A stretch of 63,910 nt of DNA, filler included, from Octopus bimaculoides (lineage: Eukaryota): assembly GCF_001194135.2 (NCBI RefSeq). It is 4 parts of 4 records of this genome, joined end to end, with 100 filler letters (N's around TTAATTAATTAA, not from the genome) between each part and the next. Parts side by side here need not be neighbours in the genome. Positions count along the whole stretch, not along the records: positions 1 to 31,983 come from NC_068990.1; 3 more parts are not named here. One strand, 5' to 3'. Below, piece after piece: positions 1-63,910 of this stretch. Each line of letters starts with the position of its first letter. Position 1 is the first letter of the stretch. The translations under genes and the position numbers were made by a program. The notes beneath the pieces are model-generated. The model was not told where the DNA came from. It did no database searches and worked only from the letters and a program-made list of their open reading frames with translations.

Positions 1-13
1 TATATATATATAC

Positions 14-64
<51 letters not shown>

Positions 65-202
65 AAACTTACTTGGAAAAGGATGTGTGGTGTTTGTTCA
101 TATGATGATATAAATATATACATACATATATGTACATACCTACATATATATGTATATATGGGTACAGGACATAAAAAAAATTGAGACAGAATGTGAAACA
201 CA

Positions 203-252
<50 letters not shown>

Positions 253-1039
253 TGTAGGAGATAGGGCATGATTTGAGGAGGATATCACTGATTCTTCCAG
301 CAGGTTAAATGATCACATTTTCTTATCTACTTTACTTAGAAATAATTTGTTATGATTATAAGAACTTTTGCAGAAGACAGATCAAATTATGTGAACATGA
401 ATATAAAATAAGTACATAATTACAGTTTAGTGTATCCTCTGATTTTCTCTTATAATTTGCTGGAAAATGCATATTTTTAAATGAATATTTGCAGAAATAC
501 ATTTTAGAGAGTGTAATGTACGATTACATTGATAAATTTTATAGGTGACAAAAAATTTCTGGAGGTGTGTTTTAGATAATACTTCCCCCATCCTCCAAAT
601 TTGTTATCATCATTTCCCATAACCTTCAGCATTTTCATATCTTTCTTTCAAATTCGGCAGTTTGAAGTATCAACATTTCTTAATTTACACTCTTGGAAAT
701 GTATTTCTGCACAGTATCATTTATAAATATGCATTTTAAAGGAGCTATAAGGGAACAAAATCAGAAGAAGGGTGAGGTGCGGGTGGGGGAGTTTTCAAAA
801 TTTCTCATAAAATGAAAGATATCTTTTGTTTTTGTTTTTTTAATTTATCAATATAATCATAATATATACTCTTGAAAATGTATCTCTGCAAAATTTCACT
901 GAAAACAATATGCTTTTTTCTGAAAATTGTGAGGAGACAAAGTTAGCAGAGCACCTAATGGTAGTTAAGCCACAATAAGTGTAGTATACTAAGATGAATG
1001 AAGTTTTACAGGAAATATGTAAGCTTTGTTTCTGTGTTT

Positions 1040-1840
1040 GTCTTTCTGTCTATGTTTGTCCCCCAACCATGACTTGACAACCAATGTTTGTGTGTTTACA
1101 TCTCCATAACTTAGTGGTTTGGCCAAAGAGATCGATAGAATAAATACTGGATCTTTTTTAAAACGGGGGCCACATTTTTCATTAACGAAACACTTTGAAA
1201 CTTGGAACACTGGTAGAATGTGTCATATAAAACATCTTTTTCTCTTAGTCTTCTTAAAAAAAAAAGAAATCCATAAATTATTCCATGTTAAAGTTGTCGT
1301 ATTTCTGTAATTTCAACCAATCACTGACGTCCATTCAGCCGATATACATTAAGCGCCGACTACATAAACAAACGATTCTGAAACAATTAACCCTAACCCT
1401 AACTCTAACCCTAGCCCTAACCCTAGGGTTAGGGTTAGGGTTAAAACAAATTTAAAATGAAAAAAGCAAATAAAACGAAGAATCGTTTGTTTATGTAGTC
1501 GGCACTTAATGTATATCGGCTGAATGGACGTCAGTGATTGGTTGAAATTATCGAAATAAGACAATTTTTTACATGAAATAAATTCGAATACAAAAATATT
1601 TTTCTGTTCTATAACACAAAATAGATAAGTATACGAAGTTTGAAAGTCTTTCGGTACCAAAAACACTACGTAAAACATTAATGAAAAATGTGGCCCCCGT
1701 TTTAAAAAAGATCCTAAATACTAGGCTTGCAAAAAATAAGTCCTGGTGTTGATTTCTTCAACTAAAAAAAAAACCCTGTATGGTGGTGCTCCAGCATGGC
1801 CAGCATCAGAAATGACTGAAACCAGTAAAAGAATAAAACT
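1040..1840 (+). mobile_element. SINE-like repeat interrupted by the 1149-1714 MITE
   Basis: Same family as 56220-56420 and 59470-59620 (gatagaataa(a/g)tactaggctt...ggtgctccagcatggcc...aaatgactgaaac), split at the TSD. Confidence 0.7.
1149..1714. mobile_element. non-autonomous foldback DNA transposon (MITE, Merlin-like) with internal head-to-head telomeric repeats
   Basis: About 38-bp perfect TIR GGATCTTTTTTAAAACGGGGGCCACATTTTTCATTAA, exact 8-bp TSD TAAATACT (1141-1148 and 1715-1722), inner inverted arms at about 1310-1378 and 1480-1550. Superfamily call is inferred from GG termini plus 8-bp TSD. Confidence 0.85.
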
Positions 1841-3898
1841 ATACATATCTACTCTAAAATACTTTATAACAAGCAAAATTGCTAGTTCTAAAATCTAAGA
1901 GATCGATGCTGTAGTTGTACTAACAGGTAATGTTTGTAGTCATTTCAACATGGCTGTCCATTCAGATTTTTTTAACCCCAAGAAAACATCTCTAGCTGGT
2001 TAACGATGCACAGCTGCATCCAATATATTGCTCGCATTATATCGGATTGCAAGCAATATATCGGATGCAGCTATTACAACTATTGGGGTTTAAAAATTGC
2101 ACTAATAGTTTGTTTGAAGGGACAGCCATGTTGAAGTGGCTGAGAACATTACTTCATATAACACATAGCCTTGATAACCAAACACCATTTCTATTTGGTT
2201 GGTCATCTTTCAGCTTTGGTGCTGTCAAGCAGTGCTTGTATATCTAGGTAGAGGAAGATATAAAGTGAACTTTGTGTCACCTCAACATTGTGTATGTCTG
2301 TGTGTGTGGTGGGTATTTGAGCCACTGGGTAGACCAAAATTACTGTCCTATTTTATTGAAGAGATGTCTGCTCTTTTCATTTCATGGTTGACTGGCTCCA
2401 AGTGTAGAAGAAAGTTCTAGTTAAAAACTATCTGCCTCATTAATGTTAGGTACCCAAATCACACATGATGCTGCTTGGAAAAACAGATGTAAAACCAAAT
2501 GAGAAATATAAAATAGCACTTGTGACAGTTTTATTTCTGATATAGCTGGGACAATCTTTCTCTTTACCATTGACCCAATGATGGCAGCTATTGTCTGAAG
2601 ACTTGTTGCTTCCAATCTTTTACTTTCTGTCTTGATTTCTTAAGCTTTCTTTCCCTTCTTTTCCTATTAAATGTGTATACAACAGCAGATAGCCTCTTTA
2701 TGTTTTCTCAACCCGTTAGAAATAGCAGCTAAATCATCCTTAAACTACATCGTACCATCTTAAATATAGGAAAGATGGAGTAAATAACGTAGTCCCATAT
2801 ACCACTAAGAGGATGCCATGGTTGAAATAGAGTTGACCTGGGTTTAAACTGCAACAGGAACAGCTTAAATAGGACATTCATTGTTTTTCCAGAGGTATTA
2901 GTGGAATATACAGCATCATAATAGCCTAATCCGCCTTATCCCCTGTTGAGAATTAATTAAAAAAAAAAAGTTGGGATAATGGATCTTAAAATGTTCAGAT
3001 TTACCAAGATTCAAATTTTCAAAAAATTCTATGAGTTTATATTAATTTTATTAAATGTACTACATTTCTTTATGGTCATCATTATTTTTACTTCTACTTT
3101 TCTTAGCTAGTATGGGTTGGATGAGACTTAGCGGCAGTGTTCTGTTGTCAAATATAGTTCCTGCTACTGTTTACTTTGGTCTTTCAAATGATGATCAACT
3201 TATGGGGTAAATGTTTTACAGCACATGTAAATAATGACACTATCTATGCAGTAACATTATTTTTACACCGAGACTCTCAAGTCTGAAGACATGCGCTCTC
3301 TCTCTCTCTCACACACACACTCTACAGACTTCTGTACCTCTGTTATTTTCACTCACAAAACATTGGTCAGCCGGAGTTTATAGTAGAAAATACAAGATCA
3401 TAGTGCCACTGTGGGAATTAACTTGAAGCCATGTAGTCGTGATATGAACTTCATAATTACATGGCCATCCATATGATGATTTTTCTATGTATCTAGTGTA
3501 CTTTGTATAAATTTTGTGTTTTGTGTAGCCCAGCTTTCAGATTAAGAGAAAGAAAAAGCCTTAATTATTATTCTTGTTGTTTAGTCTTAGTTATCTTTGA
3601 TTGAGTAGTCCCATTGATGATTGTTGTCGGAGACTAGCCCATCACTTTGTATATCAGACTACATTTTTAGTATAGTAAGACATAATTTGAAGAAATTTAA
3701 CTGTTATTTCTGGTTGGTCAAGCACTCAATTTAAAGGCTTCCACATTGACTCAGGTTCTTTAACGCAAATGGTTGAGTGTGGGGTGCATCGAAACTGTTA
3801 AAAGAAAAACCTTTTGATAAATAATTTCATAGAGACTGTAGAGACAGACTTGTTTGTGTTAATTTTTGTTCCTGTTACTACCTCTTGTTCCTCAACAG

Positions 3899-3922
3899 TT
3901 ATACCCACATCCCATCCAAACT
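3899..3922 (+). CDS. candidate 24-nt cassette mini-exon of Lar between FN3-1 and FN3-2
   Basis: Long pyrimidine tract ending ctcaacag, donor ACT|gtatga. Phase 1-1, open frame (V)IPTSHPN(S). No expression evidence. Confidence 0.35.
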
Positions 3923-5625
3923 GTATGACACCATTACATTAACCATCATCCACATAATATTGGCCTGGTTGTCTTGCATCTCTGTTTGAACAGGAAACCC
4001 GTCCACACAATAACAAATTCCCCCCCCCCCATATTTTAAGAGAGGAATGCAGGTGAATTGCTTGACTGTGGTTCTTATTTCAGCTGATGAGGGTTCAAAA
4101 GCTGAATTTGAACTCCTATAAATAAATAAAGGAATGTAAGTTGAATGCTGCAAGGGGATTTATTGTGATGCTCCACTAATTTTAGTGCGTAATAATAGAT
4201 ATTTTTAACTTTGGCACCTAACCATAAATTTTGGGAATATGATGTAATAGGTTAATTCACCCATTTGGTATTTGTTTTATTAATTCTGGAGAGTCTTAGA
4301 GAAGATTATATTGATTGTAACTAACTACAGCAAGTTTAAATATCTGTGTGTGTTTCTGTTTGTTAGCCCTGAGGCAGTTTTTAATTAACATCAAGAAATG
4401 TGATATCATCCTCTTTCACTGCAGATACTATCCTATTTTGGGAATATTTTATCTCAATATAGCTTTTAATTAACTTTTTTCCCTTTCTAATTTAACAGTA
4501 ACACCAGTAATAACATATTCCGGCTGGATTTTTTTGGTTTTTAATTTTTATGAAATGAAATTATTATACTTATTAAAAATGCAAACATAGTTGAGGGGAG
4601 TAAAATTGATTATTGATTGTAGTTTATTGTGTGTATCAAATATGTATTGAAGAAATGGTTGATGTCAAATTGTCTGTTCACTATACAGCATCTTCATGAT
4701 AGTTTCCTATTTCCTTAGCAATAAATTCAGTTATTACTTGTTATGGAAGACTGTTCTGAAAACATCACTGCAGGAAAGTTTATTAAAACTTGGAAAATCT
4801 CCAAAAAGGCAGTTCCGATATAATTTGTTTTAAGATCAGATTAGTAGACATGCATATGAAAATAAATGAAGTATAACATTTTAGCATGACATTGCTACAA
4901 CTACAAAGACATTTTTTATTTTTTTATGGTAAAGGTAAAAGATTAAAAAATAATGTCTAGAATGATTATATATTTTCTATTGAGTTATCTATTTAAGCAT
5001 AGGAGAAACCTTATATAATTTTTTTTTTAAATGTCACACTTTTATCAGTAAACTGGGTCTTCCTTCTTCACGAAAACCACCATTTTATTTTGATTTTTCA
5101 AAATTTAATTCATTGGTAAATCTTTTATTTTCAAGAACCAGTTCTCTCTTATCTTTTGTTATCATATTTCTGTTAATATATGCTGACTTTGTTTCAATTA
5201 ACTGAAGAATTTAGTAAAATAATTTGGTCATTAAGTTGGTGTTTGCAACAAATTAACATAAAATTTTGATAGAAGGTCTTTAACTTATGGTACAAACAGG
5301 AAGGTTGGTATCAAGAGAGCTAATGTCATTGCTTGGTGCTATCTTGTGATTTTATGATTTTGCTTTCCTGAAAATTGGTGATAATTTTTTGAGTTCTTTG
5401 CCAATATGTTTATATTTTTTAAATTAGCTAATAATTCCTATCAGTGGACTTGTTGTTCACTTCTGTCTCGCCATAGTTTATAATGTTTATCTAATATCAG
5501 TTATATTAACCATTAATTAACTTAAGAGTGTTGATGTTTTACTAGAGAAATTATACTAGTGTTCATTTATGTCATTTAAAATGATGTGATTGTTAACCAA
5601 CTATTTTTTTCCTTTAAACTTTCAG

Positions 5626-5726
5626 CCCCAGGAACAGCTCCAAGGAATTTGCGTGGAAGAGCTGCTAGTGCAACCACCATATCTTTGGAATGGCAAGAAC
5701 CTGAAATTCCGAATGGAATAATTGAG
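5626..5726 (+). CDS. Lar: LAR-family receptor protein tyrosine phosphatase, exon encoding N-terminal half of FN3 repeat 2
   Basis: Acceptor tttaaactttcag and donor GAG|gtaagc. Phase 1 to phase 0. Translates (A)PGTAPRNLRGRAASATTISLEWQEPEIPNGIIE, resembling from memory PTPRD FN3-2 ([34 protein letters not shown]). Confidence 0.88.
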
Positions 5727-6189
5727 GTAAGCTAAGCAAAATGCTATTTTATTAATCTATCAAGTGAATTTCAATTCAGAGAATTTCTCTCTCCCTCTTT
5801 CCATTTCTGTCTGTCTGTCTCTCACACACACACACACATATATGCACACACACACACACACACACAACTAAGCTCTGTAAAACATTTAGTTCAGTTCTTG
5901 AATAATTGTCGTTCACAACTCAGTCCTTATCTGTTTTATTATAATTTGACTTTTGTGAACAATAGCTCTCTTTCCAGCAGTTCAATCACTAGACTACACA
6001 GGTATTTCTGTTTGAATATACTGGTTTATCAGGTCCAGTTTATTATTTACGTCTTTCAGTGATATGATTGGTAAAATTATACAGCACATATAAATATATA
6101 TCCATCCATCCATCCATCAACAACTTTTTTATTAACTGGCATAGGTTGTTCATATTTCACATGCTACTAGAGTAACTCTTCTTCTATAT

Positions 6190-6900
6190 AAAATTACTAC
6201 TTAGCATAATTTGTCATAACAGGTAATGCATTATTGAACCCAGCTCTTGGATTCTGATGTGTACTGTGGTACCCACTTCTTCACAGCTTCCTTCACCTTG
6301 TCAGTGTCATCAAATCCTTATACCCTGGAAGACAAGCCCAGTTTGCCAATTACCTGATTTGTTGCCAAAAATGTGTGTGTGGTTGTGCATTGTCATGGTG
6401 AATGTGGATCATTTTCAGATTCTTGTTTTGTTTCTTCCTCTTAATGGCTGCTATAAGCTTTTTGAGTGTCGCAGTGTACCACATGCTGTTTACAGTATGA
6501 CTTCATTACAGAAAATCAAAGCAGATGATGCTCTTGTCAACCCAATAAACAGTCACCGTGACTTTTGTCAGTCACAGGCTTTTGAACTTCTTAGGCTCTG
6601 GAGAAGAGATGTGATGTCATTTTATAGACTGAGCCTTCATTTCCAGATCTTAAAGATATGCCCATGTTTCATCCCATATCACCATACCAGAAAACTATAT
6701 TTTCATTGGCTTCAAACACTTACCAGCAGATCAGAGTTGACATCCACCCACTTTTCCTGCCCAGAAACTGACTCCCCATACACTTCCTGATTTTCTGTAA
6801 TGCAATTGTGATGACAGTTCACTTGTGCAGCAAATCATTTTATCTACTCACTGGTAATTTGTGTCACCTCTCATAGCTGGTGGTCTCCTACTGTATGGTT
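6190..6900 (-). pseudogene. decayed Tc1/mariner transposase
   Basis: Minus-strand remnants resemble DETW, PKKFK, HHDNAQPH and FDDTDKVKEAVKKW, with stops and frameshifts. Confidence 0.8.
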
Positions 6901-7569
6901 TGTCTTCAATGCTGGTTTCCTCTTCTTATATTTCATCCATCTTGCACATTGTCCTTGTTAATGGTGTCAGTTTTCATAAACAAGCTGTGTAGCTCCTACT
7001 ATGGATGTTGGACAGTTTGCTCCCTATCTTTATCAAGAGCTCAATACTGGAACATTGCTTCTGCTTGGAAACCATTATCTGCTTGCCATAAAGACCAAGA
7101 AAAGTCATTACAGAGGAATAGTTACCTCAACAATATATACAATCTGAATAGCTTATGTTAGTTGCTTTATTTTGTGTTTGTTTGTGTATAAAGCTTTAGT
7201 GTTAGGAAGGGCATCCAGCTATAGAAACTATCCAAAACTGCGACACTGGAGCAAGATGTAGCCATCTGATTTGGTGGATCCTGTCAAAACATCCTCCTCA
7301 TGGCAGCATGGAAAGTAGACTCAAAGATGATGATGATGATACATGCATGTGCGCAAGCACACACATGATGGGCTTCTACATAGTCATCCCTATCATACAC
7401 AAAAAGATTCCATTCAAAAGACATGGTAGAAGACACTTGTTCAAAGTGTCTCTTATGGTTGAAGACACTTAAAATGCTGCACAGTAGCACCAAATATTCT
7501 CTTCACTTGCCCTAATAAGGTCAATCTTGTTGACTTTGGAACTGCCAAATGTTTTGAAGTTAGTTACAG

Positions 7570-7800
7570 ACACACTGGACTTAACCCTGTGTAGAGATCA
7601 TTCAGCTCTTTGGAGCCAAAACCTGGGCTGTGAAGAAGAATCTTGATGACACACACACCAGGTTTCTGATGAAGGTTTAAAGTGTCATTTGTTTTTAACA
7701 CAAGACAAAGATTTTATGGACACATTTCACCCATCTCTGCTAATGTTGGTCAACACAGAGCAGGCTTTATTGGCCACTGCTTTCATGCTGAATATTACCA
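7570..7800 (+). mobile_element. RTE-clade LINE fragment (post-RT region)
   Basis: Degenerate FGAKTWAVKKNLDDTHTRFLMK...GHC, similar to RTE C-terminal regions. Confidence 0.55.
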
Positions 7801-10691
7801 TCATAACGTCTTAAAGACTTAGTTCTGGTATATAGATTTTATAAGCTTCAGTTTTATCAAGTCGAAAAAAGGTACTTTTTTTAATTAATTTAGGAAATTT
7901 ATCCTACATTAGAATAATAAAGTTTATCATACATTGGTCACTGAAATAGAAATATGATTAAAATTAGAGGTTTCTTAATTCTTTTATTAATACAGTCTTA
8001 AATTACTGATCATTATGTTTTGGGCTTTGTTTTTGCTGCATAATTTTTCTCTAGACCTTTTCCTATTGTGACTTGTTAGAGTAACAACAGCATCTTTCTC
8101 TCTCTCTCTCTCTTGTGAATCTGTAGTGCCAATGTACAAATTAACTCTGGAATTGTGAACTAGTGAATTCTAGGGTGTTTCATGCTGACAGTGTTCATCA
8201 TTATGATTTTGGCTTATACACATATTGCACATACATCCCACCCCTGCCCCTTAAAGGAAAAATAAACAACTCCCCTCCTTTTTCACTGAACAGAAGGTCT
8301 TCTACCTTCACTTTTGTTAATATTCAAATGTCTAAGTGAAGGAGACTTTTACTAATGTTTTTGTTATTGGCTTTGTTTCTTCTACATCAGAACTACATTT
8401 TCTGTCAAGTTCATTTATAATCATGTTTGAAATCTTGCAGTTTTCTGTTTTTTTGTTCTTTAAAAAGCTATATACTATATATATTATTTTGAACTACAAA
8501 GCCTGCAACATGATTAGAACAATACTTTATTTGCAAATTAAATATTGTTCTAAAAAAAAAAAAATCCGTTGATATAAATTTCAGATTCTGATTCCTTTCT
8601 TACATTATATTCTTGTTGTGTTTTTAGTGAAATAGACTAGGCTAAAAAAACTATTTGATATTTGCCTGACAACTTTGGTAGGTATTTCACAAGCATGTAC
8701 CAATTCTAATGCTAGTGCTTCTTGATGTTTCTTATGAAACCTAGAGCTATTCCCCACTGCCATTGATTGAACACAATGCATGAATCAAACCAAAGTAACT
8801 TCTAGTCTTTCTGTAAGCAAAGAAAGATAAATTAGAAGGAGCTTCTGAACTACACAGTTTTACAATCATATTATACAGGTTTCAGTCCCATTGGGTTGAA
8901 TCATAGGCAAGTGTTTTGTTTAATAGCACTTAGCCAACTAATGTCTTGTATGTGGAACATGTTGACAGGAGCTGCATGGAAACCCACTGTATTTGTTTGT
9001 GTGTATGCAAGAGGGAATACATGCACATATTCTTTTATTTGTTTCAGTAATTTGACTGCAGCCTTCCTGAAAAGGTCTAAATTATCAATTGCATCCTTTA
9101 TTTTTGTTTTTTAGTTCCTAAGACATGGTTTGAAGGGAATTTAACTCCTATTTCTGTTAGGCAAAGTGACCATGTGCAAGTTCCAACATCGGACTGCTTT
9201 AATTGTGTTAATTTTTAATTTTAGCTAATGCCTTTTGCTGGGAAAATATAGAGGTACACATTTTCCTCTGATAGTGTAGAACTTCTGAAGGTAATAATGG
9301 AATAGAATTATGAGGAAAGTTTAATTCTGGACCTATTTATAATTATTTGAATAGTTGCTTGATATGGAAAATGTTTCTTTTTAATATTTTGAGATTTATG
9401 TAGTTACACAAATCTTATCTACGAAACGAACAATTTTGAAATTATATATATGATAAAACATCATCATCACCACTGTGTTTGAGGATGGAATATGTTGGAT
9501 GGTTTGACAGCATCTGACTGGTCCAAATACTGCAAGGTCCAGTGTCTGCTTTGGCATGATTTCTATAGCTGGATGCCCTTAATACCAGCCAATTCATAGG
9601 ATGTACTGGGTGCTATCATTATTATTATTATTGAGTGACAGAGTAGTGCATGCCATCAAAGTGACACTGGGGTAAAATATGCAAAGGCCAGACTACCTGT
9701 CTGATAAGGGTACACCAGGTACATGCATCACAACCATATGTATGCAACATGGTGATCTCATTTCAAGATAAACAACACATGACCTTGCAGATGGGGCCCA
9801 GTTAGAATTTTCTTCAGTTTGACGAGCCCATTCTGCTGAAATGGTCCTTGAATAAGGGTTGTCGAATGAAACACACGTTTCCAGAGGTGAATTATTCAAA
9901 CTCCAAAGAATTCCTCTTAACACATGGCTATGATGTTCCCGCACGACTTCTGCTCATGATCAGAGATGCACATGTCGTCAGTCACCAAGGGACATGCTCT
10001 ACAGGTTATAGTCAAACAAGTGAGAAGCCAATCTGCGGTATTGAGCAGAATATTTACTGTAGCCCATCTTTTGTACCAAGATAAAACAATATGCATGGTA
10101 ACACTTCCAATCAGTTAAGATCAGAAGCCATGAGAGCCAGTAACTGGTACTGCATCATCATCATCATCATCATCATCATCACTATTATTATTTGTGGCAC
10201 CAGTGCCAGTGAAGTCACTACACAGCTTGCAAGCCTAAAATTCCCGTTGAATGAATGTGGCTATAAGTAGAGAGGGGAGGCAGCTTTATCCGATGGAATG
10301 GGAGGTTAAAGTGTGATGGAAGGGCCCAAAACAGAACGTTGGTAATTAACATTTGAGAAATAAAACTCCATCTATCTTTTGTGAAATCTTTCGAATTAAA
10401 TTGGCCAAGCAGATCAAATATAAGAAATATTTGCAGACAAAATAAGATTAATTGAAAACAAAAACAATAACAAACTAACCTGCTCGTTTTGAAGAAAAAT
10501 TTGGTATGAACTTAGTATAATGTAATGTTCTTTAATATTTAACATTTTAATAATTTTTTTTTTTTTAAATTGCTGGAAGGAAAATGCTTTTTGTTAGAGT
10601 TGCACTGTTTTTAAAAGTCCTAAGAAAAACACATGGAAAATGCTTTCCTTAAACATAATGTATTTATTTTTATTTATTTATTTTTTTGCAG

Positions 10692-10893
10692 GGATATAAA
10701 ATATTCTATACTTTGAATCCAGATCTCCCTATTATTCTTTGGGACCATAAAACCCACAACAATGGCCAGAATAAAGTGGAAACTCTTCTTAACTTGAAAA
10801 CAAACAGCACATATACTATAACCATTTTAGCTTTTTCTAGTGCTGGTGAAGGTCCTCTTTCAGAAGAAATTCAAGTAATGACAAATCCAGGAG
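10692..10893 (+). CDS. Lar: LAR-family receptor protein tyrosine phosphatase, exon encoding C-terminal part of FN3 repeat 2
   Basis: Acceptor tttttttgcag and donor GAG|gtaatg. 202 nt, phase 0 to 1, in frame with 5626-5726. GYKIFYTLNPDLPIILWDHKTHNNGQNKVETLLNLKTNSTYTITILAFSSAGEGPLSEEIQVMTNPG resembles PTPRD GYRVYYTMDP...[22 protein letters not shown]. Confidence 0.9.
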
Positions 10894-12053
10894 GTAATGG
10901 AATCTTTATCACCCACTCCACTTCGTTTGCTAATTTTTGATGTCTTTTTTTTAATAAAAAAAAAAAAAAAAAANNNNNNNNNNAAAAAAAAAAAAAAAAA
11001 AAATTTATCGACATGCATGTTACAACACAAAGACAACGAAGATTTACAAATTCTCCCAAAATATTCTTACCATATCATTATTTCACTAACGAAAGAATTA
11101 AGGATTCTTCCCCTTGGCAAAATGAATTATTTCCTCTGTCTGCAGATGAGTGCAGTCCAAACTCTCTTTCTCTCTAAGAAGAAACAGTATTTTATACACG
11201 CATCAACTACAACATACCTATTTCAGTACACATTGGGTAAATACAGGAATATGTATTTCCCCACTTAGAAGATAAATTCAGGTCAGTATTCAGATGCTGA
11301 ATATTACCACAAGATGACCTTATAATGCATCATTCATTTGATTTCTGTACAGTTTCAATTTTTAGCAATCAACACAGTTTAGCCTATACTTCCACAGAGT
11401 TAGCTTTGTATCAGAAACTTCCGAATCTCACCTGAGATGTAATAGGCCTCTACCTTCACTACTCTAAAATACTTTACATAATGAAACTCTAAGAATATAT
11501 TAGCTTCAACTAACAGCACCACAACAATATAAATTCCATCATCATGGCCTGTCTTCATTGGCATGTTTCATCTGACATGTTCCTTACATATTGTAGCATT
11601 GCATGTAATTTGGGCTAAATGTCTTTGGAAATTTTGGGCTGGAGATCCTATCTCCCTGAACACGTTTGGTAATCTTTAGTAGTTGAGCTAAATGGGTGTG
11701 TTGTCTTGTGCCTGCTTGCACCAAACTTCTATACATGTATGTATATGTCTAGTGTAATTCTGGTTCTTGGGATGTGAATGTCATTGGATATCGTGTGGAC
11801 GACAAGTCCAAATGTCCGAGTTGTTACTTGCGGACACTTAGATGCATTTGCTCGTTATTATTACCTTTTTAAGAAAAAAAAAAAAAAAAAAAAAGGTTGC
11901 ATTTGTTGCATTTTTCTTTTACTTTCTAATATAAATTGGGGATAAAAAAAAAAGGGGTGGGGAGTTTTGCTGAAACAATTTTCAAATAAATTAACCTCCT
12001 AAAGAAAAAGAGGAAAAGAAAAGAAGAGCTAACAAAAAGTATGATCTTTTAAT

Positions 12054-12085
<32 letters not shown>

Positions 12086-14536
12086 GCATCTATATATATT
12101 ATATATATGTATGTGTATGTATACACTATTGCATGTGAAAATGAAACCAGGTTGCATTCTTTTCCTTTTCTTCTTTTCAATTAACCAAAAGCTTTGATCA
12201 AAAATTGCTAAAGTTTTATCATTATTATTATTATTATTAATATTTAAAATAAATCTCCAAATCAAAATGCCAGGTGTATTACTAACACAATTTGTTGATA
12301 AAAAATCTTAGAATACAATTTTATTTTCAAAACATTAGTTTTTGAGATTTTCGTAAACCAATTTAGACATAATTTCATAATTGATATCATCAGTATTACT
12401 TCTAAATTATTGTTAGTTAAGAGGAAAAAAAAAATCTTCAGAAATTGTTTCAGCTTGACTACAAAGTGCGGTTCTACAAAGTAAATTGGTCAAGATTAGT
12501 CAGATAACTTTGGTCAACAGCTCCATTTAGTGCCATAAACAATGTGTCTCTGAAACCTGCATTATTATTATAACTACAACTACTTGTGTGTCCAACATTT
12601 GTATGTGCATATATATGTGTGTATACATGTGTGTGTGTATGTGTTTCTTACTTTACAAAAAAAGGAAGAATTTTTTTTTTTGTTGAAACTTTGTTAAAAT
12701 TTAATTTAATTTATTTTTTCTTTTTTACCTTATTTTGCTTATATTTCTTCAGATTCCAATACAATATGTATTTCAATACCAAATGGATTATTATAAATAC
12801 ACAATACTAATATTAGAGTATTGAATCTATCTTTCTTAACCACAGGGAACGAATTCATGGAATTTAGTGCAATATTTCAGCTTTCATCATTGTGTTGTAC
12901 CAGATTTTTCAATCCAATATTCTACAAAATATGGATTAATATACATCAAATTTTACAATTTGCTGTACACCTTTCAACAGATTATACTATGATGTGTCAA
13001 TGTGTGTGCACATGCATAAATGTAAGTGCTTATATGTGTGTGTGTGTTTGTATGTGTGTATGTACAGCTTTTACCCAGTGTAATTGTTGTTGACTGTGTA
13101 TATGTAAAAAGTGCTGCATAGGGTTCTAACATATAGGATCAGTTAAATTTTTATGCATGTGGATTAGAATATGAAAAAAAGCATAATTACTAAACCTTTT
13201 ATAATCATTATAGTGTGATGAATAATACCATATGTATTGTTTGAGGTAACACATTAATTATATTTACTGTGTATGACTGGCATGGTTAGCTGCCCGATCA
13301 TTATACTAGCTGATTCTTAGGGGATTTTCAAAGATATTTTCAAAGTTGACAGTTGATATCAATTTGGATTTCTACTTTTTAGAATTATGGAAAATAAAAG
13401 TATATGTTCATGAGATAGAAGCCATTCTGTTTCCAAAAAGAACACAATCCCATTTCTGATTTAGTCTTGCAATGGGGAATTTTGAACTTTAATGTCATGT
13501 TCTTTACAACATCACATCAATTACTAGATGAAATCTAATAAAGCTATACTTGTACACAACACAAGACCTGCTATTACTTCAAAGCTTTTTAAGACTTCTG
13601 TGTTTAGTCCATAGCTAAACATTTGCTAATGTTAGCAATGCTTTGTATGCATATATAGATTATCTTTCCTTTTTTTTTCTTTATTTGTCATACTACTTTT
13701 AGAAATATCTACCCATTAAGGATAGAAATTTTCTCACTATGTTGCTTTTGACATGTAATTATAAAACTAAATTAAACCAGTAGATGTTGCTTGAAGGTTG
13801 TCCATTTTAAGGTTAAGACGAATACTCTACTTCCTCCAAAGTAATTGCAAATGCAAAATATCTTTTATGCTGGTAAGAACAAACTTGGCTCTGGTTTCAT
13901 AGCATTCAGTGGACGAGTGATAAATTTTTTCCAAGACTTGACTTCAGCTTATTTCTGATCTGATAAATATTCTTGACAACTGGCCTATGTCAGTTGAAGT
14001 GATGAAGAACAAAATGGTCTACTTGTAGCATCTATAAATAAAGAATAGTCCACTATTTTATCCATTCAGTCATGGTATGTCTTAGAATGTTTCTGTTTAG
14101 TATTTCATTATTTAATCCTAGTTCTCCTGAGATTTTCCTTTATTATCTGATAATATCTAATATTACATATATTGTTGGATCACTCTATTTAAACTTCTAT
14201 ATGGGAGATGGAGGTTTGCTGTTTTTGTTTTTTGAGATATATATATATCAAACTAAATTAATGTTCATTTATTCCTAATCACTGCTTGGTGCTGATGCTG
14301 TTATATTTATTATGAGCAAGCAGTCCACTAGTGCAACTCAGTCACTGATGTTGACTGTTTTTTCAGCTTTGAATCTACTCAGGATTATCTCTCTGGTATT
14401 TCCTATTGAAGAAGGCTAAAATGCTAGAAACATATGTCTGGGAATCTAACAGCAGTAAGGACTGGGCGTATATGGTGTTTTTACATCTTTTACTATAAAA
14501 CAATTTCTCCACGTTTCTGGGCTAATCTCAAGTTTA

Positions 14537-14567
<31 letters not shown>

Positions 14568-15625
14568 NNNNNNNNNNTATTTATATATATATAGGTACAG
14601 TCATGACAGTGTGGTTAATAAGTTCATGTGGTTCATGTTCAATCCCAAAGTATGGTACCTTGAACAAGTGTTTTCTACTATAGCTCTGGGCTGACTAATA
14701 CTCTGTGAGTGAATCTGGTTAATGGAAATTTTGTGGTAACCCATCATGTATGTATTATGTGATGTGTGTAGCTTTCTGTTTCCCACTCCTACATTACTTG
14801 ATGATCAATGATGGTTTGTTTTATGTCCTTGTAACTTAGTAGTTCAGCAAAAAAAAAGAATGACAAGGAGTACCAGGCTTTTAGGAAAATGAGTACTGGA
14901 GTCAGCTTGTTGGCCTAAATTTTGCAAGGCTGTGCCTCAGGATGGCCACTGTCCAAAGACGAAACAAATAAAAGATACAAAATATTACATCATCATCATC
15001 ATTTAATGTCCATGTTCCATGATGGTGTAGGTTGGATGGTTGGACAGATCCAAAGGACTGCCTCATGTTCCAGTGTTTGCTTTGTCATGATTTCTATGGC
15101 TGGATGTTCATCTTAATGTCAACCTCTTTACAGTGGGTACTAGCTACTTTTTTCCATTCCACCAGCACTGGTGAGGTTACCATGCAAGACTATGAACTCC
15201 AAGGTTTGTAGGTGCTAGGGGATGATGGGTAAAAGTATGAGAAAAAGTGGCCAAGTGGAACTGGTTTCTTATTGTAAAGGCCCTAGCTCCATGACTATTG
15301 ACATAGTAGAAGAGTGTATGGTAGTGGTCGGAAGAAGCTGGAAAGGAGTAGAAATACTGGTGATGATGTCTCAGAGTGGTAGATTGAAATTAGTGTTGCT
15401 AGGAGACAAGTATGTGGCCTGGAGGCGGGGCTGCAAAAGTGTATGGGGAAGTTAAATACCAAGTGGGTGAGGGAAGGGGAGGTGGGCAACCCCCAACAAC
15501 GCAAGTGCTGGAGTGAGAGTAGGAGATGGCTAACAGTGTGGAATAGCAGAACAGTAATAATGATTTTATATGGCTGCTGTCAAATGACTGAAACCAGTAA
15601 AAGAATATGTGTTCACATACACACT

Positions 15626-15657
<32 letters not shown>

Positions 15658-15830
15658 TCATTTAACTAGTGTTTTTATAAAGAATTCTTGATTCAATCAC
15701 AGTATTTGAAGGGAGATTTTCTCAAATTAAAGATTGTTAATTATATTAAAAGATCTTTAAAAAACTGAAGGACACAAACCTTTTAGAAGGAAGTTTTCTT
15801 ATTGTGTTTGAGTGCTTTTTCCTTTTACAG

Positions 15831-15854
15831 CTTTTCAAACACATGTATTATGGG
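15831..15854 (+). CDS. candidate 24-nt cassette mini-exon of Lar after FN3-2
   Basis: Acceptor gagtgctttttccttttacag, donor GGG|gtaatt. Phase 1-1, open frame (A)FQTHVLW. Confidence 0.35.
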
Positions 15855-17403
15855 GTAATTTATAGAGAGGAAGTTATTTTTATAGTGGTGTTGATGATTT
15901 CTGGTCTAGTTTTGGACTTAGAATTCTTATATGGTATTCTTCTCTTGCCTTTTATGGTTGATCATTTTCTTCCTTTGAAAATAGGAAATATTTTCAATTT
16001 CCCATTTGCACAAATATCTAGTTGTTCAGTACATGGAACATTTCAAAGAATTGAATCTTTGATTTGCTGCTTATGTACCCTAAGCCAGTGTATTAATTTT
16101 CATCCAGTTTGGGCAATATACATCACATTGCATTGTGGGCATGTGATGTAGGAAAGGAGATTTACTTTCTTTTGTTGTTTATACAATTTGTATTTCTGTT
16201 TGCCTTCTATTCCTTCTCATTCTGGAATGTTTTCCTTGTTCCCTTTTCAGTTATTTCATATGTTTGATGATGAAAGGTCTCTGCAGTTTGTTGCCAGCAT
16301 AATTTTTTTTCCTTGACTTTAATTATACGTGCATATGTGTACGTGCATATGCATACGTGTAAACACACGAAACAAAATAGTCCAACCCATGCCAGCATGG
16401 AAAACGGATGTTAGATGATATGGAAGATTGGATGCTAAATCAATGGTGATACATAAGGCATAGCTGTGTGGTTAAGATGTTTGCTTCCCAACCACACGAT
16501 TTAGATTCAGTCAAGATGATCAAAGGCTTGTGAATGGATCTGGTCAATAGAAAATGAAATATGCCCATTGTGTATATGTGCAGTGGTTTAATTTCTTATT
16601 ACACCTATTGAAGAAGTGACTACTTTGTGCTTCACATTGCCACAACTTCCTCAATGACTTCTACCTTGCTCTTATGGAATGTACCTAAAGTCTTTGATTC
16701 TCTTTAAACTCTGAGAATGAAGAACAGCATAATTATTACTATATACATCTTAACTGCATTTATCGTTATTTTTCATTATCATCATCATTGCTCTCACCTT
16801 CATCTTCATTATTCTTATTGATTGCTACATCATTTCGTATTCATTTTAGTATAATGAATATAACAAAATTTAACATTAATTTAGGCATTGTTTAATTAAC
16901 CTGCATCACAAGCATAAACATAGTTACTGAATTATCTAAGTACGTTTTTATAATTAAAAAAAAAAAATGGAAGACATTTAAAAAAAATCCTGTCATGTAA
17001 AGAAACGCAGCTTCTTTGTTTTTTTTTTCCTGTTTATTTTTTGTTTTATTTCTAATATTTTTTTTTAAACTTCAATTTTTTACATTTCTTATCCTCAGAT
17101 TCATCTGTCAAATTAGTGTTTCAGGTTTTTCAACAAGCTATTTGATTGTGGTGATGGTGGTGGGGGAATCAACAAAACTCATAAAAACACTGAATACATC
17201 CACATTTATTGTTGCTTCTCTTATTATCAACTGAATAGAGCGCAAACTGAATAGAATAATAATAATAATAGCATAAACTTGGGTAGAGAGCATGTCTAGC
17301 TAAATTTTGGCACTAACTGGATCTGTTTTATACCACCTTATCATTCTTGGCTCAATACACCTATAACGATGCATTGGATTTCTTTTTTTTTTTGCCTGCT
17401 GTA

Positions 17404-17404
<1 letters not shown>

Positions 17405-17450
<46 letters not shown>
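17405..17450 (+). repeat. (ATT)n microsatellite followed by TA-rich low complexity
   Basis: Directly visible. Confidence 0.9.
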
Positions 17451-17457
<7 letters not shown>

Positions 17458-17746
17458 TGTTATATATAAATATATATATGTTATATATATATGCGTATAT
17501 AGGATATATATATTTAATATATATAATATATTATATATATATGTTATATATATATATTATTGATATATGTATATATGTAATAGGTTACATATATGATATA
17601 TAATATATATATATATATACACACACACATATATATCTTTTTTTTTTTTAATTATTGATTTCTGCCTATGGATTTGTTGTTTATGTGCGGGATGTTCAAA
17701 CACTTGCATCATTTCGTATTGCTGAAATCTCTTGTGTGTGTTTCAG

Positions 17747-17776
17747 TTCCAGTGAATAAACCTGTTATATTTGATC
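17747..17776 (+). CDS. candidate 30-nt cassette mini-exon of Lar after FN3-2
   Basis: Acceptor ctcttgtgtgtgtttcag, consensus donor ATC|gtaagt. Phase 1-1, open frame (V)PVNKPVIFD. Confidence 0.5.
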
Positions 17777-18174
17777 GTAAGTAGTTCTGAAAAGTATGGC
17801 ATTTATAATATTTATTATTATTATCATTATTAATAATATTACCATCATATAAACCTCCATGTCTTTATACAGTGCTCCTATATGGTGCATGTTGCTGCAT
17901 ATTTTTTAAAATATTTTTAGTAGCCTGAAGTCCTGTAGATTGTGACTTTCAAATATCTTCTGACAGTCTTGAACTGGCCTTTGTTTTTTGCATCAGTTAT
18001 TTACTTGTATCAATTTTGTCTAGCGTACGTACATGTAAATTTTTGCGCTGCCGCTATACTACTGCGAAGATGCCAGCATGCTTGCCCTTTGCTTTGATCT
18101 GCTGCCTGCTGCTGCTGCTGCTGCTGCCGACGCGTTGCACTGCGCGATCGTTACAAATCAGTTTCTTTCTGCAG

Positions 18175-18213
18175 CGATGGATGGACTGAAGACCATACAT
18201 CCTGATATTGCAC
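18175..18213 (+). CDS. candidate 39-nt cassette exon of Lar after FN3-2
   Basis: Acceptor gtttctttctgcag, donor CAC|gtaatc. Only the phase-1 frame is open: (A/P)MDGLKTIHPDIA. Confidence 0.35.
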
Positions 18214-18403
18214 GTAATCCATCCTGGGTTTACCAGTCCAGTCTTTGTCCATTGCCGTGTTTTTTTCCGAGTGATCTTCCTACTGTTTTCCTCCCTTCTT
18301 TCCAACGGAGCTATGCACACTTTATTTCAGCATTATCTGCAAAAATGTTTACATACATACATGTATGTATGTGTATGGATATATATATAAATATATATAT
18401 ATA

Positions 18404-18458
<55 letters not shown>

Positions 18459-21060
18459 ATTCATGTATGTATATATGTATTTGGGGAAGGGTGTTTGGTT
18501 TTAGTTTTTTATTTTTACCTCCTGTAAATGAAAAGAATATTTTTTTATTACATGGAAAAAAAATGTTAAAAATTGCATTAATTCTGAAGGTCGCTGCTAA
18601 TTTTAGCTAAAACTGAAAAAGTCCTAAGTTCTTTTATATGTGTGTATGTGTGTGCACGCACTATAAGTATATCCACTCACACACACATACACACACATAT
18701 TCTTTAATTCATATATACCTGCATACTTATGAAAGTGTATGTATATACTTATATTCATACACGCGCATTCATATATGTATGTGTATGTGTTTTTCTGTTA
18801 GAGTTAAATATTTTTTTATCGTTTGTAGTATCGAAGTTTATAATTATTTAATTTCATTTGGTTCTGATTTTCTTTTGATAATGGATATTATTCAAAATTT
18901 TGCAATAGGTTTATTTTACAAACGTACATCTAAGATATACTTTATTTTCGTTAAGACCGGAGTGGAAGGTGGTTGGTAAAAGTCTTCCCTCCAATATTTT
19001 CCTCTTTCTTTCTTTCTTTTTTTTTTTTTTGAGTAGTCTGGACATTAAGTTGTATTAGTTTTATTGATATCCTCTAAATAGTGATGGCATTGTAAAAACA
19101 AAAGCCTTGTCTAAAGATTCTTCAGTTTTTTAATTTTTATTTTCCTTTCCCTTCTTATATCAAACAATATTATTTTAATTAAAAGGAATTTCAATATATT
19201 AGAAATTATCTAAAATATTATTTACAAAGTCATTTTTTGGCCTAAAATTTGGATGAAAAAAATATATACAAATAAACATATTTATAAAAATATGAGGAAA
19301 TTAATTTAAAATTCTGAAAAAAATAACTATTAATAAAAGTAATGATTAAATGTATTTTCTATCATTCTTCTAAATAAACTGTATTTTAAGATGCTATGGG
19401 ATTTTTTTACTTGTGAAACAGTTGTGCATAGTTCCTGAGGAAGTTTTTCACAACTTTTATTTCATAAAGTGTAGCCATTTTCCACCAAAATGCTTTTTTT
19501 CTTGTCATGCATATAGTTTTACTGAGATACATTGAAAAATTGTTATATTTATAAACCTTTTATGAAATTCTAGCATAATTCAGGTGGTTGGAGCTGAAAG
19601 GAAATCCTCATTTCATAAGCTCTTATGCATTTTTTATTTAATACTTAAATTTAAGCAAACAGTGTGATTGTATGTACATGAGTCTATATATGTATTTATG
19701 TATACTTGGTCATATACATATGCATGCATATGTTATGTGCCTTTATACATATATTCGGACAGTATACATTAATTATCAGAAAAAGGATTGTAAATGCCTT
19801 GAATTCAACTAATGATCTAACTTCATAACTAAAACTGATTGTTTACCAAGTAAACAGCTAATAATGTAGACTAAAATATGTTCCGCTATCTCATAGTTTG
19901 TAAATTTAGCTTGTATCCTTTTTCTGATTTATCAGTTGTTATGTAACTTAACTCAATTGGTAATCTCTGCTATGAGAATCTAATTGTAACTATATATATA
20001 TAGTAGCTTACAGATATTAAATTGTTAACTAATAGATCTAGATTAATCGGTGACAACAGTAAAATGGCTGCTTTACTGTCTTTTCCTACTGCATAATAGT
20101 AATAATAATAATAATAACAACGATATTGAATTATACTAAATAATTATAACCTCACAAACATGTGTGCTGAATTCAAAGATTTGTGATTTCAAGAGATTAA
20201 ATTGGCTTTTCACAAAAGTTTGTGACTATTAAGTTCAAGAATAATTCTTAATCTAACTGCTTGTGTAACATCACATACACATCTAGCTAGTTATGAAGAA
20301 CCTATGTCTTTTCATTATAGTTCATGTTTTTTTTTTTTTTTTTTTTTTTCACCCTTTCCTGTTGATCAGAGCTGTGCAGTCTGTAACAAGTCTGTGACAT
20401 TTAACATATTCCAATATGTTTGTCTTAGTTACATCCACACTAAGCTCTTGCATATGACTGCTATACATCTTTTTCTCCTGATCTTAAATTCCTGCATTCT
20501 ACAATTTGAGGCGGTCAAGATGTGCATAAAACATTTTACCTCAAATTCTTGTTACAACCATACCCAGAAACTGCATCCTTATACTTTTCTTCTAGCGCTT
20601 TCATTTCATTGCTTTACTGCTCTCCTTTTAGTGTAGGATAAATAGCTTCTCTTCTCTCTTCCTCATCTTCCAACTTCGACAATGGATTACTAGCTATACT
20701 AATGCGCTATTGATGACTATGTTTTGGGGATTGAAATTTAATTCTTTTATGATTTCTTCTAGATCATTCCAAGACCGAAGAAAAACAAAAAATTTTACTT
20801 TATTCTCAATCTGAGAAAAGAAATATTCTGGTTTACACTTGAGAAATTTATATCATGTGTTTTCACTGTCTATGCGCATTTGCTGTAAAAAATATTTTCC
20901 TGCAATACTTACATATTATTAACAACATGCTATGAAGAAATTGACCTGCTTAGTTAACAAGTTTATAGTCAGAGCTGATCCTGACAGTATTAAAAGCGCA
21001 GTATCTTGGAGAATAGTTTTCTCTAGCTTACTTGTAGTTCCTTCCCCATGTATTGTGTAG

Positions 21061-21081
21061 TTCATTTATCTAACTATGCTG
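21061..21081 (+). CDS. candidate 21-nt microexon of Lar after FN3-2
   Basis: Acceptor ttccttccccatgtattgtgtag, donor CTG|gtaaga. Phase 1-1, open frame (V)HLSNYA. Confidence 0.3.
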
Positions 21082-21109
21082 GTAAGATATTATTCTCTTG
21101 CTACATAGG

Positions 21110-21147
<38 letters not shown>

Positions 21148-21784
21148 NNNNNNNNNNNNNNNNNNNNNNNNNNNNNNNNNNNNNNNNNNNNNNNNNNNNN
21201 NNNNNNNNNNNNNNNNNNNNNNNNNNNNNNNNNNNNNNNNNNNNNNNNNNNNNNNNNNNNNNNNNNNNNNNNNNNNNNNNNNNNNNNNNNNNNNNNNNNN
21301 NNNNNNNNNNNNNNNNNNNNNNNNNNNNNNNNNNNNNNNNNNNNNNNNNNNNNNNNNNNNNNNNNNNNNNNNNNNNNNNNNNNNNNNNNNNNNNNNNNNN
21401 NNNNNNNNNNNNNNNNNNNNNNNNNNNNNNNNNNNNNNNNNNNNNNNNNNNNNNNNNNNNNNNNNNNNNNNNNNNNNNNNNNNNNNNNNNNNNNNNNNNN
21501 NNNNNNNNNNNNNNNNNNNNNNNNNNNNNNNNNNNNNNNNNNNNNNNNNNNNNNNNNNNNNNNNNNNNNNNNNNNNNNNNNNNNNNNNNNNNNNNNNNNN
21601 NNNNNNNNNNNNNNNNNNNNNNNNNNNNNNNNNNNNNNNNNNNNNNNNNNNNNNNNNNNNNNNNNNNNNNNNNNNNNNNNNNNNNNNNNNNNNNNNNNNN
21701 NNNNNNNNNNNNNNNNNNNNNNNNNNNNNNNNNNNNNNNNNNNNNNNNNNNNNNNNNNNNNNNNNNNNNNNNNNNNNNNNNNNN
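21148..21784. other. assembly gap flanked by (TA)n; similar gaps at 28151-28356 and 52152-52621
   Basis: Runs of N bordered by TA microsatellites. Confidence 0.98.
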
Positions 21785-21785
21785 N

Positions 21786-21820
<35 letters not shown>

Positions 21821-21888
21821 GTGTATATATGTACATATATATATATGTACATATATATATGTCATATATATGTGATATTCACAAACTC

Positions 21889-21931
<43 letters not shown>

Positions 21932-22201
21932 ATAGTCATATATATATGATATTCATATATACATATGTATATNNNNNNNNNNCATATATATATGATATTC
22001 ATATATACATATGTATATATATATGCATACATATATATAAATATATATGTATATATGCGTGTGCACTTGTGTGTATATATATATATATATGCCTATATAC
22101 AATATATGCATATACTAAACATATATATATACACACACTTAAACATATATATATATACATATATTGATATACACATATATATACATACATACACATGTAT
22201 T

Positions 22202-22242
<41 letters not shown>

Positions 22243-22677
22243 ATATCTGCATATTTAAGTGTATATGTGTGCACATGCATATATGCATATGTATATACAT
22301 TTATTTATTTATATATATTTATGTGTATGTGTATATATATATAATTATATATACACACTCACACACATATTTATGTGTGTATATACGTATATATATATAT
22401 ATTGAGCTGATTGTGAATCCTATTACAGATATTTTTATACCTGCCAATTTATTAATGTTCAGCACACATGGAAATAGTAGAATATTTAGAAAATATCTTG
22501 GTATTTTCATCTTAGTCAATTAATCTGAATGTAAGGCTTGATTGGTAATTAATAAATGCGCGTGCGCAGCCTTTCTCTTTGCATATAATGTACCATTGAT
22601 CGCTAATATTAACACCATATTTTTCCTATTCATTATACTAATCTTCGTTTTTCCTTTTTCCATCCATTGTCCTGCAG

Positions 22678-22683
22678 AATCAG
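22678..22683 (+). CDS. candidate 6-nt microexon AATCAG of Lar after FN3-2
   Basis: Branch-like tactaat at about 22636, long pyrimidine tract, ctgcag acceptor, donor CAG|gtgagg. Phase 1-1, encodes (E)S. Confidence 0.45.
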
Positions 22684-22959
22684 GTGAGGCCAATTACTAA
22701 ACTTTCTAATTTCTTTTCAGCACATAATTTATGTATATATATTTTTTTTAACCACTATCATTAATTATACATATGTATTTTTTTTTTAATTTTAAGCTAA
22801 TCTGCAGAATAATGCATTAAGATTCTGCTACTTGATGCAATATGATTGTAGCAGTAGTTATTTCGTCCTTTTTTTTCATTTTTTTTTTTATTCGTTCCTT
22901 TTCCATTTTTTTTTCCTTCTTTTGTAATCAAAATAATTACCTATAGTTTTGTTTTTTTC

Positions 22960-22992
<33 letters not shown>

Positions 22993-23569
22993 GTATGTCC
23001 TTTACATGATTTTGAGGGACATTCGTGAAAACACTCTGAAAGAGTGAGGTGTAGATTGTTACTTTTGTTTCGTGGCTTTGCATTCTCTGCCACTTGTTCC
23101 AATTTATGATGTCTGTGTCTTTTTTTTTTTTTGTAATATATTTGTTCTCTTGTTCTTTTACTAACATCTTAGCGTTAGGTCTAAAACTCTATTACTAAAC
23201 CCCTGCCCATCGATCGTGGCTAATTAAAACAATTACTGATAGTTTTAGAGCTTATGCTATGTTATAAGGTAAGTTCTACACAGCTACTCAACAACAATAT
23301 CAAAGGCTTTCTCCAATTTCGGAAAAGTAAAACAATTTATCATCATTAGCTGCAAAATTGGTGAGTGATCTTTCAGGGAAAGATATATATATATATTTTT
23401 CTCTCTTATTGATTTCAATATTCTGAATCTTTTTGGTTTTTTTCCTTATTGATGTATTTACTCTATATGTATGATCAGTTGTGTGTATGTGTGTGTGAGT
23501 ACATATATGTGTGTGTGTGTGTGTACGTATATATGGATGGTTGATTAGTTTTTTGACAAGAGAACATAA

Positions 23570-23900
23570 AGACAACTTTCTTCATATCAAAGATATCTGT
23601 GAGGGAGACCTGAAGTCTCGTTACTCGAATGTTGAAAAATGGGAAGGCATTGTTGATGATTGTTTTCACTGGGCACTGGAACTAGGCAAAGGTTTAAAAA
23701 GATGAGAAGAGACACCTATGGTTGCTGATAAAGGAGAGCAAAATTGAAGAAAAAGCCACATGAGGAAAAGACTGATAGACAGCACCTTCAAATGTAGTTA
23801 CTGCAGCTGGGATTGTCACTCACATGTGCGTCTCTAATAGTCACAGCAGACAGTACTCTGCCAACAAGACTGAAGACTTTCCAAGTGCAGATCCTTGGTC
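23570..23900 (+). mobile_element. RTE/BovB-like LINE 3' end with C-terminal Cys/His motif
   Basis: KDICEGDLK...WEGIVDD...KGLKR, then FKCSYCSWDCHSHVRL. Confidence 0.7.
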
Positions 23901-25853
23901 TCGTGTGAATAATGGATTCCTCCAATATATTTGTGTGTGTGGGTGTTTGTGTTCACACACACACACATATAAATAAATTATTATCTTTATTTAGTTTAAT
24001 ATGACTATTCCATTAATTTCATATTCATTTGCAACATGTTGCATTTACATCTATTAGTCGTAGATAGCTAAGTGATCTATTATATTTCATTTTATACTTT
24101 AGCTCTCTCTTTCTCTTTCTTCCCCCTTTCTCCCTCTCTCTGTCTACCCCAAATAAATATGACCTTACACAAATATATACATAAATATATGACATCCCTG
24201 TATGTTCTGAGTTCAATTGCAGCTGTAGTCAACTTTCTTGTTATATTTCTGGTGGTGGTGGTGGGGGGATCAATAAAATAAAGTCACTGGGCTAGATTTA
24301 ACTTGGGCCTTTGAAGGAGCCTCAATTGGTGTTGCTCAGTTTGCTAGAAATAACAGTCAACAAACCTTCTTCATACCCCATTACCTTAGAAAAGTACATG
24401 TCGGATAGTGTAGTTCTCTGTATATAAGAAAAAGATGGGGTGGTCATTGTTGAAATACTTTTGATCAGAGGTTTCCTCAAACAGATCTTTCTTGGGACTA
24501 AACAACAGTAAAAATAGTGTCCTTGTGATTATGTTAGAATTCAGTTTTACATTTTTCTACATGAGTATTGGATTGATAGAATCCTTAAGGTGTCATACAA
24601 ATTACCTTGGCCTTATACAATCTAAATTCAAATCCTGTCAAGGTCGACTTTTCATTTTATCCTTCTAGAATTGATCAAACATATTTGTGAAATACTGAGA
24701 TTAATTTAAATCAACCATCTACCCCCCAATGTAACATTGTTTGACATTGTACCTATGTCAGAGTTCAGTATTATCTTTTAGCTTTTTATGTGATGCCACT
24801 TTACATTCTGTGTTCAAATGCCTGTGTTTAGCTTTACCTTTCCTTCCTCCTTCCAGGGTTGATAAAATAGAGTGCTAGTCCAATAAATAGGGTCAATTTT
24901 AAGCAACTGGACCCTCCATGTTGGCTACATTGGATAGGTGATAATAAGATAGTGTTTTATGACTGAAGACCTTCTTGACACCAACCCTTTTCATTGCCTT
25001 GAATGAGTTCAGAAATGCAGTGTACTTCTAATAATCAAAATTTTATTTTCTGCACTTTTAATATGATCTTCCTCTTTAGTTTTTGGAATATATGACGTTA
25101 ACATTATATCATAAATGTCTCATTAGGTATCATAACAAAAGTTATAGTTTTTAATCTTTTTTTATATCACTTAATATTGACTCTGTAATCTTTACTTTTA
25201 ACTCAATAACTGCTGTTCTTTGGAGTTATGTTTGTTGTAGCTACTAATATATTAATAGTTTCGTTTTTGAGAAATGGTAGAGCTTGCGACACTAGACATG
25301 TTAAGCAGGCTTTTTTTTGTCCTATTGCAGTTTGTGGCTGAAATTCCCTTATGTGTTGTTTCAGTTCTTGCTGGTCTTGGAACAGATTAGTAAGTGAAGA
25401 AGATTTTATTCAGAAGGATAAACACAGACTAATATGATTTGTATGTATTTCATACTCACTGAAAGGTCTGATAAATATGTTTTGAGATAATAAAAACTGA
25501 GTATGGTTATAAAAGATACTACATTATGTATGTATATATATATAATCTATCAAGAGCTACATTATCCAATGTATCTGTTTTTTTTTGTTTTTTTTAAGAC
25601 AGTTGGTAAGGAGTGTGTTGGTATTTAGTTTTAGACCTTTCCATTCTGACTTCAAATTCTGCCAGGGTCCTCTTTACTTTACATCCATGCAGGGTCAATG
25701 AAGTAAAGTAGTGGTGTTGATTTAATCAAATGATGCTTGGTATTTCCCTGGCTTTTTCAAGCAACAGACTGCAACTGAGGATCCTAAAAGGACAATTGTA
25801 ATGCTGCATGCACATTAACTACAGGTGACTCAATAAACCCAATAGCCATAGTA

Positions 25854-26058
25854 CAGTGATCCCTTGACTATCGCAGGTGTTATGTTCCAGAACCCCCTGT
25901 GATAGGTGAAAATCCATGAAGTAGAAACAGTACTGTACTGTATATTTTTTTAATTTCTATAATTTGTATATATTAATATTATTGTAAATACAAAACAACA
26001 TCTCAGAGCAATCGCCATAAGCTCAAATAATAAACCACGATATGGTGAGGGATTACAG
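25854..26058. mobile_element. Tigger/pogo-like MITE
   Basis: Imperfect TIRs CAGTGATCCCTTGAC... and ...GTGAGGGATTACAG, flanked by TA. The paralogous empty site is at about 29196. Confidence 0.65.
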
Positions 26059-26088
26059 TATTCTTGTAAGGAGCATTCTCTCTCTCTG

Positions 26089-26131
<43 letters not shown>

Positions 26132-26279
26132 TACACACAGGTATGACCATTTACTGAAAGATAAGACCAGCTGCCCACTAACCGTATAAACTCTATATAA
26201 CATACTCTTTTGTTTGTGTTGTGTATGGAAGCACACAACGGCAAGAGCACCCATTAAATGATTTTTATCAGGTGTTCAG

Positions 26280-26650
26280 AAAACGCCTTAGAAATAGTTG
26301 ATGAGCTTTTGTAACCTTGGTGATTACAGTGGTGATGGGTATTCCACACCTGTAGCATTCAGACTACAACTAAGATGCGAAAAATCAGTGAGCTATTGTC
26401 TCTGCTAACAAGTGGATTTCCTCTCATAAAGGGTGATGTGGCATGGAAGACTTGGGTATTGAATGTAAGGATGTGTGAAGACTGGAAAGAAATGAAATAA
26501 GCTTGCTCCACTGCACGACTTATGTTAGTGTGCATAGATGACAGCACAATGGGTTGAGTATGAAACTCACCTGATTCTCTCATGCTGGGCATGTAAGGAC
26601 TCAGATGTAGTGTTTAAGCGAGAAAGCTCTACTGGTGCAGACGTATGCAT
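26280..26650 (+). mobile_element. RTE LINE reverse-transcriptase C-terminal fragment
   Basis: Degenerate LEIVD.FC.LGD..SGDG...KISELLSLL..G..L.KG, with frameshifts. Confidence 0.7.
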
Positions 26651-27149
26651 ACGGTTCTTGATAGTTGAGTAAAGAGTCCTGAGCAATCCAAGCCGAAGGA
26701 ATCTACAGAAGATGAAAGACAAAGAAGATGTAAAAGGGTGAAAGACGATTTTAGGAACTTGAAACTGATGAAGGTGATAAAATATGTTACAAGTGAGAAG
26801 ATACTATGGAAGAGAAGACTCTCCAACAAATGCAAGCATGAAAATTCAACAGCAAAATGACAATGACAGTGGTGATAGCATATGTGCATGCACACACACA
26901 CACACACGCACACACACATGTATACACAACGTTAAAAAATTTATTTTTTATTTTATGGGCATCTTGACTTCATGGCATCAACAATTTTGTTCACCTCTCA
27001 GAGTACTCAGGGATACAGTGAACTTAGTATAAAACCAACATACAGTATATGTTATGTAAACATACATACATCTATATATGTGTGAAACATGGTCTTCAGC
27101 CCATGTTGGAATGTAGTTCCTCCAAATAAGGACTGACTTAGACTATAAC

Positions 27150-27556
27150 GGCCTACCAATTCACAATAGCAGTCTGGCTTTCGTGCCGGTGGCACGTAAA
27201 TAGCACCATTTGAGCGTGACCGTTACCTACGTCGCCTTCCTGGCATGTGAAAAGACATTCGAGCGAGTTCGTTGCCAATAACCGCTGGACTGGCTCCTGT
27301 GCAGGTGGCACGTAAAATACACCATTTTGAGCGTGGCCATTGCCAGTACCACCTGACTGGCCTTTGTGCCAGTGGCACGTAAAAGCACCCACTACACTCT
27401 CTAAGTGGTTCGCGTTAGGAAGGGCATCCAGCTGTAGAAGCCCTGCGAAATCAGATTTGTAGCCTGGTGTAGCCATCTGGTTTCACCAGTCCTTAGTCAA
27501 ATTGTCCAACCCATGCTAGCATGGAAAGCGGACGTTAAACGATGATGATGATGATG
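27150..27556 (+). mobile_element. RTE-tail retroposon (LINE 3' UTR or derived SINE) with (GAT)n tail
   Basis: Family motif aggaagggcatccagctgtagaa...gtccaacccatgctagcatggaaagcggacgttaaacgatgatg. Further copies at 37.5, 44.0, 52.0, 56.0 and 60.1 kb. Confidence 0.85.
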
Positions 27557-28376
27557 GAAGAGCTGGTATAAAATGATCTTATATACATAAGGCACAATGA
27601 ACTATGAGTAGTGATATTCTCAGGCACAACCTCCAATGAATATTTTTTCCAGTCCACCTAAGAGTGTTGATTATTTTCTGTTGCATAATTGCCATTCATG
27701 CTAGTGTAATGTCCCCGGCCATACATCCCTATCATTTTCATTGTTTCTGTGCCTGCTTTTTATCTTGCTGACATGAGTTTAACAACGAGGCTTCTCAAGT
27801 CAGTATTCTTTGGCTGGATGTCTTTCCTGACATAAGCTCCTGATTTCAAGATACTTTATTTCTCTGAGCTTTTCATGTTAAAATTGTTGTGCTCTTGAGA
27901 CCTACATTACTGCTGTTCAAGTGGTATCAGACAAAACATGGAAGACAAATGTGCATACACACACATGCATATACATATATGCATATGATGCATTTCCATA
28001 AACTTCCATACAGTTTCCAACAACCAAATTTCACTTAGATTTTGTCCACTTGAAGCTAAAGTAGAAAACTCTTGGCCAAAGTGCCACACAACATGAGTAA
28101 ACCAAGCTTTTTACACACACAGTCATACCTATATATATATATATATATATNNNNNNNNNNNNNNNNNNNNNNNNNNNNNNNNNNNNNNNNNNNNNNNNNN
28201 NNNNNNNNNNNNNNNNNNNNNNNNNNNNNNNNNNNNNNNNNNNNNNNNNNNNNNNNNNNNNNNNNNNNNNNNNNNNNNNNNNNNNNNNNNNNNNNNNNNN
28301 NNNNNNNNNNNNNNNNNNNNNNNNNNNNNNNNNNNNNNNNNNNNNNNNNNNNNNNNAAATGATGGTGATGATGATG

Positions 28377-28446
<70 letters not shown>

Positions 28447-30712
28447 CACCTAGCCATCAAAATCATGCCAAAACAGACACAGCAGCCTGGTGCAGTCTTC
28501 TCCCTGGCCGGCTCTTGTCAAACCATCCAACTTATGCCATCATGGAAGACAGATGTTAAATGATGAATGTATATATTTATACACATTTAGGCAAAGTTTT
28601 CTGCCAGCATTTGTGTTGTTATCAATGAGTACACTTTTAACCAAAGGCATTCCATTTGTGATCATGGTTTTTTTTTACCTTTAAACATACTGTGTCTATT
28701 ACATTTTCTAGCTTTTTTTTGTTAAGACTGTGATATTTTGTTTGAGGGTTAGTTAGCTATTTATAAGAAGCTTACTTATTGGCTCATGAAGAAAATGGTT
28801 TCATAGAAAGTTTCTTCTCAAGCTGTTGATGAGACCCAAGTCAGCTTTGACTGAGCAGAATTCTGATCAGAGGAATTCCTACCATGACCATCCTATCTGT
28901 TTGCTTTTCTATATCATTTATCAAGGATTACATTATGCAATATATCTATTTTTTTTAAGACAGTAGGTAAAGAGTGTATTGGTATTTAGTTATAGACCTT
29001 TTCATTCTAATTTCAAATCTTGCCATGGTCATTTTTACTTTTCATCCGTCCAGGAACACTGAAGTAAAGTTGTGGTATTGGTTTAATCAAGCGTTTCCCA
29101 GGCTTGTTCAAACAACAGATAACGACTGAGAATCCTAAAAGGACATTTGTTGTGCTTCGTACACATTAACAACAGATGACAATATAAACCCAATGGCGTT
29201 AGTTTTCTTGTAATATCAGCCATAGCAGATATGATATTAACTTTGATAGGCATAATGGTGGATCACTGCTGCACAAAACCTATAATTAATGGTGATATAT
29301 GGCATTTCTGTTGGCAGAACAGGGTGCAATTTCAGAGGGATTTGGCTGTTATTTCATTCATTATGTTCTCAGTTGGTCAGTCTGTTCTTTTAATTTGATT
29401 CATAAATTGGAACAATGTGTTGGTGTCTGTCTGTCTGTTTGTTTGTTCGTTTTTGTTGTTTTTGTGTTTTTTGTTAGTTTCTTTTTTTGTTTTTGTTGTT
29501 TTCCTTTTAACTAGCCATTGTCTCAATACAGAAGCATGCATTATGTATTCTTGCGTTTATTGCGCTGTTCAAAGTTACATCTCAGTTGAATTTAGCAATT
29601 TATTTTGCCCCACACCCAGATTTTTTTTTTTAATTTCTCTCCTTTTCTCCCTAAACTTTGCTCCTGGTATATATTACACTGGCTTCCATGTTTTGTGCAG
29701 TAGTAACTAACTTTTCATTCAGAACGACCAGTTTAGCATTAAATAAATTTTCCCGAGTAAACAGCTAAATAAACAGCAACTGTGTATAAAATGTATGTAT
29801 GTGTTCATGTGTATATGTGTGTTGTTTGGAAGCACAAAAAGTTGTACCATTTTCATCAAGTTCTAACCATTTCATAAATTTATATGTGTTTATATATATA
29901 TATACACATATGCGCGCGTGTGTATGTATGTCTGTGTATATATATTGTGTGTATATAATTTACTTTGAGTGTAGATATTCTTGCATTTAATCTTAATGTA
30001 GTTAGAAGGCCCCTTAAATAGTCAAATCTGAACATTCTAAATATATTAGTATGTATGTGTATATTTGACAGAACTAAAACAATGTTAACTCTCTCAAATA
30101 ATCTGGAAGAAAATATGATAGATTTTCAAATGTCTTTAATATTTTTCTTCTTTAAAACAACTATTTAAACTAAGAGTGTGATTAAAGTTTAGTGTCATAG
30201 TAATGATAATGATGATGATCATAATAATAATAATAATTATAATTATAATAAACAATTGCAAATAGATATGTAATTAGTTAATATAATTCTCTTGCTGAAA
30301 CTAGCTGCAATGTTTTCAAAATTATTTACCCTAGTATAATTATATTTTTACTTATTAGTTATGTGACACATATTTGTGTACGTGTGGGTGTGGGTGTATT
30401 CATGTACACACAGACACAAACATGCACTTTTATTTTGTGTCTTAGCATGTAGTAATATTTTCTAAAATATCTTCCTAAACTTAAATTTTTAGAGAAAGAC
30501 CTCTTTAAAATAGTAATTTCTTTAAAATGAAAGGTTACTGTTTGTTAAAAAAAAAAGTGTGTTGTGTGTGTGAGTGTTAATGTGTGTGCACATGTGTGTG
30601 TAGTTATGTAAAATTATATATTCCTTTATACATAGACATCTGCAGATACACATATACATTCTATTATTCATATAGGCTTATATTTACATCTTTATATGTA
30701 TGTCTGCAGTTA

Positions 30713-30776
<64 letters not shown>

Positions 30777-31922
30777 TATTTATGTATGTGCATGCTGGTG
30801 TGTGTGCATATATGTATTTTATTTATATATATATACACACACACGCACACACACAAGTACACATACATACACACACATTCACTCACATATGTATATGTAT
30901 ACAAATGTATATGCATAGTCATATGCATATCTAAACACAAACACAAATATTCACATGAGAGATTAAGCTAAGTTGTAGGTAGAATGTGTTTGCATACATT
31001 TTAAATATAAGGTAGTATTTACAATCTTCATATCCATTAATAACTAGGCATCCTCTCAACCAACTCCTCTTATAAACATGTAATTTAATGTGAGTCCCAC
31101 ACTGAATGTATTTAATTAATCCTAAGTATATTTCATATTGCTAACTTAAACTTGCTTTTGAAACTAGGTTTCTTCTGTCTCATAAATTCTGCTGTTTGCT
31201 ATGTTTATAGCTGTACTATTTGAGTGTACTTCTTGCCCCGCTTGCTGCGTTGTTGCGCGGCTATGGGTTGCAGCTGGTATCTTCCTAGCTAGCGCTCTGC
31301 TCTGCCAAACACGGAAGACCATCGCAGCGGTCTTCTTGCTGTTGCTGCTGCTACTATAAATATTTTAAAAAATCATGTTGCATTAGTTGCCCAGTGTCTA
31401 GACTGCTACGAAATAGTGTAATCTCTTTTTTTTTTTTATTGACATAAAGGTCAGCTCAATAGATTTAAATGCTAACAAGTGACACAAAAAATATATATAC
31501 ACACATGTATGTATGTGTGTATGTATATATATATATATATATATGTATATATGTGTGTGCATATATATGTACATATATATATGTATATATATGTATATTT
31601 ATATATATATATTTTGAGCTCAAAAGAAGAAAAGAACTGATGCACCATTTTTTGTGTTTATTGGGTCAATACACTTGGTAGGTATTTTGGTTTACTGCCA
31701 GTTTTACATAGTGACTTTAAAAAAAAGAAAACAAATCGACCAATTAATTTTACTTTATTTTAACACTTTCTTTTGCTTTTGTTTAATGACACAACTTTTG
31801 ACAATTTTGTTTTCAAAATTAGAGTTTAATTTATTTTGAGTCTTTATTTTATATATATACTTACACACATATATGTATATAACATTCGTATAAACATATA
31901 TATATGTTTATATATGTATATA

Positions 31923-31983
<61 letters not shown>

Positions 31984-32083
31984 NNNNNNNNNNNNNNNNN
32001 NNNNNNNNNNNNNNNNNNNNNNNNNNNTTAATTAATTAANNNNNNNNNNNNNNNNNNNNNNNNNNNNNNNNNNNNNNNNNNNN
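31984..32083. other. assembly join: 44 N + TTAATTAATTAA + 44 N
   Basis: Identical 100-bp spacer recurs at 60638-60737 and 62642-62741. The 12-mer has stops in all six frames. Confidence 0.95.
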
Positions 32084-32163
32084 AACATAATTAAGAGATC
32101 AGCAAGCATTTGCTTCACCATATACCGAAGTTCAGAAATAGCAGCTAATTTGTAATAATTAGC

Positions 32164-32199
<36 letters not shown>

Positions 32200-32577
32200 T
32201 ACAGAACTTAGAGGAAGGAAATAAACGTAATCCTGCAAGGAGTTGTCTAGTGTTCACGTTTTCCTGTTAAATCGCCTTAATGTTCGTTCGTGTATGTTAC
32301 CATGTTCGATCAACATCAATTTGTATTTGTTTATCAGCCTGAAGGACATCAAACGTCACAACAAAAAATATTTTACAATAATAAATTCTCCACTTCGACA
32401 TAAGGCCACGAATTTCGGTGGGTTTTTTTTTTGAAGGCTAACAGTCAATTATCTCCAGATATATTAAGTACCTGCGTTGTGGTTTATTTTATCGACACCC
32501 CAGAAGATTCGACCACTGAATACAATAATAATAATAATAATAATAGTAATAATAATAATAAATAGATCAGAACAAAC

Positions 32578-32727
32578 CTTTCGTTTTAGCTTTTGAAGCT
32601 GGTTCTTTCTTATTTCCTTTCTGTAATTTAATATCAGTTTGCAGAAGACGGGTGTGTGAAAATGTGGCCGAAGGCCACTACAGTCACGTAGTGAATGAGA
32701 TATATGTGATAAAAAGACCAGCAAATG
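32578..32727 (-). other. probable second (ATG-less) exon of the minus-strand transcript
   Basis: Strong acceptor ttttccttctcttcattgttattactctatacag, donor AAG|gtttgt. 150 nt with the phase-0 frame open but no ATG and no recognisable domain. Confidence 0.4.
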
Positions 32728-33539
32728 CTGTATAGAGTAATAACAATGAAGAGAAGGAAAACATCATCCGGTTTTCATTAAACATTGTTGTGCAGTTTGC
32801 TGTTGATGTTCTCTGTTTTATTTTTTCCACTTGGGGGGGGGGTTAGTAATATATATACATAAATGGAAAGGTGCTTGAATGGCAAAGCAATAGAAGTAGC
32901 TTGTCACCACTCAATATAATATAATATATATAATGAAGAAATGAAAAAGAAAATAGACACCAGTAAATGGGTTATGTGAACAACATCCAGCCAAGTTAAC
33001 CTAGAACAACACAAGGTTGGGTTTGTTCAAAAAGAAAACAAACATACACATCCACACACTTATGTTTCACTTATTAATAATTATCATAAAATTAATTCCC
33101 TATTATATATATATATATATATATATAAGGTTTACTTATTATTTCTAAACACACTTACATCCAGACACTCATTCATTCTACTCCCTAGATCCCTAATATA
33201 TATTTTTTCCTTTACCGTTTTTTTTCGTCTGCTCGTCTTGTTTTTAATAATCCCAGTCACTTCATTCCGTTTTCGTCTTCTTCTGCTTAATTATTATTAT
33301 TATTATTATGTTTTCGTTTCTCTCTCTTGTTTTTTTTTTTCTGTCAATGAAATTTTCCTACAAATCTGTGTTTGACAAACAATCTGTTCGATTTTTTTGT
33401 TTTGATGTCATTTTTCTGTCTCAATTTTTTCTTTTTTCTCTATATTTCTTCTCTTCAGAAATGGATTTTAACTTCTTCAGAAGCGTTACGAATTTTTGTC
33501 ATAGACATTTACAAATTTTCCTTTTTCCTGTAAATATAT

Positions 33540-33586
<47 letters not shown>

Positions 33587-33703
33587 NNNNNNNNNNNNNN
33601 NNNNNNNNNNNAAAAGAATTCGGTAAATATCCTTTGAAGATTCAGTGTTGCCCACCTCCTGAAGTGTTGTTTGTTGGGGGATATTTCTTTCCCCCAAACT
33701 CAC

Positions 33704-33775
33704 TTGCTGCAGTAGAAATAGTGGTGCAGGAGAATACAACCGGAACTACTTCCGCTTTCGGCTTACATCTCGCTA
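33704..33775 (-). other. probable non-coding first exon / TSS region of an unidentified minus-strand transcript
   Basis: CpG-rich patch with paired ETS-like cores (CCGGAACTACTTCCG, 33740-33754) and a consensus minus-strand donor GCAA|GTGAGT at 33703. No usable ATG. The 5' boundary is approximate. Confidence 0.4.
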
Positions 33776-33779
33776 ATTC

Positions 33780-34270
33780 TTCCCTCCCCTTTCTCTCTCT
33801 CTCTCTTCTCCTCCTCTGTCTTTCTCTTCTCCACTTCTGCCTTTCTCTTCCCCCTCTCTTTCTCTTTTCCCCCTCTCTCTTTCTCTCTTCCTTTCTCTAT
33901 CTCTCTTTCGATCCTCCCTGTCTCTTCCTCTCTCACGCTCGCTTTTTCTTCTCTCTCTCTCTTCCTCTCACCCTCTTTTCATTTCTTGCTATCATTGATT
34001 TCTCTCCTTTCTCACTCCCGTTACCCCCCTCTCTCTCTCTCTCTGTCTTTCGTTCGTTCTTTTATATTCTTCATTTCTAATTCACTCTTTATATCTATGT
34101 CTGCTCTCGCTGGTTTCGTTTGCGTGTCAATCTCTCTCGACGCTTTCTCTCTCTCTCTCTCCCTTTCTCCCACCATCTCTCTCTTTCAAATTCCCTTTAT
34201 CTATCTTTTTTTCCTCTCTCTTTCTCCCTCTCTCCCTAACTCTGTCTTTCTCACATTTCTTTTATCACAC
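33780..34270 (+). repeat. CT-rich low-complexity polypyrimidine tract
   Basis: About 500 bp of degenerate (CT)n/(CTT)n. Confidence 0.9.
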
Positions 34271-34549
34271 ACACTCTTAATCTATCATTTGCATTTCGCA
34301 ACAAAATTCTTTTTTCTTTTCACCTGTCGTTTGTGACCCAATTTAATTTTTGTTCTTTTTTTTTAATATTATTAACTTCTCACAAGTTTACACTTGTGTT
34401 TTTAATTAACTTACTATTTCCCTTCGAATTCTCGTTCTTTTGGATATTGTGTGTGAGTGAATCTATAACGATTTCCAAGAAAAGGTAACGAAGGCACTTC
34501 TTTCGTTGCCTTTTCCAGAAGTCTAGGAATGATTTCTGAGAACATACAG

Positions 34550-34589
<40 letters not shown>

Positions 34590-35021
34590 TGCATTACATA
34601 ATCTCATGCATAATGATCATCATTTTAACGGTCTCTTTTCCTCACACAGACGGAATTCATTGAGGCAGATTTTCTACGACCGGATCCCATTCCTGTTGCC
34701 AACCCTCACCTGTTTCCAAGCAAGCTAATATTTTCCCATGCCCACATATTTTTTCCACAGAAGACCTCTTGTATGAGCACGATACCCATTGACAACTGTC
34801 ACATGATGTCAAGACAAGGAGGTACAACTACACACGACACATGTATACGTTTCTTGTATTACCTGCCCAGCCAAACTATCAGATGTTGCTACACACTATT
34901 GGTCACTAAGTGCTGCCAATTCTTTCTTGATTAAGCCATTGTTTTCCATCTTGGCCCAAATCATTTTATTCCACCATCTCACCATTATCAAGACATGGAT
35001 ACAGAAATCTTGAGAAGAATA

Positions 35022-35404
35022 TGGCACTCCATCGGTTACGACGACGAGGGTTCCAGTTGATCTGATCAACGGAACAGCCTGCTCGTGAAATTAAGGTGCA
35101 AGTGGCTGAGCACTCCACAGACACGTGTACCCTTAACGTAGTTCTCCGGCAGATTCAGCGTGACACAGAGTGTGACAAGGCTGACCCTTTGAAATACAGG
35201 CACAACAGAAACAGGAAGTAAGGGTGACAGAAAGCTGTGGTGAAAGAGTACAGCAGGGTTCACCACCATCCCCTGCCGGAGCCTTGTGGAGCTTTTAGGT
35301 GTTTTCGCTCAATAAACACTCACAACCCGCGGTCTGGGAATCGAAACCGCGATCCTATGACCGCGAGTCCTCTGCCCTAATCACTGGGCCATTGCGCCTC
35401 CGCT
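35022..35404 (-). mobile_element. full-length tRNA-derived SINE with 15-bp TSD
   Basis: tRNA-like head with A/B boxes at about 35330-35400 on the minus strand. Exact TSD ATCTTGAGAAGAATA at 35007-35021 and 35405-35419. Related copy at 54275-54590. Confidence 0.85.
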
Positions 35405-35437
35405 ATCTTGAGAAGAATAAGGGCAGAATTGAAGCTA

Positions 35438-35690
35438 CAAGGTGGTATCAAAAAGTTCTCAAACTAATTATGTTTAATTAAAAAAAACATAACTTATTTA
35501 CCTAAGCTTTAACGTCATCTCCTTCAAAATAGTTACCTTGAGCAGCAATACACTGATCCCAGCGTTCCTGTCATTTTCCATAAGTGAGTTGAGGACCTTC
35601 TGCAATTCACACTTAATCTTGACAGCAGTGTTAAAACAGCAACCTTTGAGCTGCATTTTCATCTTGGGGAAGAGATGGAAGTGTGCACTC
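35438..35690 (-). mobile_element. mariner 3' end (TIR plus transposase C-terminus)
   Basis: TA then CAAGGTGGTATCAAAAAGTT TIR. Minus-strand HFHLFPKMKMQLKG..F resembles the mariner C-terminus. Confidence 0.75.
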
Positions 35691-37502
35691 AAAAGGTTTT
35701 GGTCAGCTTGAGGCTATAGTAGAGGACACATGCCCAAGGCGCCATGCAGTAGAACTGAACTCAAAACCATGTAGTTTACTTTTTTATTCTTTTACTTGTT
35801 TCAGTCATTTGACTGTGGCCATGCTGGAGCACCGCCTTTATAGTCGAGNNNNNNNNNNAAAACAGCGACCTTTGAGCTGCATTTTCATCTTGGGGAAGAG
35901 ATGGAAGTGTGCACTCAAAAGGTTTTGGTCAGCTTGAGGCTATAGTAGAGGACACATGCCCAAGGCGCCATGCAGTAGAACTGAACTCAAAACCATGTAG
36001 TTTACTTTTTTATTCTTTTACTTGTTTCAGTCATTTGACTGTGGCCATGCTGGAGCACCGCCTTTATAGTCGAGCAAATCGACCCCAGTGCTTATTCTTT
36101 GTAAGCCTAGTACTTATTCTATCGGTCTCTTTTGCCAAACCGCTAAGTTAAGGGGGACGTACACAGCCTTTTCTGTGCCTATAAATGTCCTGTTTGGAAA
36201 ACAACAAAGCACGTACAGTGGATCAAATATTTTTTTATTGAGAAATATATTATAGTTGGTCACACAAATGTTTCCATTACCTTGAAAAATGGTGACAGCA
36301 ATTGCCATCCCAAACAAAATATGTAGGGGAATAGTTTGGTAGACCCCTAAGTCACCAGACATTTCTACTGCTATAGATTTAATTAGAACAAAATACCCCA
36401 GTTATCAGAACAGCTGGTATCTTGTCAGCTTGCAATCGTTCTTCTCCTGTAAGACACTAATTTTACAAGATTGCTGCTGGAGAAAACATCACTGCTGGTC
36501 ACATTTCAGGTGAGAGACTTGTCACCTGGGAATGTGAAGCTTAATAGAAATTAATAAAACAAAAACTAAAAACTATTTATCCTAATTCCATATTCACTCA
36601 GCCATGTTAGATTTTTTAAATACCCAATCATGAATTCTTATATTAGCAATTGAAAACACCACATTAATAAACCTTGAAGCCTCTCAGACCAACAAAGAAA
36701 GCTTCTACATAATTGTTCAGCCAGCTAGAAACAGCAACCAAATTTCCCTAACATCTTAAGAAAAACTCAATGGATAATGTTGCCTTGTGCTCCTTACATA
36801 TAGGACTCTGTGTGTGTGTGTGTGTATGTATGTATGTACACACACCCGCATACAAACAAATATATATTCATCTATCTCTTTATCAGTCTGTCCATCTGAC
36901 TGTCTATCTTTTTGTCTGTCCGTATGCATGTATGTATGTATATGTGTGTGTGTGTGTGTGTGTATGTATATGTACATATGTATGTATATGTATATTCTCA
37001 TGTAATTCAATGTGCTGAGATGTATTCAGTTTATTTTCAAATTCAACTCCAAGAAACAAACATGTTTTTGTCATCAATATTTGTGTAGTAAAATGTGTGT
37101 GTGTGTGTATGCGTGTACATATACACAGAAATGCACACACATATATAGATATGCTCTGCAAAAAGTGATGACAAAGACAGATTTGTTTGTTATCTTGGAG
37201 TTGAATTTGGAAATAGACTCTCTTTGCATGTGTAAGTATGCGTGCATATCTTTCAATTTTCTTTCTTTGTTTATTTATCTATTTAAAACTTGCACCATTC
37301 CTCACCACGGATTATCATTGAACATTTCCATTTGAAGCTACCATTGATTATTACCTCTACCTAAATTTTTACTTGATCGTGGATCTACCTAATCCATTCC
37401 CATCTTACTCTGATCTTTCCCTCATTCTCAACAAACTGGAATACACTAATATCCTCAATTGGAGACTTTCCCTTGCTTTTACATCATCATCCTCCTCCTC
37501 CT

Positions 37503-37762
37503 CATCATCATCATCATCATCATTTAACGTCTGCTTTCCATGCTAGTATGGGTTGGACGATTTGACTGAGGACTGGTGAACCAGATGGCTACACCAGGCT
37601 CCAATCTGATTTGGCAGAGTTTCTACAGCTGGATGCCCTTCCCAACGCCAACCACTCCGAGAGTGTAGTGAGTACTTTTACGTGCCACTGGCAATGGCCA
37701 TGCTCAAAATGGTGTACTTCACGTGCCACCTGCACAGGAGCCAGTCCAGCGGCACTGGTAAC
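37503..37762 (-). mobile_element. RTE-tail retroposon
   Basis: Reverse complement of the 27150-27556 family, with (CAT)n tail. Confidence 0.85.
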
Positions 37763-38059
37763 AATCTTACAAATCGGCCTAGTGAAGGGATGAGAGTGGA
37801 CAAAAACAGTCTCCAAATCCATAGGCCTAATGAAGGCTGACAGAATCAGAAGGATCAATGCATTCTATTACACATAAGCTTAGTAGAGAGGAATGAAGGA
37901 AGATGAACCAATGGTGTCAGCAAATGGGTGATGGAGGGTTTCAAAGAATTGAAAAGGTGTAAGGTGAGAGGAACAGCAAGATATATGATGTATGCCTGGC
38001 AGAGCACAGTCTCTTAACCTCTGAAGACTACCCTCATGTTATGGTGTGTTTGTTGGTGG

Positions 38060-38270
38060 TGGTCAGGTCTTCTGCAGCACCTCATGTCACTGATTAACAT
38101 GGTCCGTAGTCATCTCTTGTGTAAGATGCAGCATCTTCAGATTAGCATTCACTATTTCTTCTTAATGCACATGTCCCTACTGGTGCCAGTTCCTGTCTTC
38201 CACACTTCACCTGATTCCTTGTACACCAAGTTTTCTCTCAGCTCGCTTGTACTCTGGCATCCTTGTACAC
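38060..38270 (-). mobile_element. RTE LINE C-terminal fragment
   Basis: Minus-strand QSTSELREKLGVQGIR..GHV, degenerate. Confidence 0.6.
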
Positions 38271-39012
38271 AATTATACACACACACACACACATGCTCAC
38301 ATATTTTCTCAACCCTGGTCATCTTCAAGAAGGGGCAATCACCAAGTCAACGGCTAGAGCCAATGAACCTTTTCATTTCCTAAGCTACACTGGAATCTGT
38401 CATGTTGATGCTGTCAATACCTCTGAAAAAGAAATGAAAAAGATAAAATTTGGAGCACATTGCATAATATTATGCTATCATTTCTAATCTATGATCCACT
38501 TAGGTTTTGTTTACAAACACCCACTACTTTGTGTCTTTCTGTATAGTGAATAGAAATAAAGTCACAGGAAAAATGGCACATTTCATTTCAATACTACAAA
38601 CCAAAGTTTATGTAGTTAAATAATACTCAAGTTACTTGTTAACGAAGAATGTCTGTGTCGTTTTCAACATCCTGAATACAAATATTTTTTCTTATGTCAG
38701 TCCTTCTGTATAAAAGTGTTGGAGTGTGTAAATAAAAGACACAAAGTACTCAATACATGTTTATCTTTTGAATTTTAATCATTTACTGGGAGTTTAAAAA
38801 CAATCCTTGTCACACACTTAATATCTTTGAGTGTGTCTGTGAATTAATTAATGAATATAACAACCTGTTTCGAAGTCTCAATGTCAGATAGGCATACACA
38901 CACACACATTTTATGTTTGAGTACTGATATATATATAATAAGGTGGTTCACTGATATTCTCACATTTGCATATTGTTAAATGACCAAGAGAAATTTTCTT
39001 TAAAAGTATGAG

Positions 39013-39443
39013 CAGGGCTGGCTTAAGACCCATTGAGGCCCTAAGCACTTAAAAGAATTGGGTGCCCCCAGAAAAGATTATGTAATTCAAAATATAAACA
39101 ATGACAAACCATAAAATAAATTTTCATTTTTCAAAACGAAACAAAACAGTAAGAGGGAAAATAATGTTTTATTTTTTTTTATTTCCACTTCATTTATATT
39201 TGAAAAGTTTCCACCTTCCTTTTTGAATTGCAAAGTCTTTGATCAGATCCTCAAAATTAATCTTAGGTAACACATCTGCATCTATATTTAGTAGAGATAA
39301 AGGTATACCGAATATTATTTTAGCAAGTTTAAAGAGATTTCTTTTGTACCGTAAACCATTTACCATTTCTGTGGTGCCCCCCCCTCCTTCCCTTGATGCC
39401 CTAAGCACATTGCTTATTTTGCTTGATGGCTAATCCAGCGCTG
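39013..39443 (-). mobile_element. hAT internal-deletion derivative retaining the transposase C-terminus
   Basis: TIR CAGGGCTGGCTTA / TAATCCAGCGCTG, exact 8-bp TSD AGTATGAG (39005-12 and 39444-51). Minus-strand LLNIDADVLPKINFEDLIKDFAIQK resembles the hAT C-terminal dimerisation end. Confidence 0.85.
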
Positions 39444-40126
39444 AGTATGAGGCCTGAACTGTTAATGATTACTTTTTAGAAACAAAGTCAGTCTGCTGGC
39501 AGAATTGTTAAAGCATTGGGAAAAAAAAATGGAAAAAGAGCCTGGTTGTTATTGCTTTGGTTCTTTAGATTCTGAGTTCAAATCTGGTCGAGGTCAACTT
39601 TGCCTCTTAGCTTTACAAAGTCAATAAAATGGAGTTCAAGTCAAGTAGGGGAATAAAGGGGCTGACTAACTCTTCCCCTTGAAGGGAGGGGCATGGTCGA
39701 TTGCATCGACCCCAGTGATACTTATTTGATCGTTTCGATATGAAAGATTGAAAGATAGTCATGCACCCGCAGCCATCAGACCGATTTACGGGTACCTTGC
39801 ACAGTACAGTATTAATAAACTTGTATAATTTATACTAGTGCTCCGGTGTCTGTATTTCATTTCATTAACCAAGTAAATTTTAATATTTGCTTAATTCAAA
39901 GCGGTGAGCTGGCAACATGCTTAGCGGCATTTCGTCCATTTTTTACGTTCTAAGTTCAAATTCCACTGTTGTCGATAAAATAAGTAGCAATCTTTTGTTT
40001 TGACTCGAAACATAGCCACCGGGAGTATTTGTCTCCTTCAGCGTAAATTAATGGGGATTATAAGAGATTCCGGACCTCCAGTGTCCGAAAAGTCAATGTT
40101 GTACCTGTGTTATTTAGATGTGGGAA

Positions 40127-40347
40127 GGCGGCGAGCTACAGAACGGTTACTGTGACGGACAAAAGATTAGCGGCATTTCGTCCCATCACTTCGTTCTGAG
40201 TTCAAATTCCGCCGAGGTCAACTTTGCCTTTCATCCTTTCGGAGTCGATAAATTAAGTGTCTGAGCACTGTGTGTGTGGGGGGGTGTAATCGACTAGCAT
40301 CCTCCCACCAAAATTTCAGGACTTGCTCCTGTGGTAGAAAGGATTAG
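40127..40347 (+). mobile_element. tRNA-derived SINE with Meta-type central domain
   Basis: ggcggcgagct head, B-box gagttcaaattcc, core ctttgcctttcatcctttcggagtcgataaattaagt. Related copies at 39900-39990, 43685-43895 and 56760-56880. Confidence 0.75.
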
Positions 40348-40364
40348 TTAGAGATGGTAGAACA

Positions 40365-40450
40365 TTAACACGTGCTACGTGATATCGTTCGGAATAGTCG
40401 CTAAGCCGGAAGTAGCAGTCACGTGTATGAACCGGATATCCGGTTACGTC
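40365..40450 (+). promoter_or_regulatory. UBLCP1 proximal promoter (CpG-rich; E-boxes, ETS site, palindrome)
   Basis: CACGTG at 40369 and 40420, CCGGAAGT at 40406, palindrome AACCGGATATCCGGTT at 40430-40445, all 85-165 bp upstream of the ATG. Confidence 0.65.
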
Positions 40451-40530
40451 CCCTCCCCTTAATCAGTTCGTGTTTTGCTCATCAATAATAACAACGTCGA
40501 GAATTGTCAACCTCAGTCTTGTCTGCAAGG

Positions 40531-40696
40531 ATGGCAGCAGACACACCAGTAGAAATGACTGTCCGCTGGAGTGGAAACGAGTATAAACTGACCGATCTAA
40601 CAAGTTCGAATACTGTCGCAGATCTAAAGTCCAAAATACAGAACTTGACCGGAGTTCTTCCTCACAGACAGAAGCTTTTAGGATTGCAGTACAATG
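40531..40696 (+). CDS. UBLCP1: Ubiquitin-like domain-containing CTD phosphatase 1, coding exon 1 (UBL domain)
   Basis: ATG at 40531. MAADTPVEMTVRWSGNEYKLTDLTSSNTVADLKSKIQNLTGVLPHRQKLLGLQYN resembles human VKWGGQEY...LTGVLPERQKLLGL. Donor G|gtttgc, phase 1. Confidence 0.95.
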
Positions 40697-41541
40697 GTTT
40701 GCGCTTGGATTTCATTGTTTTCATGTCAATGCTTAAACCTTCTATTTACAGTCTGGTTAGAAGAAGATATAGGATTATCTATTTTATATTTTAAATGCAG
40801 GCATGATTAGATAAAGTCGAGCTTGTTCCTAATCAGTCTTAGAATTCGAGCCTTTTAAAATTAGGAAACGAACTAAAGAAGAAGAAAGAAAAAAAAAATG
40901 AGGCGACCCTTCGCTTGTATTATTTATTATTATTATTTTCTTCCTCCAATTTACGCAATTACAATAATGGGCAACCCATTATATTGCAATCTGTCATTTA
41001 TTAAAATGGAATATGAGTAAGAGTGTCCGTTGCCGAAATGAGTCAGAAAATGGAAAATAATTTTCTTTATGAAGCTATGACAGTGCTGTTATAAACATTA
41101 GAGCTTAGTAATGAATGATTCCATCAAACATTCATTTTGATTCGATTGACGAACCCAAATCTATATTTATCTCATTTTTAAAGACATGGCAATATATCTA
41201 GGAATATAAAGTTAAGCGCATTTATTATTATTATTATTATCGTTCATCTGATTATTTTCGAGTATGAGAATAACTACCGTAATTATGAAGTACTAATCCT
41301 TGTGATCAGTTTAAATTACACACACATGTGTGTGTGTGTGTAAATATGGGCTTGTGTAAGAAACATGAAACCGAAATCATTTTTAACCTGAATTTAAATT
41401 TGATTTGTTTGTCATTAATTAAAACTTATGGCTTCTGATGATTACTGAATAATAAGCAAACATAACTTTTGGAAAAAGATGAAAAATTGTAAGGAATAGG
41501 GAGAGAAATCCACAAAAGCCATTAGCCTTGAAGAAATAATA

Positions 41542-41747
41542 CAGGGTGTCCACAAAGTCTGGGTACATGGGGATTAACACATACTTTAAGAAATTATTAT
41601 TTCTTATATTTAATTGTTTATGTTATGATTTTATTTACTCCATGTACCCACATGGGGGATTAACACATACTTTAAGAAACTATTATTTCTTATATTTAAT
41701 TATATGATTTTATTTACTCCATGTACCCAGACTTTGCGGACACCCTG
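41542..41747. mobile_element. Tc1/mariner MITE with internal tandem duplication
   Basis: TIR CAGGGTGTCCACAAAGTCTGGGTACATGG / CCATGTACCCAGACTTTGCGGACACCCTG (1 mismatch), TA TSD on both sides. Confidence 0.88.
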
Positions 41748-42225
41748 TATCTTAATTGCTGTGTTTCATAGATTCCTTTTCTGTTTATAGATGTGGTTTG
41801 TGTTCCGCTATTACCTCTTTATGATACGTGTTACAATTAATAAATATTATAAATTAAAAAGTTAAGGACTATAAGCAAACCTCTTTCTCCCTTTTCACAC
41901 ACCCACTGAAAAGGGTTACCATCAAATCGTTGTTTTTCTTCTTATTTAGCTCTAGTAGTTCAACCCCAATCGAGCAAACCTATGAACAAAATTATTCCAG
42001 TCATGACCATGCTGTCTTATTAAGGGTTTGGAGGACAACATTATCCACCGTCTCCTTACTCGATGCAAAGCAGTAAGCGTGATTTGGTTTTTTTTTTGGG
42101 GGGGGGGAGATTTCGCTGTTATTTCTAGCAGTTTTCCTCTAGCGATCTTTTGTCCAATATAAAATGATATTTTCACCAATGTACAAAGAACAAACTATCC
42201 CCAATCTAATTGCTTATTATTCCAG

Positions 42226-42317
42226 GTCGACCTCCAGAGGATGACATTCAACTTGGAACCTTAAACCTCAAACCTAATCTCAAAATAATGATGATGGGTT
42301 CCAGAGAAGACGTTTTG
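42226..42317 (+). CDS. UBLCP1: UBLCP1 coding exon 2
   Basis: ttattccag / TTG|gtaaat. (G)[30 protein letters not shown], with conserved KIMMMG. Confidence 0.95.
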
Positions 42318-42829
42318 GTAAATTTTTTTTTTTACACTCTTTTTTTCTTTTTCTTACTTTGCTTTATCTGGAGGCATATGGCCTAGTGGTTCATGTGTTG
42401 CACTGACATTCACAAGATTGTTTCAATTTCTGGACTTGGTGGTGCAGTGTGTTCTTGAGCAAAACACTCCATTTCACATTGCTCCGGTCCATTCACCTGC
42501 AAATGAGTAACAGCAGTAACAAGCAAGTTAACCCTTTGATCGACTGGCATCCCATTCAGAGGATGAGTGTTGTAATCTCAGTTACTTCATCGCCATGGAA
42601 ACAGGGCCAAACTCCTGATGAATCCTAGGGTTCTAGACAGATTCTGCTATTCACTTGTATGATGTATTATCATAGTAAATAAGCATCATTGTCAGAAATG
42701 TTGTTTAAAAAAAAAAAAAAAAAAAGGTGAAGTTATCATCTTGAGTCCTGCTGACTTTTAAGGGCCAGTTTCCCAATTTGCATGGCGTATATACTCCCCA
42801 CCTGTATATTCAGTTGTCCTTCAGTCTTT

Positions 42830-42919
42830 CTTTGCCGTGTAAAGGAACTTGGCAGGTTGGGCCTCTAACTAGGCCTTTTGTGATACCCTTCAAGCTAGGA
42901 ACTTTTCAGCACCCCCTTG
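42830..42919 (-). mobile_element. mariner terminal fragment
   Basis: Minus-strand TA-CAAGGGGGTGCTGAAAAGTTCC resembles a mariner TIR. Confidence 0.5.
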
Positions 42920-42944
42920 TATGCATGTATATATATATATATAT

Positions 42945-43298
42945 TTTCCCAGCCCCACATCTTCACACGCACACGTCAAGGACACCAGCCCTCTTCCTCA
43001 CGCACATTCATGCTCTCTTATACACACGCATGCACACCTTCGTTTTGGGATCACCACTACTTTATTATCTCCCCTCCTTCCTAGCTCTCCTGTATGACCC
43101 TTTTGTCCGGCATTCACCATAATAGATCGCTAGCCACTATATATTCTTTATTTTCTCTCCTTGTTCCTTTCTGTGGAAGAGCGTAGGCTTGAAACGTTAA
43201 AGACTTTTTCACTTCCCGAGCATTAAACTAATACATCTGTTTATTGTCTACACCACCTGTCTTCATCTTTTGTTTTTTTGTGAATTTTCCCTATATAT
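42945..43298 (+). mobile_element. Penelope-like pseudo-LTR with degenerate hammerhead-like motif
   Basis: ctgtggaagagcgtaggcttgaaacgttaaagactt followed by a pyrimidine-rich tail, an architecture I recognise as typical of Penelope-like element ends. Confidence 0.55.
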
Positions 43299-43406
43299 TT
43301 ATAAACTTTTAGCAAAAGTTCTATTGTTACATGTTAACAGTATGAGATGAAATATCTCCTTTCTAACAATTTGATTTTTTTTCTTTTTCTGTGTTTTAAT
43401 GTCTAG

Positions 43407-43492
43407 GCTGAAATGCAAGAACCCCCTAAAAATTTATCAAATTTAGTCAATGATTTTGAGATGGAAGACGAAGAGATTTCTATTGAAAATAG
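43407..43492 (+). CDS. UBLCP1: UBLCP1 coding exon 3
   Basis: gtctag / AG|gtaaga. AEMQEPPKNLSNLVNDFEMEDEEISIEN(R). Confidence 0.93.
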
Positions 43493-43684
43493 GTAAGAAC
43501 CAGTTTGATATTCTCAAGTATTAAACAACTTTACTGGTATATCTGTCTGCTGTAGTGACTATGATTCACTTTTTGTGCTTCTGGGATTGAAATAATATAG
43601 CATCATGTCAATACAGGTGTCAGTTAAACCCACCCTTGCACTAAAGTGATATTATGCTTATCTTAGATGTTGTTCTTCTTCTTC

Positions 43685-43895
43685 TGGCAGGATTGTTAAC
43701 ATGCCAGGCAAAATGCTTAGCAGCATTTATTCTGTCTTCATTTTTTTGAGTTCAATTTCTGCCAAGGTCGACTTTGCCTTTCATCCTTTTGGGGTCGACA
43801 AAATAAGTACCGGTTGAGCTCTGGAGTTGATGCAATCGACTATGCCCCTCTCCCCAAATTTCATGCTTTGTGCTTATAGTAGAAAAGAATATTTA
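43685..43895 (+). mobile_element. Meta-type SINE
   Basis: gccaaggtcgactttgcctttcatccttttggggtcgacaaaataagtacc core. Confidence 0.75.
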
Positions 43896-44002
43896 TTATT
43901 ATTAGGGTGTTGCACTCACGATCTAGTGATTGTGATTCGAATTCCTAGACTGGGTGGGCCATTGTGTTCTTGAGCAAAACACTTCATCTCACAGTGCTCA
44001 GT

Positions 44003-44265
44003 CGTTTAACGTCCGCTTTCTCTGCTAGCATGGGTTGGACAGTTTGACTGAGGGCTGGAGAGCCAGAATGCTGCACCAAGCTCCAATCTGATCTGGCAAT
44101 GTTTCTACAGCTGGATGCCCTTCCTAATGCCAACCACTCCGAGAGTGTAGTGGGTGCTTTTTACGTGCCACCGGCACAGGAGCCAGTCAGGTGGGACTGG
44201 CATCAGCCACACTTGGATGGTGCTTGTTATGTGCGACTGGCACGGGACCAGTCAGCTGGCACTTT
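44003..44265 (-). mobile_element. RTE-tail retroposon in UBLCP1 intron 3
   Basis: Reverse complement of the aggaagggcatccagctgtagaa family. Confidence 0.85.
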
Positions 44266-44278
44266 GCAATCATTTTGA

Positions 44279-44332
44279 CACCTGGCACACCATGCACCTG
44301 GCACACCATGCACCTGGCACACCATGCACCTG
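44279..44332 (+). repeat. 16-bp tandem repeat (CACCTGGCACACCATG), about 3.3 copies
   Basis: Directly visible tandem units. Confidence 0.9.
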
Positions 44333-44543
44333 TTCAGACAACATCAATTTGATGGAACGAGTGAGCTTATGTACAGCACAACCATTTGATCGCTATAAAC
44401 AAATCATTTGTGCAGGTCATTAAGCAAAAGCTGAACGCTTATAAACCGTCTTCAACAGGAGAGTCCATTGTTTATTATTATTGTTGTTGTTGTTATTCAA
44501 ATAAACATATTTTTGACTATATCCAAATTTTTTTGTTTTGAAG

Positions 44544-44659
44544 GGAAGAGCACCTCGCTAAAATTGAAAAGCGTGTCAGAGATTATAATGTGACCGTATT
44601 AAACCCACCCAGAGAAGGTAAAAAGCTGTTGGTATTGGATATTGATTATACTCTGTTTG
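44544..44659 (+). CDS. UBLCP1: UBLCP1 coding exon 4 (HAD motif I DxDxT)
   Basis: ttttgaag / G|gtaagt. [38 protein letters not shown]. Confidence 0.97.
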
Positions 44660-45146
44660 GTAAGTCAATAATATAGTGGAAACTTTACTGTGTCATAAGA
44701 TATATATCATCATCGTCATCATCATCATTACATTATGTCTGTTTTCCCTCCCGCCACAGGTTGGACATTTTGATAGGATCCAGCAAGCAGTTGGACTGCA
44801 TTGAGCTCCACTGTTATCTTTGGCATGGTTTCTATGACTGTTTTCTTTTCATTTATATGTATCGTTTGGGTGTGTGAGTGTATGTGTGTACACATATTAT
44901 TGATGCACTGACCAGTATATTTTGGTTAATGGAGATGCACAACAAGGTATACCTTGTGTCAGCAGCACCAGTTTTTAGCCATCACATTAATGCCCAATCA
45001 AATACACCAGACGAGCATAAACAAACATCTCTGTAGATTGGAAAGAGTTGAGAGTGATTTTATATAATTCATATGAAATATGTGTTGGTTACTTAAGAAA
45101 ATAATTAATAACTAACCATTGTCATTTTTGTCTCACATCCATACAG

Positions 45147-45245
45147 ATCACAAGTCAGTTGCAGAACGAGCTGAAGAACTGATGCGACCATTTCTTCATG
45201 AATTCCTCACAGCTGCCTATGAAGATTACGATATTGTTATATGGT
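45147..45245 (+). CDS. UBLCP1: UBLCP1 coding exon 5
   Basis: atacag / T|gtgagt. (D)[32 protein letters not shown]. Confidence 0.97.
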
Positions 45246-45854
45246 GTGAGTAGTTGATTTTATTTCCAATGATAATTTTGTTTCAGCTCATGTTGTATTG
45301 ATAAGAATTGTTGATGTTGTTATTGTAGAGTACCTCCATTCTTTGTTATGCATTATTCATTCACAGGTCCACCTGACAGGCTCCCATGCCGGTGGCACAT
45401 AAAAAGCACCATCTGAACGTGGCCGGTGACAGTACCCGCTGATTGGCTCCTGTGACGGTGGCACGTAAAAAGCACTATCTAAATGTGATCAATGCCAGTA
45501 CACTCTATGAAGTGATTGGCATTAGGAAGAGCTTAGAAACCATAGCAGAACAGACACTGAAGCATGATGTAGTCCTCCCATCCATTAGATCTTTCTTTCA
45601 TTCTTTTATTTGTTTTAGTTATTTTGACTGTGGCCATGCTGGAGCACCACCTTTAGTCAAACAAATTGACCCCAGGACTTATTCGTTGTAAGCCTAGTAC
45701 TTATTCTCTTGGTTTCTTTTGCTGACCTGCTAATTTACAGGGGCATAAACACACCAACATCAGTTGTCAAGCAATTGTGGAGGAACAAATACAGATACAC
45801 AAACATATACACATACATACATGCATGCATGCATACGTATGTATGTATATATAC

Positions 45855-46008
45855 GATGGGCTTCTTTCAGTTTCCGTCTACCAAATCCACTCACAAAAAG
45901 CTTTGGATGGCCCAAGGCTATAGTAGAAGACACTTGCCCAAGGTGCCATGCAGTGGGACTGAACCCAGAAACATGTGGTTGGTAAGCAAGCTATTTACCA
46001 CACAGCCA
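45855..46008 (-). mobile_element. tRNA-derived CORE-type SINE
   Basis: Minus-strand gtggctgtgtggtaa...gggttcagtcccactgcatggcaccttgggcaagtgtcttctactatagcc. Many degraded copies elsewhere (3.4, 14.6, 16.5, 28.0, 35.7, 47.4, 54.7 and 62.9 kb). Confidence 0.75.
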
Positions 46009-46615
46009 CAACGGAGCCCATGCCAACATGGAAGACAGATGTTAAATGAAGATGATCTAGATGATAATCATAATATATGTGAACCAAAATGAGAAACTTT
46101 GATCTGAATAAATGTGGATCAACATTACTAAGTTTTAAAACTGGTTTTGAGTGCAAATGCGTAGAGAATCATGACTCAGGTGTTAGGAAAGGCATCAAGC
46201 TTTTGAAACCATACCAAAATAGACAGTTGGAGCCTGGTGCAGCTCACTGCCTTGTCAGCTCCTTGTCAAACTGTCCAACCCATGCCAGCATGGAAAATAG
46301 ACTATCAAATGATGACGCCAGTAACAATGTTGCCACTGTTGACTTGACGACGACAATGAGTCATTAACCGGTGTCAAATTTATAGAGGTGATGGGTTAAC
46401 TGTAACAAATATTTGAAAAGAAGTGCTAAATAAACAGACACAATAAACATTGTGTTGTTGTTGTTGTTGTGTGTTGCCTTTCCTTGTCATTATGTTGCAT
46501 TGTTCTCATACATTTATACTCTTTTGCTTGTTCCAGCCCATGGTCTGCTGCCATGCTGGGGCCATCTTTTTATATGTCATCTTTTAAATCTGTGTTGTCT
46601 TTCCCCTTCTGTCAG

Positions 46616-46752
46616 CGGCGACCACTATGAAATGGATTGAGATTAAGATGAAGGAACTTGGGGTAACTAGTCATGTAAACTACAGGATAACCTTCATGCT
46701 TGACTATATGGCTATGATTAGCGTACACACTCCAAAATATGGAGTTGTCAAG
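46616..46752 (+). CDS. UBLCP1: UBLCP1 coding exon 6
   Basis: ccttctgtcag / AAG|gtcagt. (S)[45 protein letters not shown]. Confidence 0.96.
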
Positions 46753-46845
46753 GTCAGTGACATTTTGCGTATATATGTGTGTGTGTTTTCTCTTATGTTG
46801 TTTCATTTATTTATTTGCATCCAGTTTCACAGGAGTGCAATAGAC

Positions 46846-47140
46846 CAGGGGTTTTCAAACTGTGGTCCGCAGACCACAGGGGGTCCACAAGGACAAGACA
46901 GGGGGTCCGTGGACAGCAAATACTTTTTATGGGCAATTTGATTTTATATATGTTTTTTAATCAAAATCTTTTAATTGACAATAAACCTATTTGTTAAATA
47001 CTGTTAAATAAGTAAATGTAAAAATATGTTATTTTAAGCAAATATTTATGTATAAATTTCATAAGCGTTTATAAGGGGGTCCCTAAGGTAAAGCCTGAAA
47101 TATAAAGGGGTCCTCAAGTCAAAAAGTTTGAAAACCCCTG
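46846..47140. mobile_element. hAT (Charlie-like) MITE
   Basis: Perfect 15-bp TIR CAGGGGTTTTCAAAC, exact 8-bp TSD CAATAGAC (46838-45 and 47141-48). Confidence 0.92.
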
Positions 47141-47858
47141 CAATAGACAATGATGATGATGCAGGTTTTCTCAGACCTTCAGACAATTTTTCTCTGAACT
47201 TCAAACATGAATGGCACTATAGCTGGATATGTTTCCATGGGAAATTACAAATGAACAAATGTTGCTGGTATAACAGTAACATTTGTTTACAATTAGCAGG
47301 TGGTGTCAAGACAAGGAGATACACACACGCACGCACACATATGGTGGGCTTCCTTTAATTTCCATGTACCTTATCTCCTCACACTGTTTTGGTCAGCTCA
47401 AAGCAATGATGGAAGACATTTATGCAAGCTGCTGCACAATAGGATTGAACCTGAAACTCTGTGTGTGTGTGTGTGTGTGTGTGTATCTGGTACACCCTGT
47501 GAATTGGTTAGGGATAAAAAGGGCATTGAGGCACAAAAACCAAGCAAAAAATGAAATGTGAGGGAGAGAGACAGACAGACTGACACACACACAGATGTGA
47601 TCCTCCGACCTGGCTATGAGAGACGTTGTTCTAAATAACAACTAACTCAGACTGTGACAACCTGTCCAACCCATATCAGCACGGAAAGTGTATGTAAAAT
47701 GGTGATGATGATGAAGTTAGAGGAGAAGGAGGATAGAAGCCTGCTTGGACAAGTGAAACCAATGCAGCCAAAGTCCAGCCTGACCATCTGCACACAAAAG
47801 AATTATAATACTATGCTATATGAGCTTATTTGAACATTATTATTGTATTTCCTTTCAG

Positions 47859-47972
47859 GTCAAGCCTTTGGGTGTCATTTGGGGAAAATTCAGCCACTGG
47901 TCAGCAAAGAATACTATCATGTTTGATGATGTCCGACGTAACTTCCTGATGAATCCACAGAGTGGTTTAAAA
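47859..47972 (+). CDS. UBLCP1: UBLCP1 coding exon 7 (MFDD motif)
   Basis: cctttcag / AAA|gtaagg. [38 protein letters not shown]. Confidence 0.97.
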
Positions 47973-48362
47973 GTAAGGAAATGCTTTTGTTTTGTATTTT
48001 TTAAACTTTAGCCAGTCTGTCATGTGACGTTGCTATTAAACCCTTTTCACTGTTATTTAAACCCTTATCAAGCAACTACAGCTATGAGCATTTTCTCTCT
48101 CTCTTCCCTTTTCTTCTCTCTCACCCCTCTTATCTCCTCTTTCGTCTCTCTTCCCTCTCTCTCCTGTTCTTCTTTCTTTTCTCTCTGCTCTCTCTTCANN
48201 NNNNNNNNTCTCTCTCTTCCCTTTTCTTCTCTCTCACCCCTCTTATCTCCTCTTTCGTCTCTCTTCCCTCTCTCTCCTGTTCTTCTTTCTTTTCTCTCTG
48301 CTCTCTCTTCACTTTCAATGTTGTTTAAATGTATTACCTCGACTATTCTCTTCTCATCTCAG

Positions 48363-48490
48363 ATCCGACCTTTCAAGTCAGCTCATGTGAACCGTAGCAC
48401 TGACCGAGAACTTCTGGAACTCTCAAAATATCTAAAGGTCATTGCACCACTTGAAGACTTCAGCCATCTGAAACATTCACACTGGGAAAG
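48363..48490 (+). CDS. UBLCP1: UBLCP1 coding exon 8
   Basis: tcatctcag / AG|gtaaac. IRPFKSAHVNRSTDRELLELSKYLKVIAPLEDFSHLKHSHWE(R). Confidence 0.96.
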
Positions 48491-48699
48491 GTAAACACCA
48501 TGTACCAATTTCAATTCTTTTTTTACAATTTAACCAATTGGGAAAATACTGGGTCTACAGCAGTGGTTCTCAACCTTTTTAGTATCTGGCCTGCATTCAA
48601 AGCCTGGTTTTCAGGGGCACACCCAAAAATATGAAACAAGTCAGGCACTTTTATGTGATGCCACATGGGAACTTTTACATGTCACCACATGGGCACTGC

Positions 48700-48950
48700 C
48701 ATGAGTGCTTTACGCCACCGAAAGTGTCGGTCTTAGCACATCTGCTGTGGAGTAAGGGTCTTCTTGAGTACGGCAAGGTGCCGGGTATCTCGGTCCTTTG
48801 TCATTTCACCCAAAAGGTTTAGCTTCCTGAGGTCACTCTTCAGTACTTCGTCCAATGTTTCCCTGTGTCTCCTACTATTATTTATTCCATCCACTTTGAG
48901 AGATCGGCACTTTATGGAGCTGTCAACACCCATCCTTGTCATATGACCAC
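48700..48950 (-). mobile_element. RTE LINE C-terminal fragment in UBLCP1 intron 8
   Basis: KCRSLKVDG...RETLDEVLKSDLRKLNL..EMTKDRD resembles the RTE ORF end. Confidence 0.7.
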
Positions 48951-49028
48951 ATAATTTCTGTCAGATAACTTCATTTTCTCTCCTACTTCTATTCTATTCA
49001 TGTCTGCAATAAATTATTTCTTTTCTAG

Positions 49029-49155
49029 ATACAAATCAAAAAGAAAGTACAATGACATAGCTTCGACATCATCAAGGTCTTCAAGTGGCAGAGAATCTCG
49101 TCATTCTAAAGACGGAAATGATCATACAACTTCACACCGAAATCAGGAAGGATAA
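49029..49155 (+). CDS. UBLCP1: UBLCP1 terminal coding exon 9
   Basis: ttttctag acceptor completes Arg. YKSKRKYNDIASTSSRSSSGRESRHSKDGNDHTTSHRNQEG*. The nine exons total 1065 nt = 354 aa plus stop. Confidence 0.85.
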
Positions 49156-49231
49156 TTTTGCTTTTTTTAATGAGTACCATTTATTTTAATTATATATATT
49201 TTTTTCAACCTCCTGTCTCTTGCAATTGTTT

Positions 49232-49237
49232 AATAAA
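49232..49237 (+). terminator. candidate polyadenylation signal of UBLCP1
   Basis: First AATAAA, about 77 nt after the stop codon. Confidence 0.45.
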
Positions 49238-51382
49238 ATATAACCAATTGTTTGGTTAAAACTGGTAAAAGATAAACCATGTGAAAACAGTCATGGTTTA
49301 ATATAATATAAAATAGAAAAAAAAAGATGATGAAAAAGAAGTTTGTATCCCAACCACATAGTTTCAGATTTAGTCTCACTATGTGGCTCCTTGGGTATTA
49401 ATATTTAAGAAAGAGAAATATATTTATTGGATATGATAATAGTAATTGAATAAATTCTAATCAGGAAAATAGGAAATATTCATAGAAATGTTAAATATAA
49501 AGCAGACAATTATATGTTTAGTTATATATTTAATGTTCTGTCATAGTTATCTCGCATTTAGAGGCTTACTGAAACTAAGATAATTATATAAATATCCTAT
49601 TTCGTTCAGTAGCAGTTAATTTCCTTCGGCTGCAATCGATCTTTGCTTTTTGCACTCATCCTCTCGTCTCTGTAGTCAATGAAATTTATACATCTATTCT
49701 GATTATTCACAGGGGTTTAGTTTCCAGAAAACACTGTGATAAATAAATCGTCTCCACATCATCGCACTTCGTAAATGGAATGATTGGTAGATTCATTGAC
49801 ACCAGACTCATGGCCCTCAGCAGTGAAGCTCTCCACAGTCACATATTTTCTTGATCATTTCTGCCTTTTCCTACAGAAGATTTACTTGTCTGCATTGTTT
49901 GTTAGGATCGGGCGTCTTCGTATTTTGGGGTTCCATGCAAATGGGTACAAGTATGTAAATCTGTGCAGAAACATATGCAGCCTCACAGCACAGTTGTGTA
50001 AACAGAAGCAGTAGTCAAAGCATTCTGAGTAGCTGAGCTTTGTGGGTGGTTGCTAGGGGGCCACATCTTTGCATTCCAAGCAGAATCTCTTGACTGATCA
50101 CTGACCCATGTTATCACAGATCAATTTGTGTTAAGTGCAACATGGTTCACAATAAAGCATGTTCAGGATAAAATACTAAAGTTGCTGTAATCAATAAAAA
50201 AAAAAGTCCTCCCCATTCCTGAGTGGGGTGGACAGTGAGTGGAAGATGATGCTCTAGCATGGCCACATCCTTATGGCTAAGATCAATAAAAGATCTTTAA
50301 CCACACTTACATTTGTTTATCTTCAAGCAAAAAGTCTAGTATGTTTTAGAGTCAAATGGTGCTTTGGTGAGTTTGCTTCTTTTTGGAAGACATTCCTAGT
50401 CATGTACCTCTTGGTTACTCTTGATGAAAGGTATTCTAGCCATGACCATTCCATCTGCTTTTTTTTTTTTTAATTTTTTTTTTTTTATAGATAAACTCTA
50501 TTCAGGACCACATCATTTAACGTTCTCTTATTTTGTTTTAGATGGCAGGGTGTGATATGCAAGAAATTTCTGCTATTTCTAGCAGGTTTGATGACCACAT
50601 ATAGGCTTCCTTGTTGACTCTAGACATCTGACTAAAAGTGAGGTGGTGCTTGTTGTTACTTGGGAATGGTCTATTGACTTACCCTCATGAAAGCAAAGCA
50701 TTCTTGCTTCCATTATCAGGAGATTGTCATTCATTGAGAATTTTCTCTCTCTCTCTCCCTCATACACACAAGGCAAAATTTTTTGTTTTAAATATGAACA
50801 GGTTTTCATTATTAGAAAGAATAAATTAATAAGTCAATGCTTTTAATCTACAAATATATGTGTGTATTTGTGTAAGAGTCAATGAGAACTTTTCTCGCCA
50901 TTTTAACAAAAAAACAAATCGTAAACAAGTCATCATTGATCAGGATGTTAATACCAAATTTAAGAAATGTGTATCTGTAAATTTACAGGCTCTTCTAACC
51001 CTCTATTTAGACATCAGTATACGAACCAGATGTCTTTGTCATAACTTATGATTGTGTGTGTGTGTGTGTGTGTGTATGAAAGAATAAGGTAGCATGCTGG
51101 ACAAAATGCCTCACAATATTTCTTCCAGCTTTATGTCCTGAGTTCAAATTCCACCAAGGATGACTTTGCTTTCATCTTTGCATACTGGCATGGGTTGGAC
51201 GGTTTGACAGAACCTGGCTAGGCTGAAGACCACCTTGCTTCGCTGTCTATTTTGGCATGGTTTTTACGGCTGTATGCCTTTCCAAACGCCAACCACTTTA
51301 CAGTGTGAACCGGATGCTTCTTACATGGCACCAGCACCGGCAGGATCACCAAGTAACTTGCAAGGCAAACATCCTTTGAGAG

Positions 51383-51424
<42 letters not shown>

Positions 51425-51935
51425 AAATTCAAATTACGGTGAACGTAAACAAAGTTTGCTTTTAGAAGCGTTGCAATGTCTTAGAAAGTTTAAAGAAGTG
51501 ATTTCATATAGGCTTCTTTCAGTTTCCATCTCCCAAATCTATATCATGTAACCATAGGAAATTTGCCCTCACTGAATTTCATTTAATCCATGTAAGCCCT
51601 GAAAAGTAAATGCTCATGCAATGATGATGATGATAAAAACACACACACACACACACACATGTTCGTTATTTGGATGCAAAAATATAATTATGATGATATC
51701 CACCCTCTTGCCCAGCTCTAAAAAGGTTTTTTTTTATAAATGTAAGAAAAATTATCTTTTCACACAAGAACAATCAATTTTATTTTCCTTTCACTTCTTT
51801 CTTCCATTTCACTCAGTTTAAATTAACAATTTTCATACCAGATTTGTGTTTGTGTTTTATTTTTGGTGCTTGTACCTCTCTTTCATTATGCCTTCATTTT
51901 TCCCCTTTATCTCTCTCTTTCACCATATATATTCA

Positions 51936-51975
<40 letters not shown>

Positions 51976-52120
51976 GAAGGGCATCCAGCTGTAGAAACTC
52001 TGCCAAATTAGATTGGACCCTGGTGTTGCCATCCGGTTTCACCAGTCCTCACTCAAATCGTCCAACCCATGCTAGCATGGAAAGCGGACGTTAAACGATG
52101 ATGATGATGATGATGATGAT

Positions 52121-52151
<31 letters not shown>

Positions 52152-52631
52152 NNNNNNNNNNNNNNNNNNNNNNNNNNNNNNNNNNNNNNNNNNNNNNNNN
52201 NNNNNNNNNNNNNNNNNNNNNNNNNNNNNNNNNNNNNNNNNNNNNNNNNNNNNNNNNNNNNNNNNNNNNNNNNNNNNNNNNNNNNNNNNNNNNNNNNNNN
52301 NNNNNNNNNNNNNNNNNNNNNNNNNNNNNNNNNNNNNNNNNNNNNNNNNNNNNNNNNNNNNNNNNNNNNNNNNNNNNNNNNNNNNNNNNNNNNNNNNNNN
52401 NNNNNNNNNNNNNNNNNNNNNNNNNNNNNNNNNNNNNNNNNNNNNNNNNNNNNNNNNNNNNNNNNNNNNNNNNNNNNNNNNNNNNNNNNNNNNNNNNNNN
52501 NNNNNNNNNNNNNNNNNNNNNNNNNNNNNNNNNNNNNNNNNNNNNNNNNNNNNNNNNNNNNNNNNNNNNNNNNNNNNNNNNNNNNNNNNNNNNNNNNNNN
52601 NNNNNNNNNNNNNNNNNNNNNTATATATATA

Positions 52632-52819
52632 TATTTGTGTATTAAGGCTACCATTGGTTTCATGTTAAGAAAAGTATCTTAATATCTTAACAATTTTTCA
52701 AGCCAGTTACATGGAAGAATGGTGTTTGTTTGCATTCGTCCATGTGATTGGCTTGAAAAATTAAGATACTAAGATATTTTTCTTAACATGAAACCAATGG
52801 TAGCCTCAATACACAAATA
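52632..52819. mobile_element. foldback MITE (near-complete hairpin)
   Basis: About 85-bp inverted arms tatttgtgtattaaggctaccattggtttcatgttaagaaaa... / ...ttttcttaacatgaaaccaatggtagcctcaatacacaaata. Confidence 0.75.
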
Positions 52820-53699
52820 AAGAAATTTTGTCCGCCAATGCAATGTTGAGCCCTCATTCTCATTGTTTGACACACACACACACACACGCATATATATATA
52901 TTTATATTCTTGTAATCCTTTCGTTCTCTCTCTCTCTCTCTCTTCCTGTCTCTCATTAGACAAGGTTATACATCCTCAAGTACCTTTCTGCTAAAAATAT
53001 GAAGCAATACCAAATGCCTAAATTTGTGGCTGGAGAAATATATTGAGAAATGTAAATATGTGTAGCTATAGAGTAATAAAGATTTCATTGCTATCATTTG
53101 AAAATTCTCTTGTTGCTGTTATTTAGTCACAGATCAGATCAACCCTGATCATAAGACATTCCAAATATGACCATCCAGTCTTTTATTAAGACACTGCATC
53201 TCGTACTATATTATCCAGTGTGGCCTTCGCTTAAAAAAAGTATTTTTTTAAAGGCAGCCAGGTTGCTTTTTCTATCAGTAAGTATATTGTCACTCCTTGT
53301 TGTGATGACAGATACAGTAAAACTGGTTCTCAACTGGGGTTCATATGACCTTTGGTGGTCCACATGGCTCTTGGGTGTCCATATTAGATTTTGTTGTTAA
53401 AATTTATCTGCAATAAATCAGTTATACTCCTACAATACATAAAATATTTTAACAATTTTTTTTTTTTTATACAATTCCTAATTATATTTTATCATAGAAA
53501 TATAATAATATAATAATTTTCTAACCCTTCAGCATTTAAACTAGCCATATCTGGCCTAAATATTTTACCTGTTTTATGTTCAAACCAGCTAGATCTGGCT
53601 TTTTAAACAAGTCTTACAATGTCATTCTAAAAATAAACAATCACATTTGTTGAAACTGCAAAGCCACGAGATAATGCATGATCAATTCAGAACAATGTC

Positions 53700-54035
53700 A
53701 ATCAATAGGGCTAAAAGGGCAAAGACCCCTTTCAGTCATGACTGGCCATGGGATTGCACCTAGAAAGTTCCCCTCCGAGGCACAAGTCCGGGCAAATTTG
53801 TTTATGGAAGACCAGCAGTTGCCCATGCATACCAGCCTCCCCTCTCCATGCCACCAATATTATCCAAAGGAAAGGCAAAGGTTGATGCCGCAACTCATTT
53901 CTACAGTTGAGTGAACTGGAGCAACGTGAAATAAAGTGTCTTGCTCAAGAACACAACACACAGCCCAGTCCGGGAATCAAACTCGCTACCTCATGATTGT
54001 GAGCTTGACGCTCTAACCACTGTGCTACATGCCTG
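53700..54035 (-). mobile_element. tRNA-derived SINE
   Basis: Minus-strand tRNA-like head at about 53960-54035, followed by gttcttgagcaagacacttt core. Confidence 0.65.
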
Positions 54036-55689
54036 TGAATAAATAAGCATTACATTTGACAGAGTAATCTGAATGGTAAAGGGTTGAATATTGAATATCT
54101 AGGAGCATCCACCCAAGTGAAATAGGGATCAAAAGGGTCCATAGCTAAAAAAATGGTTGAGAACCACTGCAGTAGTGTTGCACAAAATACCTTGCAGTAT
54201 TTAGTTAGACTTTGATTTGAAACATTTTGAGGATTGACTTTGCTTTTCATCCCTCTTGTGGTCAATAAAATAACTGGCACTCCCATCAATTAGAGTGATG
54301 AGGGTTCCAGTTGAACTGATCAACAGAACAGCCTGTTTATGAAATTAGTATGTAAGTGGCTGAGCACTCCACAGACACGTGTATCCTTAACGTAGTTCTC
54401 AGGGAGATTCAGTGTGATGAGGCTGGACCCTTTGAAATAGAAGTATAAATCATTTTTGCTGGCTGAGTGGACTGGAGCAACATGAAATAGAAGGTCTTGC
54501 TCAAGGACACAATGCAATGCTGGGAATTGAACTCCTGACCTTATGATTGCAAGCTGAATACCCTAACCACTAAGCTATGTGCCTTCACCAATACCAATGT
54601 ACTAATGGTATACTCTGAAGTCAGTTTAATCAAATACACACTTTGCCCCTAATTTGTAACCCGTTTTCCTCTTCCAGAGTCATCGTTAAATGGTGGGGGG
54701 CATGGCTATGTGGTTAAAGAAGTTTGCTTTTCAACCACAAGATTTCAGATTCAGTTCTGCTATGCAGCACTTTGGCCAAGCGTCTTCTACTATATCCTGG
54801 GCTGACCAATTTCAACAAATTTGGCAGTTTCAACAAATGTGAGTGAATTTGGTAGCTGATTGTACGTATGTGGACCCATGCAGTTGCTGGGTGGCAAAGG
54901 CCTCGGCAATGTCGGGAAGATGATTTAGTCAAACAATTTGGGCCAAAGAATCAAGAAGGAATTGAAAGTGCATTGTGACTATCAATGTATAACATCATCT
55001 GATGGTCTGGTGAAGCCTCTTGCCTGGCACACAACCACTTACCTCAGTTCCACTCCTTCTTTCAACCAAATGGTCTTTGTCTGGCATCTTACTTGGCAAC
55101 CGCACTGGGGCTGGTGCCACATAAAAAGCACCTAGTACACTCTGTTAAGTGGTTGGTGTTAGGAAGGGCATCCAGCCATAAAAACCATGCCAAAACAGAC
55201 AACTGGAGCCTGGTGCAGCTTTCCAGCTGGTCACATCCTATCAAATCATCCAACCCATTGCCAGCAAGGAAAACAGACATTAAATGATGATGATGATGTG
55301 TCTGTTTGAGTATGTTTACATATCTATCTGTTTGTGAGAATATTTACATCATGCAATCACTGAGCTGTAGACAGTTTTACCATCGAGAGGTAAATATATA
55401 TTTTTTTTACAAGTGTTATCATCATTTCCCTGTTAACAAATCATCTTGTACTTCCAAAGCTGACTTGAAGATAATTTCTCTTCCTTGAAAAACGTCAAAA
55501 ACCAGGTATGGGTTATTGGCATAAAAGGCTCTGGTTGAATCTCGATTAGGTTTTTTTTTTTCTTGTTGGTCAGTTATTTTTAGCGTTTTGACAGGAAAAA
55601 ACTCATTCTAAAATTATTTTTTGACGTAAGCGTGCTCAAATAAATCGAATGCTTACACAGAACAGGTTTTACACCCACATCATCCAGAC

Positions 55690-55720
55690 CAACCGGGTGA
55701 AACCGGGCTTAGCTGCTAGT
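55690..55720 (+). mobile_element. Helitron-type 3' terminus
   Basis: GC hairpin CCGG-GTGAAA-CCGG followed about 10 nt later by CTAG and T. Confidence 0.5.
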
Positions 55721-55749
55721 ATATATATATATATATGTATATTGCCAAG

Positions 55750-56218
55750 ATGAAGTGCCACACCCTAACAGTTGAGGGAACCCATGGAAGAGGCAGGCCC
55801 AGGAAGACCTGGGCTGAGGTGGTGAGGCAAGACCTTTGAACATTGGGCCTCACCGAGGCGATGACTACTGACCGAGACCTTTGGAAATATGCTGTGCGTG
55901 AGAAAACCTGGCAAGCCAAGTGAGACCAAGTGAGATCGTTGCCAGTGCCCCTGGACTGGCTCTTGTGCGGGTGGCACATAAAAGACACCATTTTGAGCAT
56001 GGCCGTTGCCAGTACTGCCTGACTGGCCTTCGTGCGGGTGGCATGTAAAAGCACCCACTACACTCTCAGAGTGGTTGGCGTTAGGAAGGGCATCCAGCTG
56101 TAGAAACTCTGCCAAATTAGATTGGAGCCTGGTGTTGCCATCTGGTTTCACCAGTCCTCAGTCAAATCGTCCAACCCATGCTAGCATGGAAAGCGGACGT
56201 TAAACGATGATGATGATG
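55750..56218 (+). mobile_element. 5'-truncated RTE LINE (ORF C-terminus, 3' UTR and GAT tail)
   Basis: MKCHTLTVEGTHGRGRPRKTWAEVVRQDL*TLGLTEAMTTDRDLWKYAVREKTWQAK*, then the family 3' UTR and (GAT)n. Confidence 0.9.
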
Positions 56219-58350
56219 TTTGTGTGTCTGCGTTTGTTTCCCTACCATCGCTTGACAACCGATGCTGGTGTTTTTACATCACTGTAACCTAGCAGTTCGG
56301 CAAAAGGGAATGATAGAATAAATACTAGACTTACAAAGAATAAATTCTGGGGTCAGTTTGTTCGACTAAAGGCGGTGCTCCAGCATGGCTACAGTCAAAT
56401 GACTGAAATAAATAAAAGAATATGTAGAGAGAGAGAGAGAGTACTGTTCTCTGATAGTAATATTAACAAAAATAGTATCTGTCTGGGGAGAGATAAATAT
56501 TATTTAATAAACACAATATATATTTTTATGAGCTAATAGTTTCATGCAATGAAAACATCTCAGACTGCATTTTTTAACACGTCTGGTGCCTTCACGCAAT
56601 CCTCAGGCTATGCCCACATGGCATAACAAGCTCTATGTGTGTGCGTGGGTGCGTCTATGGATACCCATGCATGCGTGTGTGCGCGAGCATGCACACGCAC
56701 ATACACACACACATACACACAAATACATATACAAAAATAAAGTGAGAGTCCCACTTTATTCTCTGAGTTCAAATGCTGCAAGGGGTTGACTTTGCTTTCA
56801 TTCCATAGAATTCGATAAAAATAGGTACCAGTTGAGCTGGTCTCACGAAACTGCTGGATTTGTGCCTAAATTGGGAACCAATTTAAGATACGTGTGTGTG
56901 GTTGGTGTGCGCACGTACATACGTGTGTACAAGAATATGTATTGAAATGGCAGGATGTGGCTGTTGGGAGAGAATTGGCGTTTATTTCTAGCAATTCGTG
57001 CGACCACCTTAAAGTTTCCTCATTTTAACATAGGTAACTCGAGGTTCTAGTAATAGCGAAATAAGTTAAACATATAGGCTACAAAATAAAAAAAGAAAGA
57101 AAAACAAAAAGAAATAAAAGATATCTTGATATTAGTCTACCTACAACACTATCATATTTAGTTTGATCTGTAATTGATAATTAGCTGATCTATGAAATGT
57201 TTTCGCGTAAAACTGTTATAAACATCACATTCAAATTCACACAAACACCTGTGAAAAAATACGGCTTGACAGGGTTTTAAAATTATTATTTTTTTTTTTT
57301 TTTCAGAACAGAAAGAAAGCTTAGAACATCTTATATTGTTCTTTCAGATAGTTTTTATCCGTCAAAAACTTGAAGCTATTGTCCCGCACTCGACATAGTG
57401 GCTAATTTGTTTGCTTAACCCAATATAAACGCTAGGGAATATTTAGTAAAAACTGGAACTAACTTTGACAATTGACAGGTATCATATTAAGAGGCCCCTC
57501 CTCTTTAACTTATATCATATTTTCTCTCTTTCTCCCCAACTTATTCTTCTTGCGAATTACATTCAACTCACTACCCCCTAAGTATTTAGAATCATTCCTA
57601 ATTACATAGGAAATTGATTAAATTTTAATGGAAACAAAGAATAAAGTATTAAAAAGCATATAAGTAATTAAATAAATGGTTAGCTTCGCAAATAAATTCA
57701 AGGGACGTAATTTTCTAAATGAAGGAAAAAAAACGGAAACAAAAGGTGAAATGTTCAGTATTCTCATAGAACACTCAACCGTCGTTTTCTTATCAAATGA
57801 CTTGTTTAGAATAATTAAAATATTTTTAAAATTTTACTTTTTTCCCCATATTTTCGTAAACTGTGAAGATTTTCCCCCAATGAAATATACACGATGAACA
57901 GTAATATTTTCCTAGAATTTTATAGACGAGGAATTATTCTCAGGTGACACCGTTTCAATAGAAGAAGGCAAATAAATGTATTGAATAAAAACGATGATGA
58001 CCAGATAAGTTAAATTGCTGATTTCCGACGATCGTTTACTCCAGGTATTATCATTTGTTTACTGTAAAAGCTTTCGCTTTACGTCCTTAAACTATTCTTT
58101 CTAATACTTTTTTCTTCGTCGTGAATATTTAACCTAATTAAAAAAAAAAAATTCAGTAACTAACGACGTTTTCATATCTTCTTCATGTCATACACTCCTG
58201 TTTAATTGTTGCTCTCTGATTAATTATTCTAAAGAATTCTATGTATCTAACGTGAATATACATGTAGATATATCAATTTCTGTATGTCCACATTAAGTCA
58301 GATATACGGAATGCTATTATTAACCAATATTGCTTCCGTCGCTAATCACG

Positions 58351-58446
58351 TATAAAAGTCTTAATTAAAAGGGCTAAAATAAGAGTAATTAAACAGAAAG
58401 CTGTTTAATTACTCTTATTTTAGCCCTTTTAATTAAGACTTTTATA
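58351..58446. repeat. perfect 46-bp inverted repeat with 4-nt loop
   Basis: TATAAAAGTCTTAATTAAAAGGGCTAAAATAAGAGTAATTAAACAG-AAAG-exact reverse complement. Confidence 0.97.
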
Positions 58447-60637
58447 AGCAAAGTATTTATTTAGACAACGTATTTTCACTCAGATTAAACCCCCCTTATT
58501 TCTCTTACGAAAAGAAATAATTATGAACCATTTAATATATCAATATTTCTAAGAGATAACTGATTTATAAGTAACAGCTTTTACAGACAATTAACTCCAT
58601 TTATACCCTTTTATATATACTCTCTATTATATTTCGGAAAATACATTCAGCGCGTTTGCAAAATACCCTATTTCAAATGAGAAATATCTATATCGCATTT
58701 CCTCCCCACCACCTCTGGGATTGAACTTAAAAACTATTAACTCTGGTGTAGGTTTTCAACACTATTGTACACTATAGTGCACTTATTTAGTACGACTACA
58801 GCTTCTTCTATACGAGATTAGTTCTAAAGGATAATTCGCTGAAGTGGATTGCCGTAATTTCTGTTCAGTTCTTTTGATGATCATAAAAATATATATGATT
58901 TAGTCATAAATCCTATTGTTTAAAAAGTAAATCACATTGAAAATAGGCGCGTTTTTTTTTTAAATCTTAAAGAATGGAGAATTTTCCTTTCGCACGATTT
59001 CATTTGCTTTTTATTCGTATTTCTTTCCATTTCACATCAAAATATTTACTAGAAAAGAGTTTGCCAACTGTCATATATTACTAATTCATGCGTAACAAAC
59101 ACACACACACACTATATATATATATATATATATATGCGTAATTTATGTATGTATATTTTATATACTCATACTTATGTATATGTATATATAGGTATGAGTG
59201 GGTGGGTGTGTATTGAAAAGTTGATATTTCAGACGAGATAACATAAGTTAACCTTGGTTTAGAACTTCATGTAAATCCTTGTATATCCAGTGTAAAGATT
59301 ATGCAATCTCTGGTTTCTAATAAAACATATTTTGTATCCAAATCTCTGGTTTTATTCTACTCTCATATATGTGTGCATTCTTTCTTTTATTTTTTCATTG
59401 ATTTCAGCCAGGGGCTCTGACCATGTTGGAGCACCATCATTAGCATTAATGCTACTTTATTTTAGACACTTTATGTCCCCGTAACTTAGCGGTTCGACAA
59501 AAGAGACCGATAGAATAAGTACTAGGCTTACAAAGAATAAATCCTGGGGTCGATTTGTTCGACTAAAGGCAATGCTCCAGCATGGCCGCTGTCAAATGAC
59601 TGAAACAAATAAGAAAATATATATATAAACAGAAAATAAAGGAAATCACAAATGCAGGAGTCTGTGAATGCAGCTTTGAAAATCGGCCCAGTTACTCTTT
59701 TGAAGACGGGGAAAAAGTGGTTGATAAGCCTGCAGGGTTTGTTTCTCTGTAGAGACTTTTTTCCCGTCTTCTAAAGAGTATTTATCCAATTTTCTAAGCT
59801 GTCTTCACAGCCTTCCTGAGTTTGAGAATCCCTTTATCTTCTGTAGAATACTGATACAATTCAGAGATTATAAGTTTGTTTCCAATATATATATATGTGT
59901 GTGTGTGTGTGTGCCAGTTATGAAACACTGGTGTTGGTCACGACTGTGATCTTACTTGGCTTGACAAGTCTTCTCAAGCACGGCATTTGGTGATATACCG
60001 TGCTTGAGAAGACCTGTCGAGCCAAGTTTTTTTATCGTAGTCATGGCTGATGCCGGTGGCATGTAAAAAGCACCCACTTTATTCCTGGAGTGGTTTGCAT
60101 CAGGAAGGGCATCCAGCCGTAGAAAACCATGCCGAATCAGATTGGAACCTGGTGCAGCTTACCAGTTTTTCAGTCAAATCGTCCAACCCATGCCAGCATG
60201 GAAAACGGACATTAAATGATGACAATGATCTGTATGTGTATATATATGATGCAGCACAGAATTTTGTCAGTGAACAGGTCGCGAAAATATTTTGACAAAT
60301 TAAATTTAAATGTTGAAGTGAATCTAACGGATTTTGTGTGTTATTTTAAATGGCTTATAAACACCTTCCACGCTGCAATTGTTTTCGTTCCAGCACACGA
60401 TCTCAGATCAGGTCACTTGCTATGTAAGTACATCTCCGTAATATATATATATCAGCCTTCACTAGCTTGCATAAAATCAGCCTCTTTGAACTTCGTCCAA
60501 CCCAAGCAAGCATGGAAAAGTGGACATTAATATGATGTTGATGGATGGTGATGATGATATATCACGCATGCATGCACAAAATCGTTATTCATTTATTTAT
60601 TTATTTATTTATTGCAGATTTTCTGAAACCTTTTATT

Positions 60638-60737
60638 NNNNNNNNNNNNNNNNNNNNNNNNNNNNNNNNNNNNNNNNNNNNTTAATTAATTAANNNNNNN
60701 NNNNNNNNNNNNNNNNNNNNNNNNNNNNNNNNNNNNN
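60638..60737. other. assembly join with six-frame-stop linker
   Basis: 44 N + TTAATTAATTAA + 44 N. Confidence 0.95.
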
Positions 60738-61043
60738 GTATGTATGTATGCATGTATGCTCTTACACATTGATTGGTATGTGTTGTCCAACCCACTATCC
60801 GGCAGCGTCCAATTCTCTAACGGTTTTTTTCAAATGAATCAAGTCATAACCTTATCCATCTATTGTTTTCATAATCGGTCATAATGTCTTACGTTTAAGA
60901 TGATTCCCATGCTTTCCCTGATGAGAAGGTTACAATTTTAATATCAAAGATCCCTATGGATCACACAGGTTGTAATCCTTTGAAACATATGTAGGAATAA
61001 AGTATGCAATTATAACATGCGTTTTCTCCAATCCTTAAATTCT

Positions 61044-61075
<32 letters not shown>

Positions 61076-62641
61076 CAGAGAGTGATAAAGAGAATGGTAT
61101 GGTAAGTAAATATACAGATGGGAAAGGCATAAAAGAGTGAGAGAGAGAGAGATCCTGGTGGAGACAGATAGAGAGTGGGAGATTTGTCGATCTAAGAGTT
61201 GAGTTATTTTTCATAAAAAATTAAATTCTTTGATTAATCATAATCGAATACCTTCTCGATTAGACGCAGATTTCGAAAATCAAATCTTTTCCCGCTTTTC
61301 GTGAGTTTTGTTCTTTTTTTTTTCTTTTCAAAATTACTTGTACCTTTAACATAATCTTGCAACCAGTTTATGGATCATTTCAAATGACCGATCGACTTGA
61401 AAAAAGCTATTAAGCAAAACTAAGCATAGTATTAGCCTTTGTGAATAAAGGAACCAATACCCGTCCATTTCACAAACACTTTTAAATAGTTTCTTCTATC
61501 ATTATGCACTGAAATGACATCCAGCTTAATATTTGGGAAAACTGTCCAAATTATCTTTAACGTCTCTCTAACAAGAACCGAACATAAAAAGAACTATGTG
61601 AGAGAAAATGTTACAGTTGATTCACAAAACGAGTTTGGATATATTAGGTATTCTAAATCTGTGTCAATGACTGTATATAGTTTTACTTTGTTATCTTTGT
61701 CCTCGAGATGAAAGTCTGCTAAAGTGATCACATATTCTAGAGACTCCACTTCCATCGCAATACCATCTATATTTCTTGAACTGAAGCTAAGTAGCAAGTC
61801 TTCAGAGGGTTCTACTTTTGCCGAATGAAAAGTAGACGTTCCGTTCAAATTCTCGATTTACAATTTCTTTCATTTGAATGTCCGACCCAGTTAGTTTCTT
61901 CTTAGTATTTTTCTATGGTGGAAGTGAAAATTGGAACCTATGGATAGCATCTTCTGTAAAAAAAAATTTAAGTCTTCACCTTTTTCGATGTTTTCATTAC
62001 TTTGTACAAGTTTTCTCCGTAATGCCTTTGAATACTGAGGTATACATTCATAAATGTTTCATTCTTGTACATAAGTAGAAGAACGGCATTTCTAATTTGA
62101 TATTTTCTGTGTTGGCATTGTATTTCATCATGGATAATTCTTCAATTGCTTTGTTAAATAGTCCAGGTTGAACTGTTCATGTATAAACCATTAACACATT
62201 TTTCAAATATCATTGTCGTCAAACTGTGATTGTTTACTGAAACAAAAGTAGGACATCGAGTCAACAAGATAGCAAAAATCACACAAAAACTGAGATATCA
62301 TATCCGGTTAATAGGTAGAAACACCAAGTAAAAGTGATGTATTTTGAGTAGATACGAAGAATAATAATAAATGGAGCAAAACGCATATAATCAATAAGTT
62401 CCTTTAATTCCTACATATGTGTCAAAATATATGTGCACTCTACTCCAAAAAAGTAAGAGGTGCTGGAATTGCACATAAATATATATATATATATATAAGA
62501 AAATGAGTAGAAATGGCTTTTCTGAAAATTTTTCCTCTATTAAAGCGGAAAAATTACCAGAAAAGTAATTTTTATTCATTTTCTCAAATATATAATACTG
62601 TAGCAAGGATACTACTTCAGTGGTTCCCAACCTAAGCTCCG

Positions 62642-62741
62642 NNNNNNNNNNNNNNNNNNNNNNNNNNNNNNNNNNNNNNNNNNNNTTAATTAATTAANNN
62701 NNNNNNNNNNNNNNNNNNNNNNNNNNNNNNNNNNNNNNNNN
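62642..62741. other. assembly join with six-frame-stop linker
   Basis: 44 N + TTAATTAATTAA + 44 N. Confidence 0.95.
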
Positions 62742-63910
62742 TATATATATATATAAAGATACATTCATAAATAAATACACATACAGATATAGAAAATAAA
62801 ACAAAAGATGAGAGATTGTTTATGAAATATGAAATAATTATTGTGGAGATAATGACCAACTGTGACGGGTACTATAATAGATGATACTTGCCCAAAGTGC
62901 CATAGAGTGGAACTGAACCTGAAGCCACATGGCTGAAAAACAAACTTCTTAACCATACAGCCTCTGTGTGTGTGTGTGTGTGTGTGTGCGCGCGCACGTA
63001 CACACACACATATATATATATAAGTCTGGTATATATAAACCACAGTGTGTGTGTGTATTGACTAATGCATACATTTCCCCAATTCTTACCGATTTTCACC
63101 AAACTTTATATGCACATTACTTATGTTTCAAGGATGGTCATACACTATAACATTTTGCCCAAAAACTCCCGCATAAATGGACAAACTGGGAAAAACGATG
63201 GTTTACACTGGCTTTTCTCTAATTCGTTGTATGTACATAGTTTTTTTTTGTATGTAGAGTCTTCCTATGGTCTTATATTGGCATTAGAGAATATTTTTTA
63301 GTGGTTTTCATATGTTTTTGATATATTATATATTTGTATGTTGTAATTGTGTATTATTACTTTCTATATTTATTTTATATGTGTATCAATGTGTATTAAG
63401 TTTTTTGGCTAGAGAATATTATAAAAGTGAAAGGATTTTGTCTATTTATTTCGACTGTCAACCAGTGATGGTGATTAAATTGACTAGGAATACTGTACAC
63501 TATGAATATCCTATACCAAACAATCTTAATCTCCATATTTAAACTGCATTAAACTTTGGTAAGCTTACTTTTACATATTCTGAGTTACTTCCATCTCTTC
63601 TATTTGTTGATACCTTTGTTTACCTACCTATGTTTTGTTTCACTTCAAGGATGCTTATTCACCCATCCATTATGATATTTCGACTGTTGTCCATTGTTTC
63701 AAATATGTTTTAGCATTGTTGTTCTAGCCTTTTTTAAACAGTCACAAGAAATTCCGTTTTCATGTAAGAAAACTATATTTGTAGTCATTATCCATAATCA
63801 ACCCCCAAAACACTTTGCATCGGTTGCCAAATTATATGTTCCGTGATATTTAAAGTGCAACAACCTCCACAATAACCAGCCTTCAATTTGATTTTCCGTT
63901 CCTAGGTTAA

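Follow-up and report, generated by a model that had tools for sequence, protein, structure and literature searches.

LAR-type genes (type IIa RPTP) encode Ig1-3, eight FN3 domains, a transmembrane segment and two phosphatase domains. LAR-family phosphatases are synapse organisers, and in vertebrates tiny alternative exons set the binding of postsynaptic partners. To our knowledge, no splice insert at the junction of the second and third FN3 domains (FN2/FN3) has been described in this family.

Vertebrate mini-exons fall in Ig2 (meA), in the Ig2-Ig3 linker (meB), in FN5 (meC) and in the juxtamembrane region near D1 (meD), and meB is a 4-residue linker insert (PMC8711739). None of these positions is at the FN2/FN3 junction, a point on which the original prediction for the octopus DNA described below was right (PMC8711739). 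Micro-exons dependent on eMIC, known from flies and mammals, carry a long AG-exclusion zone, UGC close to the 3' splice site, a long pyrimidine tract and a strong CUAAY branch point (PMC8797185). In the crinoid Antedon mediterranea, LAR-type RefSeq isoforms differ by the presence or absence of AFIFTTAPP exactly at an FN/FN boundary. Recursive (ratchet) splice sites are reportedly known in long introns of neuronal genes in flies and vertebrates; a literature search on recursive splicing in cephalopods gave no paper on the subject, one paper having the two topics only in different entries of its reference list.

The window, i.e., the whole stretch of DNA that was analysed (63,910 nt, filler included), comes from Octopus bimaculoides, and its piece from NC_068990.1 (positions 1-31,983) contains part of a LAR gene. 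The original prediction placed at least six micro-exon-like segments in one intron of this gene and proposed that they form a cassette array. The reading preferred here, at roughly even odds (about 0.5), is that of an ordinary long LAR intron with five chance segments and one predicted 6-nt cassette micro-exon at 22678-22683.

Gene context of the FN2/FN3 intron

The exons upstream of the intron, and the intron itself, are located as follows.

5626-5726, plus strand: LAR-RPTP exon, first half of FN3 domain 2 (sequence, tblastn with LAR homologues, PDB structures of PTPsigma and PTPdelta FN2)
10692-10893, plus strand: LAR-RPTP exon B, second half of FN2, GYKIFYTLNPD...EEIQVMTNPG (sequence, tblastn, PDB match)
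10894-31983, plus strand: initial 21 kb of the phase-1 intron that separates the FN2 and FN3 exons (no LAR-like match downstream; composition, repeats, gaps)

The borders of the first exon, as read from the sequence, are an acceptor ...tttcag|CC entered in phase 1 and a donor GAG|gtaagc left in phase 0. Exon B is left in phase 1 (G|gtaatg), and its donor G|GT at 10893/10894 is the phase-1 donor that had been predicted. The encoded FN3 domain of 101 residues matches PTPsigma (4pbx, residues 386-484, E=9e-31) from end to end, as it does the same domain of PTPdelta (4yh7, residues 396-494). It is orthologous to FN2 of PTPRF/PTPRD/PTPRS, which places the gene among the LAR-type (type IIa) RPTPs, and the nearest named protein is cuttlefish PTPRD, with 84% identity in FN2. 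The gene had thus been correctly named as a LAR phosphatase and, since FN2 matches PTPsigma and PTPdelta, the intron is at the FN2/FN3 junction, as proposed.

The piece holds these two LAR exons only, the remainder of the gene being located beyond it (tblastn), and tblastn of the intron downstream of 10893 found neither FN3-3 nor any other LAR-like coding match. Cuttlefish PTPRD gene models end after FN2 with a junk tail, and a search of the upstream intron for the 33-residue FN1/FN2 insert that one cuttlefish model carries gave no match. A search of the protein collection with the FN2 domain had as its sole cephalopod return a genomic ORF of a related species (P0001), and no octopus LAR was present among the matches listed in the indexed protein collection, of which the longest was about 835 aa.

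The intron is at least 21 kb long and continues past the end of the piece; it is AT-rich, with many microsatellites and dispersed repeats. All five of its gaps lie inside poly-A or (TA)n tracts that show the same repeat before and after the gap; no gap overlaps a candidate segment. The gap at 10974-10983 is spanned collinearly by a related-species contig, and the one at 21973-21982 is bordered by a 37-nt duplicate, a sign that contig ends may overlap there. The length of the remaining three gaps has no effect on the frame of a self-contained cassette. Related-species contigs cover 10407-12099, a span that holds no candidate segment, and a 2,385-aa concatenate of intronic ORFs, used to look for such contigs over the candidates, gave no match.

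The six segments and their background

All six AG...GT segments are present with the lengths originally given and open in the LAR frame, each preceded by AG and followed by GT. They are listed with their in-frame peptides; the splice scores here and below were obtained with a generic, hand-written metazoan weight matrix (PWM), neither MaxEntScan nor a cephalopod-trained model.

12753-12767, plus strand: candidate 1, 15 nt, DSNTI; good acceptor, poor donor TAT|gtattt (score -3.1), no CTAAY branch point
15831-15854, plus strand: candidate 2, 24 nt, AFQTHVLW; good PWM scores, AG 16 nt upstream, hydrophobic insert
17747-17776, plus strand: candidate 3, 30 nt, VPVNKPVIFD; GTAAGT donor, acceptor score 5.5, pyrimidine fraction 0.64
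18175-18213, plus strand: candidate 4, 39 nt, AMDGLKTIHPDIA; AG 11 nt upstream of the acceptor, weak donor CAC|gtaatc
21061-21081, plus strand: candidate 5, 21 nt, VHLSNYA; TAG acceptor, AG 21 nt upstream
22678-22683, plus strand: strongest micro-exon candidate, 6 nt (AATCAG), phase 1 on either side, ES; acceptor score 11.0, donor score 14.2

Because the intron is AT- and T-rich, it contains hundreds of short AG...GT segments: those of 3-60 nt that are open in the LAR frame number 618 on the plus strand vs. 682 on the minus strand. Thresholds that admit all six candidates yielded 25 segments. At these thresholds, dinucleotide shuffles gave 20.3±5.2 (P=0.19), the minus strand gave 22, and the upstream introns, a control of 10.6 kb that is half as long as the studied intron, gave 26. 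The proposed check of candidate number against shuffled introns thus revealed no excess. With thresholds that admit five candidates, 7 were observed vs. 3.4±1.9 in shuffles (P=0.065), and both the minus strand and the upstream introns had 6. Multiples of 3 are not favoured among the lengths (39 segments, vs. 36 and 32 in the two remaining length classes). Of the six donors, five score positively (3.3 to 14.2). The TGC motifs noted in the original prediction are a background state: on either strand, 44-56% of comparable acceptor-like AGs have TGC within 40 nt upstream, a frequency that makes the motif useless as a discriminator.

With counts no higher than in shuffles, on the opposite strand or in neighbouring introns, the claim of a cassette array and combinatorial linker code finds no support, and the accompanying caution that some of the segments would be chance is borne out. 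In long AT-rich introns, in-frame AG...GT segments with decent-looking splice sites and TGC close by are what the background provides, and listing them does not amount to evidence for an array.

Five of the six segments are probably chance products of the AT- and T-rich intron. Candidates 1 (12753-12767) and 4 (18175-18213) are judged to be chance, and candidates 2 (15831-15854), 3 (17747-17776) and 5 (21061-21081) probably are. All five lack a CTAAY branch point, and none combines the 3' splice-site architecture of micro-exons with a usable donor. The acceptor at 17747 is preceded by a weak, purine-interrupted (TG)n tract; its peptide was considered as a degenerate start of FN3-3 (VPxQPxNL) and rejected, the likeness stopping at VP. 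Candidate 5 stands 66 nt ahead of a (TA)n tract and a 638-N gap. The six candidates show no sequence relatedness to each other, and self-comparison of the piece shows no repeat linking them. Only 22678-22683 is distinguishable from background.

The 6-nt site and competing readings

The signals that surround the sixth segment occupy two regions.

22570-22677, plus strand: 3' splice-site region of the 6-nt candidate, with a 106-nt AG-free zone, branch point, pyrimidine tract, TGC and AG
22684-22692, plus strand: donor CAG|GTGAGGCC; as a zero-length AG|GT juxtaposition, its pairing with the AG at 22682-22683 is unmatched in the piece

The branch-point consensus TACTAAT has its CTAAT at 22638-22642 (-40), 35 nt upstream of the AG. 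It is followed by a pyrimidine tract (22643-22672, 82% pyrimidines), TGC at 22673-22675 (-5) and AG at 22676-22677. The site therefore carries the eMIC/SRRM4-type cis signals (UGC, AG-exclusion zone, pyrimidine tract, CUAAY branch point) and has the size of a micro-exon, being at most 27 nt, a multiple of 3 and open in frame. Among AG...GT pairs of all lengths it ranks at the top, with the best donor and a top-5 acceptor of the intron. The second-best pair, at 15166-15170, scores 10.5 and 11.9; with its 5 nt it would break the frame, hence strong juxtaposed sites can occur without coding use. Of 3,302 AG sites on the two strands, only the one at 22678 shows the signal combination described above, also at relaxed thresholds, and the combination occurs 0 times in about 43 kb of natural control sequence. 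About 12% of shuffled introns show it; accompanied by a strong donor at in-frame spacing, it turns up in no more than 0.25% of them. The thresholds of this micro-exon-code test were set after inspection of the site, and its P value is therefore optimistic. A metagenome scan for the 6-nt site gave no match. Taken on its cis signals, 22678-22683 is probably a real splicing element, and is most likely the predicted 6-nt cassette micro-exon.

The candidates all sit at the FN2/FN3 junction and hence at none of the meA-meD positions. The closest likeness of the 6-nt site is to meB of PTPRF/PTPRD/PTPRS (ELRE or DQRE), also a tiny frame-preserving cassette in the ectodomain of a LAR-family protein. 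Like meB, it belongs to a neuronal adhesion gene, sits in a long intron and would extend the hinge between two domains by hydrophilic or acidic residues (Glu-Ser in the octopus). Unlike meB, it is at FN2/FN3 rather than Ig2/Ig3, measures 6 instead of 12 nt, is not orthologous and is known from sequence alone. The crinoid cassette resembles it in being exactly at an FN/FN boundary, and differs in position (about FN5/FN6), length (9 residues) and hydrophobic character; it comes from a deuterostome, is known from computational isoform models only and has no sequence relation to the octopus segment. The meB linker insert and the crinoid FN/FN cassette make hinge inserts plausible. With eMIC/SRRM4 micro-exons the site has the cis architecture in common, as well as a length of up to 27 nt in a multiple of 3; that code comes from work on flies and mammals rather than cephalopods, and the comparison is one of cis signals. 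Fly eMIC exons usually have weak 5' splice sites, whereas the donor at 22678-22683 is the strongest of the intron and thus nearer to the mammalian pattern.

In the proposed mechanism, the spliceosome would pair the strong CAG|GTGAGG donor, 6 nt downstream of the acceptor, with the branch point at CTAAT and the long pyrimidine tract, perhaps assisted by an SRRM/eMIC-type factor at the UGC beside the 3' splice site. Inclusion of AATCAG is predicted to add Glu-Ser and to restore the G of the split junction codon, so that ...NPG-(V)P... would become ...NPG-E-S-(V)P.... The FN2-FN3 hinge would then be longer by two hydrophilic residues, with frame and junction codon unchanged. We infer the use of the site, its neural character and its effect on hinge geometry from these features.

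The preferred reading competes with three others. That all six segments, 22678-22683 included, are fortuitous splice-like strings that never enter LAR mRNA is a serious though doubtful alternative. Candidate counts at background level, the near-equal frame-breaking pair at 15166-15170 and the post hoc design of the uniqueness test speak for it, as does the protein record: the annotated LAR proteins retrieved contain no clean insert at the FN2/FN3 junction, those of molluscs, vertebrates and echinoderms read ...QG|VPxQP, and the few 'inserts' resemble intron read-through. It has to account, however, for the best donor and a top-5 acceptor being 6 nt apart and for the branch-point consensus, the AG-free zone of 106 nt and the UGC at -5 that go with them, a combination absent from the natural control sequence and very rare in shuffles. 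Far less credible is the combinatorial code, in which several of the six would be real, independently regulated cassettes of a lineage-specific FN2/FN3 linker. The six are all in frame and open, five have positive donors, and vertebrate LAR-RPTP genes are rich in micro-exons, with new ones still emerging (PMC10883964). Against this stand the lack of any excess over shuffles, opposite strand, neighbouring introns or out-of-frame length classes, three violations of the AG-exclusion zone, one poor tract and one poor donor, the absence of similarity between candidates, and the hydrophobic nature of AFQTHVLW, VHLSNYA and VPVNKPVIFD, which are unlike known hinge inserts.

It is also conceivable, though unlikely, that 22683|22684 is a recursive (ratchet) splice site or recursive exon, by which the intron would be removed in two steps: the upstream exon would be joined at CAG|, the regenerated or adjacent GTGAGG would then be used, and little or nothing would be left in the mature mRNA. 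As in the recursive sites of Drosophila and vertebrates, a pyrimidine tract is followed by CAG|GTGAGG with a regenerable donor, deep (11.8 kb) inside a neuronal-gene intron of 21 kb or more. No other zero-length AG|GT on either strand scores as high as AATCAG|GTGAGG (20.4), and exon B (...GGAG) joined to GTGAGG would regenerate a good donor, GAG|GTGAGG, as read from the sequence. Unlike zero-nucleotide recursive sites, however, 22683 has an earlier AG, the first past the branch point and tract, at 22676-22677, 6 nt before the AG|GT. The first AG is the usual choice and is expected to be preferred, which argues for a 6-nt exon over a zero-length one; moreover, the acceptor score of the second AG (22682-22683) is just 6.2.

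A broader form of the 6-nt micro-exon reading may be put forward tentatively, with rather less than even chances: octopus LAR would have a lineage-specific 6-nt neural micro-exon in the FN2/FN3 hinge, convergent with meB and recognised via a bilaterian UGC/eMIC code. If true, this would be convergent micro-exon splicing in the same gene in an independently evolved complex brain.

A conserved block downstream of exon B

Comparison with two related-species contigs (L001 and L002) identified one further feature of the intron.

11461-11945, strand not assigned: conserved non-coding block, 485 nt, 570-1050 nt downstream of the 10893 donor

The block has 4 substitutions in 472 aligned bases (99.2% identity), one only from 11517 onward. 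It is conserved as strongly as exon B, which differs from L001 in 2 of 202 bases (99.0% identity), and the flanking intron is 81-90% identical in the related-species contigs. No Rfam, tRNA or Pfam match was found for it, nor any match in a metagenome scan. Several identities were considered and rejected: a structured RNA (no stable fold, z-scores -0.4 and -1.4), a protein-coding region (the coding test did not fit), a LAR-frame exon (weak splice sites only) and a complement of exon B acting as RNA-editing partner (indistinguishable from other intron blocks). The block could be part of long-intron regulation.

The FN2/FN3 junction and its exons

Two exons were located in the LAR-type phosphatase piece of the window (positions 1–31,983).

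Exons of the piece (slashes mark splice boundaries)
5626–5726, + strand: exon A; acceptor tttcag/CC, phase 1 in; donor GAG/gtaagc
10692–10893, + strand: exon B; acceptor ttgcag/GG; donor GGAG/gtaatg, phase 1 at its end

Joined, they encode 101 residues forming one fibronectin type III domain, which matches end to end the FN2 domains of PTPsigma (4pbx, residues 386–484; E=9e-31) and PTPdelta (4yh7, residues 396–494). Among named proteins, the closest is cuttlefish PTPRD (Acanthosepion pharaonis; 84% identity within the domain). No LAR-like sequence, the FN3-3 exon included, was found elsewhere in the piece, so that 10894–31983 (+) makes up the 5'-most 21 kb of a phase-1 intron which lies at the FN2/FN3 junction and continues beyond the piece. 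The gene, junction and phase named in the original prediction are borne out by the FN2 match and the phase of exon B.

An octopus LAR protein was not found in the indexed protein collection, and no match among those listed exceeded about 835 aa. In the readable molluscan, vertebrate and echinoderm LAR proteins no clean FN2/FN3 insert was seen, the junction being ...QG/VPxQP...; the handful that seem to carry one resemble gene models with intron read-through or a shifted splice site. The cuttlefish models P0014 and P0151 (A. pharaonis PTPRD, CAE1147228.1 and CAE1147229.1) stop directly after FN2 (…QVMTNPG) and terminate in a low-complexity junk tail of 230 residues. One of these two models carries 33 additional residues where FN1 meets FN2 (DPNSIGSGQGYTQATDAEKRNKAAASPADNGGKS), of which no counterpart was found in window positions 1–5625.

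The six proposed segments and chance expectation

The original prediction listed six AG...GT segments as a micro-exon array giving a combinatorial code in the FN2/FN3 linker. All six occur as described, with AG before, GT after, the lengths below and a reading open in the LAR frame. Splice sites were scored with an approximate, generic metazoan weight matrix, on which the window's four real sites reach 8.6 and 9.6 as acceptors, and 7.0 and 11.9 as donors.

Proposed segments, all + strand
12753–12767, 15 nt: acceptor 8.6, donor -3.1
15831–15854, 24 nt: acceptor 10.0, donor 5.5
17747–17776, 30 nt: acceptor 5.5, donor 5.4
18175–18213, 39 nt: acceptor 6.4, donor 3.3
21061–21081, 21 nt: acceptor 5.5, donor 9.6
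22678–22683, 6 nt: acceptor 11.0, donor 14.2

Phase-1-open AG...GT segments of 3–60 nt in multiples of 3 number 618 in the intron and 682 in its reverse complement. Threshold counts (segments of 3–39 nt) were compared with block-wise dinucleotide shuffles, the opposite strand and the two upstream introns, which at 10.6 kb have half the length of the studied intron.

Segments passing score thresholds
Threshold admitting all six: observed 25; shuffles 20.3±5.2 (P=0.19); opposite strand 22; upstream introns 26
Threshold admitting five of six: observed 7; shuffles 3.4±1.9 (P=0.065); opposite strand 6; upstream introns 6

Multiples of 3 were not enriched among well-scoring pairs (39 vs 36 and 32 in the other length classes). 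TGC near five of the six acceptors is unremarkable, because 44–56% of equally scoring acceptor-like AGs, whichever the strand, have one ≤40 nt upstream; the segments had also been selected on this motif. An array above chance is thus refuted by the shuffled-intron comparison which the original prediction had itself named, and a combinatorial linker code is unsupported, the set of six being at chance level.

Five segments are individually weak. At 15831, 18175 and 21061 the proposed acceptor follows another AG by just 16, 11 and 21 nt, respectively, so that a branch point would have hardly any space, if any. The tract before 17747 is (TG)n-like and 64% pyrimidine, and the donor of 12753 is poor (TAT/gtattt). 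None of the five has a CTAAY branch-point match, and several of their predicted peptides (AFQTHVLW, VHLSNYA and VPVNKPVIFD) are hydrophobic, unlike known hinge inserts.

A candidate 6-nt micro-exon at 22678–22683

The sixth segment (...attaTACTAATcttcgtttttcctttttccatccattgtccTGCAG/AATCAG/GTGAGGcc) ranks first among the AG...GT pairs of the intron at all lengths, having the best donor and an acceptor in the top five. Upstream of it are an AG-free zone of 106 nt (22570–22675), a TACTAAT branch-point consensus whose branch A precedes the AG by 35 nt, and a tract with 82% pyrimidines; UGC adjoins the 3' splice site. The cis code reported for eMIC/SRRM4-dependent micro-exons in Drosophila and mammals consists of a long AG-exclusion zone, a UGC near the 3' splice site, a long pyrimidine tract and a strong CUAAY (PMC8797185). 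The combination occurs at one of the 3,302 AG sites of the whole piece (1,483 on the + and 1,819 on the − strand), and 22678 stays the sole site under relaxed thresholds, all thresholds having been set after the site had been seen. Shuffled introns yielded the code alone in about 12% of trials, and the code with a strong donor spaced by a multiple of 3 in ≤0.25%.

These features make 22678–22683 a credible prediction of a new LAR-family micro-exon, to which we tentatively assign a probability of about 0.4; that it is a real splicing element of some kind is an even bet. Inclusion would give the reading G/AA TCA G/xx, inserting Glu-Ser, with the last G of AATCAG restoring the split junction codon and the FN2–FN3 hinge becoming longer by two hydrophilic residues. 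Alternatively, 22683/22684 may be a recursive splice site of the long intron: AATCAG/GTGAGG is the top zero-length AG/GT juxtaposition on both strands, the intron is at least 21 kb long with the site 11.8 kb from its start, and exon B joined to GTGAGG would regenerate GAG/GTGAGG. However, the first AG past the branch point and tract lies 6 nt upstream, which defines a 6-nt exon, and the literature searched yielded no study of recursive splicing in a cephalopod, the one paper in which both terms occur having them in different entries of its reference list; we consider recursive splicing improbable.

The runner-up pair, 15166–15170 (+, 5 nt; ccaccag/CACTG/gtgagg), scores 10.5 (acceptor) and 11.9 (donor). 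Its inclusion would shift the frame, another AG precedes it by 20 nt, and a dispersed repeat copy ends about 60 nt before it, at about 15106. Strong juxtapositions without coding use therefore occur, and this pair serves as a natural control for chance juxtapositions.

Vertebrate LAR mini-exons lie in Ig2 (meA), in the Ig2–Ig3 linker (meB), in FN5 (meC) and near D1 (meD) (PMC8711739), and a 2024 report adds a micro-exon in the stretch that links the last FN3 domain to the membrane (PMC10883964). None is at FN2/FN3, as the original prediction held for meA–meD, which places the 22678–22683 candidate micro-exon outside meA–meD. Its nearest likeness in predicted effect is meB, which adds very few, hydrophilic residues to a hinge. 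RefSeq isoforms X1–X9 of the LAR-type phosphatase of the crinoid Antedon mediterranea (P0036, P0274–P0281) differ in four ways: an Ig2 insert placed like meA, whole FN3 domains skipped, a meC-like insert of 17/23 residues within an FN3 domain, and a cassette of 9 residues, AFIFTTAPP, that falls exactly on another FN/FN boundary. This cassette gives FN3–FN3 hinge cassettes at least computational precedent in the family; no isoform differs at FN2/FN3.

Gaps, repeats and a conserved intronic block

Each of the five N runs interrupts a poly-A or (TA)n tract, the same repeat continuing on either side; the larger gaps include one of 638 N and one of 206 N.

Gaps
10974–10983: bridged collinearly by a related-species contig
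21973–21982, 10 N: identical 37 nt before and after (catatatatatgatattcatatatacatatgtatat)

The latter suggests that two overlapping contig ends were joined with a spacer, leaving an artificial duplication. None of the six candidates touches a gap, and their frame is independent of gap length because each would be spliced as a self-contained cassette. Three dispersed repeat families (72–77% identical, some copies inverted) occur in the introns, clear of all six candidates.

Dispersed repeat families
7201–7340 and 27414–27555
9473–9577, 14996–15106 and 28445–28566
25539–25852 and 28910–29203

Probably these are remnants of transposons, SINE-like or of another type; ARAGORN found no tRNA-like head in them. 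An ORF at 6353–6502 (−) contains IHIHHDNAQPHT, which we take to resemble the HDNARPH motif of mariner/Tc1 transposases; its only Pfam match is weak and sub-threshold (DUF7099, E=0.043).

Related-species DNA came from two Logan contigs (SRR11869390 and SRR11869391) covering 10407–12099, which end 650 nt before the first candidate (12753). Neither a query of intronic ORFs joined to 2.4 kb nor two metagenome scans found further related-species sequence.

Identity to the related species (substitutions only)
Flanking intron: 81–90%
10692–10893, + strand, exon B: 99.0%
11461–11945, intronic block of 485 nt: 99.2%

Divergence can thus separate constrained from neutral sequence at the locus, and the block matches the coding exon in conservation. 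Exon B has two differences in 202 nt from L001 (1186–1455), a related-species contig, while introns of the same species pair differ by 10–19%, a rate at which about 5–10 synonymous differences are expected. The shortfall suggests extra constraint on the exon, e.g., from splicing signals or RNA structure. From 11517 on, the intronic block has one substitution and a change in poly-A run length. Rfam, tRNA and Pfam searches of the block gave no match, its fold is not unusual, and it shows neither a credible LAR-frame exon nor special complementarity to exon B. We regard it as a conserved non-coding element whose possible roles include those of an enhancer and of an intronic splicing regulator.
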